Source: an uncultured Gammaproteobacteria bacterium
Lineage (GTDB): Bacteria > Patescibacteriota > Microgenomatia > Woykebacterales > RBG-16-39-9b
DNA length: 64,000 nt
Assembly: GCA_965231125.1 (NCBI GenBank)
Contig: OZ246414.1
Coordinates: forward strand, 17,739 to 81,738
Reading direction: 5' to 3'
In this document: positions 1-64,000 of the stretch, piece by piece
Numbering within the stretch: position 1 is the first letter of the stretch
Layout: every line of letters starts with the position of its first letter
Translations under genes and position numbers: made by a program
The notes under the pieces: generated by a model
The model's input: the letters and a program-made list of their open reading frames with translations, nothing else
The model's database searches: none
Told to the model about the DNA's origin: nothing

Positions 1-692
1 CATTAGTAAACCTTCGTAACTAAAATGCGCGTCCAAAACTGTTAGCTCTCTCCCCATTTTTGGAGCCGAATGCGCGTCGGAAAAAGAAACGATTGACCGA
101 CGGTCTAAATCGCGAATTCGCCAATTCATAGCTGGATCACTAGAAAGCCCAGTCTCAACTGCATAAATATACCCGGATAAATCGCCGAAACATTCTTCAA
201 TAGAATCAAAGCCGGAATTACTTCCGTATAAAGAAAACCACGGAGTCCAAGCATGGGCTGGTATAAAAATAGCTTTTTCGTTAACATTCAAAGCCAGTTC
301 CAACAACTCTTTTGCCGACAACCCGACAATCGGCCGACCATCGGCTGCTAGATTTGCCCGCTTACCAAGCTGGTCGTTAAACTTCTCCACATCGGCCAGA
401 TCCGGAAAATAAAGTAGACAGTGGATACGGCGTTGTTTTCCGCCTTGGGTGTAAATGCAAGAAATTTCAGTACCTAAAATATACTTAACGTTATCGTAAT
501 AGTACAAACCATTTCCTAGTTCTTTCAGTTTCGATTTACTTTCTTTGAACCACACAGGGTGAGTAAAATCCGCACTGGATAATAAACCAATACCTTTCCA
601 CTTTGCCCAAGAGCTTAAAGTATCAAAATTAAGACTTTTGCTCGTAGCTCGAGCGTATGCTGAATGAAGATGAAGATCCGCAACAAATTTCA
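1..692 (-). CDS. PHP-domain phosphoesterase; start codon at 692, C-terminus lies beyond the window start
   Basis: Manual minus-strand translation from the ATG at 692 gives MKFVADLHLHSAYARATS... with no stop before position 1. The N-terminal HxH motif is characteristic of the PHP family. It sits 3 nt upstream of the ligase gene. Confidence 0.6.
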
Positions 693-695
693 TAG

Positions 696-2480
696 TTAAA
701 CTTTAACTTTTCGCTGTTGCTCATACATCTCGACTAGCTCTTTAACGGTAGTAGCATCCTCGGCTCTTTTATCCGTACCTCTAAACGAGACTAATCGAGG
801 GAATCTCAAAGCATATCCTGGCTCGTCGCCAACTTTGCCAGCGGTGTGGACTGGGCTGCGGGTGATTTCGTCTGCGAAAATTTCCAACACCAACTTTGGT
901 TCTAACCAGATTGAAGGTTCAATAATCGAATTAACTCTTGCAGGTTTTCTTGTAACTTGTAACTTATTACTTATTACTTTGATTTGGCGCCACTCCTCGT
1001 CTGTCAGTCCAGTACCTACTCTACTAACTGTTTCGAACTCGTCTTTGTCAGAGTCGTAAATCCCGACCAATAGACCACCCGCACCAAAAGATGTTCTTTT
1101 ACCAGTGCCTGTATAAATTCCCAATAAAACACAGTCGATCGTATCGGAAAGCTCCCCCGCCGCCATTCTCTTAAATTTAATCCAATGAAAACCACGGGCC
1201 CCTGCTTTGTAAGGAGCGTCCAATTTTTTTATCATCACCCCTTCAAGACCAGCCGAGACTTGTTCTTCAAACATTTCTTTAAGTTCCTTGGACGAGTGCA
1301 AAATCTTTTCTTTGGCAAGAATAATAATGTCATCTTTGGATATTACCTTAGAAAGCTGCGCTCGTCTTTCGACATAAGGTTTTTTGGTAATGTCTTTGCC
1401 ATCCAGGTAAAGAAGATCAAAAGCAAAAAGTTTTAGCGGCAACTTCTGGCTAAACTCCGCAATAGCGTACTTACGCCGTCTTTTAGTAGTTTCCTGAAAA
1501 GGTAAGAACTCGTCCGTCAACGGATTGTAAGCAATCGCCTCACCTTCAAAAATGGCACTTTCTGCCTTGACTTCGTTTAACACACCGTTAACCAAATCCG
1601 GAAACGAATTGGTAAAATCCTCCAAATTCCTAGAAAAAATCCTAACTTGCTTTTTGTTTTTGCTCTGTAATTCTGAATTCTTAACTCTGAACTCTGAACT
1701 CACGTGGATTTGGCAGCGGAATCCGTCGTATTTAGGCTCAACGGCAAAATTATCGCCAACCCTTTTGATAACTGCTTCGGCATTTGGCAAACGCTCGGCC
1801 AGGGCCGGTCGAACTGGTTTACCAACCTGCAACTGGACTTTTGCAACTCCAGAAAGCCCTTTGCCCCAAAAAGTTTTTGCGACAAAACCCAAATCGCTCG
1901 TTTTATTGTAAGCCTCTTCAAGGGAAGCGCGGGCGGATTTATCACCAATTTTGGCGATGGACAGGGCATCCAAAACAGTCGGATCGCCTATACCCAGCCG
2001 CAACTTCGCTAAAGTTATCCGCACCAGATGTTTAGCGCTCTTTGAGTCCATCTGCTTAAGCAATTCCGAAAGTGTACCTATTTTCTTCTCAACACTACCC
2101 TGACCGGACGTTGTTGCGATTGTGTACAAACCTTCGTGAACGTCGCTGACGGTTAGCTGTTTTCTACTTCTTCCTTTTTCCTTTTGACTCAATTGCTCGG
2201 CTGTTAGGCCCATGTCTCCGGTCCTTACCGCAAGTTTACGGACTTCTCCGCGATCTATTTTGTAGGCAAGGGCGAGCGCTTGCTCAACCATTTTATCCGC
2301 CATACCAATTTCTATTGGCTCAAAGAATGGGACTACCCGGCCTTGAAGTAAGTAAGCTACTTTTTCTATTTCAGCTTCTGTTACTTTTTTTAATAGTTCT
2401 GATAGTATTTGAGTTATTTCTATACGGCTTGATGTAGTCTCTAACTTTTCAAAATACTCAGCGAGCTGCGCAAATTTCAT
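696..2480 (-). CDS. lig: ATP-dependent DNA ligase (archaeal/LigI-like)
   Basis: 594 aa. Contains the adenylation motif VEPKYDGFRCQIH (KxDG) and shows overall ATP-ligase architecture. Confidence 0.9.
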   Translation of the reverse strand: MKFAQLAEYFEKLETTSSRIEITQILSELLKKVTEAEIEKVAYLLQGRVVPFFEPIEIGMADKMVEQALALAYKIDRGEVRKLAVRTGDMGLTAEQLSQKEKGRSRKQLTVSDVHEGLYTIATTSGQGSVEKKIGTLSELLKQMDSKSAKHLVRITLAKLRLGIGDPTVLDALSIAKIGDKSARASLEEAYNKTSDLGFVAKTFWGKGLSGVAKVQLQVGKPVRPALAERLPNAEAVIKRVGDNFAVEPKYDGFRCQIHVSSEFRVKNSELQSKNKKQVRIFSRNLEDFTNSFPDLVNGVLNEVKAESAIFEGEAIAYNPLTDEFLPFQETTKRRRKYAIAEFSQKLPLKLFAFDLLYLDGKDITKKPYVERRAQLSKVISKDDIIILAKEKILHSSKELKEMFEEQVSAGLEGVMIKKLDAPYKAGARGFHWIKFKRMAAGELSDTIDCVLLGIYTGTGKRTSFGAGGLLVGIYDSDKDEFETVSRVGTGLTDEEWRQIKVISNKLQVTRKPARVNSIIEPSIWLEPKLVLEIFADEITRSPVHTAGKVGDEPGYALRFPRLVSFRGTDKRAEDATTVKELVEMYEQQRKVKV

Positions 2481-2558
2481 GATACAGACATTATACTAAA
2501 TTAAGCAGAAAAAAGGAGCGGCGCTGCATTCCTGGGAAGACAGCGCCAATACTTTTAG

Positions 2559-2915
2559 TCATGATGTTAGTGGCCTTGGGTCTTCCACTCGCTGGTCTGT
2601 GGGCTTAAGACTAAGCGAGCCTTCTGAAAAATCGAGAGTGTAAACACGATATCCTGGACCTGCATCGGTCAGCCATCGTATTATTATGGAGCTAAAGTTT
2701 TCGTCTAGCTCCCCCCTATAGGGCTGGGCCTCTGCTTTAACGATAGGCATTCCCAAACCCCACTCGATTTGCCGCAAGGCTTCGTATATTAAATCACGGT
2801 AGTCATACGGTCTTCCGTGATAATCCTTGCCGCCAAAGTCCAACGCTCGGTGAATCCTCACTTCCTCTATTCTAACCGTCAAAGGCACGAAGTAGTCGTC
2901 ACTATTACCAGCCAT
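2559..2915 (-). CDS. hypothetical protein (118 aa), immediately downstream of fic
   Basis: Complete ORF. It is GC-richer than its neighbours and I could not recognise a family. Confidence 0.4.
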   Translation of the reverse strand: MAGNSDDYFVPLTVRIEEVRIHRALDFGGKDYHGRPYDYRDLIYEALRQIEWGLGMPIVKAEAQPYRGELDENFSSIIIRWLTDAGPGYRVYTLDFSEGSLSLKPTDQRVEDPRPLTS

Positions 2916-2992
2916 TCCTTTCCTCCTGGTTATATTTAGGTAGCAGAATTATACATCCTATAATTTATCAGTGCAATTGGGCAAGAATCGAA

Positions 2993-4051
2993 TTAAGAAT
3001 CTCCTTTCAAAACATACACCGCAGATTTTGTCTTACCCCTCTTCCTCACTAATCGTTTTTCCATCAAAACTTTTAAATCTCGCAAAATTGAGTCATCGGA
3101 AACCATTGGTAACAAACTGCGCCACTCTTTATTGGAAACTTGGCCGAACTCTTGCATATATTCAACCAATTTTAGCTGCCGGTCGTTTAAAGGCAGCTGA
3201 CCCATTTTACTTTTGAGTCGCAGATCGACAGAAAGGCGACGGACTTTATCTTTTATTCTTGCCAGCTCCTCTGCCAAACCTTCAGTAAAATATTCTATCC
3301 AGACAGTTAAATCTCTCTGCCAAATATCTTCAGACTGATTTGATACTTGTTGAAGAACACTGTAGTAACGTGTAGCATCTTTATCGAAATATTCTTCAAT
3401 CGAGAAAAACTTTTTTATATCGTAGCCTTCTTTAAACAAAACAAGGTTCGCAACGGCTCTCGCGACGCGGCCGTTACCATCAACGAAAGGGTGGATTGCT
3501 GCCAGCCCGTAGTGAGTAATCCCCGCTTTTATAACCGGATGGATTTCGTCTTGGGAAAGGCGGTTTAGCCAAAAAAAGAATTCATGGGTTAGACTTGGTA
3601 CTTTATTTTGGTTTGGTGGGACGTAGGACGCTTCTCCGGTTGCGGAGTTTGCCACTTTTACTTGGACTTTTCGATATTTTCCAGACTGATCCTCGAGGAG
3701 GATTTTTTTAGTAGTGAGGCGGTGAATTTCTAGCAAAATGTCTTCTGTTACTAGCTCTTCCCGGATTTTGTCGATGTATTTTAAAACTTCACGGTAGTTT
3801 AAAACTTCTTGGACATCACGGTCCCGAGCGGAAATATTTTTTCCTTCAAGAATCTGGGCCACTTCTTTTTGCTCCAGGGGATTGCCTTCAATATGCGTGC
3901 CGTGATGAACCGTGCGAATAATTGCTTCCTCACGGAATTTCGCTTCGTAGGAAGGAACTAAGGGAGCGTTTTCAATAATTTCTTTGGCGGCTTCGATACG
4001 ACCGATGTTTTTTAAAATCTTGTGAGTTATGGAATATTTTGGTTGAAACAT
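2993..4051 (-). CDS. fic: Fic/DOC family AMP-transferase with C-terminal winged-helix domain
   Basis: Fic motif HPFVDGNGRVARAV is present. An N-terminal inhibitory-helix-like IEGN motif (HGTHIEGN) is also present. The C-terminal ~70 aa looks like a wHTH. Confidence 0.85.
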   Translation of the reverse strand: MFQPKYSITHKILKNIGRIEAAKEIIENAPLVPSYEAKFREEAIIRTVHHGTHIEGNPLEQKEVAQILEGKNISARDRDVQEVLNYREVLKYIDKIREELVTEDILLEIHRLTTKKILLEDQSGKYRKVQVKVANSATGEASYVPPNQNKVPSLTHEFFFWLNRLSQDEIHPVIKAGITHYGLAAIHPFVDGNGRVARAVANLVLFKEGYDIKKFFSIEEYFDKDATRYYSVLQQVSNQSEDIWQRDLTVWIEYFTEGLAEELARIKDKVRRLSVDLRLKSKMGQLPLNDRQLKLVEYMQEFGQVSNKEWRSLLPMVSDDSILRDLKVLMEKRLVRKRGKTKSAVYVLKGDS

Positions 4052-4106
4052 TTAAACAATTAACGCACATTTACCGCAGAAATGCAAGTTTTCCGGGTAA
4101 AAGTTA

Positions 4107-4143
4107 GGGGCAGACACATGACTTGCGCCAAAATGTCTGCCCC
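4107..4143 (-). terminator. 10-bp GC-rich hairpin between the small TM ORF and fic
   Basis: GGGGCAGACA-N17-TGTCTGCCCC. The sequence after it is only weakly T-rich on the minus strand. Confidence 0.35.
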
Positions 4144-4186
4144 TTCTCTTCTCCTTCCTGTGAAATTTTTACCGGTAGCGATTGGG

Positions 4187-4351
4187 CTACGGACGGATCG
4201 TTAACGACTGAGTCGTGATTGGTGTGGGCGGGTGTCCACCACCAGAGCGCTCGGTCTGCGTGCAGCCCCCATTAGCAAACACGACCACCGCCCCTACCAG
4301 CACCACGACGGCCACAAAGACAACGATCACCCAGGTTGGTATTTTGGACAT
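4187..4351 (-). CDS. small single-pass membrane protein (54 aa), below the ORF-track size cutoff
   Basis: ATG preceded by AAGGAAGGAG. Translation is MSKIPTWVIVVFVAVVVLVGAVVVFANGGCTQ..., one TM helix. Confidence 0.45.
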   Translation of the reverse strand: MSKIPTWVIVVFVAVVVLVGAVVVFANGGCTQTERSGGGHPPTPITTQSLTIRP

Positions 4352-4366
4352 GTGCGTGCTCCTTCC

Positions 4367-5503
4367 TTAGCCTGTCGCCCAACAGTAGCTGTCCGCCCCG
4401 TTTAGTGGAGGCGAGGTCGTCCTGGGGCCCATGATACAGTTAAGCACGACAGGGTAGTGCCTCAAGGCGACACCGCTGACACTGAAGACGCCAATCTGCC
4501 CGTTACTCTTGGCGCTCACCTCTTTGTGTCCCGGTATTCTGGTGTAAGCAGGAACGCCGTCTTGGCTTTCCAAACCGTAGAGACCGATCGAACTGAAAGG
4601 CCGATCGGAGCAGTCGTGATTGACTGTCACTCCATCGTAGAAGTTGCTGTCCGGACCATCGAAGTAGTCCCAACGACAGTTCATCTTGTACGAAAGCAAC
4701 GTTACTTCCGCCCAGGTAACATTCCAACAGTAGCCGCCAAAAGGTGTGCACACCCGAGTGACGAAAGGCCAGACGATTTTGTACTCCGCGGTGCCGGCGG
4801 CACTATACCAAGCCCCTGGGTCCTCCGGCGGCGGCCCACAGCTTGTGCAGATCGACGCTGCTTCGCCATACTGGCTCCAGCTAACGACCTGAACATCGTT
4901 GATTTGGCCGGAGGCGTTTCGGTAGAGGACGCAGCCGGTGAACGATGGGTCAACGCTGGCAGCTTCTGCAACTGAGTTGTTGCAGGTTTTCAGCACGTCT
5001 ATTTGGATACGGACCGGCTGGCAACCGTGGTTGTACTGTTGGCCCATCAACACCAAGTCCTGGACGTTGATCCTACCGTCAGGTGGGCCAAGGTTCCAAG
5101 GGTTCGGGCCAAGCGGGGTCCGGTCGTACTCGGTCGAGTAACCAGACTGGCCTTGGTACTGCCCGAAGTGATAAACGACAGTAAGGATGTCCGCCACAGT
5201 GTTCTTGCCGCTGTGCGTCGGGTTCCACCAGTCCCAAGGATTTGTCGGGTCTCGACGGCCGCCCTCCTTTTGTTTCGGACCCAGTTCAAGCCGGTCTGGA
5301 CAACCATCGCCATCCGTATCCGGCGCCGTGTACTCAATGGTTGACGGGCCAGTATAGGTTGAGACAGACGGAGTTGGTGGGCTGAAATCGCTTGTCGGGG
5401 TTGACTCGGTTGTTGGTGTCGGTGTTTCTGCTTGAACCCCATTGGTGCCTGCGAGCCCTGCTATCATCAAGATAGCAAGCAGTAGGGTAATACGAAGTCG
5501 CAT
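4367..5503 (-). CDS. secreted Cys-rich protein with dockerin-like / DxDxDG calcium-binding repeats
   Basis: N-terminal signal peptide MRLRITLLLAILMIAGLAGTNGVQA. Contains DTDGDGCPD and DGRINVQDLVLMGQQY dockerin-like half-repeats, and many Cys. Confidence 0.6.
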   Translation of the reverse strand: MRLRITLLLAILMIAGLAGTNGVQAETPTPTTESTPTSDFSPPTPSVSTYTGPSTIEYTAPDTDGDGCPDRLELGPKQKEGGRRDPTNPWDWWNPTHSGKNTVADILTVVYHFGQYQGQSGYSTEYDRTPLGPNPWNLGPPDGRINVQDLVLMGQQYNHGCQPVRIQIDVLKTCNNSVAEAASVDPSFTGCVLYRNASGQINDVQVVSWSQYGEAASICTSCGPPPEDPGAWYSAAGTAEYKIVWPFVTRVCTPFGGYCWNVTWAEVTLLSYKMNCRWDYFDGPDSNFYDGVTVNHDCSDRPFSSIGLYGLESQDGVPAYTRIPGHKEVSAKSNGQIGVFSVSGVALRHYPVVLNCIMGPRTTSPPLNGADSYCWATG

Positions 5504-5624
5504 TTTCGAACCTCCGTTCGTGTCGTTTTGATCAGGATGGTTTTCTTATCAAGTTGTAGTGTGCAAAATGAAACCCTCCCTCAACGAGAAAGCTCCGACC
5601 CCCTCCTTAGAGCCAGGCAAGAAC

Positions 5625-6281
5625 CTACGCACAAGAGCCTCCAGGACTCTTACCGTAGATGGTGTCTGACTGAATGGTCTTGGCCGAAACTGTGGTCAGA
5701 GCTCGGCCGGCCAGGATCCCACTGAATAAGGCAGGTTGAACCGTCTCCTCGCTGATAGCAGTACCAGCTGCGTCGCCTACCTCACCGCAAGTATTGGCAG
5801 CCTCCCACGTCCAGTTAGCTGTTATCGGTGTGTTTGCCGTGAAACTGGTAACCGGCTCGTTTCGATCTCCGTCGCCGTCCGTATCGTCGAAGTCACGAAC
5901 TTCTATAGTCACTGGAAGCACTGCTTCCAAACCGATTGAGCCCTGGCTGATTTGAAGCCAGTTACTGTCAGAAATGTCTTTCTTGCCTTTAAAACTCCAG
6001 ACCGTCTGACACCCATACTCTTCACAGCGAGTGAGTTTCCCTTCGACACTGGCGATATCTTGGATTTGGGCTCCGGTCGCACTACTCGAGCGGATCAAGC
6101 GTGTAACTTGGACTGATCCCTCAGTCACCAGATTCGTTGTGTGTGTAATTGTGAAAAAGCCAGTCGCTCCCTCAGTTGTGGTACGAGACCATCCGTTGTC
6201 TCCACTCGTTGCAAAGACATTCGCAACAGTGAAGACAAGTAGAGCTAAAACTGTCATCAACGACAATGCTATTTTTTTCAT
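5625..6281 (-). CDS. secreted protein, paralogue family A (CxExxCxTxWxF + DxDGDGD motifs); true start taken as the internal ATG at 6281
   Basis: Signal peptide MKKIALSLMTVLALLVF after an AAAGGAGGAG RBS. Motifs TRCEEYGCQTVWSF and DFDDTDGDGDRNE are shared with the 44016..44729 ORF. Confidence 0.6.
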   Translation of the reverse strand: MKKIALSLMTVLALLVFTVANVFATSGDNGWSRTTTEGATGFFTITHTTNLVTEGSVQVTRLIRSSSATGAQIQDIASVEGKLTRCEEYGCQTVWSFKGKKDISDSNWLQISQGSIGLEAVLPVTIEVRDFDDTDGDGDRNEPVTSFTANTPITANWTWEAANTCGEVGDAAGTAISEETVQPALFSGILAGRALTTVSAKTIQSDTIYGKSPGGSCA

Positions 6282-6348
6282 TTGTCTCCTCCTTTTTTGG
6301 AATATATTGGCGGTTATCTTTCTCCTGAACAGATTTCTTTCGTTTAAA

Positions 6349-6480
6349 GCTTTAGTGTTATACACGCAAGCTTCTTTAGACTTTAGAGCGTAGCTCGCAA
6401 GTCTCGAAGAACTTTAGTGCGTCAGCACGCAAGTCTTGGGGAGCTTTAGCGCGTTAGCGCGCAAATCTCGGAGAGATTTA
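6349..6480. repeat. tandem array of 4-5 degenerate ~31-nt units, each CTTTAG + short hairpin + (GC)AAGTCTYG
   Basis: Unit hairpins are GTGT/ACAC, GAGC/GCTC, GTGC/GCAC and GCGCG/CGCGC. The sequences differ but the pairing is preserved. It lies in the divergent region between the secreted-protein gene and clpB. Confidence 0.6.
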
Positions 6481-6654
6481 TAGCACTTTTTACACCATTT
6501 GTCAAACTTAGAATAAAAAATTATCGGTTTTGTATGAAAAATTAGAAAAAATTTATCCACTCCTATAGTTTCCCCTGGAAATAAATCTATAGGTTGGGGC
6601 ACTTTTACATTTTGCCAACTTGTTCATTCTGTAGGAAATTTTAGCAGAAGGGTA

Positions 6655-6683
6655 TTGCAAGTGCTAATATCCTATGTTATAAG
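6655..6683 (+). promoter_or_regulatory. candidate sigma70-like promoter for clpB
   Basis: TTGCAA-17-TATAAG lies about 60 nt upstream of the clpB ATG. The leader has no clear SD but carries a duplicated TTACTTATTAC motif. Confidence 0.3.
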
Positions 6684-6746
6684 TACCCTGTCGTAGGTAG
6701 TTAAGTTGTTTTCAACTTTTTACTTATTACTTTTTACTTATTACTT

Positions 6747-8897
6747 ATGAGCGAACAACCAGAACAATTTACACCTTTTCAAGTTGCCAAAAATCCTTTG
6801 GAAGCTTACGGAAGAAATCTCACTACACTCGCCAAAGAAGGCAAACTCGATCCGGTCATTGGCCGCGATGAGGAAATCCGCCGGCTTATGCAAGTTCTTT
6901 CCCGCCGCACTAAAAATAATCCAGTCTTAATTGGAGAAGCCGGTGTTGGTAAAACTGCAATTGTTGAGGGCTTGGCGCAAAGAATAATTGCCGGGGATGT
7001 TCCCGACACTTTGAAAGGCCGAGAAATATTTCAACTTGATATATCCTCATTAATTGCCGGTGCCGCCTTTCGCGGCGAATTTGAAGAAAGATTAAAAGCG
7101 GTACTTAAAGCAATCTCCGAGGAAGGTAAATATATTTTATTTATTGACGAGCTCCACCTGGTTGTTGGAGCGGGTCGGGCCGAAGGGGCCGTCGACGCTG
7201 CTAACATTTTAAAACCCGCGCTTGCTCGGGGCGAACTTCACGCTATTGGAGCGACAACTCTGAAAGAATACCGGGAGTACATTGAAAAGGACGCTGCTCT
7301 TGAGAGGCGCTTCCAACCAATTTACGTTGAGCAGCCTTCGATAGAAGATACAATCGCAATTCTTCGGGGCTTAAAAGAAAAATATGAGGTGCATCACGGA
7401 GTAAGAATTACAGATTCGGCTCTGATTGCCGCTGCCACTTTATCCAACCGCTATATTTCCGGAAGATTTTTGCCTGACAAAGCCGTGGACTTGGTTGACG
7501 AAGCAACCAGCGCTCTAAAAATGGAAGTAGAATCTATGCCTGCGCACCTAGACCAGATGAAAAGGAAAATTTTACAACTTGAAATAGAACGGGAGGCTTT
7601 GAAAAAAGAAAAAGATTCCGCCAGTAAAGAGCGGTTAAAGAATGTTGGGACGGAAGTTGATTCCGAGAAAAAGAACTTTGGCAATCTTGAAGGCAAGTGG
7701 AAAAAGGAGAAAGACGTCATTCATGAACTCCGAACCAAAAACCATGAGCTAGAGCGGCTCCGAATGGCTTTGGAAAAAGCAGAACGAGAGGCAGATTTGA
7801 ACACAGCCGCCGAAATTAAATACGGCAAAATCCCCAATTTGGAAAAAGAAGTTGGGGAGATAAATAAAAAATTAAAGACCGTTTCTGGTGAATCCCCCCT
7901 GCTTCGTGAAGAAGTAACCGAAGAAGACATTGCCAAGGTGGTTTCGCGCTGGACTGGGATTCCGGTGGCGCGATTGGTAGAATCCGAAGCCGCTAAATTA
8001 GCTAATATGGAAGTGGAGCTTCACAGGAGGATGGTAGACCAAGAACAGGCAGTAAAAGCGGTTTCTGACGCAATAAGACGCCACAGAGCCGGTATTTCCG
8101 CAGAAACCAAACCAATTGGTAGTTTTATATTCCTGGGACCCACCGGCGTGGGTAAAACAGAACTAGCCCGCGCCCTCGCTGAATTTTTGTTTAATGATGA
8201 AAGAGCAATCGTCAGAGTCGACATGAGTGAGTACATGCAAGAGCATTCTGCCGCCCGGCTCATCGGCGCTCCTCCCGGTTACGTTGGTTACGAAGAAGGC
8301 GGGCAACTAACCGAGGCCGTACGGCGTAAACCGTATTCCGTAGTACTTTTTGATGAGATTGAAAAAGCCCACCCGGACGTTTTCAATATTCTTCTTCAAG
8401 TTTTGGATGACGGTCGGCTTACTGACGGCCGCGGCCGGACTGTAGATTTTAAAAATACCGTAATAATAATGACGAGCAATTTAGGAAGCGAAATAATTCA
8501 AAAATACGCTGGCAAGACGCCAAGCGTTATGAAAGAAGAACTAATGGGGTTAGTGCGTAACACCTTTCGCCCCGAATTTTTAAACAGGGTTGACGAAATC
8601 GTCGTCTTTAACCCACTAACGGAGAAAGAAATCGCCCAGATTACTAAACTTCAACTAGATAAAGTTGTGGAGCAACTTAAAGAAAAAGGAATAAAAATAA
8701 AAATAGATCCAAAAGTCGAGGAACAAATCGCCAAAGAAGGTTTTGACCCGGTTTACGGTGCGAGACCCTTAAAGAGAGTTATCCAGGATAAAATTCTTGA
8801 TGAGCTTGCCCTTCAGATTGTTGAAGGGAAGGTGAAATCCGGAGATACAGTAACTGCACAGTTACAAGACGGAAAAGTTAGTTTAAAAGTTTCGTAA
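6747..8897 (+). CDS. clpB: ClpB-type AAA+ disaggregase lacking the N-terminal domain
   Basis: Two Walker A sites ([16 protein letters not shown]), a middle coiled-coil region and a C-terminal small domain. At 716 aa it starts directly at NBD1. Confidence 0.9.
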
Positions 8898-8903
8898 AGA
8901 AAA

Positions 8904-8945
8904 AGCCGCTTTAAGTTTCCTCAAAGCGGCTAGCAATTTTGTGTT
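8904..8945. terminator. bidirectional rho-independent terminator between clpB and the convergent small gene
   Basis: AGCCGCTTT-N10-AAAGCGGCT followed by AGCAATTTTGTGTTT. Confidence 0.55.
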
Positions 8946-9232
8946 TACGCGGCGACGGGAAAGTACCAGCGTGTTCGGTCTTTGCCTATAAAGCCAATTG
9001 TAACTCGATCGAGATTCATACCTCGTTTTGAAAGCCGAGTTATCAACCGATTTCGGTCTTTCCCGTAACCAACTACCTCTCCATCCGCCACCGCCACATG
9101 TTTATTGCGGTAACGCTTGGGCTGTTTTCGGCGAATGGTGTTGAGCAGAGTCTCGTCAAACCCTTTTTGAACAAGACTCCTGCTTACTTCTCTCGGGTCG
9201 CCGATCAGCTTGAGAACGTCGGACTTTTTCAT
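8945..9232 (-). CDS. small hypothetical protein (95 aa), translationally coupled to the upstream SDR gene
   Basis: Start taken at the internal ATG forming an ATGA overlap with the SDR stop. Translation is MKKSDVLKLIGDPREV.... Confidence 0.45.
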   Translation of the reverse strand: MKKSDVLKLIGDPREVSRSLVQKGFDETLLNTIRRKQPKRYRNKHVAVADGEVVGYGKDRNRLITRLSKRGMNLDRVTIGFIGKDRTRWYFPVAA

Positions 9233-10023
9233 CCGGTTATGTCCTCCCCTCCGTCGATGCGGATGACGTTGCCGGTCATCCAACCAAGCCGTTCGTCGGC
9301 TAGCGCGGCAATCGCCTTTGCAACATCTGCAGTGGTCGTCGCCCGCCCAGATGGATTCAGCGCCTTCGCTCGCTCATACAACTCTGGTCCACCTGGAATC
9401 CGACGTAAAGCCGGTGTGTCTGTTGCCCCAGCTTGAATCGCGTTGGCAGTGATGCCAAGCGGTGCCAGTTCAAACGCGATCTGGCGGATGTGCGATTCAA
9501 GCGCCGCCTTGGCAGCAGAAACAGCGCCGTAGGCTTTGATTACCCGGGCAGACCCAGAACTCGTCATGGCGAAGACGCGGCTTCCCTCGCCCATCAAGCC
9601 GGACGAGACCAGGTCCTGGGTCCAGTAGACCAGGCTGTGGGCCATTACATCCAGCGTCATGTCCATTTGCTTTTGGCTAATCGCGCCTTTGGGCGTTTCG
9701 GCGATGTAGGGCAGGAGTGTACCAAAGGCAAGCGAATGCAAAAGGACTTTGACGAAAGGCTCACCATTCCTGGGCAGATACGCCGTCATTCTTTCGATAA
9801 CCGTTGCACGATTTCCCGCGTCAGCTGCATTGAGATTGAAGAATTCCGTGAGACAACCCATCTCACGAATTTCATTCTCAATCCGCTCAGCATTCTGCTT
9901 CGCTGCTCCTGTGTCCAAGTGAACACCGCAGATATTGAAACCGCTTCTAGCGAGTTCGAGACTTGTAGCCTCACCGAATCCGCTGGATGCACCGAGAAGT
10001 AGAGCCCAATAATCTTTCTTCAT
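9229..10023 (-). CDS. SDR-family oxidoreductase, enoyl-[ACP]/enoyl-CoA reductase-like
   Basis: GASSGFG nucleotide-binding motif, and a Y-x6-K catalytic dyad (YGAVSAAKAALES) of the FabI/FabV type. It is GC-richer than the flanks. Confidence 0.6.
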   Translation of the reverse strand: MKKDYWALLLGASSGFGEATSLELARSGFNICGVHLDTGAAKQNAERIENEIREMGCLTEFFNLNAADAGNRATVIERMTAYLPRNGEPFVKVLLHSLAFGTLLPYIAETPKGAISQKQMDMTLDVMAHSLVYWTQDLVSSGLMGEGSRVFAMTSSGSARVIKAYGAVSAAKAALESHIRQIAFELAPLGITANAIQAGATDTPALRRIPGGPELYERAKALNPSGRATTTADVAKAIAALADERLGWMTGNVIRIDGGEDITG

Positions 10024-10133
10024 CTTCTTGTCTCCTTCCTCTCTTAGAAACTAGAAACCGGCAAACAGTATTTGCTTGTCACGTCGGAAAGATTCTATCA
10101 CATTTACAAAAGGTAGTGGAAAATCTTGAGCAA

Positions 10134-10970
10134 TTAGTTGCTGGAAGACCCCTCGGCGGCAGAAACTAAGTTTTGCATGAGTGCAGCCACAGTCATTGGA
10201 CCCACTCCGCCAGGAACAGGGGTAATTTTTGAAGCAACTTTGGCAACAGCCTCAAAATCCACATCGCCAACAATTCTTGATTTAGAGAGAGTGTCGTCCG
10301 GTTTTGGATAAACAGGGGTGGTACCGATATCTACAACAACAGCGCCTTTTTTGACCATACCAGCGGTGATTAGTTTGGGCTTACCAACCGCCGAAACTAA
10401 AATATCGGCTTTTTTAGTAATGAGTTCTGGGTTTGGGGTTTTGGAGTGAACAACCCTAACGCTTGCTCCTTCCTTTTCTAGAAGCTCGGCTGTTGGCTTT
10501 CCGGCGATTTTCCCGCGGCCCACAACCACGGCTTCTTTTCCTTTTATCACAACGCCCGATTTTTTCAAAAGTTCAATAACGCCCAGTGCCGTAGCCGATT
10601 TAAAGGGAGATCCGGGAACAAAACCATCGACATCTTTTTCTGCAGGTATCATTAACGTGAGTCGATTAGAATCCAAATGCTTCGGAATAGGAAGTTGCAA
10701 AATTATCCCGTGGACATTTTTGTCGGTAGCTAACTTTTTAATTATCTGCTCAGCTATATTACTCGAAGTATCGGTTTTTAACTGCTCTATCAATACCGTT
10801 GCGCCAATTTTCTCGCCGGCAATTTTTTTCTGGCCAACGTAGGCAGCCGATGCTTTATTATCCCCAATTAAAATTATTGCCAAAGCTGGTTTAATTTTTC
10901 CCTTTTGAGTTTTTACTTTTAACTTTTGTAAAATTTCGTCCCTAATTTTTCGCCCGTCAATTATTTCCAT
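10134..10970 (-). CDS. folD: bifunctional methylenetetrahydrofolate dehydrogenase/cyclohydrolase
   Basis: 278 aa. Contains YVGQKK, the HGIILQLPIP...D motif, and GRGKIAGKP with PGGVGPMTVA. Confidence 0.9.
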   Translation of the reverse strand: MEIIDGRKIRDEILQKLKVKTQKGKIKPALAIILIGDNKASAAYVGQKKIAGEKIGATVLIEQLKTDTSSNIAEQIIKKLATDKNVHGIILQLPIPKHLDSNRLTLMIPAEKDVDGFVPGSPFKSATALGVIELLKKSGVVIKGKEAVVVGRGKIAGKPTAELLEKEGASVRVVHSKTPNPELITKKADILVSAVGKPKLITAGMVKKGAVVVDIGTTPVYPKPDDTLSKSRIVGDVDFEAVAKVASKITPVPGGVGPMTVAALMQNLVSAAEGSSSN

Positions 10971-10972
10971 GT

Positions 10973-12214
10973 TTAGATTTTTAACTTACTCAGGCCCAAA
11001 TTTATATTCAAAAAATCCCGCATCAAAGAAAAGCGGGCCTTCAAAACTTTTGTAACTCTACGCTTTTCTGAGTCTATCTTTATTGCCTTTTTGTAAACCC
11101 CAACCAATTTTTTTGCTTGGGCCTCGGAGGAGTATTTTTCTCGAACTAATTTTTCGCCTGCCTTACCAAGACTCATTCTGAGTTGGGGCTCTACCAGCAA
11201 ATTTTTTACTTTGCCGGCAAAATCTTTCTTATTCCTCTCTGCCACTAAACCTGTTTTTCCGGCAGTCACAAGTTCGTCAAATGCCGGGTCTTTAACTACT
11301 ACCACTGGGCAGCCGGCTAACATTGCTTCGGGAACAGTTAAACCTTGAGTCTCCGTGTCGGATGCAAAAACAAAAATATCCGCATCTTTATAAACTTTCG
11401 GAACATCCTTCCGGGAAATAAAACCAGTGAAAAGAACTTTTTTGGTCAATTTTAAATCTTTCGCAAGGCTAACTATATTTTCCTTTTCTGGACCATCACC
11501 CACAATTGCAAGATATGTGTTTCTTTCCTTATTTAATAAATCTTTAAGGGACTCGATGATAAAATCAACCTTTTTTTCTTTACCAAGCCTACCTAAATAC
11601 AAAATAACTCTATCTGAATCCGTCAAACCAAGTTGCTTTCTTAAATAACCCTTTTTTAAACTGCGGAAACGGGCTAGTTCGATTCCACCTGGAATCACCA
11701 ATATCTTTTTTGTCACACCGTAGTCTAAAAGTTCCTTCTTAACCCTTTTAGTTGGGACCACAACCAAATCACATAAATTACAAAAAATCTTACTTCCAAG
11801 CTCGGCTATTTTTGGTGTAACCATTTTTCCTTTTAGGACATAGTGTAAGTAGCGATTCAGTAGTGTGTGATAGGTAACGACGCAAGGAAGGCCCCGAAGC
11901 CGAGCAAATTCCCAGCCTAAAAGGCCGGCTGTCCCTTGGGTATGAATGTGAACAACATCAAACTTCTGCCGGAAAAGATTGCGTAGATCTTTTTCTGGGA
12001 TTGGGACAACAAGGCGCTGCTCGGGGTTTTTAATAATTTTTACCGCCGAAAGTCTGAAAACGTGCTCATCAGTATCTTTATAACCAGGAGTTTTCGGAGC
12101 GACAACATAGACCTCGTGACCCATCTTTTCCAAGGCTTTTTTGGTTGTAAGGGTGTTTTCGGAGACACCGTTTGTTTGGGGCCAATAAGTATCAGTAAAA
12201 AAGGCAATCTTCAT
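10973..12214 (-). CDS. glycosyltransferase family 4
   Basis: N-terminus MKIAFFTDTYWPQTNGVS is GT4-like, and the C-terminus carries an EAMLAGCPVV-type motif. Confidence 0.85.
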   Translation of the reverse strand: MKIAFFTDTYWPQTNGVSENTLTTKKALEKMGHEVYVVAPKTPGYKDTDEHVFRLSAVKIIKNPEQRLVVPIPEKDLRNLFRQKFDVVHIHTQGTAGLLGWEFARLRGLPCVVTYHTLLNRYLHYVLKGKMVTPKIAELGSKIFCNLCDLVVVPTKRVKKELLDYGVTKKILVIPGGIELARFRSLKKGYLRKQLGLTDSDRVILYLGRLGKEKKVDFIIESLKDLLNKERNTYLAIVGDGPEKENIVSLAKDLKLTKKVLFTGFISRKDVPKVYKDADIFVFASDTETQGLTVPEAMLAGCPVVVVKDPAFDELVTAGKTGLVAERNKKDFAGKVKNLLVEPQLRMSLGKAGEKLVREKYSSEAQAKKLVGVYKKAIKIDSEKRRVTKVLKARFSLMRDFLNINLGLSKLKI

Positions 12215-12227
12215 AGTTTATTAAAAT

Positions 12228-12956
12228 TTAACGAAAATGAGGAAAAGCCGGTGGTTTTTTTCCCATTTTCAAAAGTATATAGTTCCAACTATATCTCAAG
12301 AAGCTTCTTATGTAACCCTCTTTAAGCCGCCGAGTAGAAGTGTAAACTTTCATTCGGTTATCAAATTTTATGATACCAAACGTACTTATTCTATCAGTTA
12401 AATCAGTATCTTCAGCGGACCTAATTTCCGGATCGAAACCTCCGCATTTTTCATAAGCATCTTTTCTAACTGCAAAATTCATTCCTGACATATATGCCTT
12501 ACCTTCTAACCTACCTGCCAATTGATAAACTTTTGTGGCAAACCAAAAGGCAAATTGTTGCGTCATCATTGTTCCAGCGCGAGGCAAAACTGGACCAGTT
12601 ACCGAAACCACTTTGGGATCTCGAAAATCTTCCAGAATAATCTTCAACCAATCTTTCGGGACTATCGTATCTGCATCTGTACCAGCTAAAATACCGGCCT
12701 TTGCTTCTTCAAAACCCCGAAAGCGGGCAAGACCTATTCCTGGCTTTTCAAATATTATCTTTACTCCATATTTTTTGCATATTCGGTACGTGTCGTCAAC
12801 TGTGTCTTCCCGGATTACAACAATAATTTCGTATTGATTTTTCGGCAAACTTTGGTCCCTTAAGCTCTCCAGACATTTTCCTATGTACTTTTCCTCATTA
12901 AAGGCAGGAACCGCTACCGAAATTAAAGGGAATTTATCTTTCAATTTCTTATTCAT
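12228..12956 (-). CDS. glycosyltransferase family 2
   Basis: Contains ISVAVPAFNEEKYI and IIVV..DDT (the DxD region). Start set at the internal Met so it abuts rather than overlaps fpg. Confidence 0.8.
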   Translation of the reverse strand: MNKKLKDKFPLISVAVPAFNEEKYIGKCLESLRDQSLPKNQYEIIVVIREDTVDDTYRICKKYGVKIIFEKPGIGLARFRGFEEAKAGILAGTDADTIVPKDWLKIILEDFRDPKVVSVTGPVLPRAGTMMTQQFAFWFATKVYQLAGRLEGKAYMSGMNFAVRKDAYEKCGGFDPEIRSAEDTDLTDRISTFGIIKFDNRMKVYTSTRRLKEGYIRSFLRYSWNYILLKMGKKPPAFPHFR

Positions 12957-12957
12957 A

Positions 12958-13785
12958 TTAATTTCTTTGGCAATTGGGGCAATAGTGAGTACCTCTACCC
13001 CCAACACGTATCTTTCTTACTATAGCGCCGCAGCGCGGACACGGCTCTCCGTTTAAGCGAAAGACTCTCAGATTTTTGGCGTGACCACCTTTCTTTGCAT
13101 AAATATCTAGATATTGATCAACACTTGTACCCCGATCTTCAATTCCTTCTTTAATGACAAATAAAATTGCATCGAACAATTTTTGAAGTTCTGCTTCGCT
13201 TAATTTGTTTGCGGGCCGTTCTGGGTGGATTTTGGCGCGCCACAAAGCTTCATCAGCGTAAATGTTTCCTACCCCGGAAATTTTCTTTTGGTCCATGATT
13301 ACAGTTTTAACAGCCCGGCTGCTTTTGGAAACAATTTTTTTGAAGGCATCAAACGTAAATTCTGGTGTGAAAGGTTCAGGTCCAAATTCAGCTAGGATTT
13401 TGTCCAAATCGCCTTTGTCTTTAACCACTTTCATAAATCCAAATTTTCTCAGATCGTTAAACCGCAGCTCCTCACCACCGTCAAGTTCAACTATAATGTG
13501 AGTGAACCTGTCTTTTGGATCCCCCGCTCTTCTTAAAAAAAGTTGGCCGGAAAGTTTTAAGTGGATTGCAATTGTGGTTCCGTGATCGTCCAGGTTCATC
13601 AGGAGAAGTTTTGCCCGCCGTTGAAAATCCTTAATCTTTTTTCCGTCAATTGCTTTCTCCATGTCTTCCGGTGAGGGTTTTAGCATTTTTGGCGCGTCAT
13701 AATATTTAAGCCGGATAATCTTACGACCCTTAAGCTCCTTGTTTAAATCACGGCGTATTGTTTCAACCTCAGGAAGTTCTGGCAT
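12958..13785 (-). CDS. formamidopyrimidine-DNA glycosylase (Fpg/Nei family), paralogue 1
   Basis: N-terminus MPELPEVE (catalytic Pro2/Glu3) and a C-terminal zinc finger CPRCG...CPNCQ. Confidence 0.85.
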   Translation of the reverse strand: MPELPEVETIRRDLNKELKGRKIIRLKYYDAPKMLKPSPEDMEKAIDGKKIKDFQRRAKLLLMNLDDHGTTIAIHLKLSGQLFLRRAGDPKDRFTHIIVELDGGEELRFNDLRKFGFMKVVKDKGDLDKILAEFGPEPFTPEFTFDAFKKIVSKSSRAVKTVIMDQKKISGVGNIYADEALWRAKIHPERPANKLSEAELQKLFDAILFVIKEGIEDRGTSVDQYLDIYAKKGGHAKNLRVFRLNGEPCPRCGAIVRKIRVGGRGTHYCPNCQRN

Positions 13786-13787
13786 AA

Positions 13788-14057
13788 TTACACCTTATAA
13801 ATCTTATGGGGGCCGATATCAATTAAACCGACCGTTTCTGTGTCAACAAATTCAAACACAACTCTTGTCGAGTAGTCAACTGAAAAAGACCAATATTTAG
13901 CTAGTTTACCTGATAATTTATGGGTTTTAAGCTGGTGGTGAAAGGGATTCTTTTGGAAAATCTCAAGCCGTCTAACCGCTACTTGTTGTTTCCCCTTCGA
14001 TAACTTCTTAAAAGATTTATTATAGTGAGAAGATTGAAGTAATTTTTTAATTTCCAC
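13788..14057 (-). CDS. RelE/ParE-family toxin-like protein
   Basis: 89 aa. The pattern HKLSGKLAKYWSFSVDYSTRVVFEF...IDIGPHKIY matches the RelE/ParE fold signature. A small upstream ORF lies 3 nt away. Confidence 0.6.
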   Translation of the reverse strand: MEIKKLLQSSHYNKSFKKLSKGKQQVAVRRLEIFQKNPFHHQLKTHKLSGKLAKYWSFSVDYSTRVVFEFVDTETVGLIDIGPHKIYKV

Positions 14058-14060
14058 TAT

Positions 14061-14258
14061 TTACTTTAAAAGTTCTTTAGGGTCTTTTAGTAAAATGAGT
14101 TTCCCGTTGCCTTTTTCCTTCTCATAAATTCTAACCGCTTCTAAAGCAGCTTTCTCTTCCTCCACCTCTTTAAGTTCCTGTTCGTGGATTATTTCCCGCA
14201 GCTCTTTAACATCTTTTTCAATTTTTTCAATTTTTTCTAGAACCTCTGTCTTTACCAT
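14061..14258 (-). CDS. putative cognate antitoxin (coiled-coil, 65 aa)
   Basis: Its position and size fit an antitoxin, but I could not recognise an antitoxin fold with confidence. Confidence 0.35.
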   Translation of the reverse strand: MVKTEVLEKIEKIEKDVKELREIIHEQELKEVEEEKAALEAVRIYEKEKGNGKLILLKDPKELLK

Positions 14259-14287
14259 AATAAAGTAGATATTATACTAAAACTTAA

Positions 14288-14437
14288 CCCTCAAAATAAA
14301 GCTCAAGCGCTTCTTTTAGATTTTTGATTGCTTCATCGTGAGTTTTGCCTTGGGAAGCAATATTAACCTCAAGGCAACGGGCTACATACAAATTTTCCTC
14401 TTTCCAAACTGCGCTGTGAAAGTTTTTCATTGCAGCC
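14288..14437 (-). CDS. HicB-like (UPF0150) antitoxin-fold protein, 49 aa; below the ORF-track cutoff
   Basis: Manual translation MKNFHSAVWKEENLYVARCLEVNIASQGKTHDEAIKNLKEALELYFEG. No hicA partner was found. Confidence 0.45.
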
Positions 14438-14480
14438 TAATAATAAACTTTTAATTGTTGGTTTTCAACCACAAAAAGAA

Positions 14481-14516
14481 AGTCCCGCGCTTGCTAGTTC
14501 GCAAAACGCGGGACTC
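14481..14516 (-). terminator. rho-independent terminator for the 14567..14833 gene
   Basis: AGTCCCGCG-N18-CGCGGGACT followed on the minus strand by TTTCTTTTTGTGG. Confidence 0.5.
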
Positions 14517-14566
14517 TTAGGTACTGTTGGGGGTTACTTCGCTAGAACAAATGTAGTGGTTACTCA

Positions 14567-14833
14567 TTAATCAGGTCCTAGCCCCGTACTCCCTTCCTCT
14601 GTACGTCTTCGGGCTGCGAAAGCGTGGATCAGCATTTCCGACAACATCTCCGCCTGATCCCACCTCAGTCTCATTGCTGGTCCAAGGCGATTCTCTATCA
14701 CCACACCATCTGGCCCGTGAGAAAGTCCTATGTCTCCTGCCTCAATAGTCTTAAACGGCGACGGTTTCTCCTTCGTCTTTTCTCTTTCAAGAACCCGCGC
14801 AGCCTCTTTTGATGCCCTACTCATTCCAGACAC
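14567..14833 (-). CDS. hypothetical protein (88 aa), GC-rich
   Basis: Complete ORF in a GC-rich islet, followed by a terminator. Confidence 0.4.
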   Translation of the reverse strand: MSGMSRASKEAARVLEREKTKEKPSPFKTIEAGDIGLSHGPDGVVIENRLGPAMRLRWDQAEMLSEMLIHAFAARRRTEEGSTGLGPD

Positions 14834-14896
14834 AGTTGCTCTTCTCCTCCCTAGTTTTAGTTTCGTACTATAGAATTTTAAGGAGTCTTTGCCAAA

Positions 14897-15739
14897 CTAA
14901 AAAAGACTTAGCTGCTCCTTCGGCTGACAAGAAGGGCAAAAATGAGTACGGCGGCCAGAAATTTCAATCATTTCAATCGGAGTTGAACAATTCCGGCAAG
15001 GCTGTCCAGTTCGACCATAAACATAAAAACTTTCTTGATTTTTCCCCGGTTGCCCGTAAAGATTTAAATAGCTGTCAATGGTGCTGCCACCGGCGGCGAG
15101 ATCTTTTTCAAGCACCTCCCTGACTGCGGTTAATAAATTTTCTGATTCCTCGGCAGTGATTGATCGCGGGTGTCTTTTTGGGTTAATCTTGGCCACAAAT
15201 AAAGCTTCATCAGCGTTAATGTTTCCCACTCCGGCCATTATTGACTGGTCAAGCAGCGCTTCTTTCATGTTAGTAATGTTCGTGGAAGACAAAGCTTGTT
15301 TTAAATAATCAGAGGTCGCTTTATCCGGCTCTGGCCCTAGCTTTTTATCTAAAAGAGCTAAATCCTCTTTATCCCAAAGAGAAACCTCTGCAAATCTGGC
15401 TCGATCAGTGAAACGCAACTGTCGACCGTCATCTAGATTTATAGTTAACCGAAGAAATTCGTCCGACAAGTCGCTAGGTTTGCGCAGCAGCAATCGGCCC
15501 GTCATTTTCAAATGAAACATTAAATGATAATCGTCCGTTAATGAAAGTAGTAAATATTTGCCGCGACGACGCGATTTAAGAATTTTCTTCCCCGGCAAAA
15601 TTGCTTCCAAATCTCTTGCTTGTCTCGCCTTTAAACTATTCCCATTTTCTGGATCAAAAGTTGCTTGTGTGATTACACGACCAATTATTTCATCACCTAA
15701 CTGACGTCTAATAATTTCTACTTCTGGTAGTTCCGGCAT
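14897..15739 (-). CDS. formamidopyrimidine-DNA glycosylase (Fpg/Nei family), paralogue 2
   Basis: N-terminus MPELPEVE and a C-terminal zinc finger CRNC...CPSCQ. It overlaps polA by 32 nt. Confidence 0.85.
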   Translation of the reverse strand: MPELPEVEIIRRQLGDEIIGRVITQATFDPENGNSLKARQARDLEAILPGKKILKSRRRGKYLLLSLTDDYHLMFHLKMTGRLLLRKPSDLSDEFLRLTINLDDGRQLRFTDRARFAEVSLWDKEDLALLDKKLGPEPDKATSDYLKQALSSTNITNMKEALLDQSIMAGVGNINADEALFVAKINPKRHPRSITAEESENLLTAVREVLEKDLAAGGSTIDSYLNLYGQPGKNQESFYVYGRTGQPCRNCSTPIEMIEISGRRTHFCPSCQPKEQLSLF

Positions 15740-17897
15740 AAGGTTTCATCTCTCCCCAATTTTTACCAAGCTTCATCTCAACAACGAGAGGAACAGAAAG
15801 GGGAAAGGCTGTCTCCATAATGTTTTTTACCACGGCCGCAGCCTCTTTTAACTCACTCTCAGGAACTTCAAAAACTAATTCATCATGAACTTGCAAAATC
15901 ATTTTTGTTTTTAAACTTTTTACTTTTAACTTTTTACTTAATTCGACCATCGCCTTTTTAATAATATCGGCCGCGGTTCCTTGAATTGGAGAGTTGACGG
16001 CAATTCGCTCGCCTCCCTTGCGCACAATTTGATTGTTACTGCGAAGTTCCAAAACGTAGCGCTTGAACCCGCCTAAAGTAGTCACGAAACCGTTTTCGTA
16101 GGCTTCCCTTAGTACCGCACCAATCCAATCTGAAACTTGCGGAAACCGGGCGAAGTAGCGGTCGATTATTTCTTTAGCTTCTGCCGGCGAATTTTTAAGT
16201 TGCTGGGAAAGGCCAAACGGCGAAATGCCGTACATTATGCCAAAGTTAATTATTTTCGCGACTCGTCTGTCTTCCTTTGTAACCTCGCTTGGCTTTTTCC
16301 CAAGGATGGATGCCGCCGCCTCTGTGTGAATATCTTCGCCTTCCTCAAAAATCCTTTTGAGTTCCCTGTCCCCGCTTATATGCGCCATAACGCGCAGTTC
16401 TATTTGGTTGTAATCTCCCGAAAGTAAAACGCTGCCTTTCGGGGCAATAAAGGCGGCGCGGACTTTTTCGCCCCAGCCACCTCGAGCCGGAATATTTTGC
16501 AAATTGGGATCTTTTGAGGAAAGCCGGCCGGTACGAGCAATATCCGTGTGATAATGGGTGTGAACCCGACTGTCGGGCCCAATTTGGGCTGGCAAAGCAT
16601 CTACGTAGGTAGATTTTAGTTTAAAAAGCTCGCGGTATTGCAGAATTAAATCTATCACTGGATGCGCACCAACAAGAGACGATAAAGTCGCCTGATCCGT
16701 AGACTTGTGAGTTTTGATGCGAGTCGACCTTTCCGGAACAAGGTTTAACTCTTCATAAAGAACTTCTGAAAGTTGGCGTGGGGAGTTGAGATTAAATTCG
16801 TGACCAACTTCCTTATAGATTTGCTTTTCTAATTGAGAAAGCTTATTATTAATATCTTCCGATAACTGCGCCAGTTTTTTCTGGTCAAGCAACACGCCGT
16901 AGTTCTCCATTTCCCGAAGAACTTTTTCCAAATCGAAATTAACCCCCGTTTCCTCCTCTTTCTGTTTTTCAAACAAACCGGCCTGATCTTTGTTCTCGAT
17001 AGTTTGATAGCTCGATAGTTTCTCCTTCTCAACACCCGGAAGTTTATTTATCAGTGACTTAAATTCTAGCGCTTGAAAAAGCTTCACTGCTTCGGCTTTA
17101 TCATAATCGTGCAAAACGCACTTATTTAAATCCAGTTTTATTGGCGCATTAACATCTATAGTAGAGAGTCTTTTTGACATAACGGCTGCCTCGGCATCTG
17201 CCTCTAGTAGCTTGCGGGTCCTTTCTGGGATTTTGGCAAGGTTTTTGTAAATTTCTTCGACCGAACCAAACTCTTTCACTAGCTTCACTGCGCCAACGTC
17301 CCCAATTCCCCGAACCCCTGGGATATTATCTGAGGCATCTCCTGCCAAAGCTTTAACATCAATAAGTTTTTGGGGAGCAAGACCGTATTTCTCCTCGACA
17401 ATTTTTGAGTCGTAATAGACTACATCGGCAAAACTTTTCCCCGGAGTGTAAATTTTTACGTTTGGCCTAACAAGTTGAAGTGTATCGCGATCTCCCGTGA
17501 CAATTAGTACCTCCAAATCTTTAACACCATTTTCCGTTGCTTGTTTGACCAAAGTGCCAATAATATCGTCTGCTTCATAACCGGCAAGTTCAAAAACAGG
17601 AATATTCAGTACCGAAAGAACTTCCTTTACTCTGGGCATTTGTTCATGAAGCTCTTCAGGCGCTGCGCCCCTTTGGGCTTTATAGGCTGTATATTCTTGG
17701 TGGCGAAAAGTGGGTTCAGCGGTGTCAAAAGTAACCGCAATGTAGGCTGGTTTAACATCGGCAATTGCTCGCAGTAACATGCTTGTGAAGCCAAAAACCG
17801 CGTTGACCAGCTCGCCCTTGGAAGTTGTCAGTGGAGGCATAGCGTGATAAGCACGATGAAAAACCGCGTGCCCGTCTACCAACATTAATTTTGCCAT
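15708..17897 (-). CDS. polA: DNA polymerase I, with 5'-3' exonuclease and polymerase domains and no recognisable 3'-5' exonuclease domain
   Basis: 729 aa. The N-terminal FEN-like domain and the C-terminal family A polymerase motifs (e.g. YGISPFGLS, QVHDELVFE) are both present. Confidence 0.9.
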   Translation of the reverse strand: MAKLMLVDGHAVFHRAYHAMPPLTTSKGELVNAVFGFTSMLLRAIADVKPAYIAVTFDTAEPTFRHQEYTAYKAQRGAAPEELHEQMPRVKEVLSVLNIPVFELAGYEADDIIGTLVKQATENGVKDLEVLIVTGDRDTLQLVRPNVKIYTPGKSFADVVYYDSKIVEEKYGLAPQKLIDVKALAGDASDNIPGVRGIGDVGAVKLVKEFGSVEEIYKNLAKIPERTRKLLEADAEAAVMSKRLSTIDVNAPIKLDLNKCVLHDYDKAEAVKLFQALEFKSLINKLPGVEKEKLSSYQTIENKDQAGLFEKQKEEETGVNFDLEKVLREMENYGVLLDQKKLAQLSEDINNKLSQLEKQIYKEVGHEFNLNSPRQLSEVLYEELNLVPERSTRIKTHKSTDQATLSSLVGAHPVIDLILQYRELFKLKSTYVDALPAQIGPDSRVHTHYHTDIARTGRLSSKDPNLQNIPARGGWGEKVRAAFIAPKGSVLLSGDYNQIELRVMAHISGDRELKRIFEEGEDIHTEAAASILGKKPSEVTKEDRRVAKIINFGIMYGISPFGLSQQLKNSPAEAKEIIDRYFARFPQVSDWIGAVLREAYENGFVTTLGGFKRYVLELRSNNQIVRKGGERIAVNSPIQGTAADIIKKAMVELSKKLKVKSLKTKMILQVHDELVFEVPESELKEAAAVVKNIMETAFPLSVPLVVEMKLGKNWGEMKPYAGTTRSRNY

Positions 17898-17948
17898 GGG
17901 GACATTTTAACTCAAAATCTATGCGCCAACAAGCTAACCGCGGTATCT

Positions 17949-19871
17949 CTAACTTTTGACGTCTTTATCGGGAGATGTGGTCTCAACTTTAATTTCTGAC
18001 TCTTCCTTAGGCTCTTCTATTTGCTCTTTTACCTGGTGGAGTTTCTCCCCCCTCGTTACAATTTCTTCAAACTCGGCACCTTCTAAGGTTTCCTTTTTGA
18101 TTAATTCGGCTGCCACAAGATCTAACTTTTCTTTGTTTTCCCGAAGGATTTTTTTGGCTTTATCGAAACATTCATCGATTATTCTTTTAACTTCGTCGTC
18201 TACTTTTGCTGCCAAATGTTCTGAAAGTGGTTTTGGGTCTCCAAGTTCTCGGGCCAACCAAGGGTTCTCTCCTGGAGCGCCCATGGTTAATGGGCCCAAA
18301 GAGCTCATACCGAATTCCGTCACCATTTTTCTGGCAATTTCGGTGGCTCTCGAAATGTCAGAACTTGCCCCAACCGTGAATTCATTAAACTCAATTTCTT
18401 CGGCAGCCCTACCACCAAGAAGCGATGTTATGGTTTCCAAAAGCCTTGTCTTTGTTTCGTTGTAGCGGTCTTGTGAAGGCGGGATAAGGGTATGACCGCC
18501 GGTGCCTCCACGGGCCACAATTGATATCCGGTGAACCGGATCCATGTTAGGAAGCATTTTCGTTACTAAACCGTGCCCGGCTTCATGGTAGGCGGTTATT
18601 TTCTTTTCTTCCTCGGAAGTCATTCTTTTTCTTTCTGGCCCAAGTTGAACTTTGGTAGCAGCTTCTTCCAAATCTTTATTTCCCACCTGTTTTTTACCAT
18701 CTCTTGCGGCTAAAATCGCTGCCTCGTTTAACATGTTCTCCAAGTCGGCTCCAGAAAAACCGACAGTCCGGCGGGCTAGACTTTCAATATCAACACCTGC
18801 CTCCAGTGGTTTATTTTTTGAGTGAATCTTAATAATTGACTTGCGACCTTCAATGTCGGGCAAATCCAATGTAACTCGGCGATCGAAACGCCCTGGGCGC
18901 ACCAGTGCAGGGTCCAACATATCCGGCCGGTTTGTAGCCGCCATAACAATTATATTAATATTCGGCTCAAAGCCATCCATCTCGACTAAAATTTGGTTTA
19001 AAGTCTGTTCCCTCTCGTCGTGACCACCACCAATCCCGAGACCCCGTTGCCGACCTATCGAATCAATTTCATCAATAAATATTATGGCCGGTGAAGATTT
19101 TTTTGCATTATCGAATAAATCTCTTACGCGAGACGCGCCGACTCCCACCAACATTTCCATAAATTCACTGCCGGCAATTGAGAAGAAAGGAACATTGGCT
19201 TCTCCCGCAACTGCCCGAGCTAGAAGTGTCTTACCCACACCAGAAGGCCCAACTAATAAAGCTCCTTTGGGAATCTTTGCTCCAAGCGCGCGATACTTTT
19301 CCGGGCTCTTTAAAAAATCCACCACTTCAGTAAGTTCCCTTTTAGCTTCATCAACACCAGCAACATCAGAAAATGTGGTTTTTGGATTATCGCGGTTGAA
19401 AAGCTTCGCTCGGCTTCTTGAAAAGGAAAGAATGTTATCCCCTGCATTCCTTGCTTGACGAAGAAAAAAGAAGAAAAATCCAGCTAGAAGAAGTATTGGC
19501 AAGAATATATTCAAAAGACCAAATACCGTATCTCTGGTAGAGGTATCTTTGTTGTTGATAGCTACCTTTGCTGGATCTATACCGGAGGCTTTAAGGGTCT
19601 GGGTAAAAACTTCGTTTTGCTGAAGCCGAGATTTTATAGTGCTTCCATCTTTCAATTTTGCCTCAACGTTCACACCATCAATGGCGACAGAATCTACATT
19701 ACCATCTTTTATCTGCGTGAGAATATCGCTTTCTGGCTTTTGTACAGATTGTCCCCGTGGAGAAAGAAAACTAAAGATAAGAAAAGAGGCGACTATGATT
19801 AGAAGAACATAGAAAGGTATGCTTCCAAAAAACCCTTTTTTTGATTTTTGTAATTTTGGTGCTTCAGGCAT
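17949..19871 (-). CDS. ftsH: ATP-dependent zinc metalloprotease FtsH
   Basis: N-terminal TM segments, the AAA Walker A GPSGVGKT, and the zinc motif HEAGHGLV. Confidence 0.95.
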
Positions 19872-19883
19872 AAGTTAGTAATA

Positions 19884-19947
19884 GGATCCTCCGTAACCAA
19901 ATCCAAGTGATTTGGGTACTCTCGGATCCTGCGTCTTTCAGACTAAA
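19884..19947. repeat. dispersed intergenic element R1, copy 1 (modules A TCCGTAACCAAATCCAAGTGATT, B GGGTACTCTCG, C CTGCGTCTTTCAGACTA)
   Basis: Module A is identical over 23 nt to 52926..52948. The module C hairpin GTCT/AGAC is replaced by GTCC/GGAC in copy 2. Confidence 0.5.
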
Positions 19948-19962
19948 GTAAAACGGCCGACT

Positions 19963-20044
19963 GATTTAGTCCCAAGACACAAGATGGCGCGTACGCGCCA
20001 GATTTAGTCCTATGGACGTAATATGGCGCTTCCGCGCCAGATTA
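19963..20044. repeat. two tandem ~41-nt units each ending in a GC-rich hairpin (TGGCGCG-TA-CGCGCCA; TGGCGC-TTCC-GCGCCA) followed by AGATT
   Basis: Direct repeat GATTTAGTCC...ATGGCGC..CGCGCCAGATT occurs twice, between the trpS stop and the ftsH start. Confidence 0.5.
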
Positions 20045-20090
20045 TACCAGATCCATATTTATCGTTCAATGGTATTTATACGAAGGGCAC

Positions 20091-21077
20091 TTAAACTAAC
20101 CGCATTGCTTTTTTGACCATTTCGAGAGTTTCCGCAGCCTCGGCTCGTGCTTTTTCCGTACCCTCTTGCAGAATTTTTCCAACTAACTCACCTTCATTCT
20201 CGAACTTTACTCTTCTTTGTCGGATTGGGTCTAAAAAGTTATTCAGAGCGGCCGTCAATTTTTCTTTCACCTCAACATCCCCAACCGCGCCTTTCTGATA
20301 ACGCTTCTTTAGATCTTCAACTTCATCTTTATTGGGATTGAAAGCGTCGTGATAAATAAAAACCGGGTTTCCTTCAACTTTTCCTGGATCGCTTGGGTGA
20401 ATTCGGGCTGGATCCGTATACATACTCCTCACCTTTTTTTCGACTTCGTCGCTACTATCTGAAAGATAAATCGCGTTGTTAAGTGATTTACTCATTTTCG
20501 CCTTGCCATCGATCCCAGGCAAAACTCCAATTTCTTTTGGAATCAAAGCTTCGGGGATTGGGAAAACTTCACTGTAGGTAGAGTTGAACTTTTCAGCAAG
20601 TTCCCGAGTCAACTCAATGTGACTCGCTTGATCTTTTCCTACTGGAACAAGATTCGCTCTAACCATCAAGATATCAGCTGCTTGCATAACTGGATAAGAA
20701 AGTAGTCCGAGGGACGGGTTTTCAATTTTTAAATCACGCAACATATCTTTGAGAGTTGGAATTCTCTCAAGTCTACTTTTAGAAACCAACATTGATAAGA
20801 TTACGGCGAGTTCTTGATCTTCCGAAATTTCACTTTGCACACAAAAGGTTACTTTTTTAGGGTCGATACCCACCGAAAGTTGATCCAAAACTAAATCTTT
20901 TATATTTTGCTTAATTTGAGAGGTATCGTCACTAGTAGTAAGAGCGTGTAAATCGGCCACCAAAAGAAACACTTCGTATTCGTCTTGAAGTGCTAGTCGA
21001 TTTTTTAGCGAGCCAACAAAGTGGCCTAAATGTAGTTTTCCTGTTGGCCTATCCCCAGTTAAAATTCTTTTTTTCAT
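20091..21077 (-). CDS. trpS: tryptophan--tRNA ligase
   Basis: HIGH-type motif TGDRPTGKLHLGHFVG and the KMSKS motif. Confidence 0.9.
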   Translation of the reverse strand: MKKRILTGDRPTGKLHLGHFVGSLKNRLALQDEYEVFLLVADLHALTTSDDTSQIKQNIKDLVLDQLSVGIDPKKVTFCVQSEISEDQELAVILSMLVSKSRLERIPTLKDMLRDLKIENPSLGLLSYPVMQAADILMVRANLVPVGKDQASHIELTRELAEKFNSTYSEVFPIPEALIPKEIGVLPGIDGKAKMSKSLNNAIYLSDSSDEVEKKVRSMYTDPARIHPSDPGKVEGNPVFIYHDAFNPNKDEVEDLKKRYQKGAVGDVEVKEKLTAALNNFLDPIRQRRVKFENEGELVGKILQEGTEKARAEAAETLEMVKKAMRLV

Positions 21078-21181
21078 AAAAAGGTAACAAAAATATTACA
21101 AAAATAGTTTATCACATATGTTAGAATTTGGCCGAGGGGACGACAAGCCGACTTTACCGAAAGCCCGCCGTCCCCTCGTAA

Positions 21182-21751
21182 TTACCAATCCCAGAGCATT
21201 CGCTTCTCCTTTCCAATTTCTACGACATTATGCCAGTTCTCCCCCTCCTGATACCAACCCAGGTTCCTAGTGAAACCACAATGGTTGCAAGTCTCAACTT
21301 TCACACCAGCTGAATGGCTTATCCACCGGATATGGTGCGATCTTTCCCTGTGAGCACAACTCAACTGCTCGAACCGCTTCACCAGTGCCCCATCGATTTC
21401 GGCCCTAGACCCCAAAGCCAAACCGGTGGTAAATGATTCGCGATGACCGGGTAACGAATCTCTTTGCCGGATTAGTTGTCTCCATATTCTGAGTTTATCT
21501 TCCCCAACCATCCTGTTAACTAGCTCGATCGGACCGATCATGGAGTGAACAGCGGTTTTCTCACCGCCTAGTGCCTTCCAAGAGCTATCCATAATCCATT
21601 TCATCTTTTCTCTGAATCGCTGAACTGCCTTCCAAGCAGCAATTTGTGGGTGTCTTGATTTCACTACTTCTGTGTAAACAAGTGTTCCGGGACTCCCTTC
21701 GAATGTCGGAACATCCCAGGTGACTAACCACCAAACCTTTCTTCGACTCAT
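21182..21751 (-). CDS. hypothetical protein with HNH-like Cys/His motif, GC-rich
   Basis: C-terminal CAHRERSHHIRWISHSAGVKVETCNHCG resembles the HNH endonuclease core. This call is tentative. Confidence 0.4.
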   Translation of the reverse strand: MSRRKVWWLVTWDVPTFEGSPGTLVYTEVVKSRHPQIAAWKAVQRFREKMKWIMDSSWKALGGEKTAVHSMIGPIELVNRMVGEDKLRIWRQLIRQRDSLPGHRESFTTGLALGSRAEIDGALVKRFEQLSCAHRERSHHIRWISHSAGVKVETCNHCGFTRNLGWYQEGENWHNVVEIGKEKRMLWDW

Positions 21752-21763
21752 TTTTCTCCTTTC

Positions 21764-22063
21764 TTATGCTCCACACCATCCGGTGTGTCGTGGACCACTG
21801 CAACCGCTGCAGGCAGGTTCCTCATCAAAGCAAAGGCGCAATTCAACCACCCGCCAAAGATACCGAACTAACCATGCGTGGCTGTCGTTAACCTCGTGGA
21901 ATGTCTCGTGTACTTCGCATTCACAGCACACCAAAGTTACTAACGCCCAGGTATTGCCCCAACCACCTCGGGTTCTGTCAAGCAGAACGTGTACTCCAGA
22001 CACTCTTTTGCATTCTGGACGATGTGACAATCTCTCCTGAACATCCGACCTAAACGAGATCAT
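21764..22063 (-). CDS. Cys-rich hypothetical protein with HExxH (HETFH) motif, GC-rich
   Basis: CCECEVHETFHEV. The plus-strand ORF overlapping it translates to low-complexity sequence. Confidence 0.35.
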   Translation of the reverse strand: MISFRSDVQERLSHRPECKRVSGVHVLLDRTRGGWGNTWALVTLVCCECEVHETFHEVNDSHAWLVRYLWRVVELRLCFDEEPACSGCSGPRHTGWCGA

Positions 22064-22080
22064 CTTTCTCCTTTCTTACC

Positions 22081-22437
22081 TCAGAAATTTTTCCTCTTGA
22101 TTAATGCCCTATTCCTACAAGACTTGCAACTGAGCTCGGCGTCGTCTTCCGAAGAAAAGGGTTTATTACCCCTAATCCAAATCAGACGGATATTGCCCGG
22201 ATTCTGGCAGGAATGCTTATGCCAAACCCACCTAAACTGCGGAAGTTTTGGATCCGCAGTCGCGTGACAATTGTCACAGTATCTTGCGTAACCAACAACA
22301 TACACACCATCCCCTACTTTGACCTGCGTTTTGCGATTTAACACAGCCGATCTCCCGCAGGATTTCCTGTGTTTAAATTTCCTCGAAGACGTGCTTCCAA
22401 CCTTCTTTTTCATGACCGAAATCTCCTTTCTTCCCAC
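22081..22437 (-). CDS. Cys/His-rich basic hypothetical protein, GC-rich
   Basis: Lys/Arg-rich N-terminus and the motifs YCDNCH...HKHSCQN...CKSCRN. Confidence 0.35.
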   Translation of the reverse strand: MGRKEISVMKKKVGSTSSRKFKHRKSCGRSAVLNRKTQVKVGDGVYVVGYARYCDNCHATADPKLPQFRWVWHKHSCQNPGNIRLIWIRGNKPFSSEDDAELSCKSCRNRALIKRKNF

Positions 22438-22816
22438 AAAAATAGCTCGCCGGTTGGCGAGCTGTGTAGTGATTTCGTTCTGAAAATATTTTTTCTAGCT
22501 AAAACCAAGGCACCACAAAACTCACCAACGTTAGTCGGCGCTGTATTTGTGATACCACTTGTGGTTCAAGCTAGTAAGCATGTTACGTATTAAAATACCA
22601 CCCTGATTGCTTTTTGTCAATTTGAACTTTCCTCGATTTCCCGGCCTGGATTAGTCAGCGTTAAGAAATTGAGCTTTTTGAGTCGACCCAAAGGGGAATT
22701 TTTCACCTGTTTGAGCGCAGCGAGTTTGAAAAATTAGACGTGAAAAGCGAAATTTTAGCTGGAGGATCCCGGCCGGCAGTTTGGCTCCACCTTTGCTGCC
22801 AAAGGTGGGATAGAAA

Positions 22817-23671
22817 CTAAAACTCTTCACACCACTTCCTTGCCTTTGGAATTTCTTCAATGAGGTCACTTGCCGAATACCAGTAAGAGACTTTTTCCTT
22901 CAACCGCGCGCCGGCTAAACCAATCAAAAAGGCGGCCGCACATGCAGAAAGAAAATTATCATTTTTAGTCATCAGAGCGGCAACCAGTCCCGCTAAAACG
23001 TCTCCTGTACCACCTTTCGTCATCCCGGCATTGCCAGCATGATCTTCTCTAAAATCATTCGGCCCGCAAATATAATCGACTGGTCCTTTAAGAACAATGG
23101 TACAGCCATATTTCTTTGCCATGGCAATGGCATTTTCTTTTGATGGTTCAAGTCCAAAGAAAATTTTAAATTCCCCTTGGTGAGGGGTTACCACAAAGTT
23201 CTCGTTGACTAGATCTGGACTTAACACTTTTAGTGCGTCTGCATCCAATAAATATTTTTTATCTGGGTACTTTTTAATAATTTCTTCAAGTTTTATTTTG
23301 ACCTCACTTGAGGTTCCTAAACCAGGTCCCATTAACACGGCGTCTGACCTTTCCATATACTTTTCGAAATTTTCGTCCGCTACTGGAATAAATTCGGCAA
23401 GATTTTCCTTAATTTTTTGTAATATATTTACATTTTCGGGAGTCGAGTAGATAAAAATCAAATCAACGAACTTAGAGGCGGTTTTTGCAGCGTAAACTAA
23501 AGCACCGTGATAATACTGCGATCCGGCGAACATAAAAAGCTGGCCATTTTCACCTTTGTGGGAATGATACTTCGGAGTAAAAAGAGGTTTAACTTCCCCG
23601 GGACCAACCCAACCCAGGTTATAGCGATCCTTCCAAAACTTTCGGTTGATTTCTTCCAAGGAGCTTATCAT
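22817..23671 (-). CDS. nnrD: ADP-dependent NAD(P)H-hydrate dehydratase (YjeF C-terminal domain)
   Basis: KGGTGDVLAGLVAAL motif and a carbohydrate-kinase-like fold signature. Confidence 0.8.
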   Translation of the reverse strand: MISSLEEINRKFWKDRYNLGWVGPGEVKPLFTPKYHSHKGENGQLFMFAGSQYYHGALVYAAKTASKFVDLIFIYSTPENVNILQKIKENLAEFIPVADENFEKYMERSDAVLMGPGLGTSSEVKIKLEEIIKKYPDKKYLLDADALKVLSPDLVNENFVVTPHQGEFKIFFGLEPSKENAIAMAKKYGCTIVLKGPVDYICGPNDFREDHAGNAGMTKGGTGDVLAGLVAALMTKNDNFLSACAAAFLIGLAGARLKEKVSYWYSASDLIEEIPKARKWCEEF

Positions 23672-23685
23672 GTTACAATTCTACT

Positions 23686-24105
23686 ATGAAGGAGCATGGT
23701 TCTGCTTTACTTTTGCTTATCCTGGGGGTATTAGTACTGGTAGTTTTAGTTGTATCAGTAAATTTCCTTCTCCCCAAATACACTAGCGTACCGAGTCTTA
23801 ACACTAACGGAGCGGCCGACAACAATTCAGAAAGTATCACTGCCCCAATAGACCAAGCCAAATCGGCTGCCGACCAAGCCAATTTAAAAGCTACTGAGAC
23901 TGCTCTTGAATCGTATTTTGCGGAGAACGGTCGCTACCCTTCCTCTTTAAGCAGTTTAGACCTTTCTTTAAACACCTCCGTTTACAACTATCAACTCTGC
24001 GGCAGCGGGGGCGATGAAGCAATTTTATCTGAAAGTGGTACGGCGGGCGGTGTTTATTTCAACTCTGGTACTGACCAGCAAGTTACGAGTAGAGCCTGCT
24101 ATTGA
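23686..24105 (+). CDS. membrane-anchored protein with pilin/pseudopilin-like C-terminal region
   Basis: N-terminal TM helix. ATETALESYFAENGRYPSSL resembles a pilin alpha/beta core, but there is no canonical prepilin cleavage motif. Confidence 0.35.
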   Translation: MKEHGSALLLLILGVLVLVVLVVSVNFLLPKYTSVPSLNTNGAADNNSESITAPIDQAKSAADQANLKATETALESYFAENGRYPSSLSSLDLSLNTSVYNYQLCGSGGDEAILSESGTAGGVYFNSGTDQQVTSRACY

Positions 24106-25097
24106 TTTATTAAGCCAGTCCTTCCTTTTATAATCTCCTTCTCAAAAATCTCGCCCACAATTTCTTCAATTAAGTCTTGGAGAGTTAAAATACCGACTGT
24201 CTTCTGTTCGTCGTCTTTTACAACCGCAATCGGGGTTGCTAAGTTTTTGAATTTAACCAAAGTGACATCTACGTAATCGTTCTTATTTACGAAAAAGGGT
24301 TGTTTCAGAATTGTAGTGAGACTTCTTTCTTCACGATCTTTGTGCAGTTCTCGCAACATATCGGCAGCATCAATAGTGCCGATAATATTGTCTTTGTCAC
24401 CGGAAAAAACTGGGTAACGATCAAAAGTATACCTCATGATGTAGTCAACTGCTTCATCTATATTAAGTTTGGCGTCTAACATTACCACATCGCCGACCGG
24501 CGTCATTATTTCACCAATCTTCGTTTCTTCTAAATCTAAAATCGAGTGGAGCATATCAGTTTCCTCTTTATCCAATACCCCTTCTTCCCTTCCGATTGTA
24601 ATAATCGCTCGCAGTTCCTCTTCGGAAAGGAGCGGACGCTTTTTCGAAGATTTTTGAATTAATCTTGAAATTTTTTCTAAGACCCAGATAAGTGGATAAA
24701 ATACCCATATCAATACTCCCAAAAGTGGGGCTGTCTCTAAAGATATTCTTTCCGAATATTGAAGAGCATAGGTTTTTGGAGTAATTTCACCAAAAACTAA
24801 AAGTAGGATGGTCATAACTCCTGTCGCGATACCAACACCCAAATCCCCAAACGCTCTCGTTGCTGCTAAAGTTGCCACTGCCGCCGCTGCCGTGTTTACA
24901 ATACTCACCGCAATCAAAATAGCGATTAAAAGCCTATTTGGTTGCTGCTTTAAATTGTAAAGTTCCTCTGCTCCAGGCTTGCCTTGATTTCGCAGAGTTT
25001 TTACTTTTAATTGGCTTAGAGATACTGTCGCTACTTCTACGGCAGAGAAGAAAGCGGATAAAGATAAAAGAATGAAAAGAGCGATAAATTCTAGCAT
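24099..25097 (-). CDS. DUF21 (CNNM) transmembrane domain plus CBS-pair protein (CorC/TlyC-like)
   Basis: N-terminus MLEFIALFILLSLSAFFSAVEVA is DUF21-like and is followed by two CBS domains. Confidence 0.8.
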   Translation of the reverse strand: MLEFIALFILLSLSAFFSAVEVATVSLSQLKVKTLRNQGKPGAEELYNLKQQPNRLLIAILIAVSIVNTAAAAVATLAATRAFGDLGVGIATGVMTILLLVFGEITPKTYALQYSERISLETAPLLGVLIWVFYPLIWVLEKISRLIQKSSKKRPLLSEEELRAIITIGREEGVLDKEETDMLHSILDLEETKIGEIMTPVGDVVMLDAKLNIDEAVDYIMRYTFDRYPVFSGDKDNIIGTIDAADMLRELHKDREERSLTTILKQPFFVNKNDYVDVTLVKFKNLATPIAVVKDDEQKTVGILTLQDLIEEIVGEIFEKEIIKGRTGLINQ

Positions 25098-25185
25098 GTA
25101 TAAACATCATATAAAATTGGCGGTTCTATTTCCAGTTCTTCTGTTTGACTTGAAAACATCTTTGTGTTAATATTCATTCCTCAAC

Positions 25186-25255
25186 GCGGGTGGGGGGTTT
25201 AGAATCCCGCGAGGCTCATAATCTCGCTCAAGCCGGTGCGAATCCGGCACCCGCA
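25186..25255 (+). tRNA. tRNA-like gene with CAU anticodon loop (CTCATAA), non-canonical short D-arm and 4-bp T-stem
   Basis: Acceptor GCGGGTG/CACCCGC, anticodon arm GCGAGG-CTCATAA-TCTCGC, and T-arm CCGG-TGCGAAT-CCGG. A terminator follows directly. Confidence 0.45.
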
Positions 25256-25261
25256 ACCACG

Positions 25262-25297
25262 CAAACCCTACTTTAAAGGTAGGGTTTGTGCGTTTTT
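25262..25297 (+). terminator. rho-independent terminator after the tRNA-like gene
   Basis: CAAACCCTAC-tttaaag-GTAGGGTTTG followed by TGCGTTTTT. Confidence 0.55.
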
Positions 25298-25314
25298 AGA
25301 GGGTTTGGTATTCT

Positions 25315-25330
25315 TAAGAGCAGCGGACTC
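25315..25330 (+). repeat. duplicated internal tRNA(CAU) fragment TAAGAGCAGCGGACTC, copy 1
   Basis: It matches positions 21-36 of the tRNA at 25443..25517 (D-stem 3' strand, anticodon stem 5' strand, loop start). A 6-bp hairpin plus TTTT follows. Confidence 0.5.
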
Positions 25331-25417
25331 AAAGGACGCGTTGCGTCCTGTGCTTTTGGAGGCAGCGTAGCTCAGTGGTAGCATGCTTTGCATGCTGCGA
25401 CCTCGCTTTGCGAGGAC

Positions 25418-25433
25418 TAAGAGCAGCGGACTC
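25418..25433 (+). repeat. duplicated internal tRNA(CAU) fragment TAAGAGCAGCGGACTC, copy 2
   Basis: Identical 16-mer, 10 nt upstream of the intact tRNA. Confidence 0.5.
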
Positions 25434-25442
25434 TAGCAATTT

Positions 25443-25517
25443 GCCAGGGTAGCTCAGTGGTAGAGCAGCGGACTCATAAGCCGTTGGTCGGGAGTTCGAA
25501 TCTCCCCCCTGGCACCA
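25443..25517 (+). tRNA. tRNA with CAU anticodon (Met, fMet or Ile2-lysidine type), CCA encoded
   Basis: GCCAGGG-TA-GCTC-AGTGGTA-GAGC-A-GCGGA-CTCATAA-GCCGT-TGGTC-GGGAG-TTCGAAT-CTCCC-CCCTGGC-A-CCA. The cloverleaf is canonical apart from an A31/G39 mismatch. Confidence 0.85.
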
Positions 25518-25603
25518 ATGGGCAAATTGCGCAGCAAGCTGAGCTTGCTTAAAGCCTAGGTCGCAGGTTCGAATCCAGCCGCTGCCGTCACAACCACCAA
25601 ACA

Positions 25604-25632
25604 TTGACAAAAAAATTCTCCTGGCGTACGAT
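25604..25632 (+). promoter_or_regulatory. TTGACA-17-TACGAT promoter 8 nt upstream of the 25641 ATG (leaderless-type arrangement)
   Basis: Seen directly in the sequence. Confidence 0.35.
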
Positions 25633-25640
25633 TTAATCTG

Positions 25641-26105
25641 ATGAGTATTCTTGATGAGATACGTTCTTCGGTAAAAAATCCAGCTAGCATAAAAAGTTTC
25701 TACGTGCTCTTTGTAACAGTTTTCTTCTTACTTCTTATACCCCTAACCGTCTTTGGAGTGTTATCGGAAAGGACTCTAATAACGCAGGCCCAAGGATCCT
25801 GTGCTCTACCCGCCGAAAAAACTTTTACCGGCAGAGTCACCCCTAATCAAAACGGAGACCACGCATTTATATTCAAGGGGACAGACTGCTCTCTAAACGC
25901 ATGGGTAAATGGTGATGGAAATTCCGATCTTGCACTTTGGATATATCAACCTGACGGCACCATTCGAGTGGTAGATGACAGGAAAGATAAAAGCTACGAG
26001 TTTGTTTCTATTCCAGCTCCGGTTAAAGAAGGCGGTTACAGATTATCCGTAAGGTTAAAATCCGGTGTTGCTACTAGCTACACGACCACTGTTTCATTCC
26101 GCTGA
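25641..26105 (+). CDS. membrane-anchored/secreted hypothetical protein (154 aa)
   Basis: Has an N-terminal hydrophobic segment but no recognisable domain. Confidence 0.45.
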   Translation: MSILDEIRSSVKNPASIKSFYVLFVTVFFLLLIPLTVFGVLSERTLITQAQGSCALPAEKTFTGRVTPNQNGDHAFIFKGTDCSLNAWVNGDGNSDLALWIYQPDGTIRVVDDRKDKSYEFVSIPAPVKEGGYRLSVRLKSGVATSYTTTVSFR

Positions 26106-26107
26106 AA

Positions 26108-26452
26108 TCACTGCGTAAATACTCTCAGCCAAAGCTGCCAGTTAGATAAATTTCTAGCATATTGTTGGCTGCTACTAGCATCGTTTCCGGATCCTCCGTC
26201 CACAACGTAAATTGTTTCTCCTTTTTTAGCCAAACCCAAAGTATCCCTCGCTTGTTGCTCCACAAAACCGCCAGACTCCCGTTTTTTTAGCTCTTTTTTT
26301 AGAACCTCAGTTTGGTTGTGTAGAGACTGCTCTTGTTTCCCTACCTCAGAAAGGCCGTGTAATTTTTTATAAGAGCTATAGATGTTTTTCGTTAAAGCAA
26401 CACTGGAAGAGACCAGAACAAAAATTATTATAAAGCTAACAATCTTCCTCAC
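26108..26452 (-). CDS. FtsB/DivIC-like septum formation initiator family protein
   Basis: N-terminal TM helix, a coiled-coil region, and DTLGLAKKGETIYVV typical of the family. It uses a GTG start with the RBS TAAGGT. Confidence 0.5.
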   Translation of the reverse strand: MRKIVSFIIIFVLVSSSVALTKNIYSSYKKLHGLSEVGKQEQSLHNQTEVLKKELKKRESGGFVEQQARDTLGLAKKGETIYVVDGGSGNDASSSQQYARNLSNWQLWLRVFTQ

Positions 26453-26460
26453 ACCTTAAT

Positions 26461-26524
26461 TATATCGCTTTTGCGATACAAAAGCAGATGCAATCTGCGA
26501 TTTAATCGCTTTTGCGATACAATC
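26461..26524. promoter_or_regulatory. two copies of the palindromic motif TATATCGCTTTTGCGATACAA overlapping a -10-like TATAAT, upstream of the ftsB-like gene
   Basis: The inverted repeat ATCGC-TTTT-GCGAT occurs twice, at 26464..26477 and 26505..26518. The same motif is found upstream of sufD at 39913..39960. Confidence 0.4.
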
Positions 26525-26557
26525 GAAAGCAATGTAACCCACGGCGATTATAAACTT

Positions 26558-26594
26558 CCGAGGGCTAAAACCCTCGGTATTGTTCTTTAAGTTT
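26558..26594 (+). terminator. plus-strand rho-independent terminator-like hairpin with no annotated plus-strand gene upstream (possible small RNA 3' end)
   Basis: CCGAGGG-ctaaaa-CCCTCGG followed by TATTGTTCTTTAAGTTT. Confidence 0.4.
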
Positions 26595-26814
26595 ACACGA
26601 GCGCAGAAAACCCTTGAAAGTCTAACTTACATTTCCCCTCAGAAGTGTGTAATCACTCTTAGCATTCATCCCCACTTTAAGAAAGTGGATTTTCTGCTAG
26701 CGATTATAATCGATCCACCTAATAGAGTTCACGAATGCTGAGGGTTCAACATAATGAGAGTCCCATAGTCTCTTGACAAGTGCCTTCTCTACTGGTAAAA
26801 TTACTTTATAGCTT

Positions 26815-27687
26815 ATGATTAAGGTTTCTGACGCGCATAAAAAGTTTATAGAACATCTAAAAAGTCAAGGTCGCTCTTCGGCGACTGTTTTGGCTTATGG
26901 GAAAGATATCGAACAGCTTAAAGATTTTCTCGCTGATCTTAAAAAGGCTCAGGTCCAAGAGATAACCACTAAGGATCTCCAAGCTTTCATGGCAAAACTC
27001 AACAAGGAAGGCTACACACCAAAAAGTATTTCCCGAAAAACAAACTCAACAAAAACCTTTTTTAGATTCTTAAAAGTCAACGAATTTGTAACTGATGACC
27101 CAGCCATTTTACTTGAACACCCACGATTCGAAATGAAACCGCCGAGAATCCTGACTAAGATGGAATATCGCGCCTTAAGAGATTCAGCTAGAGACGACAC
27201 TAGGATTTCGGCAATAATCGAGCTTTTGCTCCAAACCGGAATTAGAATTGGAGAACTGGCCAAATTAAAACTTTCTGACGCGAAATTTTCTAATAACAGT
27301 AAGGCTGGGGAACTTCACGTACCGGCTGGGGAATCTTACCCAGAAAGAACTGTTCCTGTAAATAAAGCCGCTGAGGGGGCTTTGAAGAAATACATAGAGA
27401 TCCGACCGCAAACAAAGGACGAAACCATGTTCGTGACTAAAACTGGTCGACCCCTACTTGTAAGAAACATTAGAACCGCTATCGACCGCTACTTTAAACT
27501 CGCCAGCATTAAAAACGCCAAGGTAAACGATCTTCGCCACACCTTTGTGGCCCATCACTTAATGAGCGGTACTTCTCTTGTTCTAGTTTCCAAACTTGCC
27601 GGCCACAAGAGACTAGCTACTACAGAAAAATACCTCAATCTGATTCAAGGACGCGTCGAAGAACCAATTAAACTCAACGAGCTCTAA
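26815..27687 (+). CDS. tyrosine site-specific recombinase/integrase (XerC/D-like)
   Basis: Has an N-terminal SAM-like domain. The catalytic residues LRHTF and HKRLATTEKY (R...H..R...Y) are present. Confidence 0.85.
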   Translation: MIKVSDAHKKFIEHLKSQGRSSATVLAYGKDIEQLKDFLADLKKAQVQEITTKDLQAFMAKLNKEGYTPKSISRKTNSTKTFFRFLKVNEFVTDDPAILLEHPRFEMKPPRILTKMEYRALRDSARDDTRISAIIELLLQTGIRIGELAKLKLSDAKFSNNSKAGELHVPAGESYPERTVPVNKAAEGALKKYIEIRPQTKDETMFVTKTGRPLLVRNIRTAIDRYFKLASIKNAKVNDLRHTFVAHHLMSGTSLVLVSKLAGHKRLATTEKYLNLIQGRVEEPIKLNEL

Positions 27688-27688
27688 A

Positions 27689-28111
27689 CTAACTTGGCTT
27701 TAAATCAGAAAGGCTTATGGTTCCCGGTTTTGGAGCTTCCAAGAGGTTTAGAGGTTGCTCTCCGACTTTATCACCGTCTACAAAAATTTGAACTTTATAA
27801 TCTCCCGGCTTCGGAAAACTCGAATTAATCACTTCCACAATAAAATTAAAATTTCTATTCAAGGCCTCGGGCGGCAGGTTTATCTCCCTTTCTTCTTCCC
27901 TATCCATTAGGGGGTTTCCGGTAGCGTCCGACAGCACAACACTCATTTTAAACTTCTCTTTTGAAGAAGCAATGGAACCAACTACCACAAACTTCGGGTG
28001 AGTGACCGGAAAGCGGGCGGCATTTATGTTCTCGAAGACTCCAATTATATTTAGCTTTTTGTCGATGGACAAAAAAGCACTATCCGCCAAAAGAACGTAA
28101 AGAAGTTTCAT
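27689..28111 (-). CDS. hypothetical protein (140 aa)
   Basis: Complete ORF with no recognisable family. Confidence 0.4.
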   Translation of the reverse strand: MKLLYVLLADSAFLSIDKKLNIIGVFENINAARFPVTHPKFVVVGSIASSKEKFKMSVVLSDATGNPLMDREEEREINLPPEALNRNFNFIVEVINSSFPKPGDYKVQIFVDGDKVGEQPLNLLEAPKPGTISLSDLKPS

Positions 28112-28181
28112 AGTCTTCCAATTATATCACTTTGATTGGACTCAACATAAATGCTATAATCTATCCCAATTCAACATTGAT

Positions 28182-28205
28182 TGTTAGCTCCAAGGTAGAG
28201 CACCA
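28182..28205 (+). repeat. partial internal copy of tRNA-Ile (GGTAGAGCACCACTCTTTAAAG) upstream of the gene
   Basis: It matches the D-arm 3' half and anticodon arm of 28231..28306, with two single-nt deletions. Confidence 0.5.
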
Positions 28206-28230
28206 CTCTTTAAAGCCGAGAAACTGGCTT

Positions 28231-28306
28231 GGGCCAGTAGCTCAGCGGTTAGAGCACCACTCTTATAAAGTGGGGGTCCTTGGTTCGAATCCAAGCTGGC
28301 CCACCA
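28231..28306 (+). tRNA. tRNA-Ile with UAU anticodon, CCA encoded
   Basis: GGGCCAG-TA-GCTC-AGCGGTTA-GAGC-A-CCACT-CTTATAA-AGTGG-GGGTC-CTTGG-TTCGAAT-CCAAG-CTGGCCC-A-CCA. Fully canonical cloverleaf. Confidence 0.85.
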
Positions 28307-28371
28307 TTAGGTCTTAATTGACTTGATTACTGTGGCGTTTCTCGGCTTGCGTCCCCTAAAAGCGAGGTTAA

Positions 28372-28398
28372 AAGTGGGGGTCCTTGGTTCGAATCCAT
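28372..28398 (+). repeat. exact 27-nt duplicate of the tRNA-Ile 3' portion (anticodon-stem 3' strand through T-loop), 65 nt downstream of the gene
   Basis: AAAGTGGGGGTCCTTGGTTCGAATCCA is identical to 28268..28294. After CCA it diverges (TCCGAGCTCG). Confidence 0.6.
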
Positions 28399-28437
28399 CC
28401 GAGCTCGTTTAATTTTTAGAAGAGACTAATCAATTTC

Positions 28438-28836
28438 ATGCCTTCTAATACTCTTAGAATAATTTTCCTCATTTCCCTTTTCTTGGAATATCTACACTCA
28501 ACAGAAGAGATTGCTGGAAGATTTCCCCATATCGACTCTTTTATGAAATTCGGAGGCTCTATTTTTCGAACCACCTCAGAAAAATTTTACTGGATATCTC
28601 ATATAATTTACTGGGTCGGCCTGCCAATTATATTTTTGATTTTCCAGCGGTCGAGTGTAGGATTGTTCTTAGCAGTACTCTTTGGAATTTCCTATCCTTT
28701 CGAAGCCCACCACTTATTTAAAGCTTTCCTTAGAAAATCTTATTATCCCGGTACAATTACTGCGTTATTGTACTTATTTATCGGGTTTTTCTTCTGGGCA
28801 CAACTACTAAAAGATTTAAATCTACTTAATTCGTAA
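28438..28836 (+). CDS. HXXEE-domain membrane protein
   Basis: HSTEE motif and four predicted TM helices. Confidence 0.5.
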   Translation: MPSNTLRIIFLISLFLEYLHSTEEIAGRFPHIDSFMKFGGSIFRTTSEKFYWISHIIYWVGLPIIFLIFQRSSVGLFLAVLFGISYPFEAHHLFKAFLRKSYYPGTITALLYLFIGFFFWAQLLKDLNLLNS

Positions 28837-29806
28837 ACTCCTGACAGAACATTTTTCCGGCTATGCCGCCGTCAACTACTCCCACGCCTAATTTTCCAAA
28901 GGAGGATCGTAACATATTTTCCCGATGTCCTTTGGAGTTCATTAAACCTTCGTGGGCAATTTTAACCGTTGGGGCGTAGGCAAGGTTTTCTCCGGCCACC
29001 GTGTACTTTATTCCGGCCGCATTCATCCGATCGAAAGGCGATTTACCTTCGGGGGTATAATGCGAAAAGTAGCTTCTCTTAAACATGTCCAGGCAATGGG
29101 CTCTACCAACATCGCGCAGAGCTTTATTAAACACTAGCTCAGAAATTCCTCTTTTTCTCCTTTCGTAGTTAACTAAGTCAAACATTTCCTTTTCGGACTC
29201 TTGGTCTATCGTAAACTCAATTTTTTTAGGTATTGCGAGCTGCACTGTCTCCTTGGATCCAGGTTCAGGAGTAATTAGATAAGCCAAGTTTTTATATGGA
29301 AGCTTATTTAAATAAGTTTCGGTGATGGGTTGATATTTTAAAACGATCGGTAACACATTACTTCCCCACCAAGAATTTTCAATTTCTGCTCTCAGACCCG
29401 CTTTAAAAGGTAAAACTAGAGGAAGGAGAAGAAACAAAGTTACGAGAAATAAACCAACTAAGACGCTAGGAATAACTCCTAAAACCCGATCGACAATTAA
29501 AAATCCCCGGACTTTTTTGTAGAATGGCGTAAGCAGGCGGTAAAAATGTGAGAGAGCAAGACTCAGTGCGACTTCCAAAATAATCAAAATAGCAAAAAAA
29601 GCGGCCACTTGAGACACATTTTCGCCCCAGTTTAGGCTGTGATCGATAAAACGGGCAGATCCTGGGTAAAAGACTGTAGCCAAAACTAATGAAACAATGG
29701 TGGCAATTATATTCAACACACCACCAACAAAACCAGTTTGCCATCCTTGCCAGACTAAATAAACTGTTATGAGTAAAATTAGGAAATCAATAATATTAAA
29801 CATCAA
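28826..29806 (-). CDS. CvpA-like membrane domain fused to a CAP/SCP (YkwD-like) domain
   Basis: N-terminal four-TM CvpA-like region. The C-terminal stretch (GHRENMLRSSFGKLGVGVV, HCLDM) is CAP-domain-like. Confidence 0.55.
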   Translation of the reverse strand: MMFNIIDFLILLITVYLVWQGWQTGFVGGVLNIIATIVSLVLATVFYPGSARFIDHSLNWGENVSQVAAFFAILIILEVALSLALSHFYRLLTPFYKKVRGFLIVDRVLGVIPSVLVGLFLVTLFLLLPLVLPFKAGLRAEIENSWWGSNVLPIVLKYQPITETYLNKLPYKNLAYLITPEPGSKETVQLAIPKKIEFTIDQESEKEMFDLVNYERRKRGISELVFNKALRDVGRAHCLDMFKRSYFSHYTPEGKSPFDRMNAAGIKYTVAGENLAYAPTVKIAHEGLMNSKGHRENMLRSSFGKLGVGVVDGGIAGKMFCQEFTN

Positions 29807-30105
29807 ATTATTCCTAGTTCCGCTTTTGCTGCCTCACTTACTTTTGTTAAATCCCAAGGCGGGTCAAAGGTTAGTTTGAGATCGATTTTTTTTACGCCCG
29901 AAAGCTTTCCTATCTTTTCATTAATCTCTTTGTGAATAATGGATCCTAAAGGACAGCCGGGAAACGTAAGGGTCATTAATATTTTGACTTCTCCGGAAGG
30001 CCCAACCCGCGCGTCGTAAATTAAACCTAAATCAACGATATTTATGTGAAGTTCCGGGTCATTCACTTTCTTTAGCGCTTGGATAATTTTTTCTTTCGTT
30101 AACAT
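29803..30105 (-). CDS. DUF59/MIP18-family Fe-S assembly protein (SufT-like)
   Basis: VNDPELHINIVDLGLIY...TFPGCPLG is the family signature. Confidence 0.75.
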   Translation of the reverse strand: MLTKEKIIQALKKVNDPELHINIVDLGLIYDARVGPSGEVKILMTLTFPGCPLGSIIHKEINEKIGKLSGVKKIDLKLTFDPPWDLTKVSEAAKAELGII

Positions 30106-30192
30106 AAGGCGAGATTATTATATGTCACATATACAACGCGCGTCATTATATAACTTTAAACTAGTTGCTTGTATTACTTAAGTTTTAAGGGA

Positions 30193-30576
30193 TTAATTTC
30201 CTTGGAGGAATTTTTTGACTTCTTCTACAACTTGGGTTGGAGTGTAAGATACCTTCAAAAGATATCCGTCCGCGCCAAGTTCAAAACCTTCTTTAATTAT
30301 TGTTTCTTCCCCAAGGTTTGTGAGAAGAAGAGTAGGAATTTTTTTCGTAAGTGGGTTTTGCTTTAGCGATTTTAAAACATCAATACCGCTCATCTTGGGA
30401 AGCATAATATCAAGTAATATTAGGCTTGGGGTTTTCTCTGCCGCCATTAGTAACCCTTCTTCACCATCCTTAGCTACCTCAACATCGAGCCCATTATTCG
30501 TAAATTCGCGACGGTAAATTTCGCGAATGGATTCTTCGTCATCAATTACTAGAATTTTTTTCTTCTCTTCTGGCAT
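30193..30576 (-). CDS. stand-alone response-regulator receiver domain protein
   Basis: ILVIDDEESIREIY...LILLDIMLPKMSG matches the CheY-like phospho-acceptor context. Confidence 0.85.
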   Translation of the reverse strand: MPEEKKKILVIDDEESIREIYRREFTNNGLDVEVAKDGEEGLLMAAEKTPSLILLDIMLPKMSGIDVLKSLKQNPLTKKIPTLLLTNLGEETIIKEGFELGADGYLLKVSYTPTQVVEEVKKFLQGN

Positions 30577-30629
30577 ATTGTCTAAATTTAGAATACTCTC
30601 AAACTCTTCTTTATGTCAACTCCAAATGA

Positions 30630-30664
30630 AAAGCCGTCTGGGGGAAAATCCAACCCAGACGGCT
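30630..30664. terminator. 12-bp hairpin terminator downstream of the LPxTG-like gene
   Basis: AAGCCGTCTGGG-N11-CCCAGACGGCTT. The minus strand continues with TTTCATTT. Confidence 0.55.
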
Positions 30665-30682
30665 TAGGCGTTTCTGCCTTCA

Positions 30683-31090
30683 CTAAGAATTCGTAAATAA
30701 CAGAAACAGGAAAGCTAGAAACCCAAGTGCCATCACAATCGTCAGGAAAACTGCGGCTACAGGGCCAGAGGCAAAACCACTTGGCTCTGCACTTGAACCC
30801 TGTCCAGTCGACGGTAGCTTGATGTTTGCCGCCACTGGCGTCGACGTTGGTCTTGGCGTCGGCGGTCGAACCGTCGATGACGCCTTGTGGACCAAAACCC
30901 GTGTCACCGTTGGCGTCGCTTGCACCGTCTCGGTCGGTGTTACCGTAGCGGTTGCGGCCACGACTGTTTCTGTCACCGTCGCTTGTGACGTCTCAATCGC
31001 TGTTGCTGTTCCAGACGGTGTTTGAGCATGCGCGGTACCGAAGAACCCAAGCGCAAACATCACCACCAAGATTGCGACCATCTTACTCAT
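30683..31090 (-). CDS. secreted Thr/Pro/Ala-rich protein with LPSTG sortase-like sorting motif and C-terminal hydrophobic anchor
   Basis: Signal peptide, then repeated ATVT/TPT low-complexity sequence, then KLPSTG followed by a TM segment. The usual positively charged tail is absent. Confidence 0.45.
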   Translation of the reverse strand: MSKMVAILVVMFALGFFGTAHAQTPSGTATAIETSQATVTETVVAATATVTPTETVQATPTVTRVLVHKASSTVRPPTPRPTSTPVAANIKLPSTGQGSSAEPSGFASGPVAAVFLTIVMALGFLAFLFLLFTNS

Positions 31091-31184
31091 CCTCTCTTCC
31101 TCCTTCAGAAATTAGTTAGTTCAAACTAGCGTTAGTGCTTATTATACCTAAAATATATCGTTTTGTCAACTACTACAGGATATT

Positions 31185-31907
31185 TTACGGGGCTCTGAAG
31201 AATTGGCCGACTAAGTAACCTACTAAAGCGGCGACAATACCAATAATTGCAATTTCCAAACCGGATTTTTTCCAATCCCCAACAGTAGTCTTGGCTTTGT
31301 AAGCGCCAACAACAAATAGGACCACGGCCGACATCGCTAGTGAAACCCAAACCGTTTCACTTATCGTTAATTTCAAAGCCGGTAGTGCGAAAAAGGGACT
31401 GAGGGGAACTATAGAACCGATTATAGCAGCGAGTCCAACCACCAAAGCGCTTCCCAAAGCATTCTTGGTTTCAACAGGGGCAAGGCCAAGCTCAAACTTC
31501 ATCATCTCATCAAGCCAAACTTCTTCATTGGAGATAATTTGTTTTACGACGTCTTCTAAAAGTTTCCCGGAAAAACCTTTCCTACGGTAAATTTCGCGAA
31601 TCTCTTCTTCCTCCATCTTGGGAACTTCTTTTATCTCTCTTTTTTCGCGAGCCAGTTCACTTTCATAAAAAGATTGCTCGGCACGAGTCGAGGTGTAAGC
31701 AACCGCCGCCATAGAAACGCTTTCGGCAAAAGTAGCGGCAAAACCGGCGGCCAAAATAATGCGTAGATCTTGAGATGCGACAGCGACACCGAGAATTATT
31801 CCCAACACGTTAACCAATCCGTCTTGCCCACCGAGAATAATGTCTCTTAAGTTGGAGGAAGCTGCATGGGTTTCTGAAAATGTATCTTTAGCTTTCGGCA
31901 ATTCCAT
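31185..31907 (-). CDS. VIT1/CCC1-family iron/manganese transporter
   Basis: LGGQDGLVNVLGIILGVA motif, and the central cytoplasmic EEEIREIYRRKG segment between TM bundles. Confidence 0.8.
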   Translation of the reverse strand: MELPKAKDTFSETHAASSNLRDIILGGQDGLVNVLGIILGVAVASQDLRIILAAGFAATFAESVSMAAVAYTSTRAEQSFYESELAREKREIKEVPKMEEEEIREIYRRKGFSGKLLEDVVKQIISNEEVWLDEMMKFELGLAPVETKNALGSALVVGLAAIIGSIVPLSPFFALPALKLTISETVWVSLAMSAVVLFVVGAYKAKTTVGDWKKSGLEIAIIGIVAALVGYLVGQFFRAP

Positions 31908-31909
31908 AG

Positions 31910-33157
31910 TTAACTAGAGATGAGTTTGTTTAGATTAAAATTTAAGTCTCTCAAGTCTTCCGTACTAGCGGTAATTTTAACACGATTTTTGATTAGTTCT
32001 GAAATCGGAGCTCTATCCCCCGGTAGATTAATTAAACTGGCGCCAACGAGACGATCACCACGAATGTGTAAACGACCCAGCTTTCCTTCATCAACTGAAC
32101 CGCGCTCGATTAACATTGTTTCTGAATCGGCTGCGGAATCTCCCATAAAGGTAAAGGTGCCATCGAAAATCGAAATTGTGTAGGTAGACACGGTGATAAA
32201 TTTTTCCCGATCTGGATTGTCCCAACCCGCAACCATATTTTGCCCGACTGTTTTACCCTGCGCGCCTGCATTTGCCCAGTTTCCCATTTGGTGGTTTTTA
32301 TCAAAGAGGGCATCGTAAAATTCAGCAATGTCCCCTGCCGCCCAAACATCTTTAGTTTCTGTTTCTAAGTATTCGTTGGTAACAACACCTTTATTAATTT
32401 TTAGCCCTGAATCTTTTAAATAACCCAAGTCCATATGAATTCCGATACCAACTCCAGCAATTTCCGCCGGAATTTCTTTCCCTTTTTCTAGTTTTACTGA
32501 TTGCAAATCGGTCTCGCCAACAAACTCGACAACTTGATCTTCGGCGATGATGTCGATGCCATGGTCCTGCAGGATTTTATTTATTAGGCGGCCACTGCCT
32601 TCCCCAACAACCTGGCTCCAAAAATACGGTTCGCGAACAATACAAGTGGTTCTTATTCCCGCTTTAACGAAACTCTGGGCATATTCAATGCCGATGAAAC
32701 CGCCACCGACAACAACCCCAGTTTTAGCTTTCGCCATTTGCTCCTTAACTTCTTTGACATCGGCAATTGCCCGTAAGTAAGTTACCCCTTTTAAATCAGC
32801 ACCGGGAACTTCCGGACGATTGACTTTGCCGCCGGAAGCAATTAATAATTTACTGTACTCTATTTCTTCTTTACTCTGCAATGTAACCAGTTTACTCTGA
32901 GTATTAATCTTTTCCACTCTTAAATTCTTTAAAAGTTCGATATTTTTTTCTTCATAATCTTGTTGGTGGCGTACGTAAAGCCGTTCATAGGGTATTTGAC
33001 CACGTAAATATTGGGGAAGCATAACTCGAGAATAAAGAAGCTCTGGTTCTTCGGTAACTATAACTATTGATCCTGAAAGATCGTTTATACGGATAAATTC
33101 CGCCGCCGTGGTGCCAGCGATTCCCCCGCCAACAATCAAATAGTCTTTTTTTGTCAT
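31910..33157 (-). CDS. FAD/NAD(P)-binding pyridine nucleotide-disulfide oxidoreductase family protein (ferredoxin/rubredoxin-reductase-like)
   Basis: LIVGGGIAGTTAAEFIR and a second GGGFIGIE nucleotide-binding motif. Confidence 0.75.
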   Translation of the reverse strand: MTKKDYLIVGGGIAGTTAAEFIRINDLSGSIVIVTEEPELLYSRVMLPQYLRGQIPYERLYVRHQQDYEEKNIELLKNLRVEKINTQSKLVTLQSKEEIEYSKLLIASGGKVNRPEVPGADLKGVTYLRAIADVKEVKEQMAKAKTGVVVGGGFIGIEYAQSFVKAGIRTTCIVREPYFWSQVVGEGSGRLINKILQDHGIDIIAEDQVVEFVGETDLQSVKLEKGKEIPAEIAGVGIGIHMDLGYLKDSGLKINKGVVTNEYLETETKDVWAAGDIAEFYDALFDKNHQMGNWANAGAQGKTVGQNMVAGWDNPDREKFITVSTYTISIFDGTFTFMGDSAADSETMLIERGSVDEGKLGRLHIRGDRLVGASLINLPGDRAPISELIKNRVKITASTEDLRDLNFNLNKLISS

Positions 33158-33267
33158 ATCAAAAAAATACTGCGACCACTTCGTGGTCTAAGTCAACTTT
33201 TCTCATATAACTGTTCTTACACCACTTAATTGTAGCAGAAATGTTGTTCTAGCTGGCGGAGGATTGA

Positions 33268-33296
33268 CAAAAAATATTTATAGGCTTAGAATATAA
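33268..33296 (+). promoter_or_regulatory. TTGACA-17-TAGAAT promoter ~6 nt upstream of the 33302 ATG (leaderless-type)
   Basis: Seen directly in the sequence. Confidence 0.3.
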
Positions 33297-33301
33297 GCGT
33301 T

Positions 33302-34051
33302 ATGACTTCTTTTGTCAGTTATAAGGCTCTAATTCTTAGATACTTTTTAGCGGCTGCTATCGCTTTTTCTCTAATTTTACTTCTTGCCGCTCCACTTTCA
33401 AACAGTGCTTTGGCTTTAAAAGTCCACGAAATTAAAGTTAGACCTGATCACCGAACGGTCCGAAATGTGATTGTTTGCAACGTCACGGACACTGCCTCCA
33501 ATGGCTTCGGCACCATCGGCACAAAACTTCCAAGTAGCGTTACTTACAGAGTAAACTCATTCTCTGCCCCACACTCGGTCGTAAGCAATGTTTCAACAAT
33601 TGTAGGCAATTCTTTCAATACCTGGGGGTCTGCTGTTCCCAGTGTTACTTTCACAAAAGGTTCAGACACCTTAGCTCATAAAGCTCGTTTTGACGGTCAG
33701 AATGTAATTGCTTGGGGCAGACTTCCTTTAAGCACTTTGGGCGCGACCTATATTTGGTACAACACTAGCACTGGACAAGTAGTTGAGGTCGACACTATTT
33801 TGAATTCAAGGCAGCCTTGGAGCTGGACGGACCCAACTACAGTGGATGTGGACCAAACTTGCCCAAGCACTAACGCCTATGATGCCCAAGGTATCCTTAC
33901 CCATGAGATTGGGCACTGGATGGGATTAGACGACCTCTATGTTTTGGACGATGAGGATTTAACTTTGTTTGGTTACGGATCTAAACAAGAACTAAAGAAA
34001 GACACCCCAGGATCAGGCGATATACTCGGCCTCGGATCCATATATCCCTAA
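33302..34051 (+). CDS. secreted zinc metalloprotease, metzincin/snapalysin-like (HExxHxxGxxD)
   Basis: Signal peptide, and HEIGHWMGLDD. Confidence 0.6.
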   Translation: MTSFVSYKALILRYFLAAAIAFSLILLLAAPLSNSALALKVHEIKVRPDHRTVRNVIVCNVTDTASNGFGTIGTKLPSSVTYRVNSFSAPHSVVSNVSTIVGNSFNTWGSAVPSVTFTKGSDTLAHKARFDGQNVIAWGRLPLSTLGATYIWYNTSTGQVVEVDTILNSRQPWSWTDPTTVDVDQTCPSTNAYDAQGILTHEIGHWMGLDDLYVLDDEDLTLFGYGSKQELKKDTPGSGDILGLGSIYP

Positions 34052-34060
34052 ATTAGAAAT

Positions 34061-34276
34061 TCAAGGAAATACTTGTTTTCCTTCCTTGTCTTCAACAATA
34101 ATCGCTAAAACAGGACAAGTTTTGGCGGCTTCAAGAATTTTTTCGTCGTCATCGCCGCCCTGCTTCTTAACCACAGCTTTTGCTTCACTGTCCAGTTCAA
34201 AAGTATTTGGTGCAATCGCAACACAATCGGCAGTCCCGATGCACAATAATCTATCTACCTTAACTTTATAGGCCAT
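34061..34276 (-). CDS. small ferredoxin
   Basis: 71 aa. Cys ligands at CIGTADC and CP fit the single-cluster Fd pattern. Confidence 0.6.
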   Translation of the reverse strand: MAYKVKVDRLLCIGTADCVAIAPNTFELDSEAKAVVKKQGGDDDEKILEAAKTCPVLAIIVEDKEGKQVFP

Positions 34277-34282
34277 ATACTT

Positions 34283-34714
34283 TTATCTTTCAACTTTTAC
34301 TTCCGCTTTAATTAGAGCGTCCTTTAAAACATTTAAACTTAAGAGTGTACAACCGAGTCTGGCTGGTGATGGGTTAATTCCCAACAACCTAAGTATATCA
34401 CCCGTCTCTACCTTCCGGGCTTCTGCTAGAGATTTCCCTTCGATATAACTTGCTAATAGAGAGGCTGATGCTTGGGAAATCGCGCACCCTGTCCCGGAAA
34501 AAACCGCCTTTTTAATTATGTTCTCTGAATTCTTTAGCCCACGAAGTGGTCGCAAAGCGCGAAGCGATTTTATTCTTAATTGCAATTTAATTTCGTCTCC
34601 ACAAAGCTGATTTACTAGCCTAGCCTCTAAATCTGGGTTGGAAATTTCACCCCGGTTTTTGGGGTTTCGCGCTACTTCTAGAATTGTTTGTCGGTAGAGT
34701 TGATCTTCGATCAT
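34283..34714 (-). CDS. sufU: SufU/IscU-like Fe-S scaffold/sulfur-transfer protein
   Basis: The conserved Cys-containing motifs LCGD and GCAIS. Confidence 0.8.
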   Translation of the reverse strand: MIEDQLYRQTILEVARNPKNRGEISNPDLEARLVNQLCGDEIKLQLRIKSLRALRPLRGLKNSENIIKKAVFSGTGCAISQASASLLASYIEGKSLAEARKVETGDILRLLGINPSPARLGCTLLSLNVLKDALIKAEVKVER

Positions 34715-34717
34715 TTG

Positions 34718-36097
34718 TTAGTCTATCTTAAACAGCTTTTTCGCTTTTTCAATCGCCGGAACAAGTTTATCAATCTCTTCTTTAGTATTATAAATATAAA
34801 AACTGGCTCTGGCAGCCGCCGGAATTCCTAAAACTTTCATTAACGGTTGGGCGCAGTGGTGCCCCGAGCGCACTGCAATCCCTTCGCCATCAAGAATGGA
34901 AGCCAAATCGTGCGGGTGAATTGCCACTTTCCCCTTTTTATCTACAACGTTGAGTGACACAACACCACCCCGCTTTTCCTGGTCTGTCGGTCCGTAAATC
35001 TTAAGATTTTTCACCCCCGAAAGTTTTTCTAAAGCGTAGACAGTCAGTTCTTTTTCATGCTCTCGAACGTTTTTCATACCAAGAGCCGATAAATAGAGGG
35101 CAGCTGCACCCAGCCCAACTGCTCCCGCGACATCCGGCGTACCAGCCTCAAATTTCCAAGGAACATAGTTCCAAGAACTTTTTTCAAAACTAACCTCCAT
35201 AATCATTTCTCCACCAGCAAGAAAAGGCTCCATTTCTTCAAGAAGTTCTCCTTTTGCGTAAAGAACACCAATACCCGTCGGCCCGAGCATTTTGTGGCCG
35301 GTAAAAACATAAAAATCAGGATTAATATTTTGAATAGACACTGGTATGTGGGGCACAGCTTGAGATCCATCAATTAGAATTTTGATGTCAGATCTAAGAT
35401 TTCGAATGTCAGAAATAATTTGCTTGACTGGATTAATCGTACCGAGAACATTTGAAACGTGGGTAAAAGCCACTAATTTTGTTTTTTTACTAATTAATTC
35501 TCTAATTCTCCAATTTTCTAATTTCCCATCCTCATCGATTGGAATAAACTTTAATTTCGCACCGACTTCGTTCGCAAGTATTTGCCAAGGGACGAGGTTG
35601 GAATGGTGCTCCATTTCGGTAAGCAATATCTCGTCTCCGGATTTTATGTTTTTCCGACCCCAACTGTAAGCGACCAAATTGATTGCTTCCGTGGCGTTAC
35701 GAACAAAAACAATTTGGCGAGAGTCTCCGGCGTTAACAAAATCGGCCACTTTTTTTCTTGCGCCTTCGTACGCTTCCGTTGCCTCTTCTGAAAGCTTGTG
35801 GACACTGCGGTGCACATTGGCATTGTGATTTTTGTAATAATCGGAAATTGCGTCTATAACTTGGGTGGGTTTTTGGGAAGTCGCCGCGTTGTCAAAATAA
35901 ACAAGTGGTTTGCCGTGGACCTCTCGCGAAAGAATCGGAAAATCCTTGCGTACTTTCTCCGCGTCTAATCCTGCCTCGCGAAGCCCCGAGCGAAGTCGAA
36001 GGGTTTTACGTTTCTGTCTAACTGTGGTAGCTGACATATAGAGATTGGATTTTACTCCCAGAAGGCTAGATTTACAAGAAGTTAGATCGCTCACCAA
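34718..36097 (-). CDS. sufS: cysteine desulfurase SufS (class V aminotransferase)
   Basis: PLP lysine context FTGHKMLGPTGIGVLY, and the catalytic-Cys motif RSGHHCAQP. Confidence 0.9.
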   Translation of the reverse strand: MVSDLTSCKSSLLGVKSNLYMSATTVRQKRKTLRLRSGLREAGLDAEKVRKDFPILSREVHGKPLVYFDNAATSQKPTQVIDAISDYYKNHNANVHRSVHKLSEEATEAYEGARKKVADFVNAGDSRQIVFVRNATEAINLVAYSWGRKNIKSGDEILLTEMEHHSNLVPWQILANEVGAKLKFIPIDEDGKLENWRIRELISKKTKLVAFTHVSNVLGTINPVKQIISDIRNLRSDIKILIDGSQAVPHIPVSIQNINPDFYVFTGHKMLGPTGIGVLYAKGELLEEMEPFLAGGEMIMEVSFEKSSWNYVPWKFEAGTPDVAGAVGLGAAALYLSALGMKNVREHEKELTVYALEKLSGVKNLKIYGPTDQEKRGGVVSLNVVDKKGKVAIHPHDLASILDGEGIAVRSGHHCAQPLMKVLGIPAAARASFYIYNTKEEIDKLVPAIEKAKKLFKID

Positions 36098-36173
36098 AAC
36101 TTTAGCTTGCTTCTATGTTGAAGGTTTCTTTCTTTTGTGTTAGAAAAGGACCGCTGGCCAAAGGAGGTGGGAT

Positions 36174-36407
36174 TTGAGTGTCGTTTGCGAAAAGCTGCCA
36201 GAAAATGTCGACGATCTTCTGGCGCAGTTGAAAAAAATCGAGGATGAGGTGGGTTCGCTCGGTCTTGAAAAGAAAGGTGATATTAGCGAAGAGCTGCGCA
36301 AGCGTACATTGGCTCTTGTCCTGGCTCTTCGTGAAACTGGAAAAATTGACTCAGACGATGTTACTACCACAGTAACCAATTGGCGAAAATCGTTACAGGG
36401 AGGATGA
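36174..36407 (+). CDS. hypothetical helical protein (TTG start); the overlapping minus-strand ORF is an alternative
   Basis: The plus-strand frame reads as a natural amphipathic sequence. GC-rich region. Confidence 0.3.
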   Translation: MSVVCEKLPENVDDLLAQLKKIEDEVGSLGLEKKGDISEELRKRTLALVLALRETGKIDSDDVTTTVTNWRKSLQGG

Positions 36408-36565
36408 AAGGTGACAGAGGAAGTCGACAAATATCAAAATGGCCAGCATTAAGCGGTCCTCGCAATAAAAAGCAGGACCGCTTTCCTTTTCTCCTAGAGT
36501 TAAGTTGTATGAAAAAGAAAACCGGCAGATTTGTCATGAAGACAAAACTACCGGCTTGTTATAGA

Positions 36566-36847
36566 TTACCATCGACCCAATGCGCGTTCCCTGATCATGT
36601 CATTGTATTCGTCGTGGAAGCCTTCGACGAAGACTTTGATGGGTCCTTCGGTATCAGCTTGCTGTCGCCACTCCCCAATACCAACTCGTCCGTAGAAGAG
36701 ACCACACTTGACACACGACAGCTCGCCTCGATTACGGATGACCTCGAAGGTACCTAAGTTGATGAACTCCCGGCTTCCACATTCGCAGGTAAGACCTGGT
36801 TGAACTACTTCAAACTTTCTCCTATTGCGCACAAAAGCTTTTGCCAT
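36566..36847 (-). CDS. hypothetical zinc-ribbon protein (CxC...CxxC), GC-rich
   Basis: Strong RBS GGAAGAAGGGAG, and the Cys pairs CECG...CVKCG. Confidence 0.45.
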   Translation of the reverse strand: MAKAFVRNRRKFEVVQPGLTCECGSREFINLGTFEVIRNRGELSCVKCGLFYGRVGIGEWRQQADTEGPIKVFVEGFHDEYNDMIRERALGRW

Positions 36848-36860
36848 GACTCCCTTCTTC

Positions 36861-37214
36861 CTAGCCTGTCAAAATTGGGCCGGTGATTATTTCACCACGG
36901 ACCGAGCTTTCCAGTAACCAAAGAGCTTGGTGGGCCTTCAATGCCCCTCTGAAAAAACCGTTGCTTTTTGCAACGTCCCACATCATGCGGCTAAACTCGA
37001 CGGCCCAGTTGGGAAGAGCTCTAGCCTTCCAAGACTGTCCGTACGGATACCATAGACTTGAGTTTACCGTTGCGGCGATAAATCCCTTCTCCTGAAGATA
37101 GGTCTCCAGCACCCAGCTTCCACTCCAACAGAAACCTACTTCCTCTTCTGGGTCTTTGGATTCGAGCCATTTACGAAACCCTGGCAGTCCCAAACCCCAA
37201 GGTCGATTCGGCAT
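36861..37214 (-). CDS. hypothetical protein (117 aa), GC-rich
   Basis: Strong RBS GAGAGGAGGG. Confidence 0.45.
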   Translation of the reverse strand: MPNRPWGLGLPGFRKWLESKDPEEEVGFCWSGSWVLETYLQEKGFIAATVNSSLWYPYGQSWKARALPNWAVEFSRMMWDVAKSNGFFRGALKAHQALWLLESSVRGEIITGPILTG

Positions 37215-37282
37215 ATTATCCCTCCTCTCAGCCTAACGGCTTTTTGAGGGGATTATAACATAAATTCTGAATTTATTTAAGA

Positions 37283-37594
37283 CTATGAGATGTCAACGAG
37301 TATGTCGTCACCTTCGACTTTTACTGGATAAGTCTTGAGAGGCTCAAAGGCAGGCGGGCCGGTATTTTCTCCGCTTTTAATGTTAAACCTACTTCCGTGA
37401 CAAGTGCACTCTACCTCTTCCCCATCTACGTAATTATTCTCCGAAATTACACATTGTTCGTGAGTGCAGATGTTACCCGTGGCAAAGACTTCGTCACCCA
37501 GCCGGTAAAGCGCAATTTCTTCGCTGGCAATTTTTACTCCCTTAACTTCGCCATCTTTAATTTCCGAATTTTTTGCTGCTTTTTGGAATGTCAT
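37283..37594 (-). CDS. Rieske [2Fe-2S] domain protein
   Basis: CTHEQC...CTCHGS (the CxH...CxxH motif). Confidence 0.8.
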   Translation of the reverse strand: MTFQKAAKNSEIKDGEVKGVKIASEEIALYRLGDEVFATGNICTHEQCVISENNYVDGEEVECTCHGSRFNIKSGENTGPPAFEPLKTYPVKVEGDDILVDIS

Positions 37595-37604
37595 AAATTA
37601 AATT

Positions 37605-39245
37605 TTAGTAGTGGCTCCTTATGTGGGAGAGCGAATACTGTAGATCCGCGTCTACTTTTTTGTGTGGGTTAAAAATATTTTCACTATCAAAAATATCTTT
37701 TATTTCCTTGAATATAGAAAACATTTTTTCGCCGTACATTTTCTTCACGTACGGACCACGGCTTAAACCTTCATTATGTTCGCCAGAAGTGGAACCTTTA
37801 AATTCAAAAACTAGATCGTAAATATCTTCGGCACAAGGGTCAATTTTGGCTCTATCCGCCGGGTTCGCTAAATCCATAAAAGGGATGATGTGGAAATTGC
37901 CATCGCCCATGTGCCCGGTTATCGTATATTTTAAGTCGTACTTCTCCAAAATTTTCAAAAGTCTGGGAAAGTAATCTTTAATATATTCCGGGGAGATAAC
38001 AAAATCGTCAATAAATGGTGCCGTGTGTTTGTCTTTAACCGTTTTCCGCAGAATATTAAAGCTTTCGCGGCGGATTAACCAATATCTATCCGACTGCTTC
38101 TTAGTTTCCGCCAAAACGGATTTTAGTTTGTAAGGGTCGATCTCCTTTTTGAGATTTTCCACACGAGTATTAACTTCTTCTTGAGTATCGGCCTCATATT
38201 CCACCAAAAGAGTGAATTTTGGAATGCCGTGAAAAGCAAAATTTACAAGTTGGGGCAAGAATTGCAGTCCCATCCCGATAGTTTCAGCAAACCCAAGCAT
38301 TTTGGCAAATTGAGGAATGAAACGAAGGGCAAGACCTAAAGTATGGTCGTCAAAAGCCTCAAAACTATCTGGCTTTGTGGCGACTACTGTCGTTATCAGA
38401 TGTGGCAGCTTGTCGATTTCTTCCAAGTAAATTACTAAAAGACCGGAATATTTTTTGGCTTCCACAAGGCGTAAGTTTATTTCCGTCGTCAGCCCCAAAG
38501 TTCCTTGGGAACCGACGAAAAGCTTGGTTAAATCAAAATTTTGTTTGTCCCAAACATCCCAAATGTTATAACCAGTGGAGTCTTTAGTCACTTTTGGCTT
38601 GGCGTTTTTAACTAAATCATAATTTTCTTCAACAATCTTAAAGACGCGACGATAAACCTCTCCTTCGAAATTTTCTTGCTTTATTTTTTTCTCTAGCTCC
38701 CCTTTATCTATTTTTTTAAATTCATATTCATTTCCATCCGCTAAAACAACTTTAAGGTCATTTACGTAATCAATTGTTTTGCCGTAAGTAAGGCTTTTTT
38801 CGCCACCGGAGTTATTATTTACCATTCCGCCAAGAGCGCAGATATTTTTTGAGGCCGGGTACGAAGGTAGAAGTAAATTTTGCGCAAGAGTCTTCTTTTC
38901 AAAATCACGGTAGTAGACCCCGGGCTCTACGGTAGTGTTTTGTAAATTTATCTCACCGATGCGGTTAAAGTATTTATTGAACTCGACGATAATGGAATCG
39001 TTAATAGCTCCTCCTGTCATATCGGTCCCGGCACTACGAGCGGTTAAGGAAAGGGTCGGAGAATCTTTTTTGTGGGTAGAGACAAAAGTAACCAGTTTTT
39101 TGACGTCTTCCGTGTCTTTCGGAAAAACAATGACCTGCGGTTTTACTTCAAAAAGGCTAGTGTCGTGGCTATAAAAATCTAAATCTGCCGGATCGACAAG
39201 CACTTCACCTTTGATTGTCCCTCTGAGGTCTTCAGCCAGTTCCAT
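37605..39245 (-). CDS. FAD-binding (PCMH-type) oxidoreductase, GlcD/D-lactate dehydrogenase-like
   Basis: N-terminal FAD-binding-4 signature ARSAGTDMTGG, 546 aa. Confidence 0.7.
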   Translation of the reverse strand: MELAEDLRGTIKGEVLVDPADLDFYSHDTSLFEVKPQVIVFPKDTEDVKKLVTFVSTHKKDSPTLSLTARSAGTDMTGGAINDSIIVEFNKYFNRIGEINLQNTTVEPGVYYRDFEKKTLAQNLLLPSYPASKNICALGGMVNNNSGGEKSLTYGKTIDYVNDLKVVLADGNEYEFKKIDKGELEKKIKQENFEGEVYRRVFKIVEENYDLVKNAKPKVTKDSTGYNIWDVWDKQNFDLTKLFVGSQGTLGLTTEINLRLVEAKKYSGLLVIYLEEIDKLPHLITTVVATKPDSFEAFDDHTLGLALRFIPQFAKMLGFAETIGMGLQFLPQLVNFAFHGIPKFTLLVEYEADTQEEVNTRVENLKKEIDPYKLKSVLAETKKQSDRYWLIRRESFNILRKTVKDKHTAPFIDDFVISPEYIKDYFPRLLKILEKYDLKYTITGHMGDGNFHIIPFMDLANPADRAKIDPCAEDIYDLVFEFKGSTSGEHNEGLSRGPYVKKMYGEKMFSIFKEIKDIFDSENIFNPHKKVDADLQYSLSHIRSHY

Positions 39246-39324
39246 AAATAATTAGGTTTGTTAGAAAATGGGAAACCGTAAATATTGTAACCTTTTAGCT
39301 ACAACCAATCAAGCTGGGATTAGT

Positions 39325-39912
39325 TTAATTAAGTGTAAAACTAGCTACTTCTTTTTTGAGGGCAGTTTCTAAACGCTGCTTTTCTTTCGCTGGAAGTTTT
39401 TCCAAAATCCCAGAGAAATATCCTTGAACAATCAGCCTTGTTGCCTCTCTTTGAGTAACTCCCCGACTCGTTAAATAAAAGAGCGCTTCTTCGTCCACTG
39501 GGCCCACTGTAGAGGCATGACCAGCCTTCACTTCGTTTTCATCAATTTCAAGGGATGGAATCGCTTCGGCTTTCGCTGTGTCAGAAAGTAAAAGAGCGTC
39601 TTCGCGAAAAAAAGTATTGGTATTTTTGGCGCCTTTTTTTATGGAGACCAAACCGTAAAACTGGCCGACGGCTGTATCTTTAAGGACCGATTTAATCACT
39701 GTGTCGCTGGTCGTATCGGCAGCAACGTGACGGATATTCACGTTAACCTTTACCTCGTCTTTATTCCCTAAAAGGAAGGCCCCGACAACTGAAAGCTTCG
39801 CTCCTCTGCCAATAAGTTTTGCATTAACACTAATTTCTTCTGAACCGGAAGTCCACACAATCGGCAAAACTTTTTCTTGGTTTTCGGTTAGAGTTAACGA
39901 AATATTTTTCAT
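39325..39912 (-). CDS. sufD: SufD-like Fe-S assembly protein (short form)
   Basis: C-terminal SufBD-family beta-helix signature (ASTVGPVDEEALFYLTSRG). It lies in the suf cluster. Confidence 0.6.
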   Translation of the reverse strand: MKNISLTLTENQEKVLPIVWTSGSEEISVNAKLIGRGAKLSVVGAFLLGNKDEVKVNVNIRHVAADTTSDTVIKSVLKDTAVGQFYGLVSIKKGAKNTNTFFREDALLLSDTAKAEAIPSLEIDENEVKAGHASTVGPVDEEALFYLTSRGVTQREATRLIVQGYFSGILEKLPAKEKQRLETALKKEVASFTLN

Positions 39913-39960
39913 GAGGAAAGATTATATCGCTTTAGCGATACAGAATAAAGCGATGTAATC
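39913..39960. promoter_or_regulatory. palindromic motif ATTATATCGCTTTAGCGATACA + AAAGCGATGTAATCGC immediately upstream of sufD
   Basis: It shares ATTATATCGCTTTnGCGATACA...AAAGC.ATGyAATC with 26458..26500. Confidence 0.4.
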
Positions 39961-40198
39961 GCTGACGCTTATAACAAAAAGGAAAGCCGCTGGTAAATCT
40001 TTACCAACGGCTCATGTTACGCGCCAAGTTCCAACCTGGTCCTCAAGAAACCGGCTGCCCAAGAGGTAAACCCCACTAGCACTCCGACTATAAGGGCCAG
40101 TTGTATTGGAGCAAACTGACGCGCGAAGATTGTGGCGGGAATTGTGCAAAGCGAAGCAGTGTGCCAAACAACTTCCGCCAATCCTAATACTAGCTCTC

Positions 40199-40390
40199 TC
40201 ACCGCCGACTTCCCAAAACCCTGAAAACGAGCCAGACTACAGCCCCTGCAACTATGACGATTACGGCCCATTTGATGATCCAAATGACCACGTGTGCAAG
40301 AGCGAGGATCAGAACTACTGCAAAAACCCCAGCTACAGCGAGGCCAAGCAGAGCCAGCAAAGATCCTCCGGAATCACTCTCCCTGTTCAT
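40199..40390 (-). CDS. small two-TM membrane protein (63 aa) embedded in the suf operon
   Basis: Strong RBS AAAGGAGGAAG and a hydrophobic sequence. The region is GC-rich with overlapping ORFs in other frames. Confidence 0.45.
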   Translation of the reverse strand: MNRESDSGGSLLALLGLAVAGVFAVVLILALAHVVIWIIKWAVIVIVAGAVVWLVFRVLGSRR

Positions 40391-40624
40391 CTACTTCCTC
40401 CTTTTTAGTCTTGATTGTTGCTTAGTACCGTCGACTGGGTTTTCCCTTGCTCATCAACCGTCGCCGCTTGTTACCCACACAATCCCTGCTAAGGTCAGCC
40501 CTACAACCACGGACGTTTTGACGTCCCTTATTTTACCATAGAGCACAAGAAATTTGACTAAATTGAAAAATTGGTGAAAAAAAGGGCTTCTGTACTTTCA
40601 TTTCCAGAAGCCTTATTGCTAAAT

Positions 40625-40798
40625 TCAGTCTCTCAGCTCTCTCGGCCGGATTAGGTACGGAGACATCAAAGCCAGAGTATAAACACCAGCGAATATCAGT
40701 GTCGGAAGGTCCCCTAACCAATAATGCACAGCGAGTAACCCGTACAGACCAACTGCGAAAATGGACATGAGAAAAAGATACCCTCTCCAAAACCCCAT
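40625..40798 (-). CDS. small two-TM membrane protein (58 aa; internal ATG start with AAAGGAG RBS)
   Basis: MGFWRGYLFLMSIFAVGLYGLLAVHYW... Confidence 0.45.
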   Translation of the reverse strand: MGFWRGYLFLMSIFAVGLYGLLAVHYWLGDLPTLIFAGVYTLALMSPYLIRPRELRD

Positions 40799-40838
40799 CG
40801 AAATTTCTCCTTTCACGGTATCTCCCACATTATTATAC

Positions 40839-42248
40839 TTAGCCGACTGAACCGATCATCTCCAATTGTATCAGACGATTCAACTCCAGAGCGTACTCCA
40901 GGGGAAGTTCTTTGACAATTGGCTCGATAAAGCCGTTGACGATCATGCTGGTTGCATCATTTTCGGAAAGCCCGCGAGACATGAGATAAAAAAGTTGGTC
41001 TTCGCCAATTTTGGAAACAGAAGCCTCGTGGCCCACTTGTACATTTTCTTCATCAATCTGCATGGTCGGGTAAGTATCAGATCGACTTTTTTCGTCGAGA
41101 ATCAAGGCATCGCAGCGGACATTACTTTTTGCTCCTTTGGCTCCTTTAATAACTTTTAAGAGGCCTCGGTAGGAAGACCGCCCCCCATCTTTGGAAATAG
41201 ACTTAGAAATTATTTGCGAACTTGTGTTGGGGGCCAAGTGATAGGCTTTTCCACCAACGTCTTGGTGCTGTCCGGCCCCAGCAAAGGCAACCGAAAGTAT
41301 TTCTCCTCTAGCCCCTTTGCCTTTTAAATAGACAGATGGGTATTTCATCGAAATTTGGGATCCAAGATTGCCATCTATCCATTCCATGAAACCTTCTTCT
41401 TCAACAAAAGCTCTCTTTGTCACCAAGTTGTAAACATTTTTTGACCAGTTTTGAATAGTGGTGTAGCGGCAGCGGGCGCCTTTCTTAACAAAGATTTCGA
41501 CAACCGCAGCGTGCAAAGAATCCTTCGTGTAGACAGGTGCAGTGCAACCTTCGACATAGTGCACTTGGGCTCCTTCATCAACGATAATTAATGTGCGTTC
41601 GAATTGCCCCATTTGGGCGGCGTTAATACGGAAATAGGCTTGAAGTGGGACTTCAACTTTAACACCGGGCGGAACGTAGATGAAGGATCCACCAGACCAA
41701 ACCGCACTATTGAGCGCGGCGAGTTTGTTGTCGGCTGGGGGGATGGCCCGACTAAAGTACTCTTTAAAGATTTCCGGGTGTTTTTTCAGAGCAGAATCAG
41801 TATCTAAAAAAATTACTCCTTTTTTGGCAAGTTCCTCTCGCAGTGAATGATAAATCACTTCGCTGTCGTACTGCGCACCAACCCCACCCAGATATTTTTT
41901 TTCTGCTTCGGGGATGCCGATCGCGTCGTAAGTCTCTCGGATTTCGGCCGGTAAATCCTCCCAAGTGTCAGATTTACCCGCCGTCGGCTTTAGATAGTAA
42001 TAAATTTCATCGTAATTGATTCGGGAAAGATCGGCTCCCCACGTCGGTTGCTTTTTGGCTTTAAAGATTTCGTAGGCCCGCAGTCGAAAAGCTCTCATCC
42101 ATTCCGGTTCCTCTTTTTGAAAAGAAATCTCTTTGACAATTTCTTCGTCTAAGCCTTTGCGAGTTTTGAAAACGTAATGCTCCGGCTTTGAAAAACCATA
42201 TTTTTCTCTATAACCGATATTGACTTCCAGTGTTTCTACCTTAGACAT
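40839..42248 (-). CDS. sufB: Fe-S cluster assembly protein SufB
   Basis: 469 aa with SufB-family conservation throughout. Confidence 0.9.
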
Positions 42249-42281
42249 AGTTTTAGTTTACCCCACATTTTGAATTTAATT

Positions 42282-43001
42282 CTAAATTATTGAATATCCT
42301 TTTTCTTCTATCTTCTCGGCCAACTTATGATCGCCGCTTTTGACAATCTTACCGTCCACTAATATATGCACGAAGTTGGGTTTAATATAACTAAGAATTC
42401 TTTGGTAGTGAGTTATCAGAAGGATTCCCATTTTTGGGCCAGCCGCCTTTTTAATCCCACCGGCAACCAACTTTAGAGCATCTACATCCAAACCGGAATC
42501 CGTTTCGTCCAGCACAGCGTATTTAGGTTCCAAGATTGATAGTTGGAGCACTTCCATTTTCTTTTTTTCTCCCCCGGAAAAACCATCATTAATGCCGCGT
42601 GAGGCAAAGGATTCGTCAATTTTCAAATCTACCATTTTTACTTTTAAATTTTTGATAAACGCGGCAGTATCAACTTTCTCGTTTAAATTTTTAAGAGACG
42701 TGCGAAGAAGGTTGGCCGCGGAAACTCCAGGAACCGCCACTGGGTACTGCATTGCCAAAAAAAGTCCGGCTTTGGCCCGCTTATCCGGCGTTAAACTAGT
42801 GATGTCTGTGCCATCTAGTTTGATGCGGCCCGAAGTAATTTTGTAACGCGGGTGGCCGGCTAGTGCCAGCGATAAAGAAGATTTCCCGGAACCGTTCGGG
42901 CCCATTATAGCGTGAATTTCCCCAGGTTTAATCGAGATGGACACTCCGTTAAGAATTTTCTTTTTGTCAGCCTCAACGAACAGACCCTGGATTTTCAGCA
43001 T
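42282..43001 (-). CDS. sufC: Fe-S cluster assembly ATPase SufC
   Basis: ABC ATPase with Walker A GPNGSGKS and the LSGGEKK signature. Confidence 0.9.
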   Translation of the reverse strand: MLKIQGLFVEADKKKILNGVSISIKPGEIHAIMGPNGSGKSSLSLALAGHPRYKITSGRIKLDGTDITSLTPDKRAKAGLFLAMQYPVAVPGVSAANLLRTSLKNLNEKVDTAAFIKNLKVKMVDLKIDESFASRGINDGFSGGEKKKMEVLQLSILEPKYAVLDETDSGLDVDALKLVAGGIKKAAGPKMGILLITHYQRILSYIKPNFVHILVDGKIVKSGDHKLAEKIEEKGYSII

Positions 43002-43080
43002 AGTAGAACACTTGTAACACAGGGCGGGAGTTTAATTCAAGTACGCGCGTGCAGTTTACTTTTACCTTAAATTTGCTTAG

Positions 43081-43944
43081 TCAAACTTGGCCCTTCTTTT
43101 CGTAAACCACAATATTTTCTTCCGCAAAAGCCTCCTTCAATCTTTTGCGCAGCTCTCCCATCACTTCCCACTGTTTTATTGGACGAGTTGTGCCGACGAT
43201 TTTGAAAACCACGCCTTCCTTATCCAATTCTTCTACCCGCAAAACGTGGATTGGTTCTTTAATCGAGCCCGTAAATTTTTCATCTTCTGAAAGTTCTCTA
43301 CCAATTTTATCAATAGCCTTTATCGTAGCCGCAATATCTTTAACAGCCTCGACAAGTAAATTTAAATTTACCCGGGAAAATTTCTGAGTTAAGTTGCTGG
43401 CAAATTTAATTTCGCCGTTGGGGATGTGATGAACTATTCCGTCTAAATCGCGCAGTACTGTACTTCGCAAATTCACTTCTTCAACTAGACCTTCAATACC
43501 AGCCACTCTAATAACATCACCTTGCGTATATTGATTTTCCAAAAGGATAAAAAGCCCACTAATCATATCCCGTACTAAATTTTGCGCCCCAAAGGCAACC
43601 GCGAAGCCGAGAATTCCCGCACCCGTAAGAAGTGGGAGGACGTTTACCCCTAGCTGATCTAGAATCGTTAAGGCCGCGGCGATCCAAATGACAAATCCAA
43701 CTGTTGCAGAAAAAACCGCTGCAATTGTTTCTATTCTTTGCTCAAACTCTTCTTTCGCTTCCTCCTTCTCTCGACTCGTTAGTATTTTCAAAATTTTCGC
43801 AGAAACACCTCTTATTATCTGCTGAAGAATTAAAACCAATATTAAAATTAAAGCGACGCGTAAAATGGTTGGGGTATTTTCTCCTAAAATTTGGGGATTT
43901 AAATAATCAAAATAAGTCATAGAAGCCGCCTCAAAGCGTAACAA
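43081..43944 (-). CDS. small-conductance mechanosensitive channel (MscS family)
   Basis: TM3-like Gly/Ala-rich helix (LLTGAGILGFAVAFGAQNLV), followed by a beta domain. Confidence 0.8.
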   Translation of the reverse strand: MLRFEAASMTYFDYLNPQILGENTPTILRVALILILVLILQQIIRGVSAKILKILTSREKEEAKEEFEQRIETIAAVFSATVGFVIWIAAALTILDQLGVNVLPLLTGAGILGFAVAFGAQNLVRDMISGLFILLENQYTQGDVIRVAGIEGLVEEVNLRSTVLRDLDGIVHHIPNGEIKFASNLTQKFSRVNLNLLVEAVKDIAATIKAIDKIGRELSEDEKFTGSIKEPIHVLRVEELDKEGVVFKIVGTTRPIKQWEVMGELRKRLKEAFAEENIVVYEKKGQV

Positions 43945-44015
43945 AAGGGGCTTTTAGTGTCAATGAGAAATTGAGGAAGGAGCGGGTGTCAAAACGCGCT
44001 CCTTCCAAGTTGGAC

Positions 44016-44729
44016 CTAACTGCTAGTGGTCAGGCTCTGGCAGGGGTTTTCCGTCGGGGCGTCGGGCTTGGTCTTGTTTTTGTCCAGCTCGTCGCCTTGA
44101 AAAAGCTGCCCGTAGGTGTCGCTAAAGGAAGTGGCACCAATTTGGCCGTTCACCTTAGCGTCTCGATAGGAACCAGAAACGTTGGTAAGGGTCAGGTTCC
44201 CATAGTCCCAGTTCCAGAAACACCCACCGCCGGGATTGACCGCACCGCTTCCGGTCCAGTCGACGCTGACCGAGATTGGCGCCTGGAACTCAGCGACAAT
44301 TTCGTCGTAGTCGCCGTTCCCATTCGCGTCGGTGAAGTCGTGGACAATAATGTCGGCGGAAACCATGGTGCTCACGTGAGCACCATCGGTACCGTCGAAG
44401 GTCAGCCCTTGCGGCGCCCCATCCGCATAGAACTCCCAGATAGTCCGGCACTCAAATTCTGCGCCGCACCATGTCAGAGCCCCGTACAGACTGACATCGC
44501 TAAACGACGACGTCTCATCACCGACGTTTGAATCAGTCGAGCTCGTCATCGCGTCGACCGACATGTCTGTCCACAGACTGTCGCTGTGGGACAACGTTAG
44601 GTCGACGTGAGCCCCACTCATCTCTGCTGTGCTCACGAGGGCATTGCTGTCCGTCGCAAGCACTTGGGTAGCGGCGAAGACAAGTGCCGATATCGCCACA
44701 ACCAAACCGACCAATCCTTTTCTTACCAA
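44016..44729 (-). CDS. secreted protein, paralogue family A (TTG start)
   Basis: Signal peptide. Motifs WCGAEFECRTIWEF and DFTDANGNGDYDE parallel those of 5625..6281. RBS GGAGGTG. Confidence 0.6.
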   Translation of the reverse strand: MVRKGLVGLVVAISALVFAATQVLATDSNALVSTAEMSGAHVDLTLSHSDSLWTDMSVDAMTSSTDSNVGDETSSFSDVSLYGALTWCGAEFECRTIWEFYADGAPQGLTFDGTDGAHVSTMVSADIIVHDFTDANGNGDYDEIVAEFQAPISVSVDWTGSGAVNPGGGCFWNWDYGNLTLTNVSGSYRDAKVNGQIGATSFSDTYGQLFQGDELDKNKTKPDAPTENPCQSLTTSS

Positions 44730-44872
44730 GTTGCACCTCCTATGCGCTAGCTGTTATCGGATTTTCCGATAAACTAGCTCTATATAATAGCAGATTTGTG
44801 GGAAAAAGTCAAACTATAGGGCTTTCTTTACCAAGAAAGCCCTGCGAACTTCGTTCTAAAGACGCTCTTAGA

Positions 44873-45769
44873 TTATGGCTTGCGTTCTTTAATCTTCACC
44901 AAAAGAGGGTTAATTCTAGTTTTAATTTTATCAAAATCGTAAATAATCCAAAGGCTTACTTGAGCGTAAATTACGCCCGCAATCACATCGATCGCGTAAT
45001 GTTCCCCCAAATAAACTACTGAAAACCAAACTATAAAAGGGTATGGGAAAAATAACCACGCCCACTTTTTTGAAAATCGTCTCAAGGCCAAGAAAGAAAG
45101 CCACGGGTAGGCGGCATGAAGAGATGGTATTGCTGCTACTGGATTGGGGTTTAGGTGTTGATAGAACTCGGAAAGGTGCCAACTCCAACCGAACTTATCG
45201 ATTAGAGCATCGATAATTTTATGAACGTGAATTAACCCTTTTTGGTCTGCATACCAAGGTGGAGCGGCCGGAAAAAGCAAAAAAGTTACAAAACCAGAGA
45301 AAGAAAGCACAAGCAGAGCAATAACAAATTTCTGAAACTGGCTCCTATCTTTGATCCAAAGCAGAAAAGCGACCACTAAAGGGAGTGGAAAATGAAGGAA
45401 GTAGACAACTACCGCAAGAGAGTCATACCAGTGAATAATCCCAGGATGATATAAAACGGCCTGCAAACGCTCCGTTGGTATAAAACCAAAGAGAGCTCTT
45501 TCTGTATTTACGAGGCCGGACACGTGAACACCAAAGCCCACATTATCCGCAAAACCGCGCAAGACTTCATAACCTAAAAGCAGTCCCAAAAACGGCAGCC
45601 AATCCCGCAAAAACTCCTTTGTTTGCCCGACAATAACAGCAGCAAAGAAAATAAACACCACCAACCTATCCGGAGTAATGGAAATATTTTTCGCGATCAT
45701 TAAAGCAATAACTACGATTAGATAGGCCAAAAGAAGAATCGTGACTGCGTTTTGTTTTTTAAAATTCAT
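44873..45769 (-). CDS. PAP2-superfamily membrane phosphatase-like protein
   Basis: PSLHAAY (the PSGH-like motif) and GEHYAIDVIAG (the SRxxxxxHxxxD-like motif). Polytopic. Confidence 0.6.
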   Translation of the reverse strand: MNFKKQNAVTILLLAYLIVVIALMIAKNISITPDRLVVFIFFAAVIVGQTKEFLRDWLPFLGLLLGYEVLRGFADNVGFGVHVSGLVNTERALFGFIPTERLQAVLYHPGIIHWYDSLAVVVYFLHFPLPLVVAFLLWIKDRSQFQKFVIALLVLSFSGFVTFLLFPAAPPWYADQKGLIHVHKIIDALIDKFGWSWHLSEFYQHLNPNPVAAIPSLHAAYPWLSFLALRRFSKKWAWLFFPYPFIVWFSVVYLGEHYAIDVIAGVIYAQVSLWIIYDFDKIKTRINPLLVKIKERKP

Positions 45770-46609
45770 TTACCAAACTCCAAATTTTTGCAGGTATTTT
45801 TCCAGTATAAGATCAGAAGAGTACATCTTAACTGCATTTTCTACCCCAATATAACGAAAGTGCCACGGCTCGTAATTATAACCGGTAATATCTTCGTAAC
45901 CTTCTGGATACGAAAGGACAAACCCGTAATTGTAACCATCTTTGACAAGCCATTTACCTTCTGGTGTATTTCCAAAAGAAGAAAGAAGTTGTCGATTAAC
46001 CGTGTCCGAACTTATATCTACGGCTGTACCAAGTTGGTGTTGGGAATGCCCCGGAAGAGCACTAAAAAGGCTCGCTTGGGCCTCCCCCGTCTGTGCCACC
46101 CAATAATTGTAGGTTACTATTTGGGTCTGGTAAGAACGGTAGGCTGAGCTAACCACTAAATTAAATCCTTTCTTTTTAGCCGCAACAAACATTTTCACAA
46201 GCGCTTCGGCCGCTTTTTTGCGAAGCATCATACCAGAAGAGGTAGTCTCGACACTCTCAGGTAGATCAACCAAATCAGACGGATAGTAATTTTCTGGAAG
46301 GCTAATTTTCTTATTCACCAAAACCAAAAGATTGTTACCTTTGTCAGTTACTTTTATTTCCGGATTAGCAGACGGAGAGTCGTGAGCCGCCAAAACTTTA
46401 TCTTGAAAGAGTGGCGGTTTAGCTTTTTTAATGTCGGAAGAGCTCTTACTAATCAAGGCTTCGTCTTTGGCCGGAAAGTCATTACCGGCCAAAAACACTT
46501 CTTTTTGAGTTTCTCGAACTTTCGTATTTCCTAATCTATAGACGGTTACACTAGCGGTAATTAAACCGGTAGCTACAAAAAGGAGAACTAAAAAAAGTTT
46601 AACTTTCAT
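45770..46609 (-). CDS. M15-family D-alanyl-D-alanine carboxypeptidase (VanY-like)
   Basis: SAYRSY, SQHQLGTAVDI and EPWHFRY motifs, with an N-terminal membrane anchor. Confidence 0.85.
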   Translation of the reverse strand: MKVKLFLVLLFVATGLITASVTVYRLGNTKVRETQKEVFLAGNDFPAKDEALISKSSSDIKKAKPPLFQDKVLAAHDSPSANPEIKVTDKGNNLLVLVNKKISLPENYYPSDLVDLPESVETTSSGMMLRKKAAEALVKMFVAAKKKGFNLVVSSAYRSYQTQIVTYNYWVAQTGEAQASLFSALPGHSQHQLGTAVDISSDTVNRQLLSSFGNTPEGKWLVKDGYNYGFVLSYPEGYEDITGYNYEPWHFRYIGVENAVKMYSSDLILEKYLQKFGVW

Positions 46610-46612
46610 AAC

Positions 46613-47980
46613 TTAGAATTCGGCCGCTGCCGATCCGACGGCTTCTGACCACGTGGGGTACGCAAAAATTGCTTTTCCAACTACATCAATCGGCACTTTA
46701 CCAACCATCGCAACGACAATTTCGTGGATCAACTCGCCGGCTTCTGGCCCTACAATAAAGGCGCCGAGGGTTTGGCCGGTACCTTCTTCCACCAAAATTT
46801 TCACAAAACCATCGTAACGGTCTTGAGTATCGGCTTTTCCTAAATTTTTAAATTCAAAGACGGATTTTTTATAACCGACTTTCTCTTGTTTAAGTTTTTC
46901 TTCGGTCTTGCCGACTCCGGCAATTTCTGGATCTGAAAATACTACCCAAGGAGAGGCCGTATAATCTACTTCTACAGCCTTTTTACCAGACAGAGCGTTG
47001 TAGGCGGCGTAAGTTCCTTGATACGTCGCCATGTGAGTGAAAAGCATAACCCCAGTGACATCACCAGCGGCATAAATATGTTCAATATTAGTCTTAAGAG
47101 TGTTATCAACCGGAATGCCTTTTTGGGAAGTCTCCACCCCCACCGCTTGCAGATTTAAGCCGCCGAGATCCGGCCGCCGGCCGGTCGCCATCATTATTTC
47201 TTCGGCGGTGAAGCTACCGGTTTGACCGTCGCTAAGCGCAACGACCGCCTTTTTCAAATTTCCGTCTTTTTCAAGCTTTAGAACTTTGGCGCTAACATGA
47301 AATTTTATTCCTTGTTTCTCCAAAAATCCTTGAAGAGCGTTAGCTGCCTCAAGGTCGGCAGCCGGAATTATTTGGGGTACAACTTCAAAGACAGTTGCAT
47401 CCACTCCAAACCGAGAAAAAATTACGGAAAACTCTGTCCCGACGGCGCCACCCCCAATAATAAGAATAGATTTTGGTAGGCTCTTTAGGACGACCGCCTC
47501 ATTTGAAGTTATGTAACCTACTTCCTCCAAACCCTCAATTGGAACAACCGCCGGTTGGGAGCCGGCCGTGATAATGAATTTTTTGCTCGTTAAAACTTCG
47601 CCTCCTACTTTTACTTGATTGGCAGATGTGAAAGCTGTCTGCCCCCAGTAAAGATCCACGCCTTGCTCTTTTAGCGACTCTTCCGATTCATTAGCGACTC
47701 TTCTGGCAACGACAGCGTCTTTCCATTCCTGAACTTTTTCCCAATCAAAGGAGACGCTTTCCGCTTTAAGACCGTATTTTTCAGCCTGCTTAAATTCGAA
47801 AAAAAGATTAGCACTGTGGAGAAGGGCTTTTGTTGGAACGCAGGCTATGTTTGAGCAATCGCCCCCGAGTTTTAGTTTTTCCGTAATTGCTGTTTTTGCC
47901 CCTAAACCGGAAGCGACGGAGGCAGCGGCCATCCCTGCACTTCCCGCCCCAATAATAACAACGTCGTATTCTTTCACCAT
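46613..47980 (-). CDS. dihydrolipoyl dehydrogenase-family flavoprotein disulfide reductase
   Basis: GAGSAG FAD motif and the redox-active disulfide GGDCSNIACVPTK. Confidence 0.75.
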   Translation of the reverse strand: MVKEYDVVIIGAGSAGMAAASVASGLGAKTAITEKLKLGGDCSNIACVPTKALLHSANLFFEFKQAEKYGLKAESVSFDWEKVQEWKDAVVARRVANESEESLKEQGVDLYWGQTAFTSANQVKVGGEVLTSKKFIITAGSQPAVVPIEGLEEVGYITSNEAVVLKSLPKSILIIGGGAVGTEFSVIFSRFGVDATVFEVVPQIIPAADLEAANALQGFLEKQGIKFHVSAKVLKLEKDGNLKKAVVALSDGQTGSFTAEEIMMATGRRPDLGGLNLQAVGVETSQKGIPVDNTLKTNIEHIYAAGDVTGVMLFTHMATYQGTYAAYNALSGKKAVEVDYTASPWVVFSDPEIAGVGKTEEKLKQEKVGYKKSVFEFKNLGKADTQDRYDGFVKILVEEGTGQTLGAFIVGPEAGELIHEIVVAMVGKVPIDVVGKAIFAYPTWSEAVGSAAAEF

Positions 47981-48047
47981 TCCAGGATAAACAAATGGGG
48001 TCTTGCTTTCAAGAGCTAAGGTTTAAAAAAAGAAAAAGCGGCCGGGT

Positions 48048-48317
48048 TTAAACTCGACCGCTTGCTGGTGTAAGTTCTCGGATCGACTCCACCACACTTG
48101 TACGCAACACTACACGGTTGCCTGCAAAAAGCCGCATGGTGTTGCCTTTTCCAAAAAGAATCTGATCCCCCAGGTATTCTTTCCCAACTTCGTGCGCGTT
48201 TCGGTTGGCGTCTCTGGTAACTTTGTAGCGAGTAGCCCCCGAAGAGAATGTTTCTTCCACCGTATATACAGAATTTACGGTGGTGACCGAAAACCGCTTC
48301 TTAGTTAGTTTGGTCAA
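48048..48317 (-). CDS. hypothetical protein (89 aa), GC-rich
   Basis: Complete ORF. Confidence 0.4.
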   Translation of the reverse strand: MTKLTKKRFSVTTVNSVYTVEETFSSGATRYKVTRDANRNAHEVGKEYLGDQILFGKGNTMRLFAGNRVVLRTSVVESIRELTPASGRV

Positions 48318-48331
48318 AACAGGCCTCCTCC

Positions 48332-48727
48332 CTAAACGACTCTGTAAAGGGCTTGTGTTTCGATTGGCACCGCAACACCGACCTGTAGCGCAATGCCCCC
48401 GACCATCAAACCTTCGACCGTCGGAACGATCTCTAGTCGGGCATGATCTCCCCGCTGAATGCGCAGTATCTCACGGGCGGCGCCGACGTGATCTGCCTCT
48501 GCGATGGACATGCGCATATGGTAGACGTCCACCGGGGTGGATATACTCCTAAAAAGGTGTCTGCGGTCGAGGGTTAGATCTCTCACCAAAGAGACTAGCT
48601 TAAGCCCTCCTTCACCGTAGTGAAATGAAAGAACCTCCCTGCGTTCGCCAGCGTGATCTGCCTCCTCGATGATTGCTGGATTCATCGGCCCAACCAGAAG
48701 CTTGTCGAGACTAACTGGTGTTTGCAT
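48332..48727 (-). CDS. hypothetical protein with internal duplicated IxEADHxG..RE motif, GC-rich
   Basis: IIEEADHAGERREV and IAEADHVGAAREIL. Confidence 0.4.
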   Translation of the reverse strand: MQTPVSLDKLLVGPMNPAIIEEADHAGERREVLSFHYGEGGLKLVSLVRDLTLDRRHLFRSISTPVDVYHMRMSIAEADHVGAAREILRIQRGDHARLEIVPTVEGLMVGGIALQVGVAVPIETQALYRVV

Positions 48728-48791
48728 GACATCCCTCCTTCTGCAGATTTTTAAGGGACTATATCAAAAATAAACCTAAATGTCAAACTAT

Positions 48792-48884
48792 AGGGCGCTC
48801 GTAGCTTATGCCTTTTCGCGCTACTCAAAGCCAGCTACTGCGCGTCCTGCGCTAGGCGTCTTAACGCCTAGCTAAGTGTACATG
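48792..48884. repeat. dispersed ~93-nt structured element R2, copy 1
   Basis: About 88% identical to 60978..61071. It has an outer helix GTAGCT/AGCTAC and a terminal 8-bp hairpin GCTAGGCG-TCTTAA-CGCCTAGC. Confidence 0.6.
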
Positions 48885-49067
48885 TTAAGTATTAGACAAT
48901 CAGGCGCACTTGACTAGTTAAGCTTTTAACCGCCTTACGAGATGCCACCACTATCTAATTGAAGGTGGGATTAAGCTAGTGACCTTGTTGTCATCCTGAA
49001 CTTGATTCAGGATCTAGATGCTGAAATAAATTCAGCATGGCATCGGGCAATCGATACTTCGAATATT

Positions 49068-51098
49068 TCAGCCAGGGCCAGCGTGGCGCCACCTTTTTTG
49101 TAAAAGGTGACTAATAACAATCAAAAAAGAAGCTATCGAAACTAGATAAAGAACCTTTAACCAAACTGGTTCTTTAAATTCCAGATCCACTTGTCCATCT
49201 GCAAAAACTAGCATTAGGTTTGGCGCAGCCCGGTAAATCGGTACGTTTTTACCTGCGGACGTGGCTTTCCACCACGGAAAGTAAGAAAACTTCACCAGGA
49301 CTGGTTGAGGGTGTTTGGAGTCTATTTTTAACTTAATCCTAGACCAATCTTTATTGTGATCGACTATGGCCACTTTAGTTTTTGGGTTAAAATCTTTTGG
49401 ATCAAAATTAGCAACTTGCACTCCACTTCCCGGCTCAAACGGCAGACTAGCCCAGGCGTCTTTTTGGGCCCACCAACTTTCGACTTTTTTCTCAAAATTT
49501 CCACCCACTGGAATTGGGTTAAGGCGAGAAACTTCCACCAAACTCCCGCTGCCCACTTGTTCGACCGTATAGTTTTTAGACTCTCCTTGGGCTTGCCATT
49601 TTCCCACATCTGCCCCAATTGCCAGTTTGTCTAGATTAAGCACGTACTTTATGCCAAAAAGGGCGATGGCGGTTTGGATATTTTTCTCACTAACAAATTT
49701 TGTTTCGGTAAAAGTCCCTTCCCCTTCTGGGTATTTATTCGGATGAAGTGAACGGATTAAACTCCCCAAGTACGAACCGTTAGGGGTAGAATCAGTAAAA
49801 AGTCCGTAGGCCCAAGGATTGCTTTGGGGGTCTTGCATAACTAGATTTGTTTGAGCGGAATATAGTAGTGGTGCCGCGTCTGTCCGCCGGAATCCCTCAA
49901 TGAACCTTCCGCCAAGTTTTGATTGACCCACAAGGGTTGAACCAACATCGGCGATAACCGGGTTTTTTAAGATTAGGTAGGCAGCTAACAAAAGAAACAA
50001 AACTAAATTTATCCATTTAAAATCAACCTTTTCCAGAATCTTCATCTTAACCGTGGATAAAACTTCTGCCAAACTTAAAATCAAAGCAAGATACGCATAA
50101 GGTTGGAAGCGGTAAATATGCAGTGGATAAAGAAGGTTAAAAAGCGCGGAACCCGAAAAGTTTCTAATTAACAGGCTATCTAAAACAGCCAAAGTTAAAA
50201 GTACAAACGAAAAAGCTGAAAGAGCAAAAATTTCTGTCGACCGTCTTTTCCAACTGAATAAGCACAAACCCAAAACGATAAAACCTAAAATCACGTTCGT
50301 CAAAAAATACGAGGAAAGGTGCACGGATACAGAGGTAAGGTGAAGGTAAAGCACAAATGGCACCCAGAAAAAAGAAGTTAGTAAAGCGGATACCCCAACC
50401 AAGGCGGCTAGATTTCTACCTTTTAATTTTCCTCCCTTGAAAAGAACCGCCGAATACACCAGTAGATACAGTGCCCCCGCAACTACCGCTACTAAGTGAG
50501 TCAATATCAAGACCGCAAAAATTAAGGATGCCGCCAGGAATTTCCCTTTTTTAAACTCTCCGTGTAGTACACTGATAAATAAAAGGAAAATCGGTGTTGA
50601 GAAAAAATCTGGTAAAAGACCAATTTGGAAAAGCCCCCGGAAACCGGCTCCTAAAAAATTTGGTAGCACTGCTAGAAAAATCAGAACTAAAATTGTAGTC
50701 GGCAACCGGTAGTTGGTATTTTGGATGGTGCTCTTTACGGCAAAATAAGCAGCAAACGGAGTTGCTAAGATCGCTAAAGAAATTAGCAATTTTATGGAAG
50801 TGTCGATACTGAATAAAAATGACAAAGTCGCACTAAGCCAGTGGAATAACGAAGGGTAAAAGATTCCTTGCGGAAAACCCGCGAGAAAAAACGGATTCCA
50901 CCCCGACAAGCCCGGCCAAAGGAAAGTTTTTAAATACCAAACTAAACTAACGTGCCCCGGCGCGTCATAAATTTCTAAGAAGTCCGTTTTCCATAAGGGG
51001 GCCACTAGCAAAACAAATAACAAGGCTGATAAACCAACCAATATTTCTTGATCTATAAATAAATCAATAAGCTTTTGGAGAAAATTATTACCTTTCAT
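49068..51098 (-). CDS. large polytopic membrane protein with C-terminal extracytoplasmic domain (possible GT-C/YfhO-like glycosyltransferase)
   Basis: About 12 TM helices in the first 400 aa and a ~250-aa soluble tail. It is translationally coupled (ATGA) to femAB upstream. Confidence 0.45.
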   Translation of the reverse strand: MKGNNFLQKLIDLFIDQEILVGLSALLFVLLVAPLWKTDFLEIYDAPGHVSLVWYLKTFLWPGLSGWNPFFLAGFPQGIFYPSLFHWLSATLSFLFSIDTSIKLLISLAILATPFAAYFAVKSTIQNTNYRLPTTILVLIFLAVLPNFLGAGFRGLFQIGLLPDFFSTPIFLLFISVLHGEFKKGKFLAASLIFAVLILTHLVAVVAGALYLLVYSAVLFKGGKLKGRNLAALVGVSALLTSFFWVPFVLYLHLTSVSVHLSSYFLTNVILGFIVLGLCLFSWKRRSTEIFALSAFSFVLLTLAVLDSLLIRNFSGSALFNLLYPLHIYRFQPYAYLALILSLAEVLSTVKMKILEKVDFKWINLVLFLLLAAYLILKNPVIADVGSTLVGQSKLGGRFIEGFRRTDAAPLLYSAQTNLVMQDPQSNPWAYGLFTDSTPNGSYLGSLIRSLHPNKYPEGEGTFTETKFVSEKNIQTAIALFGIKYVLNLDKLAIGADVGKWQAQGESKNYTVEQVGSGSLVEVSRLNPIPVGGNFEKKVESWWAQKDAWASLPFEPGSGVQVANFDPKDFNPKTKVAIVDHNKDWSRIKLKIDSKHPQPVLVKFSYFPWWKATSAGKNVPIYRAAPNLMLVFADGQVDLEFKEPVWLKVLYLVSIASFLIVISHLLQKRWRHAGPG

Positions 51099-52123
51099 AG
51101 CATTCTTAAAATCTTACGGACCGGTTTTCTTATCACCTCAACAAATTTGGCCAAAATGTATTGGTTAGATGTTGGGTAGTCAAAAACTGGCTCGTACGAG
51201 ACTCTCTCCCCGCCAAAACTTATTTTAAAAGCCGTAACTCCAGCCCACGGATGGTTTTGAGAAGACCCCTCCGGCGCCACTCCCCAAAAGTCAAAATATT
51301 TAAAGCCTCGCCTTTTACCTTCCAAAATAGTCTTCCAAACTAATAAGTAAGAGGCTCGCATCTTCGATTGAGAGGTGGTTGAAGCAGCGTGTAAATAAGT
51401 CGCTGTATCGCCGTAAAAAATTACTAGTGAGGCGGCTAGTGGCTGCTTATCAAACTCGGCTACAAAAATTTCCATAAGGCCCTCTTTGTTCAAAGTCTCG
51501 TACTGTTTACGATAATAGGCAGAATGAGCGTCTTGGGTGAAGTGATGTCTTTTAGCAGTCTCCGCGAGCAAAGTCTCGAAAATTTTTAAATCTTCCAAGC
51601 CCCCGATCCGCACCTTTACTCCTCTTCTCTCCACCATCCGTACATTATAACGGGTAGAATCATTCATGGCTGAGAGTAATTCTTCTTCGCTTTTTGAAAG
51701 GTCGATAATAGCAGTGCACTCTGGTTGGGTGAAGAGCCGGGTTTTTCTAAAACCTGAGTTAATTAACAGACTGGCCTCATCTTCTGCAATAACACGCGGC
51801 TCGAGCCGCACAAAATCTAAGCTTTGCTCTTTTGCAATCTTAAAAAGATACCTCGTCAATTCTCCGACCACTTCTTTATTCCATTTTTTAAACACCGGTC
51901 CAGCCGGTATATAAAGATAAGAGGCGAACTTCGACTTAACTTGGTAGGCGCTACAAACCCCGATTAATTTATCCGAATCAAAAATTCCGGCCTGGTAGCT
52001 TTTATTTCCGATTTTTTCTTGAAAGCTGCCCCAAGAAAGGCTTTGCAAAAAAGGTGTGTGCGGAACTTCTCTTAGAAATTCGGCTAGAGACCCTGGCCCT
52101 ATTTCTTCAATAGTAAGATTCAT
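51095..52123 (-). CDS. FemAB-family peptidoglycan bridge aminoacyltransferase
   Basis: N-terminal FLQSLSWGSFQEK and the GNAT-like duplicated fold of the FemX/FemAB family. Confidence 0.75.
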   Translation of the reverse strand: MNLTIEEIGPGSLAEFLREVPHTPFLQSLSWGSFQEKIGNKSYQAGIFDSDKLIGVCSAYQVKSKFASYLYIPAGPVFKKWNKEVVGELTRYLFKIAKEQSLDFVRLEPRVIAEDEASLLINSGFRKTRLFTQPECTAIIDLSKSEEELLSAMNDSTRYNVRMVERRGVKVRIGGLEDLKIFETLLAETAKRHHFTQDAHSAYYRKQYETLNKEGLMEIFVAEFDKQPLAASLVIFYGDTATYLHAASTTSQSKMRASYLLVWKTILEGKRRGFKYFDFWGVAPEGSSQNHPWAGVTAFKISFGGERVSYEPVFDYPTSNQYILAKFVEVIRKPVRKILRML

Positions 52124-52226
52124 TAACTCGTTTAAGGTACCTTAAGTGGGAATAAAAATCAATGGATTGAAGATCGCATTTGCAATTCGTCGGCTCTTGT
52201 GGTAAATTGCGCCTACCAAGCCTGGC

Positions 52227-52916
52227 TTGGGAACTTGCCAAATAGAAATTCGGGCAATGAGCAAGCTAACCGAAGTCTTCGAAAAACACGGCAGTTTGAT
52301 TAAGGCCAAAAAAGGCAGGATACTTTTTGGTGTTGACGATCCCCCAACAAAAGTTTATTTAGTTAAAGAAGGTGCCATAAAAATTTACCGTTACACTGAA
52401 GACGGAAAAGAAGTCATGCTTCACATTCACGGGCCCAGAGAGCTTATTACCATCAGTCCAATTTTTAAAGACATGGATCACGTAGTTTATGCCGAGAGTA
52501 TGGTGGAAACCGATCTTTACTGGATTCCAGTTCCTCAATTCCGGGAGATTATAAAAGAAGACCCAGAGATTTTAATGGATCTAGGCCGGGCTCTAGCCAA
52601 CAACTGGGACGAGGTTGAGGAAAAAATTGAAGCCTTTGTCACTCATGATTCTCTTGGACGTCTAGCCTACATAATTCTTCAACTCACTGATAAATACGGG
52701 GCGGGCGAAGCTGGGAAAAAACGACTTCCTTTTCCTCTGACTCACCAAGAACTAGCAAACCTAACGGGGATGTTTCGCGAGACGGTCAGTATTTCCATAC
52801 AAGAACTAAAAAAATCCGGGATTATTTCAATCGACAAACATAATGTAACTGTGGAAGATCGAGACCGTCTCGAAGAGTGCGCCCGGACTGGTCGTAGCGC
52901 CATCGGCAACAACTAG
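52227..52916 (+). CDS. Crp/Fnr-family transcriptional regulator
   Basis: cNMP-binding beta-roll, then the HTH ELANLTGMFRETVSISIQELKK. The actual start may be the internal Met at ~52260. Confidence 0.8.
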   Translation: MGTCQIEIRAMSKLTEVFEKHGSLIKAKKGRILFGVDDPPTKVYLVKEGAIKIYRYTEDGKEVMLHIHGPRELITISPIFKDMDHVVYAESMVETDLYWIPVPQFREIIKEDPEILMDLGRALANNWDEVEEKIEAFVTHDSLGRLAYIILQLTDKYGAGEAGKKRLPFPLTHQELANLTGMFRETVSISIQELKKSGIISIDKHNVTVEDRDRLEECARTGRSAIGNN

Positions 52917-53016
52917 ATAGATCGCTCCGTAACCAAATCCAAGTGATTAAGATCGCTAAAGCGTTCTGCGTCCTTCGGACTAGGGTACTCTCGCGCTCTG
53001 CGACCGCTCTGCGGTC
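52917..53016. repeat. dispersed intergenic element R1, copy 2 (modules A, C, B rearranged relative to copy 1)
   Basis: TCCGTAACCAAATCCAAGTGATT is identical. Hairpin GTCC-ttcg-GGAC replaces GTCT-ttca-AGAC. The 7-nt direct repeat AGATCGC flanks module A. Confidence 0.5.
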
Positions 53017-53529
53017 TATTGTAGCCTAAATTACAATTCGCAAGTAATTTTCCTCACCAACCAAAAGTAATTTCTCTCACTGATATTTGGTCGGAGTTCC
53101 TTTAAATTAAGGATGAAAGGTACTCCGGTCCCTTAGGGGGCTGGAGAAGGAGAAGAGGGTTAGTGAGTTTGCCGATAGGGGGTAGGGACCGGGAGCTGCC
53201 GAGCCCAAAGAGGCAGCACACACAAATCTAAGGGCGGAGGGTAAGTCACCGGGAAAGTACAATGTACCAACTACTCCGTTGTAAACCCGCTAACACCTCT
53301 TCACCAGAGAGACGCCGTCCAACAGGACAGAAAGGAAGACGAAAATTCCATGCTGTCGACTAACAATCGACACAAAGACGAGCCGGCGTATAACAAGACG
53401 CACTCGTCGTAGAGCGGCTGAACTGTTTGTTCCTAGGCAAAGGAACAAATAGTGAAGCCGCTCTCTGTCGTTTTAAGCGAGCCCTCGGAGATTTACTTTA
53501 ACTTGGCTACCAGTTAAAATAATTCCCAA
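53017..53529. ncRNA. GC-rich ORF-free region with dense nested hairpins: candidate structured non-coding RNA, family and strand unresolved
   Basis: No ORF of 60 aa or more in any frame. Helices include GAGCGGCT..TTTGTTCC-N8-GGAACAAA..AGCCGCTC, GACGAG-N20-CTCGTC, GTCGA-N7-TCGAC, GGTCCCT-N57-AGGGACC and GCTGCC-N12-GGCAGC. Confidence 0.3.
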
Positions 53530-53826
53530 GTGAAAATTCAGGAGATCAGAAAACTACTGAAAGAAAGCCAATACTCCGTAAGTACTCACGCTTTTATCGA
53601 ATCCTTTGCAGATGGTTTCAGTATTAAAGACATTCTTAGAGCCCTTAACACAGGCGATATAATTGAAGAGTATAAAGATAGAAACCGACTGCTTATTTAT
53701 GCTAAACTTGGGACAAATTCAATTCACGTGGTAGTTGATTATTCTAGTGTGAACTACCTTTGGATAGTAACAGTTTATAAGCCCGACCCGAAAGAATGGG
53801 TTGATGGTAAAATCAGGAGGCAATGA
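53530..53826 (+). CDS. DUF4258-family putative toxin
   Basis: 98 aa. C-terminal WIVTVYKPDPKEW matches the family. It has a 4-nt ATGA overlap with the downstream zinc-finger gene. Confidence 0.6.
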   Translation: MKIQEIRKLLKESQYSVSTHAFIESFADGFSIKDILRALNTGDIIEEYKDRNRLLIYAKLGTNSIHVVVDYSSVNYLWIVTVYKPDPKEWVDGKIRRQ

Positions 53827-54059
53827 TGACAAAATTTGCATGTCCAAACTGCGGAAGTAAAGTAAATATAAGTGAAACAAACCTTACCCTGAAGAGAGGG
53901 GAATTTTCTGCTGAATTTAAAAATATTCCTGTGCAAAAATGTCCAAACTGCGGAGAAGTTTATATTCCAGGGAAAATAGCTGAATCTTTAAGTAGTTTGG
54001 CTGAAAAAGCTTTAAAAGAAGTTGCAAAAGCTAAAGAAAAACTTGTAGCCTCAGTGTAA
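53823..54059 (+). CDS. YgiT-type (MqsA-like) zinc-finger antitoxin-like protein
   Basis: CPNCG...CPNCGE zinc ribbon followed by a short helical tail. Confidence 0.65.
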   Translation: MMTKFACPNCGSKVNISETNLTLKRGEFSAEFKNIPVQKCPNCGEVYIPGKIAESLSSLAEKALKEVAKAKEKLVASV

Positions 54060-54241
54060 AAGAAAAACGATCCTGAGCATAGTCGAATGGATCGTTTCTC
54101 CTCCTAAGAAAACTACTAAGCTTGTCGAAGTAATTTGCTTAGGGTTTCCAGGTGCAGTGTTTTCCGTTCAGCATTTAGCTTACTTGTACTCTCCGCACCT
54201 GGTTTCACCCGGGCTGTTAGGCCTGGTTGTTGAGTCGAAGT

Positions 54242-54520
54242 TTAGGTCGCCACGGGCTGATGGCGGCGAGCGTACTTGCCAGCGGCCAAGGTAAGGAGCT
54301 CAATTTCCTGCTCCACATCGTTGGGAAGACCGAGAATGGCAGGCACTTTCCGCTCTTTCATAATCGCCAGCTTTACCGCTGATGAGGCGAGCTTCCTGGC
54401 TAAATCGGCGAACTTTTCCGGTGCTGTCCCCTTTCCCTGCTCGGCCTCCACGCGCATCCGAATGCTGTCTTGGACTCGCAGAAAGGCTTCGTCCCACCAT
54501 TGATCATAGTTGACCTGCAT
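54242..54520 (-). CDS. hypothetical protein (92 aa), GC-rich, third gene of a 3-gene small operon
   Basis: Strong RBS AAGGAGGAGAGGAG. Confidence 0.45.
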   Translation of the reverse strand: MQVNYDQWWDEAFLRVQDSIRMRVEAEQGKGTAPEKFADLARKLASSAVKLAIMKERKVPAILGLPNDVEQEIELLTLAAGKYARRHQPVAT

Positions 54521-54547
54521 GGTAACTCCTCTCCTCCTTACGTTGTC

Positions 54548-54778
54548 TCAGCCGACCGTTACTGTTTCCCCGTTCAACATCCGATGGGCTTTGTCGTAGT
54601 TTTCCTCGTTCGTCAGGTTGCCGATGTTTTCTCGAGTGATCTGGAAGCAATTATCTTCCCCGCACTCTGGGCAAAGGACGAGATCTTCTCCCGCAAGCCC
54701 ATCAAAGTCCTCGGGTCTTCCTACGAACCCACACCCACCGTATGTCGTTGAACAGATGAGTACGGTTTGTCCTGGCAT
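54548..54778 (-). CDS. hypothetical zinc-ribbon protein (76 aa), GC-rich
   Basis: RBS AAAGGAGGAG. Cys pairs CSTTYGGCG...CPECGEDNC. Confidence 0.45.
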   Translation of the reverse strand: MPGQTVLICSTTYGGCGFVGRPEDFDGLAGEDLVLCPECGEDNCFQITRENIGNLTNEENYDKAHRMLNGETVTVG

Positions 54779-54803
54779 GACTCCTCCTTTCGAGTTTATC
54801 TTG

Positions 54804-55025
54804 TCAAGCTCGACTTCGTGATCGACGATGATAGCGCGCCAATCTACTCGCTACTTCCCGAGCAGACTCTTCCCCAAGGTTCTTTGCCTCCGGGGAAGTA
54901 CTCATTAGTTGCTTTCGGACCCGCTCCGCTGCATCGGCTTGATCTGTGCTGTTCCTTGCTAGCCTACGAATCCTCGAATCGTTCTCGAACCTGTGGAATA
55001 GTGCCTGTTTGTTGTCAGTCCACAC
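54804..55025 (-). CDS. hypothetical basic protein (73 aa; GTG start), GC-rich
   Basis: RBS AAAGGAAGGG. Confidence 0.4.
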   Translation of the reverse strand: MWTDNKQALFHRFENDSRIRRLARNSTDQADAAERVRKQLMSTSPEAKNLGEESAREVASRLARYHRRSRSRA

Positions 55026-55138
55026 TTGATTCCCTTCCTTTCTTCAGTTAGGTGCGAGTTCAAATGTACAACATACTTATTTTCAAAAACTAACAAATTA
55101 TATCACACTATGGGACTCAAGTCAAGTTCTGGTAGTCG

Positions 55139-57829
55139 TCAGTTGGTTTCGATTACGGGAGCAAATTTGTCTAAGAGGCCGTCGAAGAACTTAAAGAGTA
55201 CCAGCAGCCCTACGCTCACAAAAATTATGTACAGCCAATCCCCGGCGTCAATCGGAGAGAGACCAAATAAATTAGCGAGAAGCGGAGTATAAACTACAAT
55301 CAACTGCAGCGCTACCGAGCTGACAACGGCTACTATTAATAAAATATTATCTCTCCAAGCAATTTTATAGTCGGCTCGGATATTTACCAGACGGATAATT
55401 TCAAAGATAACTATCGCTGTAAAAACGGCCGCTCTTGCTTCATTCACACCTTCCGGCAAGTTTGCAAAGAATAGGGCCAAAATTGCCACGGTAAGAGTGG
55501 TGGCAAAGGCGGCTATTTCCCACCAGACGCGAGAGTTAATAATGTCTCCTTGAAATTTTTTAGGAGAAAATTTTAAAATTCCTTTTTCGGCCGGGTCTAG
55601 CCCCAAAGCAATTGCCGGCAGACCGTCCGTCACCACGTTTATCCACAAAAGCATGACGGCGGTGAGCAGGACATCTTTAAAAATTAACAGTCCGAAGAAG
55701 ACCACTAAAACTTCACCGACATTGCAAGAAAGTAAGTAGTCGACAAATTTACGAATGTTGTCAAAAATTCCTCTTCCTTCCTCAATTGCCGCCACAATGG
55801 TTTTAAATTGATCATCCAGCAAAACTATGTCGGCGGATTCTTTGGCAACGTCTGTACCGGTAATTCCCATCGCGATGCCAATGTCCGCTTTCTTTAAAGC
55901 GGGTGCATCATTCACCCCGTCACCCGTCATGGCCACTAAATGTCCTTTCTTTTTTAAAGCCTCAACAATCTTAAATTTGTGGATGGGGTTTACCCGCGCG
56001 TAAATATTTGTATCTTCAACTCTTTTTGAAAACTCACTCTCCGATAATTTTTCCAGATCATCCCCGGTCAAAAGGGCGCCTTCGACTCCGATTTCGACAG
56101 CGACGGCTTTAGCTGTCGCCGGTTGATCTCCCGTAATCATAATTACCCGAATACCACTGGCCTGGCACTGGGAAATTAAATCTTGAACTTCTTTTCGAGG
56201 AGGGTCCATCATTCCCTGAAGACCAATAAAGGTTAGATCCTCTTCCACTTTGTCCTTTTCTAACTTTTCGATTTCTTTGTAGGCAAAACCCAAAACCCGC
56301 AAAGACGCGGCCGCCATTTTTGAGTTTTCAGATAAAATTTCGCTCTTTTCTTCTTTTGTTAAGGAAACTTCCTTACCATCCTTGATTACCTTAGTGCACG
56401 TATTTAAAACTGCCTCCGGCGCCCCCTTTGTGTAGATAATCTTTTTCCCATCTTCGGAAACAACAACGCTCATCATTTTTCTTTCCGAACTAAACGGCTC
56501 CTCGTGAAGTCTTGGGCCGGATTCTTTAAAGCGGGCTTTATGGGAAGCAACAATTAAAGCGCCCTCGGTAGGGTCGCCAGTAATTTTCCCCTCTTTTGAG
56601 TTAAACGTTGCGTTGTTGCAAGCAAGACCGGCTTTAAGAATTAATGAGAGCTCTTCTGTTTCTACTTTTTTACCGTCTTTAAGAAACGCCCCGTCCAAAT
56701 TGTAGCCCTGGCCGGTAACCGTGTAGGAGGCGCGGTCAACATAAATTTGTCGCACTGTCATCTCGCCGGCAGTTAAAGTGCCGGTTTTATCTGTGCAGAT
56801 TACATCTACGGACCCGAGAGTTTCCATCGAGGCGAGTCTCCGAACCAAGGCGTTGCGGCGAAGCATTCGCTGCGTTCCAAAAGCTAAAGAAACCGTCACC
56901 ACCGCCGGCAAACCCTCCGGAATCGCGGCTACTGCCAAGGCTATCGAAGCTATGAAAGAACTTAGCAGTCTTTGCAGAGGGTCCAGGTGAGCAAAATCCC
57001 GGGCAAAGAAGAAGATAAAGACAAAAACGAAAGCACAAGCAGCCGTGGTGCCATAACCAAGAACTCTACCAAGCTTGTCCAGACGTTTTTGAACCGGGGT
57101 TTTTTCCGGCTTAGTTTCCGCGACAAAAGAGGCAATTTTTCCAATCTCGGTTCTATCTCCGGTAGAAAAAACCACGCCAACCCCCCGACCACTGGCTACC
57201 ACAGTACCAGAGAAAAGAACGTTTTTTTGATCGGCGGTCTGAAGATTTCCAGAAAGTGGGTCTGAAGTTTTTGTAATGGAGTTTGATTCTCCAGTAAGAG
57301 ACGCCTCGTTTGTTTGGAGGTTGTAATCCTCAATTAAGCGAGTATCAGCCGGGACTTTTTCCCCTTCCTCTAAAATTACAATATCTCCCGGGATAAGATT
57401 ACTAACGTCCACCTCTTCCTTTCTACCGTCCCGCAAAACTTTTGCTTTAAACGCTAAAAGTTTTTTTAACTCCTCAATTGCTTTTTCCGCCCGATATTCC
57501 TGGAGAAAACCCAATATCGCGATCAGGGCGACAATTGCCAAAATTAAAGAGCCTTCAATTAAATCCGAGCTTTCTTTTCCACCAAAAAAATAAACAAAGA
57601 AAGTTAGAACAGCCGCAATAAGTAAAATTATTGTTAATATATTTTGGAACTGCCGAATAAAAATCTGAAAGGCGGAAATCTTTTTCTTTTCTGTCAGTTT
57701 GTTTGGGCCGATCTTCCCTAAACGTTTTTCAGCTTCTTGAGGGGACAGGCCTTTTTCGCTTGTTGCCAGTTTAGCAAAAAGTTCGCCGGTACTTAGACTA
57801 TAAATTGGTTTCTCCGCGGCAGACATCAT
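55139..57829 (-). CDS. P-type cation-transporting ATPase (type II, Ca2+-ATPase-like)
   Basis: DKTGTLT phosphorylation motif, TGDQ, and the [20 protein letters not shown] hinge. 896 aa with 10 TM helices. Confidence 0.9.
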
Positions 57830-57953
57830 TAATCAAGGATAAAACAAATCTTTAACGATACGCAAGCAAAGCAATCATCGGGGAAAACCCAAAAACTAAA
57901 AAAATTCGATGCTATAATAATAGTTATCTTTAGGCTTTCAGCTACAAACTGCC

Positions 57954-60515
57954 ATGTATTCCGTCGATAAACCTTGGAATCTAGACGAAAAAAAACTTTT
58001 AAACGCCCTGCAGACCTCGCCTTCTGGTCTTAGCAACAAAGAGGTAGCAGAACGTCTTGCCCGGATTGGGCCAAACCGCCTTGCAGTTGATAAGTCTAGA
58101 AACCCATTCTCGATTTTTTTATCCCAATTTAAAAATCCCTTAGTTATCATCTTAATTGTGGCTAGTGCCACCAGTTTAGTAATCGGGGACAAGTTTGACG
58201 CTACTATAATTTTAATAATCCTTTCAGTTAACTCCCTTATCGGTTTTATCCAAGAATACCGTTCTGAAAAGGCGGTCGAGGCTTTGAGAAAAAGATTGAG
58301 TCTACAGGCCCGGGTAATTAGAGCGGGGAAAGAATTGCTGCTGTCGGCCTCAGAACTTGTACCGGGAGATATTGTGAAAATTTCCCAAGGCAATATTGTT
58401 CCCGCGGACATCCGCCTAACCGCTGCAAAAAACTTATCCATTGATGAATCTTTAGTGACCGGAGAAAGTTTCCCGGTTGAAAAAGGGGACACGCCACTGT
58501 CCCTTAAAAACCCAATACCTCAAGACCTCAAAAATCTAGCCTTCATGGGAACAAATGTAATTGCCGGCAGTGCCCTTGGGCTCGTGTACGCGACAGGTGC
58601 CACTACAGAGTTTGGTAAAACCGCAAAAAGTCTTGAAGGAGTCGAAAGAGAAACAGAATTCCAGACAGGCGTCCGAAAATTCGGTAACTTTCTTGCCGTC
58701 TTAACCATAATTTTGGTCACCTTTATTTTCATCGTCAATGTAGTCTTGAAACCATTCCTGGGTCAAAGTATTAGCCTCCTGCAGGCCTTGCTTTTTTCCC
58801 TCGCTCTTGCCGTCGGCATAACTCCAGAACTTCTACCTTTTATAATCACTCTTAACCTTTCTAAAGCGGCTTTGGAAATGTCAAAAAAGAAAGTGCTGGT
58901 GAAAAGACTTATTGCTGTTGAAGATATTGGAAATGCCGACATTCTTTGTTCCGATAAAACCGGCACTTTAACGGCTGGCAAAATATTTTTAGAAAACTAC
59001 CTGAACTTTGAAGGTAAGACAGATCCAAAAATTTTACTCTACGGGCTACTATCTTCGGATGAGACCCGATCCTCGATTAACCCTCTGGATAAAGCAATTC
59101 GTGAATTCCCCGGAGTAAAAGAAATCAAAGATCAGGGGGATGCTTTCAGCAAAGTAGACGAACTTGCATTCGATTTTGAACGGAAAAGAAACAGCGTCTT
59201 GACGAAAAAGGGTGGCGATTTTTTAATCGTCTCTAAAGGAGCCTCGGAACAAATTCTCCCGCTTTGCAGCCAAGTGGTAATCGACGGCCAAACTAGCCTC
59301 CTTTTGGAAGAAACAAGACGAACCCTAAGGCAGAAATATGTTCAGCTTAGTAGCCAGGGTTACCGTCTCTTGGCAGTCGCCTTCAAAGAGAGCGCCCGCA
59401 AAAATAAACTTGAGGTTAAAGATGAACAAAACCTCACTTTTTTAGGGTTTCTAGTTTTTTCCGATCGACCCAAGGAAACGGCCGCAAAGACTATTTCTGA
59501 TCTCGAGGCTTTAAATGTTCAGATAAAAATTCTCACCGGGGACAACGAATATGTCGCCAGACACATTTGCCAGGCGGTTGGCGTGGAAGTGAAAAACGTT
59601 ATCACCGGAGAATCTATTGATAGCTTTGACGATGCTGAACTGGCAAATAGGGCAGTAGAGACGACAATTTTCGCGAGAATCACCCCAAACCATAAACTGC
59701 GGATTATCAAAGCTTTAAGAAGTCTCGGGCACACGGTGGCTTTCCTGGGTGATGGTGCTAACGATGCCCCGGCCCTAGAAACCGCCGATGTCGGGATTTC
59801 GGTCGACACGGCCTTGGACGTGGCCAAAGAAGCGGCCGACATTATTCTCCTCAACAAAAGCTTGGAGATTTTGGTTGAGGCAGTGAAAGACGGCCGGCGC
59901 ACCTTCGGCAACACAATGAAGTATATTTATTCCACTTCTAGTTCAAACTTTGGCAATATTTTTAGTTTGGCCGGGGCCAGTTTACTACTCCCTTTTATTC
60001 CGCTACTTCCTTCGCAGATCATATTGCTGAACTTTGTAACGGACATTCCCTATCTCGCGATAGCTACGGATAATGTAGATGACGAGTATTTAAAAAAGCC
60101 CAAACATTGGAATACTGGGGCGATTAGCCGCTTTATGATACCCTTCGGCTTGATTAGTTCCTTATTTGATTTTTCAACTTTCTTTTTGCTCCTTTACATG
60201 AGCCGGGCTTTATCGGACCGGATTGAAATTTTTAGGTCGGGTTGGTTTTTGGAATCCTTAGTTACTGAAATTATCATCGTTTATCTTATCCGCACTTCTA
60301 GGAATTTCTGGCAAAGTCGACCGAGCGCTTTGCTTATCTTTTTAGGAGCAGTCTCGGTAGTTCTCGGAGTAATATTAATCTACTCGCCGGCAGCTGCCTT
60401 TTTTGGATTCGGCTCCTTACCGGCAAAAATTCTAGAATTAATTGTCGTGTTATTAGTTGCCTATGGAATTTTGGTCGAGGTTGGGAAGAAGATCTATTAT
60501 CGAATCAATACCTAA
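57954..60515 (+). CDS. P-type ATPase, MgtA-like (type IIIB) by inference
   Basis: CSDKTGTLT, TGDN and GDGANDAPALETADVGISV motifs. 853 aa. It is divergent from the other ATPase. Confidence 0.85.
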   Translation: MYSVDKPWNLDEKKLLNALQTSPSGLSNKEVAERLARIGPNRLAVDKSRNPFSIFLSQFKNPLVIILIVASATSLVIGDKFDATIILIILSVNSLIGFIQEYRSEKAVEALRKRLSLQARVIRAGKELLLSASELVPGDIVKISQGNIVPADIRLTAAKNLSIDESLVTGESFPVEKGDTPLSLKNPIPQDLKNLAFMGTNVIAGSALGLVYATGATTEFGKTAKSLEGVERETEFQTGVRKFGNFLAVLTIILVTFIFIVNVVLKPFLGQSISLLQALLFSLALAVGITPELLPFIITLNLSKAALEMSKKKVLVKRLIAVEDIGNADILCSDKTGTLTAGKIFLENYLNFEGKTDPKILLYGLLSSDETRSSINPLDKAIREFPGVKEIKDQGDAFSKVDELAFDFERKRNSVLTKKGGDFLIVSKGASEQILPLCSQVVIDGQTSLLLEETRRTLRQKYVQLSSQGYRLLAVAFKESARKNKLEVKDEQNLTFLGFLVFSDRPKETAAKTISDLEALNVQIKILTGDNEYVARHICQAVGVEVKNVITGESIDSFDDAELANRAVETTIFARITPNHKLRIIKALRSLGHTVAFLGDGANDAPALETADVGISVDTALDVAKEAADIILLNKSLEILVEAVKDGRRTFGNTMKYIYSTSSSNFGNIFSLAGASLLLPFIPLLPSQIILLNFVTDIPYLAIATDNVDDEYLKKPKHWNTGAISRFMIPFGLISSLFDFSTFFLLLYMSRALSDRIEIFRSGWFLESLVTEIIIVYLIRTSRNFWQSRPSALLIFLGAVSVVLGVILIYSPAAAFFGFGSLPAKILELIVVLLVAYGILVEVGKKIYYRINT

Positions 60516-60606
60516 GTGAATAAACTTCCGTAAAGAAAAACCCCAGGGTTGTTACGGTGACTCGAATGAGTACCACAACCCTGAGGTCCTGCGATCAACT
60601 ACCCGG

Positions 60607-60873
60607 TTACATAGAGGCCGGTGCGAACGCTCTGTCCAGCCAGGTGACGACCTGCTGTTCATCACCTTCTTCGAACGAAATCCTCCGCTCGTTAAGCTCG
60701 AGCCGGAAGAGATCCTCACCAGAGTGATCTTCTGTCCAAACACTGGTGGTTCGCCCATTGGCACTGGTGTTGAAAGCAGACCGAGGACAACACATGCTGT
60801 CCTGATTCTGCCACACTGCCCCCATGGCCTCAAAGGCCTCTCCGAAGTCGAGTCCAAAATACCTCACTCTCAT
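60607..60873 (-). CDS. hypothetical protein (88 aa), GC-rich
   Basis: Complete ORF. The overlapping alternative frame at 60552..60857 is less protein-like. Confidence 0.4.
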   Translation of the reverse strand: MRVRYFGLDFGEAFEAMGAVWQNQDSMCCPRSAFNTSANGRTTSVWTEDHSGEDLFRLELNERRISFEEGDEQQVVTWLDRAFAPASM

Positions 60874-60977
60874 CCTCCTGTATTTTACTCACCTTATAGG
60901 TGGCAAGGTATTTTAAAACTTTTAGAACACTTTGCCAACTACAAAGCGAAGAAACTATAGCAGAAATGAAGGGGAAA

Positions 60978-61071
60978 GTCAATGCTATAAGCCGCTCGTA
61001 GCTTGTGCCTTCTCGTGCTACTCAAATCCAGCTACTGCGCGTCCTGCGCTAGGCGTCTTAACGCCTAGCTA
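60978..61071. repeat. dispersed ~94-nt structured element R2, copy 2
   Basis: See copy 1. The substitutions fall between the helices, and the terminal hairpin is identical. Confidence 0.6.
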
Positions 61072-61094
61072 GGGTTAAACGTCAAGCTTGGTGA

Positions 61095-61391
61095 TTATTT
61101 TATTACCTTGCCCATTATCAGTTTTTTGGATACGGGGCCGAAGGTGCGGCTGTCGAGACTATCATTTTCATTTAACCCGGTAACAAAGTATTTATCTTTT
61201 GAGGAAATTTTTTCTATTTTTTTAAGTAAAGTTTTTTCCCCATCAAGTGGGTTTTTGAGAGCGATGATGTCTCCAACTTTCGGGGATCGGAAAAGATAAG
61301 AGAGGCGGTTGATAAATACCAATTGCCCTTCTCTGAAAAAAGGCTCCATACTATGGCCGACAATTTTAAATCGCTCGATGGGAAACCACAT
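61095..61391 (-). CDS. sodX: S26-family signal-peptidase-like Ni-SOD maturation protease (SodX-like)
   Basis: VGHSMEP serine motif. It is a 98-aa soluble protein with a 1-nt stop/start overlap (TAATG) with sodN. Confidence 0.65.
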   Translation of the reverse strand: MWFPIERFKIVGHSMEPFFREGQLVFINRLSYLFRSPKVGDIIALKNPLDGEKTLLKKIEKISSKDKYFVTGLNENDSLDSRTFGPVSKKLIMGKVIK

Positions 61392-61873
61392 TAGGCCGGA
61401 TTCGGAACCACAATTTCTCCACCGGACGGGTAGGGGGCTTTAATCTTTTTTGACGGTATATCTTTACTCTTCCAAAAAATCTCCGCGAACTCTTGAACTT
61501 TTTCTAAAAGTTCTTGCGAGGCTTCGACGCTAACTTCTTGCTTAGTTTTTGAAGCAAGTTTCATAATCTTAAAAACAAGTTCGTGAAGACCCGGAAATTT
61601 TTCGAGGTGTTCCGGTTTGAAATAATCGCCCCAGATTACGCGCACATCGTGTTTTACAGTCTCGGCGTGATCCTCTTTAACTTTGGTGAGACGCGCCACG
61701 TCGTGAACAGAATCTTTTTTCTCGTTGATTAAATTAGTCATTCGGATAACAGTGTGGCTCGCAACTTGCGCGTTGTGAGGGTCGTAAATTCCGCACGGAA
61801 TATCGCAGTGGGCGTAAATTTCCTTTGGCGGGAAAAATTTATCGGCTAAACTTAAAACTTTATTTATCAGCAT
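61391..61873 (-). CDS. sodN: nickel superoxide dismutase with N-terminal propeptide
   Basis: The Ni-hook HCDIPCGIYDP follows the propeptide MLINKVLSLADKFFPPKEIYA. Start taken at the internal ATG with RBS AAAAGGAGGA. Confidence 0.8.
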   Translation of the reverse strand: MLINKVLSLADKFFPPKEIYAHCDIPCGIYDPHNAQVASHTVIRMTNLINEKKDSVHDVARLTKVKEDHAETVKHDVRVIWGDYFKPEHLEKFPGLHELVFKIMKLASKTKQEVSVEASQELLEKVQEFAEIFWKSKDIPSKKIKAPYPSGGEIVVPNPA

Positions 61874-61939
61874 CGATCCTCCTTTTGGACACTTTAGCAA
61901 AGAGGGCAAAATTTGTAAACAACCAAGTACAGACCGCTC

Positions 61940-63628
61940 TTACCCGTCTGAAGACGACTCACTACCAGTATCTTGCGGCTCCCATTCCACCTTTTTTGTG
62001 GGCGGAATTAAGAGAGATATAACTGATCCGATTACAACGAAAACTAAAGCAACATTAAAAGATTTCCTGGCGGAATCCACTAAAGATTGGTTTATATCTT
62101 CTTTAACAAAACCGCCCACCTGTGGGGAAGAAGGCAGATTTTGATTTTCGGCTTTCCCGCTCTCGATAGAAACCTTTTTAACGCTTTCAAGAATTTGCCC
62201 TTTGGCGACATCGGGAATCCGAGTGTCCGATTTAACATTGGCTTGGATATTAGTTGCGAGACTCCCAGCTAGCACTGTGCCAATTACCGCAATCCCAATG
62301 CTAGTTCCTACTTGACGCATTGTGGTGTTGGCAGCCGAGGCTTCTCCTGCAAGTTGGGCGGGTGCCGCCGATAGAATAATATTTGTCAGCTGCGCACTGG
62401 TCATACCAATACCCACCCCAAGAATAGCGAACCCTGGTGCGAGTGTCCAACCAGTCGCCGTGGTAGATAAGGCTCTTGCCAAAAGATAAATTCCCAAAGC
62501 CCCAACGAACATACCAATATTTACCACCCACTTAGGATTTGTTCTCGAGGCGATAAAGCCGGATAGTGGCCCGAAAATAAAAATACTAATTGATGTGGGG
62601 AGAAAGACTATTCCGGTTTTGAAGGCGTCTAACCCAAGAACATTTTGCAGATAAATCGGCATAACAAAAAAGGCGCCAAACTGGCCAAGTGAAATAATTC
62701 CGAGAGTTGCAAGCCCAATGCTAAAACCGGAATTCTTAAACATGCTAAGACGCAGTAGCGGGCTTTCACCAGCTTTCTCAATTGAATACTCGGTGACAAC
62801 AAATAATATTAGTAGCAAGGCGGCGGCAGCAAAAGCAACGGGTATTATTGAAATGCCCGTGAAAGACCAGTTCCAGCCAAACAATGAAAACGGCGTATTT
62901 GGTGCCCACCAACCGTATTTCCTTCCTTCAATAAAACCAAAAACAAGACTGAAAAGCCCGGCTCCAGAAAGAAATGTTCCGGCCCAATCAAACCTTTTTT
63001 CGCCTTCGCCGCGAGACTCTTTAATAAAAACTGATCCTAAGATGGCTATCAGAGCAACGATAACATTAATCCGTAGCGACCAGCGCCAGGAATAATAAGT
63101 AGTCAGGTAACCACCGAGCAAAGGCCCAATTGTCGCCGACGCCCCGGCAACAGACCCCCAAATCCCAAAAGCAATCGCTCTTTCCTTACCGTGAAACTCA
63201 CTAACGAGAAGTGATAGGGTCGAAGTAAACATCATGGCTGCACCAATTGCTTCAATAAAAGCTTCCCCAAAGAAAAGCACACCGACACTTCCAGAGATTG
63301 AAGCAATGAACGAACCCGCTGCAAAAAAGACAGTTCCTAAAAGAAAAATCTTTTTTCGGCCGTACAGATCCCCAAGCCGACCCATGGTAATAAGAAGGGT
63401 TGCGATTATTAAAGCGTAGCCAGAAACTACCCATTGAATACCATCAAGACTTGTACTCAAATCGCGCAAAATATAAGGAATGGCGACGTTAAGAACCGTG
63501 TTGTCAATTATTACAATTGCCAGGCCCAACGCCAAAAATACCAAGGCGATCCAACGATTTTTATCGGTAGCAAGGTTGGAAAAATTCATCAGAAAAATTA
63601 CTTTACGTTCGTAGGCCCGCTTTGTCAA
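61940..63628 (-). CDS. MFS transporter, 14-TM DHA2 (EmrB/QacA) family
   Basis: 562 aa with motif-A-like GRLGDLYGRKK and 14 hydrophobic segments. Confidence 0.85.
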   Translation of the reverse strand: MTKRAYERKVIFLMNFSNLATDKNRWIALVFLALGLAIVIIDNTVLNVAIPYILRDLSTSLDGIQWVVSGYALIIATLLITMGRLGDLYGRKKIFLLGTVFFAAGSFIASISGSVGVLFFGEAFIEAIGAAMMFTSTLSLLVSEFHGKERAIAFGIWGSVAGASATIGPLLGGYLTTYYSWRWSLRINVIVALIAILGSVFIKESRGEGEKRFDWAGTFLSGAGLFSLVFGFIEGRKYGWWAPNTPFSLFGWNWSFTGISIIPVAFAAAALLLILFVVTEYSIEKAGESPLLRLSMFKNSGFSIGLATLGIISLGQFGAFFVMPIYLQNVLGLDAFKTGIVFLPTSISIFIFGPLSGFIASRTNPKWVVNIGMFVGALGIYLLARALSTTATGWTLAPGFAILGVGIGMTSAQLTNIILSAAPAQLAGEASAANTTMRQVGTSIGIAVIGTVLAGSLATNIQANVKSDTRIPDVAKGQILESVKKVSIESGKAENQNLPSSPQVGGFVKEDINQSLVDSARKSFNVALVFVVIGSVISLLIPPTKKVEWEPQDTGSESSSDG

Positions 63629-63687
63629 TCATCAGGTATTACTATTGGTCTTAAGCCGATATTTAACCAAGTGCTATACTTAAATCC

Positions 63688-64000
63688 GTGGAAACCCTAA
63701 ACAAAAATTTAGCAACCGCAACTTTTGCCGGCGGCTGTTTTTGGTGCACGGAGGCTATCTTCAACCGCTTGAGGGGTGTCGCTTCTGTCATGCCAGGTTA
63801 CAGTGGGGGAAATGTTGAGAATCCTACTTACGATCAGGTTTGTCAAGGGAACACGGGTCATGCCGAGGCAATACAGATTAATTTTGATCCCAAAGTCGTC
63901 TCTTACGAAAAACTTCTCGCCGTGTTTTTTAAACTTCACGACCCAACTACTTTGAACCAGCAAGGAAACGACATCGGCACCCAGTATCGCTCCGCAGTTT
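63688..64000 (+). CDS. msrA: peptide methionine sulfoxide reductase MsrA (3' end truncated by the window edge; GTG start)
   Basis: Manual translation gives ...[15 protein letters not shown]...GYSGG...GHAEAIQI.... GCFWC is the MsrA active site. The track's minus ORF 63709..63963 is antisense to it. Confidence 0.85.

What the first reader, a model, noticed from the sequence alone, without database searches (positions are those of the whole stretch)
6349..6480. Array of four to five ~31-nt units, each a CTTTAG-hairpin-AAGTCTYG module with covarying stems, upstream of clpB
The unit stems are GTGT/ACAC, GAGC/GCTC, GTGC/GCAC and GCGCG/CGCGC. The primary sequences differ but the pairing is maintained, which is covariation across tandem paralogous units. 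The period is constant at ~31-32 nt and the flanks (CTTTAG, AAGTCTYG) are conserved. It is not CIRCE, CtsR or HAIR by sequence. It is not CRISPR-like either, because there are no unique spacers and the repeats are degenerate. It lies in the 465-nt divergent region between a secreted-protein gene and clpB, whose leader lacks an SD and instead carries duplicated TTACTTATTAC. It could be a repeated protein-binding operator, a transcribed tandem-hairpin RNA, or a decayed repeat array.
Basis: seen in the sequence. Interest (0 to 1): 0.55.

Follow-up and report, generated by a model that had tools for sequence, protein, structure and literature searches.

The report
Tandem cluster of tiny palindromic repeats
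The four hairpin units are real, but they are not a clpB control site: they are a tandem cluster of a roughly 33-base palindromic repeat family that is scattered through this candidate-phylum (Woykebacteria) genome, has even landed in-frame inside a gene, and here sits in the predicted leader of the neighbouring secreted-protein gene.

Summary
Observation confirmed. There are four units with a 31-32 nt period at 6347-6476. Each folds as outer stem, conserved 2x2 mismatch and variable 4-bp inner stem, and the inner stem shows compensatory changes.

Interpretation not supported. clpB has its own conserved CIRCE operator at 6641-6667, overlapping its promoter, in all four Woykebacteria genomes aligned. 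Six relatives with the same synteny lack the array.

The array starts right after the -10 box of a conserved promoter on the minus strand. It therefore probably forms the 5' leader of the divergent 218-aa secreted-protein gene.

The unit belongs to a dispersed family:
- intergenic solo copies at about 19931, 33172, 44844, 52968 and (weaker) 53000;
- a 36-nt in-frame insertion in sufU/iscU;
- one copy in a relative's clpB leader;
- a six-unit, 33-nt spacer-less array upstream of serS on an unrelated metagenomic contig, with near-identical unit sequences.

The background rate of the motif is about 1 per Mb.

Best reading: a small non-autonomous palindromic repeat, similar in kind to REP and RPE elements and not described before, amplified in tandem. 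Its mobilising enzyme and its effect on expression are unknown. Interest is moderate.

The parts
6441..6476 (-). Array unit m1, first in the sense of the minus-strand transcript. Sequence: TCTCTCCGAGATTTGCG-CGC-TAAC-GCG-CTAAAG. It starts directly after the -10 box.
   Evidence: Unit model R1 scores 40.0 bits. Predicted RNA fold -11.6 kcal/mol. The 11-mer CGAGATTTGCG is identical to that of L090 units 5-6.
6409..6440 (-). Array unit m2. Sequence: AGACTTGCG-TGC-TGAC-GCA-CTAAAG.
   Evidence: 28.0 bits. Predicted fold -8.6 kcal/mol.
6378..6408 (-). Array unit m3. Sequence: GAGACTTGCG-AGC-TAC-GCT-CTAAAGTCT. It is followed by a 7-nt partial duplicate, TCTAAAG, at 6374-6380.
   Evidence: 41.9 bits. 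Predicted fold -11.2 kcal/mol, with 86% of the ensemble in that structure.
6347..6373 (-). Array unit m4, shortened at its 5' end. Sequence: AAGCTTGCG-TGT-ATA-ACA-CTAAAGCTT.
   Evidence: 27.2 bits. Predicted fold -9.9 kcal/mol.
6477..6505 (-). Predicted sigma-70 promoter that reads leftward through the array: -35 TTGACA (6505 to 6500), a 17-nt spacer carrying an extended TGn, and -10 TATAAA (6482 to 6477).
   Evidence: Read from the sequence. The -35 box and the TGnTAT -10 are conserved in L082 and L086 (alignment). The simple scan missed it because it requires T at position 6 of the -10 hexamer. The transcription start is inferred, not mapped.
5625..6281 (-). Gene for a 218-aa secreted protein, with a signal peptide, the Shine-Dalgarno sequence GGAGGAG, and no Pfam match. 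Its predicted 5' leader of about 190 nt holds the array.
   Evidence: Only two homologues were found (51-52% identical), and neither has the array upstream in the 98-223 nt available.
6641..6683 (+). The element that is conserved upstream of clpB: CIRCE-like TTAGCAGAA-N9-AAGTGCTAA (6641-6667) overlapping the promoter -35 TTGCAA (6655-6660) and -10 TATAAG (6678-6683). It is not part of the array.
   Evidence: unique in the window, 0.03 expected; the block is conserved in four genomes, with a both-sided change (TTGGCA...TGCCAA) in L084.
6747..8897 (+). clpB: 716 aa, two AAA+ modules and no N-terminal domain.
   Evidence: (AAA_2 2.6e-72, ClpB_D2-small 9.8e-27).
19921..19954 (+). Solo family copy: CCTGCG-TCT-TTC-AGA-CTAAAG. 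It lies in the intergenic region upstream of ftsH.
   Evidence: (25.8 bits, E 4.6e-4).
33171..33192 (+). Solo family copy: TGCG-ACCAC-TTC-GTGGT-CTAAG. It lies in a divergent intergenic region.
   Evidence: pair I13: 95% complementary over 21 nt to the sufU insert.
34526..34563 (-). Family copy inserted in-frame in sufU/iscU. The 36 nt TCGCTTCGCGCTTTGCGACCACTTCGTGGGCTAAAG encode SLRALRPLRGLK.
   Evidence: 19.8 bits. (NifU_N 1.2e-21); a 14-residue gap at this point in B. subtilis SufU and T. thermophilus IscU; absent from the closest homologue, which is 64-67% identical.
44834..44867 (+). Solo family copy: CCTGCG-AAC-TTC-GTT-CTAAAG. It lies between two minus-strand genes.
   Evidence: (21.5 bits).
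52945..53021 (+). Two adjacent family copies. The first, AAGATCGCTAAAGCGTTCTGCG-TCC-TTC-GGA-CTAGGG, is nearly identical to the L090 type-b unit. The second, TCTGCG-ACCGC-TCT-GCGGT-CTATTG, is weaker.
   Evidence: (22.6 bits), and comparison.

Best explanation
The array is a head-to-tail amplification of four copies of a very small (about 31-36 nt) palindromic repeat. The repeat belongs to a dispersed, lineage-specific family and is probably non-autonomous and mobile.

The unit, read on the strand that carries TTGCG...CTAAAG, has four parts:
- a 5' arm of about 14-17 nt (for example TCTCCGAGAYTTGCG or ATCGCTTnGCnCTYTGCG);
- a short stem-loop of variable sequence;
- an invariant GC/TA mismatch at the foot of that stem;
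- the 3' end CTAAAG.

What is shown:
- The family exists and is strongly enriched in this genome.
- The hairpin is maintained by compensatory changes, and the mismatch is invariant.
- Copies occur as singlets in intergenic DNA, as one in-frame insertion in sufU, and as spacer-less tandem arrays in two unrelated genomes and gene contexts.
- Relatives lack the array at this site.
- clpB has its own CIRCE operator.

What is inferred:
- The array was inserted, or expanded by slippage, directly 3' of the TATAAA -10 box of the promoter of the divergent 218-aa gene. It would then be transcribed as four independent 5'-proximal hairpins in that gene's leader.
- There it most plausibly acts as a passive or mildly modulatory 5' structure, for example by protecting the mRNA 5' end. 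It is unlikely to be a dedicated regulator, and it has no role at clpB.
- The distance between the conserved flanks varies from 9 to 14 nt while the stem foot is constant. This points to recognition of a folded single strand (DNA or RNA) rather than of duplex half-sites.
- Copies tend to follow TAAA(A/G)-like sequences, including the element's own 3' end. That would explain arrays without spacers.
For: 1. Family and enrichment.
- A covariance model built from the units finds three further intergenic copies in the window with E 4.6e-4 to 5.7e-3, plus one coding copy with E 0.016.
- A complementarity-aware pattern search finds 15 matches against 2.7 in shuffles.
- The stricter form of that pattern finds only about 3 stray hits in 2.95 Mb of unrelated loci.
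- About 129 kb from six related Woykebacteria yields one clear copy and one doubtful one.

2. Homology across genomes.
- L090 (SDBT01097785.1) carries six 33-nt units, 95% alike, that fill the gap between an 82-aa ORF and serS.
- Its type-a unit shares CGAGATTTGCG...CTAAAG with window unit m1.
- Its type-b unit (AAGATCGCT..TCTGCGTCCTACGGACTAAAG) matches the window solo copy at 52945-52985.

3. Selection on structure.
- The inner stem is 100% paired, with three pairs changed on both sides.
- The GC/TA mismatch is invariant in all units.

4. Coding insertion.
- 36 nt (12 codons) sit in a loop of SufU and are absent from solved homologues and from the nearest relative.

5. Not a clpB element.

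6. Position.
- The array starts directly after the conserved minus-strand -10 box.
- The copy in L086 likewise follows the TATAAA of the clpB promoter.
- The leader is predicted to fold as four separate hairpins that leave the Shine-Dalgarno sequence free.

7. Precedent.
- REP sequences form ordered tandem arrays (PMC3116915).
- Rickettsia palindromic elements invade ORFs (PMC1166351).
Against: - Only 64 kb of this genome was available, so the genome-wide copy number is an extrapolation.
- Only two arrays are known, and only two genomes clearly carry the family.
- No transposase of any kind that could move the element was found. None of the 47 window ORFs scanned against Pfam is a Y1/RAYT-type enzyme.
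- The solo copies are weaker hairpins (-2 to -9.5 kcal/mol, several no better than shuffles). They have a TTC loop and a CCTGCG flank that differ from the array units, so part of the 'family' could be convergent.
- No empty-site/filled-site pair at near-identical sequence was available, so a target-site duplication, and hence mobility itself, is not proven.
- The transcription start is predicted, not mapped.
- Solo copies are mostly antisense to their neighbouring genes while the array is sense. This gives no consistent RNA-level reading.
Confidence: 0.68

Rival explanations
1. The array is a repeated operator for a stress regulator of clpB. For example, it could be an HspR/HAIR-like site, with four palindromes spaced about three helical turns apart.
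For: - It lies in the clpB divergent region.
- The best unit reads CTTTAGT-N8-ACGCAAG. By my own comparison with the consensus from memory (HAIR, CTTGAGT-N7-ACTCAAG), that is 12 of 14 positions.
- The period of 31-32 bp is close to three turns of DNA.
Against: - clpB already has a conserved CIRCE over its -35 box.
- The array is absent from six syntenic relatives.
- It lies upstream of, and faces away from, the clpB promoter, and downstream of the other gene's promoter.
- The same unit occurs upstream of serS, inside sufU and at other unrelated loci.
- The distance between the conserved flanks varies from 9 to 14 nt, and the two 'half-sites' are always unequal (TA against GC). This does not fit a symmetric dimer on duplex DNA.
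Confidence: 0.04
2. The unit is a functional RNA (or single-stranded DNA) module recognised by a dedicated protein through the conserved stem foot (UUGCG...CUAAAG with a G-A/C-U internal loop). The array would be a multivalent binding platform in the leader of the secreted-protein mRNA, for stability, localisation or translational control. The dispersed copies would form a regulon.
For: - The mismatch is invariant and the stems change in a compensatory way across two genomes.
- U-G pairs in the outer stem (column pair 9-30, 5 of 8 units) are allowed only on the TTGCG...CTAAAG strand. That is the mRNA-sense strand for both arrays and for the L086 clpB-leader copy.
- The four hairpins are predicted to fold independently.
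Against: - Solo copies at 19931 and 44844 lie between minus-strand genes and are antisense to them. The copy at 52968 follows a gene rather than preceding one.
- One copy is translated as part of SufU.
- No gene for a candidate binding protein is shared between the loci.
- Rfam has no such family.
- The L090 units are 95% identical, which looks like recent amplification rather than long-maintained function.
Confidence: 0.14
3. The array is a purely local minisatellite. A single hairpin in this spacer was duplicated by replication slippage, and the resemblance to other sites is coincidental.
For: - Head-to-tail units without spacers, a partial 7-nt duplicate, and a 12-nt duplicate next to the L086 copy are typical slippage products.
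- The L090 units are nearly identical to each other.
Against: - Flanks of 11-18 nt are shared with an array in a different genome and gene context.
- The motif is enriched at least 50-fold over background in the window.
- All model hits with E below 0.01 are intergenic.
- Slippage explains the amplification but not the dispersal. The two processes are compatible, and slippage is part of the best explanation.
Confidence: 0.08
4. The hairpins are transcription terminators or insulators between the two divergent transcription units, or a remnant CRISPR-like array.
For: - The hairpins are G+C-rich and lie in intergenic DNA.
- Some solo copies lie just after stop codons.
Against: - No U-tract follows the hairpins, and the scan found no terminator-like site in 6150-6850.
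- There is no gene to terminate on either side of a divergent spacer.
- There are no spacers and no cas genes, and the repeats are degenerate.
Confidence: 0.03

Closest known systems
REP / BIME / REPIN elements of proteobacteria (repetitive extragenic palindromes mobilised by RAYT tyrosine transposases)
   Same: - Short imperfect palindromes of a few tens of nucleotides.
- Mostly extragenic, occurring as singlets and as ordered tandem clusters (PMC3116915).
- The stem is maintained while its sequence drifts.
- Often transcribed as part of mRNAs.
   Different: - There is no GTAG motif; the conserved flanks are TTGCG and CTAAAG.
- Copies are direct repeats or singlets, not inverted doublets (REPINs).
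- Array units abut one another without spacers.
- No RAYT gene was seen in the 64 kb.
- The host is a Patescibacteria (CPR) lineage. A full-text search for REP together with 'Candidate Phyla Radiation' returned only one incidental paper.
Rickettsia palindromic elements (RPE)
   Same: - Small palindromic repeats in a reduced genome that invade both non-coding DNA and protein-coding genes in frame (PMC1166351).
- The sufU copy here adds 12 residues in a surface loop.
   Different: - From general knowledge, RPEs are about 100-150 bp; these units are 31-36 nt.
- There is no sequence similarity.
- Spacer-less tandem arrays are not a known RPE feature.
MIRU-type minisatellites (mycobacterial interspersed repetitive units) and other intergenic VNTRs
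   Same: - Tandem head-to-tail units in short spacers between genes.
- The period in L090 is a multiple of three and keeps a reading frame open.
- Units are nearly identical, which suggests slippage.
   Different: - From general knowledge, MIRU units are 40-100 bp and are not defined by a hairpin with covarying stems.
- The window array has a 31-32 nt period and diverged units.
CIRCE / HrcA operator
   Same: An inverted repeat upstream of a chaperone gene. It applies to 6641-6667, which matches TTAGCACTC-N9-GAGTGCTAA at 14 of 18 positions with the correct 9-nt spacer.
   Different: The array units themselves do not match CIRCE.

Membership tests
REP/REPIN-RAYT | Short (about 20-40 nt) imperfect palindrome able to form a hairpin | tested here: met
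   The units are 27-33 nt and fold at -8.6 to -11.6 kcal/mol. The stems covary.
REP/REPIN-RAYT | Many dispersed, mainly extragenic copies per genome | tested here: inconclusive
   The 64 kb holds 4 array units, about 5 solo copies and 1 coding copy, against a background of about 1 per Mb. The rest of the genome could not be examined.
REP/REPIN-RAYT | Conserved GTAG tetranucleotide at the 5' foot of the hairpin | tested here: not met
   The conserved flanks are (Y)TTGCG and CTAAAG. GTAG is not conserved at any position.
REP/REPIN-RAYT | Replicative unit is an inverted doublet (REPIN) | tested here: not met
   All array units are direct repeats. The solo copies are singlets or, at 52945-53021, a direct pair.
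REP/REPIN-RAYT | A cognate RAYT (Y1 transposase, PF01797) gene flanked by the repeats | tested here: inconclusive
   None of the 47 window ORFs scanned against Pfam is one. Only about 64 kb of the genome was visible.
Rickettsia palindromic elements | In-frame insertion into protein-coding genes that leaves the protein intact | tested here: met
   A 36-nt insert in sufU. The NifU_N domain remains intact around it.
Rickettsia palindromic elements | Element length of about 100-150 bp and membership of the RPE sequence families | tested here: not met
   The units are 31-36 nt. Rfam and sequence searches give no match.
CIRCE (HrcA operator) | TTAGCACTC-N9-GAGTGCTAA inverted repeat at a chaperone promoter | tested here: not met
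   This is not met by the array units. It is met by a separate site at 6641-6667, which is conserved in four genomes.
HAIR (HspR operator) | CTTGAGT-N7-ACTCAAG with fixed spacing at heat-shock promoters | tested here: not met
   The best unit matches 12 of 14 positions but with N8 spacing (my own comparison with the consensus from memory). Spacing across the family varies from 9 to 14 nt between the conserved flanks. Copies occur at loci unrelated to heat shock.
CRISPR array | Near-identical repeats separated by unique spacers, usually with cas genes | tested here: not met
   The units abut without spacers and are 60-78% alike. There are no cas genes nearby.
Intrinsic terminator | G+C-rich hairpin followed by a U-tract at a gene's 3' end | tested here: not met
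   The scan found no terminator-like site in 6150-6850. The spacer lies between two gene starts.

The most novel reading that the evidence does not exclude
The family could be a new kind of ultra-small mobile element in Patescibacteria. A roughly 33-nt unit would be recognised as a folded single strand through its invariant stem foot (TTGCG / CTAAAG with a GC-TA mismatch).

It would insert 3' of TAAA(A/G)-like sequences. Its own 3' end carries that target, so it would build spacer-less tandem arrays. It would also land directly after TATAAA -10 boxes (seen here and in the L086 clpB promoter), which would rewrite the 5' ends of transcripts. Finally, it can insert in frame into genes.

The enzyme could be a Y1 transposase of the IS200/IS605 or RAYT type encoded elsewhere, or something unknown.
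Probability: 0.15. Interest if true: 0.65.

Novelty: new member of a known kind. Interest (0 to 1): 0.38.

Why it matters
Genomes of the Candidate Phyla Radiation are small and streamlined, and I am not aware of small palindromic repeat families described in them.

This family spreads between intergenic sites, inserts in frame into an essential Fe-S assembly gene (sufU), and amplifies into arrays inside promoter-proximal leaders. That makes it a small-scale source of structural and regulatory variation in these organisms.

It is also a practical warning for annotation. Such arrays can be mistaken for operators, structured RNAs or degenerate CRISPRs.

For clpB, the useful result is the opposite of the original suggestion. 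Its control element in this lineage appears to be a conventional CIRCE site over the -35 box.

Tried and rejected
- **HAIR/HspR idea.** I noticed that the units resemble CTTGAGT-N7-ACTCAAG. I rejected the idea because of variable spacing, constant asymmetry, dispersal to unrelated loci, and the presence of a genuine CIRCE.
- **Rfam.** The search at gathering thresholds over the whole window, and at permissive E-values over 6250-6760, 19850-20110 and 52850-55200, found nothing relevant.
- **ClpB scan of genome contigs.** It returned only ClpB relatives of 63% identity or less, which was useless for synteny. Closer relatives came from the protein database and contig look-ups.
- **Homologues of the 218-aa protein.** Only two exist, at 51-52% identity, on short contigs without the array.
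- **Viral-contig pattern scans.** The single unit, three CTTTAG motifs at the array period, and the type-b core all gave only chance matches without the hairpin.
- **Searching the protein database with the ORF that the L090 array happens to encode.** No hits.
- **Other readings.** RNA thermometer or Shine-Dalgarno sequestration: the predicted leader leaves the Shine-Dalgarno sequence free and 68 nt from the last unit. Terminator: no U-tracts. Replication origin: no change in the trend of cumulative GC skew at the site in 2-kb windows.

Full report
**1. The observation**

The sequence at 6347-6476 holds four head-to-tail units with a 31-32 nt period.
- Tandem Repeats Finder reports 6380-6474, period 32, 78% matches.
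- The repeat finder reports four copies spaced 31, 32 and 32 nt apart.

Read closely, each unit is more than a 4-bp hairpin. It has an outer stem (AAGCTT/AAGCTT, AGACTT/AAGTCT, ACTT/AAGT, GAG.TTT/AAA.CTC). Next comes an invariant asymmetric internal loop, TA opposite GC. Then a variable 4-bp inner stem (GTGT, GAGC, GTGC, GCGC) closes a 3-4 nt loop.

The units fold this way on their own: -8.6 to -11.6 kcal/mol as RNA and -5.0 to -10.3 as DNA. A 7-nt partial duplicate at 6374-6380 explains 'four to five'. An independently assembled Logan contig carries the identical sequence.

**2. Whose upstream region is it?**

The flanking genes are:
- a 218-aa secreted protein on the minus strand (ATG at 6281, Shine-Dalgarno GGAGGAG, no Pfam match);
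- clpB on the plus strand (6747-8897, 716 aa, no N-domain).

ClpB homologues identify the organism as a Candidatus Woykebacteria (Patescibacteria). The nearest relatives are 81-84% identical in ClpB. I fetched six related contigs with conserved synteny: Fic ... clpB ... SDR/FolD/glycosyltransferases/Fpg/PolA.

None of them has the array. I read the upstream regions of L082, L084 and L086 directly, and the motif search and unit model found nothing in them. For L334, L335 and L336 the absence rests on the unit model.

What is conserved upstream of clpB, in the four genomes aligned, is a block reading TT(A/G)GCAG-N-AGGTATTGCAAGTGC(T/C)AA-N9-TGTTA. In the window this block contains two things:
- a CIRCE-like inverted repeat, TTAGCAGAA-N9-AAGTGCTAA, at 6641-6667;
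- the promoter it overlaps, -35 TTGCAA at 6655-6660 and -10 TATAAG at 6678-6683.

The pattern TTRGCA-N15-TGCYAA is unique in the window, with 0.03 expected. L084 shows a both-sided change (TTGGCA...TGCCAA). clpB is therefore very probably controlled by HrcA through CIRCE, and the array is not needed to explain its regulation. hrcA itself is not in the window.

On the minus strand, TTGACA (6505 to 6500), 17 nt with an extended TGn, then TATAAA (6482 to 6477) forms a near-consensus promoter. Its -35 box and TGnTAT -10 are conserved in L082 and L086. The first array unit starts immediately after that -10 box.

The predicted transcript of the 218-aa gene would therefore begin inside unit 1 and carry all four hairpins in a leader of about 190 nt. 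That leader is predicted to fold as four independent hairpins, with the Shine-Dalgarno sequence left free. In the alignment with L082 and L086, the array is extra sequence specific to the window, lying between the conserved promoter and the gene. The transcription start is inferred, not measured.

**3. The unit is a member of a dispersed family**

My one metagenome scan, for two adjacent units, returned four contigs. Three were chance matches. The fourth, L090 (SDBT01097785.1, 4.2 kb), has six 33-nt units, 95% alike. They fill the spacer between an 82-aa ORF and serS.

L090 has two unit types within one array:
- Type a is ATCACCTCGAGATTTGCG-TCC-TGC-GGA-CTAAAG. It shares the 11-mer CGAGATTTGCG and the CTAAAG end with window unit m1.
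- Type b is ATCGCTTTGCTCTCTGCG-TCC-TAC-GGA-CTAAAG.

I aligned the four window units with four distinct L090 units. TGCG and CTAAAG are invariant. The inner stem is paired in every sequence, and three of its four pairs change on both sides. The covariation score is 0.406 against 0.170 in shuffles (0 of 500), and it disappears when partners are slid by one or more columns.

A covariance model of this alignment, run over the window without filters, recovers the four units. It also finds new copies at:
- 19921-19954 (E 4.6e-4);
- 52958-52991 (E 2.9e-3);
- 44834-44867 (E 5.7e-3);
- 34563-34526 on the minus strand (E 0.016).

A pattern search that checks complementarity adds 33172 and 53000, and longer-stem versions inside a 102-nt repeat at 48788 and 60985.

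The solo copy at 52945-52985 (AAGATCGCTAAAGCGTTCTGCGTCCTTCGGACTAGGG) is almost the L090 type-b unit. This ties the solo copies and the array units together as one family.

The background is low. The strict pattern occurs about three times in 2.95 Mb of unrelated loci. It occurs once clearly, and once doubtfully, in about 129 kb from six related Woykebacteria. The clear one is instructive. In L086 a copy (ACCTTCGGTTCTTGCG-ATAAC-TTT-GTTAT-CTAAAG) sits directly after the TATAAA -10 box of the clpB promoter, the same position relative to a -10 box as the window array.

**4. A copy inside a gene**

The hit at 34526-34563 lies inside sufU/iscU (34283-34714, NifU_N 1.2e-21). The 36 nt TCGCTTCGCGCTTTGCGACCACTTCGTGGGCTAAAG encode SLRALRPLRGLK.

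Alignments with B. subtilis SufU and T. thermophilus IscU show a 14-residue gap at exactly this point. Of the two closest homologues among 1.84 billion representatives (64-67% identical), P0124 has a shorter, unrelated loop there, and its DNA (L333) lacks the element. P0125 has a different, longer insertion. More distant homologues have no loop at all.

The coding copy is 95% complementary over 21 nt to the intergenic copy 1.3 kb away at 33171-33191. This is the behaviour described for Rickettsia palindromic elements (PMC1166351).

**5. How it most likely works**

Shown:
- a lineage-specific family of about 31-36 nt palindromic units;
- selection, or a templated repair process, that keeps the stem paired while keeping a GC/TA mismatch at its foot;
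- dispersal to intergenic and coding sites;
- spacer-less tandem amplification in two genomes.

Inferred:
- The distance between the conserved flanks varies (9-14 nt) while the stem foot is constant, and the two flanks are never symmetric. The recognised object is therefore more likely a folded single strand than duplex half-sites.
- U-G pairs in the outer stem are tolerated only on the TTGCG...CTAAAG strand (column pair 9-30). This hints that that strand is the active one.
- The sequences just 5' of well-delimited copies are ATAAA, TTAAG, AATAG, TATAAA and TATAAA, or the preceding unit's CTAAAG. A preference for TAAA(A/G)-like targets would explain both the arrays and the two cases directly after a -10 box. 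This is a hypothesis built on six sites.
- Slippage probably contributes as well, given the 7-nt and 12-nt partial duplicates and the near-identical L090 units.
- For the host gene, the most likely consequence is a structured 5' end of the mRNA. A regulatory role is neither needed nor indicated.

**6. Comparison with known systems**

The element works like REP/BIME and RPE-type small palindromic repeats. REP tandem arrays are documented (PMC3116915).

It fails defining REP/REPIN features: there is no GTAG, no inverted doublets, and no RAYT gene among the 47 window ORFs scanned. It is also far shorter than RPEs. It is not CIRCE, HAIR, CRISPR or a terminator.

Rfam has nothing like it. Full-text searches found no description of such repeats in CPR bacteria. 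I therefore file it as a new member of the general class of small non-autonomous palindromic repeats, not as a member of any named family.

**7. Verdict**

- The array is a tandem cluster of a newly noticed small palindromic repeat family.
- Interest is moderate (0.38): ordinary in kind, but undescribed in this phylum and with some unusual habits.
- Main limits: only 64 kb of the genome was visible, only two arrays are known, there is no mobilising enzyme, and there are no transcript data.

Noticed in passing
window 6641-6683: CIRCE-like inverted repeat TTAGCAGAA-N9-AAGTGCTAA overlapping the clpB promoter (-35 TTGCAA, -10 TATAAG). It is conserved in four Woykebacteria genomes, with a compensatory change in one of them. 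clpB looks nearly leaderless in L082 and L084, but has a leader of about 60 nt here and about 110 nt in L086.
   Followed up: yes
window 34526-34563 (minus strand), inside sufU/iscU (34283-34714): A 36-nt palindromic element inserted in frame. It adds SLRALRPLRGLK in a loop that is absent from solved SufU/IscU structures. The close homologue P0125 has a different insertion (LPTEASAQAG...) at the same loop, so this loop may be a hotspot.
   Followed up: yes
window 19872-20095: The spacer upstream of ftsH is strongly structured on the minus strand (-78 kcal/mol, z = -5.45). It holds two 39-nt tandem units (19963-20043), each with a G+C-rich hairpin (TGGCGCGtaCGCGCCA), plus a solo copy of the family. 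There is no Rfam match.
   Followed up: partly
window 19890-19925 and 52929-52995: The two sites share the 22-mer CCGTAACCAAATCCAAGTGATT followed by GGGTACTCTCG. At the second site a family hairpin lies between the two halves, as if inserted into a second repeated element.
   Followed up: partly
window 48788-48889 and 60985-61086: A 102-nt dispersed repeat, 88% identical between the two copies. It contains a long-stem version of the same motif (CCTGC-GCTAGGCG-TCTTAA-CGCCTAGC-TAAG) and, at the first site, ends next to a CCTATAGTTTGACA promoter-like sequence.
   Followed up: partly
window 6562-6593; also 44808-44822 and about 48790-48803: Palindrome CCTATAGTTT-N12-CTATAGG between the two divergent promoters, conserved in L082 and L086. 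Elsewhere the motif CCTATAGTTTGAC(A/T) recurs with its TTGAC(A/T) acting as a -35 box. It may be a binding site for a transcription factor or an UP-like element.
   Followed up: partly
window 26459-26483, 26500-26524, 39921-39945: A second small hairpin family, ATTATATCGCTTT(T/A)GCGATACA, present in three copies.
   Followed up: no
window 6715-6748: The clpB leader has no Shine-Dalgarno sequence and carries tandem ACTTTTTACTTATT / ACTTATT repeats up to the ATG. Similar T-rich repeats at 949-980 and 15909-15940 lie inside minus-strand genes and so are not specific to leaders.
   Followed up: partly
window 28267-28293 and 28371-28397; integrase at 26815-27687: The 3' 27 nt of a tRNA gene (28231-28303) are repeated exactly 104 nt downstream, near a tyrosine integrase gene. 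This looks like an att-site duplication left by an integrated element.
   Followed up: no
window 52917-55138: A 2.2-kb stretch without long ORFs. It contains small genes that look like a toxin-antitoxin pair (DUF4258 at 53530-53826 and a zinc-ribbon-like ORF at 53823-54059) and G+C-rich non-coding sequence at 53100-53500. It may be an island.
   Followed up: partly
window 39325-40839: The SufBD-family ORF at 39325-39912 covers only the C-terminal part of the core domain. About 900 nt without a long ORF separate it from sufB (40839-42248). The sufD gene may be disrupted or mis-called.
   Followed up: no

What the first reader, a model, noticed from the sequence alone, without database searches (positions are those of the whole stretch)
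19884..19947. Modular intergenic element R1 with a compensatory hairpin change and module shuffling; second copy at 52917..53016
A 23-nt core TCCGTAACCAAATCCAAGTGATT is identical at the two loci. Two further modules, GGGTACTCTCG and CTGCGTCyTTCrGACTA, are present at both but in a different order (A-B-C versus A-C-B). The hairpin in module C carries a double compensatory change (GTCT-ttca-AGAC versus GTCC-ttcg-GGAC), which argues for selection on RNA or DNA secondary structure. In copy 2 the core is flanked by the 7-nt direct repeat AGATCGC, and in copy 1 by GGATCC. That is the kind of flank a MITE target-site duplication would leave. Copy 1 lies immediately upstream of ftsH. Copy 2 starts at the first base after the crp stop codon.
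Basis: seen in the sequence. Interest (0 to 1): 0.55.

Follow-up and report, generated by a model that had tools for sequence, protein, structure and literature searches.

The report
Nested mobile hairpin repeats in Woykebacteria
The two "R1" copies belong to a previously undescribed family of very small hairpin-forming DNA repeats found in one group of uncultured bacteria (Candidatus Woykebacteria); the repeats lie between genes, inside one another, and even in frame inside genes, so R1 is most likely selfish mobile DNA rather than a regulator of ftsH or crp.

Summary
The 23-nt core is exact at 19890 and 52926, and both other modules occur at both loci. The reading as shuffled modules with target-site duplications is wrong in detail. 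R1 is a composite structure. It has an outer stem P1 (the "GGATCC" flanks are its two arms) and an inner hairpin P2 (core plus module B). These are followed by TGC, a small hairpin P3 (module C) and TAAAG. Copy 2 carries a complete 34-nt minimal unit nested in the loop of P2, which explains the A-C-B order and the AGATCGC repeat.

The minimal unit is TA-[P1]-YTGC-[P3]-TAAAG. It recurs about 12 times in the window: four in tandem, one in frame inside sufU, and two in tRNA gene fragments. I counted 37 loci in 362 kb of Woykebacteria DNA and essentially none in 1.08 Mb of other genomes. The stems covary strongly.

Orthologous trpS-ftsH and crp-downstream sites in related species are empty. Other sites hold 0, 1, 2 or 4 units depending on the species. 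Orientation is random relative to genes and GC skew.

Best explanation: a lineage-specific, non-autonomous mobile hairpin repeat, resembling RPE, REP and MITE elements. The mobilising enzyme is unknown. No Rfam, phage or plasmid match was found.

The parts
19880..19948 (+). R1 copy 1, complete element. Layout: AATA | P1 5' arm GGATCC (19884-19889) | TCC | P2 hairpin GTAACCAAATC-CAAGT-GATTTGGGTAC (19893-19919) | TCTC | P1 3' arm GGATCC (19924-19929) | TGC | P3 GTCT-TTC-AGAC (19933-19943) | TAAAG
   Evidence: Sequence. Fold of -23.3 kcal/mol, z = -3.65. CM R1 score 100 bits.
52917..53018 (+). R1 copy 2, outer element. Layout: ATA | P1 GATCGC (52920-52925) | TCC | P2 5' part (52929-52948) | nested unit | P2 3' part GGGTAC (52983-52988) | TCTC | P1 3' arm GCGCTC (52993-52998) | TGC | P3 GACCGC-TCT-GCGGTC (53002-53016) | TA
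   Evidence: The outer P1 and the base of P2 are retained in the minimum-free-energy fold. The orthologous site in L095 and L096 lacks the whole block.
52949..52982 (+). Minimal unit nested in the loop of P2 of copy 2.
   Evidence: (R2 score 28 bits). It has the same architecture as the free-standing minimal units.
19964..20046 (-). Two degenerate tandem units in the ftsH leader, on the opposite strand to R1. Each has a TGGCGCG-loop-GCGCCA hairpin, then GTCC-ATA-GGAC or GTC-TTG-GGAC, then TAAAT
   Evidence: 14.7 bits; 13.4 bits. These are weak matches and were assigned by architecture.
20041..20069 (-). Sigma-70-type promoter of ftsH: TTGAAC-17-TATAAT with an upstream TG
   Evidence: Equivalent promoters sit in the much shorter trpS-ftsH spacers of three relatives.
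6348..6482 (-). Four tandem units of about 32 nt, following promoter TTGACA-17-TATAAA (6505-6477), in the 5' region of a secreted-protein gene
25330..25422 (+). Two minimal units embedded in tRNA-Met gene fragments. One lies directly after GGTAG of a D-loop (25377-25422)
   Evidence: 37 bits.
34532..34573 (-). Minimal unit inside the sufU coding sequence, in frame (encodes KSLRALRPLRGLK)
   Evidence: 45.6 bits.
44815..44861 (+). Minimal unit with a long P1 (GGGCTTTCTT/AAGAAAGCCC), lying between two minus-strand genes
48789..48876 (+). R1b element. It has the same architecture, but P2 is of the GTAGCT...AGCTAC type
   Evidence: (D3).
60986..61073 (+). Second R1b element, 88% identical to the one at 48789
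   Evidence: (D3).

Best explanation
R1 is a composite member of a lineage-specific family of very small, hairpin-forming dispersed DNA repeats in Candidatus Woykebacteria. The basic unit is 36-45 nt: TA, hairpin P1 (variable sequence), YTGC, hairpin P3 (G-NNN-loop-NNN-C), then TA-A/G-A/G. R1-type elements carry a further hairpin, P2 (GTA...TAC, followed by TCTC), inside the loop of P1. Copy 2 has in addition a whole basic unit inside the loop of P2.

I propose that the family spreads at the DNA level as a non-autonomous mobile element. It inserts at TA-containing sites, usually directly 3' of a T-W-T-A-G-like sequence. Stop codons often supply such a site, and the element's own 3' end (CTAAAG) recreates one, which would explain tandem arrays and nesting. 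The hairpins, rather than their sequences, would be what a trans-acting enzyme recognises. That enzyme has not been identified.

Shown here:
- the family and its architecture;
- stem covariation;
- presence and absence at orthologous sites;
- hot spots with variable copy number;
- nesting;
- in-frame insertion into coding sequence in both orientations;
- lack of strand bias;
- restriction to this lineage.

Inferred:
- the exact target site;
- a requirement for a trans-acting recombinase or transposase;
- that effects on host transcripts are by-products. An example is the placing of the GGAGGA upstream of ftsH in a stem.
For: Architecture and copies:
-.

Covariation:
- P3 alone is 97% paired, with 3 of 4 pairs changed on both sides and 0 of 500 shuffles as good.
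- 26 minimal units are 83% paired, with 9 of 10 pairs changed on both sides.
- 14 R1-type elements are 93% paired, with 16 of 21 pairs changed on both sides.

Empty orthologous sites:
- The trpS-ftsH spacer is 44, 73 and 95 nt in three relatives, consisting of a promoter and a short leader only. It is 219 nt in the window.
- The block after the crp stop codon is absent in L095 and L096, while the downstream sequence is conserved.

Hot spots:
- The xer-divIC spacer holds 0 units (window), 1 (L092), 4 (L093) or an R1b element (L007), always after a conserved TTGTCAAGAGACTAT(A/G)G.
- The sufU loop holds 0, 1 or 2 units in frame.

Insertions into genes:
- A second coding insertion, in the opposite orientation, lies in a Pyr_redox gene of L005. 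The orthologs in the window and in L089 lack it.
- A unit lies inside a tRNA D-loop.

Orientation and distribution:
- Orientation against local GC skew is 19:18. Against neighbouring genes it is 12 sense to 5 antisense among the 17 loci scored.
- G.T pairs number 6 and A.C pairs 8, so no transcribed-strand signature is seen.
- Matches occur only in Woykebacteria-like loci (362 kb). There are none with E < 0.1 in 1.08 Mb of other genomes.
- Short-read contigs break inside both R1 copies.

No known family:
- No Rfam match.
- No phage or plasmid match.
Against: - No transposase or recombinase that could move the elements was found. Orphan ORFs of the window have no Y1 or DDE transposase domain, and none appears in the precomputed Pfam lists of the related loci.
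- No clean target-site duplication can be demonstrated. The tRNA case fits 'insertion 3' of TAG' better than a TA duplication.
- P2 is identical over 31 nt between copy 1 and the L004 copy, while P1 and P3 differ by compensated changes. This looks like selection on the P2 sequence, or gene conversion, rather than neutral decay of copies.
- The unit in sufU is more conserved between two species (about 92%) than the flanking coding DNA (about 73%, counted by eye).
- The lack of orientation bias argues against an IS200/IS605-type single-strand mechanism.
- Only 362 kb of the lineage was sampled, and the whole 915-kb genome could not be scanned.
- The covariation alignments were fitted to the models.
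Confidence: 0.62

Rival explanations
1. The elements are functional RNA modules. They would be stem-loops placed at 5' ends, 3' ends or between cistrons. There they would stabilise mRNA, direct RNase processing or modulate translation, and a protein would recognise the conserved single-stranded UGC and UAAAG.
For: - The stems covary while the short linkers are conserved.
- Many copies sit tightly between a stop codon and the next start codon in the sense orientation.
- A four-unit array directly follows a strong promoter.
- Both strands of copy 1 fold well.
- P2 sequence is conserved among R1 copies.
Against: - Orientation is random with respect to GC skew, and about one third of copies are antisense to their neighbouring genes.
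- Copies occur in frame inside coding sequences in both orientations and inside tRNA gene fragments.
- Orthologous sites in relatives are empty.
- There is no excess of G.U over A.C pairs.
- At locus 6482 the predicted start of transcription falls inside P1.
Confidence: 0.17
2. The elements are recombination sites, folded-hairpin substrates comparable to integron attC sites or to elements that exploit Xer. They would be handled by the Xer-like tyrosine recombinase encoded next to one hot spot.
For: - The spacer next to the 290-aa Phage_integrase-family gene holds 0, 1 or 4 units, or an R1b element, in four species.
- Structure is conserved while sequence varies, and some mismatches are conserved: T.C in P1 and A.G in P3.
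Against: - There are no attC R''/R' boxes (RYYYAAC / GTTRRRY).
- Each unit has two hairpins instead of one.
- Units carry no cassettes.
- Most copies lie far from the recombinase gene.
- No dif-like 28-bp site was recognised at the hot spot (by eye).
Confidence: 0.08
3. The elements are promoter-plus-leader cassettes. TATAG or TATAA would act as a -10 box (or a phage-type ACTATAG start site) and P1 would form the 5' stem-loop of the transcript.
For: - TATAAA at 6482 has a perfect TTGACA 17 nt upstream.
- L006 13619 directly follows TTGACT-17-TATACT.
- Several copies are preceded by GTCAA..AC-TATAG.
Against: - Most copies have no -35 element at the right distance.
- Genuine ftsH promoters in four species are ordinary TTGACx-17-TAxAAT sites.
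- Copies occur inside coding sequences, antisense to genes, and in tandem.
Confidence: 0.06
4. The tandem units are guide-RNA arrays of the TIGR or CRISPR kind.
For: - There are tandem units of about 32 nt with conserved and variable parts behind a promoter.
- TIGR systems occur in parasitic bacteria and include stem-loop arrays (PMC12045711).
Against: - The period is 27-33 nt, not 36 nt.
- The variable parts are 3-6-nt self-complementary stems, not 9-nt spacers.
- There are no box C (CCA) or box D (UG) pairs in register.
- The adjacent genes encode a secreted protein and ClpB, and the orphan ORFs scanned matched no Pfam family that would mark a Tas protein.
- Most copies are solitary.
Confidence: 0.02
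5. The two copies are a chance or one-off local duplication with no family behind it.
For: Only two copies carry the exact core in the window, and the exact 20-mer is absent from 185,579 representative genomes and from viral contigs.
Against: - A third copy exists in another metagenome contig.
- Covariance-model homologs exist in at least 8 other contigs.
- 0 matches are expected by chance.
Confidence: 0.01

Closest known systems
Rickettsia palindromic elements (RPE)
   Same: Both are small palindromic repeats of an obligately host-associated, small-genome lineage. They are found between genes, in RNA genes, and in frame inside conserved protein-coding genes, with no identified transposase (review PMC10969869). 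Here the equivalents are sufU, the Pyr_redox gene and the tRNA fragments.
   Different: RPEs are about 100-150 bp and encode a conserved peptide. These units are 27-45 nt (70-105 nt when composite) and have only about 15 conserved bases. They have two separate small hairpins and often occur nested or in tandem. There is no sequence similarity.
REP / BIME / REPIN elements with RAYT transposases (own knowledge)
   Same: Both are short imperfect palindromes with a conserved short head sequence, compensated stems, clustering into mosaics and an extragenic preference. They are presumed to be mobilised in trans.
   Different: REPs are single hairpins whose stem sequence is conserved within a genome. 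They are not found in coding sequence. They are associated with a RAYT gene, and none was seen here. In this family the stems differ between copies of one genome.
Correia / NEMIS elements of Neisseria and other TA-targeting bacterial MITEs
   Same: Both are flanked by TA, and Correia ends also start with TATAG (own knowledge). Both can carry promoter-like -10 boxes and form hairpins in transcripts (PMC10969869).
   Different: Correia elements are 100-155 bp with 26-bp terminal inverted repeats and a clear TA duplication. Here the terminal symmetry is only TA-G...C-TA, and a duplication cannot be shown.
Pneumococcal BOX / RUP / SPRITE repeats
   Same: Both are built from modules (boxA, a variable number of boxB, boxC). 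Both form clusters and insert into one another (PMC10969869 citing Croucher 2011).
   Different: BOX modules have conserved sequences of 45-60 nt. In this family the modules are defined by structure plus 3-6-nt linkers.
IS200/IS605-derived palindrome-associated elements (own knowledge)
   Same: Both have sub-terminal hairpins, insert 3' of a specific 4-5-nt sequence without duplication, and have a right end that resembles the target.
   Different: Those elements show strong strand (replication) bias. Here orientation is 19:18, and no TnpA gene was seen.

Membership tests
MITE (miniature inverted-repeat transposable element) | Terminal inverted repeats of roughly 10 bp or more | tested here: not met
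   The ends share only TA-G ... C-TA. The longer 'repeats' are internal stems P1 and P3.
MITE (miniature inverted-repeat transposable element) | Target-site duplication flanking each copy | tested here: inconclusive
TA precedes P1 and follows P3 in nearly all copies. The tRNA D-loop case needs an extra base under a TA-duplication model.
MITE (miniature inverted-repeat transposable element) | Multiple dispersed copies with presence/absence polymorphism at orthologous sites | tested here: met
   37 loci in 362 kb. Empty orthologous sites in relatives. Copy number varies at hot spots.
MITE (miniature inverted-repeat transposable element) | A related autonomous element or transposase in the same genomes | tested here: inconclusive
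   None was found in the window's orphan ORFs or in the Pfam lists of fetched loci. Whole genomes could not be scanned.
Rickettsia palindromic elements (as a kind: in-frame selfish palindromes) | In-frame insertion into conserved protein-coding genes that leaves the gene intact | tested here: met
   sufU carries 36-39 nt in the window and L088, 2 x 27 nt in L085, and none in L005, L008, L012 and L013. A Pyr_redox gene of L005 has 12 extra codons that the orthologs in the window and in L089 lack.
Rickettsia palindromic elements (as a kind: in-frame selfish palindromes) | Sequence homology to an RPE family, and occurrence in Rickettsia | tested here: not met
   The host is a CPR bacterium (names). 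No Rfam match at E <= 10.
REP/REPIN-RAYT | Single imperfect palindrome with a conserved stem sequence and tetranucleotide head; extragenic only | tested here: not met
   Each unit has two hairpins, stems differ between copies, and copies occur in coding sequence.
REP/REPIN-RAYT | RAYT (Y1 HUH) gene flanked by the repeats | not testable with these tools
   Only 64 kb of the roughly 915-kb genome is available. None was seen in it.
TIGR arrays (PMC12045711) | 36-nt period with alternating edge and loop repeats, box C/D motifs and two roughly 9-nt spacers | tested here: not met
   The period is 27-33 nt. The variable parts are self-complementary 3-6-nt stems (compared).
TIGR arrays (PMC12045711) | Adjacent Tas gene with a Nop domain | tested here: not met
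   The neighbours of the arrays are a secreted-protein gene and ClpB in the window, and xer and divIC in L093. The window's orphan ORFs that were scanned matched no Pfam family that would mark a Tas protein.
Integron attC sites | R''/L''...L'/R' boxes (RYYYAAC ... GTTRRRY) in a single imperfect hairpin 3' of a cassette ORF | tested here: not met
   These boxes are absent from the aligned copies. Each unit has two hairpins.
Any Rfam RNA family | Covariance-model match | tested here: not met
   No match at gathering score in the window. Only chance-level microRNA and lncRNA matches at E <= 10 at the two loci.

The most novel reading that the evidence does not exclude
The family is a new class of structure-defined mobile element. 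It would be a roughly 40-nt two-hairpin unit with almost no fixed sequence that is recognised and moved through its folded form. It would preferentially land in TA sites, including the loops of other copies, which produces Russian-doll composites such as R1. It can be carried in frame by essential genes of a minimal-genome CPR bacterium. A host enzyme, for example the Xer-like recombinase next to one hot spot, may mobilise it rather than a dedicated transposase. The strictly conserved P2 of R1 may have been co-opted for a cellular function.
Probability: 0.2. Interest if true: 0.75.

Novelty: new variant of a known kind. Interest (0 to 1): 0.5.

Why it matters
CPR (Patescibacteria) genomes are small and streamlined, and the library searches run here turned up no description of dispersed repeats in them. 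My searches found no description of MITE, REP or RPE-like families in this lineage.

A family of roughly 40-nt hairpin units would be relevant in four ways:
- It changes spacer lengths and adds stem-loops to leaders (for example ftsH).
- It splits tRNA genes.
- It adds 9-14 residues to conserved proteins such as SufU.
- It breaks short-read assemblies.

These effects bear on the annotation of these genomes, on how protein insertions typical of CPR arise, and on the minimal requirements for a mobile DNA. The family also provides strain-level markers.

Tried and rejected
- **Rfam.** Searches at gathering score and at E <= 10 found nothing relevant.
- **Exact searches with the core.** A 20-mer search gave 0 hits in GTDB representative genomes and 0 in viral contigs. 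The exact 23-nt core gave one extra contig among JGI metagenome contigs.
- **Type III toxin-antitoxin (ToxI-like array).** I considered this for the four-unit array. The downstream gene encodes a signal-peptide protein, not a ToxN-like nuclease.
- **TIGR-Tas arrays.** Rejected on period, spacers and the absence of a Tas gene.
- **Group II intron domains V-VI.** A resemblance of CCGUA...GUAC was considered, but there is no Rfam Intron_gpII match.
- **CRP/FNR operator in the core.** There is no palindrome of the TGTGA-N6-TCACA type (by eye).
- **Replication-strand bias expected for IS200/IS605-like elements.** Not found; orientation is 19:18.
- **RNA-strand signature (G.U versus A.C).** Not found; 6 versus 8.
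- **Module-C-only model (R2).** It found no further copies in the window beyond those used to build it and almost none in distant relatives. The broader model R3 was needed.
- **False positive.** The weak R3 match inside polA (17647-17683) coincides with a conserved PolA motif and is treated as a false positive.
- **Phage and plasmid databases.** No match.

Full report
**The observation.** The 23-nt core occurs exactly twice in the window, at 19890-19912 and 52926-52948. No match is expected by chance even with three mismatches. Modules B and C are each present at both loci. The order is A-B-C in copy 1 and A-C-B in copy 2.

- Copy 1 lies in the 219-nt spacer between trpS (stop at 20091) and ftsH (ATG at 19871). 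Both genes are on the minus strand, so the element as written is antisense to them.
- Copy 2 begins right after the TAG of a Crp/Fnr-family gene (Pfam).

**Anatomy of R1.** Folding shows that the "modules" are parts of one structure.

- In copy 1, the two GGATCC flanks pair with each other to form P1.
- Core plus module B form an inner hairpin P2: GUA-A-CCAAAUC [CAAGU] GAUUUGG-G-UAC. P2 is separated from P1 by UCC on one side and UCUC on the other.
- Module C is a small following hairpin P3 (GUCU-uuc-AGAC), flanked by UGC and UAAAG.
- The fold has an energy of -23.3 kcal/mol and z = -3.65.

A third copy was found in a JGI metagenome contig (L004). It has an identical P2, but GAATTC/GAATTC in place of GGATCC/GGATCC, and GTCC-tta-GGGC in P3. 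Those are two compensated pairs in P1. The flanks are therefore stem arms, not target-site duplications.

In copy 2, the outer P1 is GATCGC/GCGCTC and the base of P2 is retained. A 34-nt block sits in the P2 loop: AAGATCGC-TAAA-GCGTTC-TGC-GTCC-TTC-GGAC-TA. This block is itself a complete small unit with its own P1' and P3'. The outer element's own P3 is GACCGC-tct-GCGGTC at 53002-53016. This nesting explains both the apparent reordering of modules and the AGATCGC "direct repeat".

**A wider family.** A covariance model of R1 found shorter relatives in the window that lack P2. From these I defined a minimal unit: TA, P1, YTGC, P3 (G-NNN-loop-NNN-C), TAAAG.

Members in the window:
- four tandem units of about 32 nt at 6348-6482 (minus strand), behind the promoter TTGACA-17-TATAAA;
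- one unit at 44815-44861;
- one unit inside sufU at 34532-34573;
- two units within tRNA-Met gene fragments at 25330-25422;
- two R1b elements with a different P2 (GTAGCT...AGCTAC) at 48789-48876 and 60986-61073;
- two degenerate units on the minus strand of the ftsH leader.

**Covariation.**

| Set | Cells paired | Pairs changed on both sides | Shuffles as good |
|---|---|---|---|
| P3 stem, 9 copies | 97% | 3 of 4 | 0 of 500 |
| 26 minimal units aligned to model R3 | 83% | 9 of 10 | 0 of 500 (cells paired; covariation score) |
| 14 R1-type elements | 93% | 16 of 21 | 0 of 500 |

The last two alignments are fitted to the models, which inflates these figures somewhat. The slid-partner controls are far lower (25-49% paired).

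**Organism and relatives.** SufU, TrpRS and Crp homologs named by their sources are Candidatus Woykebacteria, a CPR lineage. The exact proteins lie on a 915-kb NCBI contig. The genome is not among the GTDB representatives; the best SufU identity there is 64%.

The R1 model finds full R1-type elements in other Woykebacteria contigs: L085, L006 (x2), L008, L007 (x2), L005, L009, L093 and L095. Their P1 arms differ but remain complementary: GGCAACC/GGTTGC, GCACGC/GCGTGC, GGACGC/GCGTCC. GTA...TAC-TCTC and CTGCG are conserved.

Model R3 finds minimal units only in Woykebacteria-like loci. Together with the R1 matches I count 37 loci in 362 kb. There is no match with E < 0.1 in 1.08 Mb of loci from other phyla fetched by the same SufU query.

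**Tests of mobility.**

1. *trpS-ftsH spacer.* The orthologous spacer in three relatives (TrpRS 76-79% identical) is 44, 73 and 95 nt. It holds only a sigma-70-type promoter and a short leader. The window has the equivalent promoter, followed by about 170 nt made up of family elements.
2. *Downstream of crp.* Relatives L095 and L096 have a 9-11-nt T-rich spacer and then a conserved noncoding region. The window has the roughly 100-nt R1 copy 2 in between.
3. *xer-divIC spacer.* This spacer carries a conserved TTGTCAAGAGACTAT(A/G)G. It is followed by no unit in the window, one in L092, four tandem units in L093 and an R1b element in L007.
4. *sufU loop.* The loop between LQLK and IxKAVFSGNGC varies by 0-28 residues among homologs. 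The DNA shows one unit in the window and in L088, two 27-nt units in L085, one in L089, and none in L005, L008, L012 and L013. All are in frame.
5. *A coding insertion in the opposite orientation.* A unit in the opposite orientation adds 12 codons after MKQV of a Pyr_redox protein in L005. The orthologs in the window and in L089 lack it.
6. *tRNA D-loop.* A unit sits exactly between GGTAG and AGCAGC of a tRNA D-loop.
7. *Assembly breaks.* Logan short-read contigs end inside both R1 copies.

**Strand and orientation.** Across the 37 loci, the element strand is the C-rich strand 19 times and the G-rich strand 18 times. Among the 17 loci scored against neighbouring genes, 12 were sense and 5 antisense. 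G.T pairs (6) are no more frequent than A.C pairs (8) in the stems.

This argues against a strand-specific RNA role. It also argues against an IS200/IS605-like mechanism, which would give a replication-strand bias. Recurrent mismatches (T.C in ATCGC/GCGCT and A.G in GACCAC/GTGGGC) are conserved within subfamilies.

**Mechanism.** I conclude that R1 is a nested composite of a lineage-specific, non-autonomous mobile hairpin repeat.

All copies have TA immediately outside P1 and P3, and most follow a T-W-T-A-G-like sequence. Stop codons and the element's own CTAAAG end provide such sites. This accounts for copies starting at stop codons, for tandem arrays and for nesting.

Whether TA is duplicated, or insertion is 3' of TAG without duplication, could not be settled. 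The tRNA case favours the latter. No candidate enzyme was found in the window.

Effects on hosts are inferred by-products. In the ftsH mRNA, the reverse complement of R1 folds equally well (-25.1 kcal/mol) and puts a GGAGGA, 16 nt upstream of the ATG, into P1.

**Points that do not fit neutral junk.**
- P2 is invariant over 31 nt between copy 1 and L004, while P1 and P3 differ by compensated changes.
- The sufU unit is better conserved between two species than the surrounding codons.

Either gene conversion among copies or selection on the element would explain this.

**Comparison with known systems.** The closest kinds are Rickettsia palindromic elements (in-frame selfish palindromes), REP/BIME mosaics, Correia and other TA-flanked MITEs, and pneumococcal BOX/RUP/SPRITE repeats, which also insert into one another (PMC10969869). 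This family differs in four ways:
- the size of the unit (27-45 nt);
- definition by structure plus only about 15 fixed bases;
- two distinct hairpins per unit;
- nesting in hairpin loops.

TIGR arrays (PMC12045711), type III antitoxin arrays, attC sites, group II intron domains and Rfam families were all tested and do not fit. Searches for Woykebacteria, for CPR palindromic repeats and for Patescibacteria MITEs found no prior description.

**Verdict.** This is a real, new family of a known general kind, of moderate interest.

Noticed in passing
window 53020-53500 (+); L095 7827-8312; L096 10655-11145: A noncoding region of about 450 nt downstream of the crp-like gene is conserved in three Woykebacteria contigs, even though the next gene differs. 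It has no Rfam match. RNAalifold predicts a long-range helix (GGGGAAGAUCAGCGAGU / ACUCGCUGA.CCUCCCC) with compensatory GC-to-AU changes. It is a candidate unnamed structured RNA.
   Followed up: partly
window 25300-25600: The tRNA-Met cluster contains tRNA gene fragments interleaved with hairpin units. The 5' part (GGCAGCGTAGCTCAGTGGTAG...) and 3' part (...GGTTCGAATCCAGCCGCTGCC) of one tRNA-like gene are separated by an intact tRNA-Met (25443-25517). That tRNA-Met is bracketed by a 10-bp inverted repeat, GCAATTTGCC/GGCAAATTGC.
   Followed up: partly
window 28231-28306 and 28371-28397: tRNA-Ile with anticodon UAU has its 3' 27 nt repeated 104 nt downstream. This resembles an attachment-site scar of an integrated element.
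   Followed up: no
window 26459-26483, 26500-26524, 39921-39945: Another small hairpin repeat, ATTATATCGC-TTTT-GCGATACAAAA, occurs in three copies. Two of them lie in the xer-divIC spacer.
   Followed up: no
window 4367-6284, 21182-22437, 44016-44729, 48332-48727, 54242-54778: GC-rich islands (51-55% G+C against about 42% elsewhere) carry orphan ORFs without significant Pfam matches. Two of the ORFs have signal peptides. They may be acquired DNA.
   Followed up: partly
SufU homologs (alignment A5), region between LQLK and IxKAVFSGNGC: Some Woykebacteria SufU proteins carry other, longer inserts at the same loop (for example TANRLQTTAKKKERKTVVRSPNA). These do not look like the unit described here, so the loop is a general insertion hot spot.
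   Followed up: no
L093 2868-4268: A relative carries a diversity-generating-retroelement-like pair (bAvd plus reverse transcriptase) next to the xer gene and the four-unit array.
   Followed up: no
L001, L003, L098 (Logan SRR6155503 contigs): Public short-read contigs of this organism terminate inside both R1 copies, showing that these repeats fragment assemblies.
   Followed up: yes

Follow-up and report, generated by a model that had tools for sequence, protein, structure and literature searches.

In a 64-kb window, the whole stretch of DNA analysed here, from a Woykebacteria-like bacterium of the Candidate Phyla Radiation, the sole working elongator tRNA-Met gene (25443–25517) sits between the halves of an older tRNA-Met gene (25361–25381 and 25418–25433 on one side, 25550–25586 on the other). 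The outer halves are dead. The same nested architecture occurs at 16 related loci, where inner and outer tRNA partners vary and the junction is constant; near-identical strains differ in it, outer halves decay, and a second nest occupies a tRNA-Ile(UAU) gene 2.7 kb away. In our judgment, the arrangement probably arose by serial insertion, at one specific site, of self-complementing tRNA units into the resident tRNA-Met gene. Coordinates refer to the window, and all features lie on its plus strand.

Anatomy of the tRNA-Met block

The core of the original prediction, a composite tRNA(CAU) locus, is real according to ARAGORN, Rfam and three assemblies, while several details had to be corrected. 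The accompanying worry about a mis-assembly can be dismissed, since three assemblies of different origin agree on the locus: across the 543-nt intergenic region, the Logan assembly of SRR6155503 is identical to the window and JGI assembly 3300010391 shows one, G-U-preserving SNP. The region folds much better than shuffled sequences (z = −4.5 and −5.7). It comprises two transcription units, one for an initiator tRNA and one for the elongator tRNA-Met, and all four hairpins first noted exist (25334–25348, 25381–25395, 25401–25415 and 25533–25549).

The initiator unit begins with a sigma-70-like promoter, TTGACT-17-TAATAT (25145–25173), and an equivalent TTGACT promoter is found upstream of this tRNA in relatives. 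The gene at 25185–25259 is called by ARAGORN as an initiator-type tRNA(CAU) with encoded CCA, and it does not pass the Rfam tRNA model, in agreement with the non-canonical tRNA postulated there. Its length is, however, 75 nt (ARAGORN) rather than 70 nt, and the ARAGORN drawing gives its T-stem 5 bp (GCCGG/CCGGC) instead of 4 bp. The terminator ascribed to it is present at 25260–25290 plus a T run (14-bp stem, intrinsic, 25260–25299 in total), with an equivalent hairpin of other sequence 3′ of the initiator in relatives. The D loop TTTAGAA lacks GG, and the T loop TGCGAAT has a G at position 55. As in initiators, the anticodon is CAU and positions 1 and 72 are unpaired (C1xA72 mismatch in the ARAGORN drawing). 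The three consecutive G-C pairs at the bottom of an initiator anticodon stem are missing: the stem is CGAGG/TCTCG, and 29–31:39–41 comprise one G-C, one G-U and one A-U pair. This three-G-C rule is relaxed in some bacteria. Only five sequence variants of this tRNA, differing at no more than 4 positions, exist across both clades, that of L084 with two compensatory anticodon-stem changes, and the gene is conserved under selection as a tRNA. It is the lineage’s own conserved, non-canonical initiator tRNA. Since this neighbour is nearly invariant in the genomes concerned, the turnover of tRNA-Met is local.

The canonical tRNA-CAU expected downstream is confirmed at 25443–25517 (ARAGORN; Rfam 71.3 bits) as a functional elongator tRNA-Met(CAU), designated type A, with encoded CCA. 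Its leader TAGCAATTT (25434–25442) is common to relatives, reading TAGCAATTT, TAGCAGTTT, TAGTAGTTT or TAGCGATTT in L084, L087, L092 and L098. The trailer (25518–25532) pairs with it: 25521–25530 and 25436–25445 form a 10-bp helix that encloses the tRNA and had been overlooked. This helix was matched in 0 of 1000 shuffles and is usually present at related loci; in L094 and L098, a compensatory change turns A:T into G:C. Next comes a conserved 17-nt hairpin, AGCAAGC-TGA-GCTTGCT (25533–25549), placed between GC and TTAAAGCC and preceding the 3′ relic. Among its seven variants, 98% of cells are paired and both sides have changed in 5 of 7 pairs, which 0 of 500 shuffles matched; searches of the window and of the fetched loci found it at loci of this kind only. 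From tRNA to relic, the module ...TTTTGC, 17-nt hairpin, TTAAAGCC is common to many lineages. The right end of a unit reads ...GCTTGCTTA and the left end TAGCAATTT or TAAAATTGCTT. In the window, the insert in the anticodon loop measures 116 nt, 75 nt of which are tRNA.

Upstream of the relics, TTTGGTATTCT (25304–25314) may be a degenerate extended −10 box of the elongator unit, judging from an alignment by eye to TTTGGTATAAT at the same place in relatives. The outermost tRNA-Met fragment (25315–25330, about nt 20–34) contains the D-stem 3′ strand, the anticodon-stem 5′ strand and CTC. It is an exact copy of 25418–25433 and is either an older relic or a 16-bp duplication that arose from insertion of 25331–25417. 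A 16-mer had been reported to occur three times; TAAGAGCAGCGGACTC is found only twice (25315–25330 and 25418–25433), the intact tRNA reading TAGAGCAGCGGACTC, and the element truly present three times is the 13-mer GAGCAGCGGACTC. The leader of the outer tRNA, designated C, spans 25331–25360 and includes the hairpin GGACGC-GTT-GCGTCC (25334–25348). The leader of the inner tRNA in L095 is homologous to it, with the compensated stem AACGC-TTA-GCGTT followed by CTGCGCTTGTGGG.

The 5′ piece of tRNA C (25361–25381) consists of the acceptor 5′ strand GGCAGCG and D arm and is 95% identical to the corresponding part of the intact tRNA. Its D loop is interrupted at 25382–25417 by an insert (hairpins 25381–25395 and 25401–25415, arm 25395–25403) that has no second copy in either the window or its relatives; at the same D-loop position, L095 carries a different one. 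The middle piece (25418–25433) ends at nt 34 (...GGACTC), the break point, as identified by sequence repeats and junction strings. The 3′ half (25550–25586) runs from TAAAGCC... to the acceptor strand CGCTGCC. Its T arm GCAGG-TTCGAAT-CCAGC has an A-A mismatch in the stem, and GTCA follows in place of ACCA, so that CCA is absent. The proposed complementarity of the acceptor strands holds for all seven positions (25361–25367 with 25580–25586). Also the helix thought to join the halves is present, as 9 bp (25395–25403/25558–25566) rather than 8, yet its assignment as a stand-in for an anticodon stem did not survive: it is borderline by chance and absent from relatives. In shuffled versions of 25361–25590, perfect long-range inverted repeats of at least 7, 9 and 10 bp appear in 64%, 5.6% and 0.85% of cases, respectively. 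Hence, by numbers alone neither the 7-bp nor the 9-bp helix stands out, and the former convinces only because it joins recognisable tRNA halves.

Removing the inserts from the outer halves of the window in silico yields no valid tRNA, the anticodon stem being broken. Joins of the outer halves of the window and of L092 have abnormal loops or stems, and those of L098 and L090 give nothing at the ARAGORN default threshold. The outer genes are dead, given these invalid joins, a 3′ relic with a mismatched T stem and no CCA, and the decay or absence of relics in relatives.

Junctions and variation in relatives

Relatives of the window were collected via homologous proteins and the contigs that encode them. 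A synteny search of genome contigs with the CNNM protein, which is widespread, found no close relative among 80 loci. Among the related loci, the partners vary: tRNA C is split by A in the window, A by B in L092 and A by E in L095; the 3′ half of B is located after E in L096; E is split by a further unit in L104, with an older relic behind; and L109 has an intact tRNA D that is similar to the dead C of the window. The outer pairs match each other even where the inner tRNA differs, as in the window (GGCAGCG/CGCTGCC) and L092 (GCCAGGG/CTCTGGC), whereas in L098 the 5′ and 3′ relics derive from different tRNAs.

Junction strings were verified at 15 left and 10 right boundaries. The left junctions read N34|TA in 14 of 15 cases and the right junctions ...|TAAA(G/A) in all ten, intact genes having CTCATAAGCC or CTTATAAAG at the site. 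Thus, with one exception on the left, the old gene stops after nt 34 and restarts at nt 37 (N34|TA...TA|N37). Two tRNA species, Met and Ile, share this break position. The repeated recombination in the anticodon region that had been proposed is borne out by the constant break point, the varied partners and the differences between strains with matching CNNM.

Indeed, among strains with 99.1–100% identical CNNM, L087 is simple and L090 and L092 are nested; in a further such set, L103 has no 3′ relic, L101 one and L104 two. These differences in nesting depth indicate a process that is recent and still under way. Many contigs also end exactly at this site. In L084, L087, L094, L095 and L103, relics have degenerated or are gone. 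L084, L087, L096 and L101 have lost or scrambled the 5′ partner, and no 3′ partner is present in L084, L087 and L103; with the mismatched relics of L094/L098, the two halves are thus not conserved together. Both clades nevertheless retain a 3′ relic of A type whose T arm is intact (L092, L101 and L109). Together with the covariation of the hairpin, this sequence pattern hints at some kept function, for example in termination or insulation before the next gene. The indel between L101 and L103 is bounded by short direct repeats, ACCA. The tRNA segment has been inverted several times within the clade, which marks the locus as recombination-prone. Homologous recombination through shared tRNA halves can also carry nests from strain to strain, and the number of independent insertions is therefore uncertain.

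The second nest surrounds a functional tRNA-Ile(UAU) (28231–28306; ARAGORN; Rfam 74.7 bits). A 5′ relic of tRNA-Ile(UAU), comprising the D arm and the anticodon-stem 5′ strand up to nt 34 (28184–28210; sequence comparison and junction strings), precedes the leader of the inner unit (28211–28230), of which 28213–28224 pair with 28337–28348 (12 bp). The trailer (28307–28370) ends ...GAGGTTA and has a homolog in L110–L119, and the 3′ relic (28371–28407) restarts at nt 37 with AAAGTGGGGGTCCTTGGTTCGAATCC... according to the junction strings. Since the un-nested tRNA-Ile of L110–L119 is flanked by the homologous trailer and a compensated leader-trailer helix, such a helix is a feature of the tRNA unit and no proof of a transposon end.

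Origin of the nests and known systems

We infer that in each event a site-specific enzyme inserts a discrete unit of DNA. The nest would form in the DNA itself, a whole tRNA-Met unit (short leader, tRNA, trailer pairing with the leader, 17-nt hairpin) entering the anticodon loop of the resident gene such that the insert starts and finishes with TA and the old gene is broken after nt 34 and taken up again at nt 37. As each tRNA apparently has a single gene in these genomes, an insert can persist only if it supplies a functional copy of the tRNA that it disrupts. This new copy would take over while the split copy decays or is deleted, and would itself offer a fresh target for the next insertion. 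The expected result is a Russian-doll nest with the youngest gene innermost, its outer pieces being co-transcribed passengers and not a split tRNA.

The nests might instead be scars of larger elements, left when a prophage or island with its own tRNA-Met had integrated via a tyrosine integrase and was later deleted except for the tRNA and att-proximal bases. tRNA genes are classic integration sites and adjacent tRNA fragments a known by-product (PMC9897764; in archaea PMC3293823). In addition, a tyrosine recombinase gene lies 1.2 kb away, the JGI strain departs from the window at 26709, just upstream of that gene, and L099 and L100 have a second, variable integrase gene. Yet the halves are complementary and non-overlapping, the 5′ relic ending at nt 34 and the 3′ relic starting at nt 37, where a duplicated att segment would leave a direct repeat. 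The inserts measure 9–170 nt and contain no ORF or gene remnants; the same tRNA-to-relic module recurs in many lineages, which random deletion ends would not give; the recombinase is syntenic across both clades; and no viral contig scanned bears the unit. We thus consider such scars an unlikely origin. Local duplication, slippage or gene conversion among tandem tRNA-Met copies would require no site-specific step and could draw on the exact duplicate of the 16-mer, the ACCA repeats at the L101/L103 indel and the several inversions in this recombination-prone locus. Tandem copies would, however, match inside and out, and here tRNAs and leaders differ while the outer pairs match themselves; moreover, the break site is near-constant over 25 junctions and two tRNA species, which renders this reading improbable.

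That the outer halves form a split or intron-containing tRNA or another structured RNA, the inner tRNA being freed from the “intron”, would accord with the folding energies and their concentric helices, the covariation of the hairpin and leader-trailer helices and the intact T arms in 3′ relics of several lineages; the joined halves would read stop codons, with anticodon CUA at the Met and UUA at the Ile locus. But the joined halves are invalid as tRNA, with a broken anticodon stem in place of a normal cloverleaf. ARAGORN with intron, relaxed and tmRNA options detected no split, intron-bearing or tmRNA gene, spurious calls appearing only at the 80% threshold. By inspection, a bulge-helix-bulge is absent at the boundaries, the 4 nt before the 3′ bulge (GCUU) being unable to pair with CUCU of the loop, and to our knowledge bacteria possess no tRNA splicing endonuclease. 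At E = 10, Rfam reports no intron, riboswitch or known sRNA at the tRNA-Met locus, and with respect to tmRNA only an 11-nt, 5.8-bit T-loop match. Finally, one partner is missing or scrambled in L084, L087, L096, L101 and L103, and the relics of L098 stem from different tRNAs. The split, permuted or intron-bearing tRNA raised as an option at the outset is hence very improbable. An assembly artefact of a strain mixture would fit the frequent contig breaks at this locus, and the tRNA of L090, whose acceptor stem does not pair, may come from a chimeric assembly. Still, three assemblies of different origin contain the arrangement of the window, and the repeats of 13–19 nt are far below read length, the junction strings being unique so that they must exist in reads; we give an artefact hardly any credence.

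Serial insertion of tRNA units shares traits with several known systems. Sublocation classes of integration within tRNA genes were reportedly defined by Williams in 2002. As with prophage and island att sites, the target is a tRNA gene, the crossover falls in the anticodon loop, the incoming DNA restores the tRNA and dead pieces can stack, tRNA fragments being left beside the target (PMC9897764). Att elements, however, bring only the 3′ part of a tRNA, leave a duplicated att segment and put kilobases in between, whereas a nest gains a complete tRNA in about 100–170 nt, splits the old gene into non-overlapping flanking halves and receives the next insertion within the copy just gained. Archaeal disrupted tRNA genes are interrupted in the anticodon or D loop and show population heterogeneity linked to a mobile element (PMC3293823; PMC10714607; PMC4090602). 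They share these positions with the nest, as well as complementary sequences after the 5′ piece and before the 3′ piece. Those genes are, however, functional and cut by splicing endonuclease at a bulge-helix-bulge, while the nest belongs to a bacterium, lacks such a motif, and has a dead outer gene whose “intron” is a complete tRNA gene. Group I introns occur in tRNA anticodon loops of Patescibacteria and thus have phylum, kind of host gene and loop in common with the nest (PMC13011429). Nonetheless, the insert is too short at 116 nt (more than about 200 nt being expected), has no match to the Rfam Intron_gpI core at E = 10 and contains a tRNA; excising the insert would, moreover, leave the anticodon unrestored.

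Xer-type systems with hairpin cassettes include integron cassettes with attC, Acinetobacter pdif modules and CTX-phi-type elements. Like these, the nests have small, gene-sized units, a conserved structure of variable sequence (the 17-nt hairpin), flanking inverted repeats, a tyrosine recombinase gene beside the array and unit inversions. Unlike integron cassettes, the units nest rather than stand in a row, and the recombinase scores 62.4 bits against the integron integrase model TIGR02249, whose cut-off is 265. No attC core or dif-like 28-mer was recognised at the nest, and the hairpin flanks TTTTGCA and (C/G)TTAAAG bear only partial resemblance to attC cores RYYYAAC and GTTRRRY. A dif- or attC-like core at the hairpin is unlikely because the stem covaries, as base-paired elements do, and keeps no protein-binding consensus. 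With MITEs of the IS630 and IS5 type, the units share a size of about 100–170 bp, terminal TA on both sides, YTAR junctions and an internal inverted repeat. They differ in that dispersed copies are missing from the 64-kb window and about 1 Mb of fetched loci, the target AT is replaced and TA not duplicated, and the inverted repeat also flanks an un-nested tRNA. We know of no such MITE that carries a tRNA gene.

Candidate agent and implications

An Xer-like tyrosine recombinase of 290 aa is encoded between the two nests (26815–27687; Pfam and NCBIfam). XerC, XerD and XerA match it best, though none of the three scores reaches its cut-off. Its neighbours (DUF6941, DivIC, a 154-aa gene, the tRNAs and CNNM) are constant in relatives down to about 50% protein identity, and this synteny in both clades identifies it as a resident gene rather than part of an integrated element or island. 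Hence, the link drawn earlier to an integrase 1.2 kb away is not supported in that form, also as the tRNA is the sole gene on the inserted DNA. By position alone, the recombinase is a candidate for the agent of insertion. A tRNA relic was sought at 26709, the breakpoint between L082 and the window, and nothing convincing was seen. No free or dispersed copy of the unit exists in the window or the fetched loci. The unit pattern (T loop, CCA, trailer, hairpin) has no match on viral contigs and one locus, L098, on metagenome contigs; neither the tRNA body nor the left junction matched any viral contig scanned. BLAST of 25300–25600 against phages and plasmids returned generic tRNA matches to the inner gene only, and a transposase search among the window ORFs tested revealed housekeeping genes only.

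The junctions themselves set a tight constraint, as nt 35–36 (AT) are replaced by TA...TA. One-bond insertion and target duplication of TA (IS630-like), TAA or YTAR/TTAA (IS5-/piggyBac-like) were tried, the first and the TA, TAA and YTAR duplications requiring a loop CTCTAAA. Further candidates were a 2-bp crossover by a serine recombinase, a tyrosine-recombinase overlap, integron-type single-strand exchange, IS200/IS605 peel-and-paste and hairpin or P-nucleotide repair. All were rejected since none yields both CTC|TA and TA|AAGCC from CTCATAAGCC, and we are aware of no transposition or recombination chemistry that explains this junction.

More tentatively, miniature mobile tRNA units may home into the anticodon loop of the cognate gene, inactivate and replace it and regenerate the target, driven by a recombinase of the host, which could be the Xer-like enzyme. 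If so, they could constitute a class of miniature units not described before, with a leader and trailer that form a processing stem and a structured 17-nt end, though we would not yet favor this view. In the literature, we found no description of such tRNA-gene turnover by whole replacement units at one exact spot of the anticodon loop.

In practical terms, nests break metagenome assemblies, and planted tRNA halves may be miscalled by annotation tools. Few genes are as stable as tRNA genes, which reduced genomes carry as essential single copies. Here, an elongator tRNA-Met appears to be repeatedly replaced by a whole new copy inside the old one, while the initiator, 200 nt from it, hardly changes. 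Should a dedicated mechanism be at work, it would offer a selfish or beneficial DNA unit a new and safe entry into an essential gene, as the replacement is supplied, and would be a new source of diversity among tRNA sequences, for example in the escape from tRNA-targeting toxins. The nests would also represent a bacterial, DNA-level route to “split” tRNA genes and thus bear on the debate about the origin of disrupted tRNA genes.

The initiator tRNA and the nested elongator unit

The locus is not an assembly artefact. Among assemblies reached by exact-sequence lookup of flanking proteins, the Logan assembly of SRR6155503 matches the window at 100% identity over 5.5 kb and a JGI contig (3300010391) at 99.86% identity over 3.7 kb; in the 543-nt intergenic region, the sole difference in the JGI strain is C25445T, which keeps a G-U pair. 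The neighbours are housekeeping genes (TrpRS, NAD(P)H-hydrate dehydratase, CNNM/CBS transporter, DivIC, a pilin-like protein, CvpA and others), and the nearest named relatives are Candidatus Woykebacteria MAGs. The host organism is a CPR bacterium.

ARAGORN places two tRNA(CAU) genes here, at 25185-25259 and 25443-25517, and a tRNA-Ile(UAU) gene at 28231-28306. The Rfam tRNA model refuses the first and scores the other two at 71.3 and 74.7 bits, respectively. The original prediction described the first as non-canonical, 70 nt long, with a 4-bp T stem and its own terminator; the non-canonical character and the strong terminator hold, but the gene is 75 nt long and its T stem has 5 bp. As drawn by ARAGORN, it shows C1 opposite A72, a hallmark of bacterial initiators, a CAU anticodon and an encoded CCA, and it has its own promoter-like site. 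Its T loop (TGCGAAT) carries G at position 55, where U is nearly universal, its D loop (TTTAGAA) lacks GG, and its anticodon stem has lost the three G-C pairs; an A18-G55 pair possibly replaces G18-U55. Only five variants, at most four positions apart, occur across nine lineages with CNNM proteins down to 50% identity, and in one relative (L084) the anticodon stem carries two compensatory changes. Despite its non-canonical features, this tRNA hardly varies across two clades; the gene works and is strongly constrained, and it is the initiator of the lineage. In relative L086, a hairpin-rich insert of about 125 nt (TTTCGACTCAGCTTCG...GAAGTCGAAGGAC) lies between this tRNA and its terminator and is missing in the otherwise nearly identical L087-L092; it looks like a small palindromic insertion.

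After the initiator terminator, the elongator unit opens with a degenerate extended -10 box, TTTGGTATTCT (TTTGGTATAAT in relatives). There follow a tRNA fragment of about nt 20-34 (25315-25330), a leader with a hairpin (25331-25360) and the acceptor and D-arm piece of an elongator tRNA-Met gene of type C, GGCAGCG-TA-GCTCAGTGGTAG (25361-25381). A 36-nt insert at the D loop with two hairpins (25382-25417) precedes the remainder of the C 5' half, which runs to nt 34 (25418-25433). The leader TAGCAATTT then joins the intact tRNA A (25443-25517), whose trailer pairs with it; next come a 17-nt hairpin (25533-25549) and the C 3' half from nt 37, TAAAGCC...GCAGG-TTCGAAT-CCAGC-CGCTGCC (25550-25586), after which GTCA stands in place of ACCA. 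The predicted outer halves are indeed present, with acceptor strands complementary at 7/7 positions, whereas the 16-mer claimed in triplicate occurs twice; repeat search finds the 13-mer GAGCAGCGGACTC in three copies.

tRNA C is a dead gene: 2 of 5 anticodon-stem pairs are left, the T stem has an A-A mismatch, and with the inserts removed in silico ARAGORN returns only aberrant calls. The repeat finder identified a 9-bp helix (25395-25403 with 25558-25566) and a previously missed 10-bp helix (25436-25445 with 25521-25530) immediately around the inner tRNA. Long-range perfect inverted repeats of at least 7, 9 and 10 bp arise in 64%, 5.6% and 0.85% of shuffles of 25361-25590, so the helices convince by position and conservation, not by length alone.

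Recurrence of nests among relatives

Through CNNM protein homologues with 70-80% and about 50% identity we reached 26 related contigs, 16 of them with a readable elongator tRNA-Met locus. The elongator unit is hypervariable among them; its architecture is constant while the tRNA partners differ. In L092, A (intact in the window and in L087) is split after nt 34 by a complete tRNA-Met B (GGCTGGG...), whose unit comprises leader TAAAAATTGCTT, trailer GCAATTTTGC, hairpin AGCAAGC-TTT-GCTTGCT and then TAAAGCC.... A is split by E in L095, with a D-loop insert like that of the window. E is followed by a hairpin and the 3' half of B in L096/L097, and by a hairpin and an A-like 3' half in L101, where at least five degenerate left junctions are stacked upstream. 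The 3' half of E has itself become a relic behind a new hairpin in L104, the older hairpin and relic persisting downstream. L109 holds an intact tRNA D (GGCTGCG...CGCAGCC), close to the dead C of the window, and L084, L087 and L103 keep a 5' remnant only, or none.

The junctions follow a rule. Exact search confirmed 15 left and 10 right junction strings: the left one (^, junction) reads N34^TA(A/G) in 14 of 15, the exception being the outermost fragment of the window, and the right one ...Y^TAAA(G/A)CC in 10/10. Intact genes read CTCATAAGCC at this position; nt 35-36 (AT) are therefore replaced by an insert with TA at both ends. The 17-nt hairpin, with flanks GCA and TTAAA invariant, has seven sequence variants in which 98% of cells are paired and 5/7 pairs changed on both sides; none of 500 shuffles reaches the observed paired cells, both-side changes or covariation score, and the signal collapses in slid registers. 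No such module was found elsewhere in 2.1 Mb searched on both strands. This covariation suggests an element folded as single strand or RNA at the unit end. A significant leader-trailer helix (7-12 bp) is present in 7 of 8 nested units and missing where the 3' relic is absent; between the window and L098, it shows a compensatory A:T to G:C change. Since a compensated helix also surrounds the un-nested tRNA-Ile of L110-L119, we read it as a processing stem belonging to the tRNA unit and not as a transposon end. Some old relics still have intact T arms; these arms, like the conserved hairpin, may have been co-opted, e.g. against read-through into the next gene.

Nesting is recent, judging from closely similar strains. 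L087, L090 and L092 have three configurations despite CNNM genes 99.3-99.9% identical; at 100% identity over 987 nt, L101 has an intact E and L104 a split one; and in L103 (99.7%) a 66-nt hairpin-plus-relic block is entirely missing. Seven of eight contigs of the P0010 group (L102-L108) start within a few hundred bases of the locus, as expected of a site that varies between strains. Furthermore, many relatives have the whole segment with both promoters and both tRNAs (25098-25640 in the window, compared with L086-L095, L101 and L109) reversed with respect to the 154-aa gene and CNNM. As each clade includes both orientations, several independent inversions must have taken place.

In L090 (1718-1810), a tRNA-Met combines a type D 5' acceptor strand (GGCTGCG) with a type A 3' strand (CTCTGGC) that does not pair with it; this is either a chimeric assembly or a real recombinant dead gene, in which case the strain would have no working copy here. 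In L094 and L098, the 3' relic beside the CNNM start differs from A by a run of seven C-to-T changes (CTCCCCCCTGGCACCA to CTCTTTTTTGGTACTA), giving TGGTACTAT, an extended -10-like box just before that start. By analogy, the elongator unit could owe its conserved TTTGGTATAAT promoter to a tRNA 3' end.

The tRNA-Ile nest and the recombinase neighbourhood

The tRNA-Ile(UAU) of the window (28184-28407) has the same nested build. Its 5' relic (28184-28210) stops at nt 34 with TA next, 12 nt of the leader pair with the trailer, the intact gene (28231-28306) is followed by the trailer with a TA end, and the 3' relic (28371-28407) starts at nt 37. The leader opens with TAAAGCCG, the identical 8-mer that opens tRNA-Met 3' relics. 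In relatives this tRNA is un-nested, stable over the ten contigs L110-L119 and inverted in L099.

The two nests flank a Xer-like recombinase gene at distances of 1.2 kb and 0.5 kb. Just after GCGATTATAA, upstream of this gene, the JGI strain (L082, 3681 onward), 99.86% identical before that point, diverges completely at window position 26709; beyond it are 528-aa and 164-aa ORFs without Pfam match. The Logan contig stops close by, at 26579. Position 26709 is a strain-variable boundary beside the recombinase. The palindrome GTATCGCAAAAGCGAT occurs twice between DivIC and the recombinase (26467-26530), at a spacing of about 50 nt. At 21182-22437, the minus strand carries three ORFs in a row (189, 99 and 118 aa) that are rich in W, C, H and R and lack a Pfam/NCBIfam match; gene calls that resemble them in length (99, 149 and 189 aa) stand at the matching position of a Woykebacteria MAG (L084, L085, L099). 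That MAG also has a MazE/PIN toxin-antitoxin pair plus a further short integrase gene between FtsH and PolA (L099 15336-16007 and 19256-19903; L100), both missing from the window.

Alternative identities and a putative mechanism

Integrating elements are known to leave fragments of tRNA genes (PMC9897764). For archaea, the literature describes mobile tRNA introns (PMC10714607) and a model in which a mobile element disrupts tRNA genes (PMC3293823); in Patescibacteria, tRNA genes with group I introns are on record (PMC13011429). At this locus, neither Rfam nor ARAGORN gives a signal for a group I intron or tmRNA, and inspection of the junctions rules out a BHB intron. The split or intron-bearing tRNA offered as an alternative in the original prediction fails likewise: joins are invalid, partners are missing or, as in L098, halves come from different tRNAs, and the ARAGORN intron modes find no intron-bearing tRNA. 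An ordinary att scar is at odds with halves that do not overlap and enclose no element DNA. With an IntI score of 62 bits (cut-off 265), the locus is not an integron; with no other copy in the 64-kb window or in about 1 Mb of related loci, the unit is not a dispersed MITE, and phage, plasmid and viral collections gave nothing similar. The proposed role of the nearby integrase is unsupported, the recombinase belonging to a gene order (DUF6941, Xer-like recombinase, DivIC, 154-aa gene, tRNAs, CNNM) kept in every long-enough related contig. The predicted repeated recombination was right in spirit: discrete tRNA-bearing inserts recur, with different tRNAs, at one anticodon-loop position, the nests are polymorphic among strains, and displaced halves decay or are deleted.

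We thus propose site-specific DNA insertion into the anticodon loop, each new copy becoming the next target, which would give an inside-out age order as in L104. Insertion would be tolerated only because the insert brings the same essential tRNA. None of the chemistries tried yields both CTC^TA and TA^AAGCC from CTCATAAGCC. Existing nests probably also spread by homologous recombination through shared tRNA halves, which makes any count of primary events uncertain.

In summary, the composite locus is real, and our literature search found no description of nested complete tRNA genes. At two loci, an essential tRNA gene is replaced serially by insertion of one copy inside another, at a specific position and with polymorphism among strains; this nested serial replacement is what is new relative to known insertion into tRNA genes.
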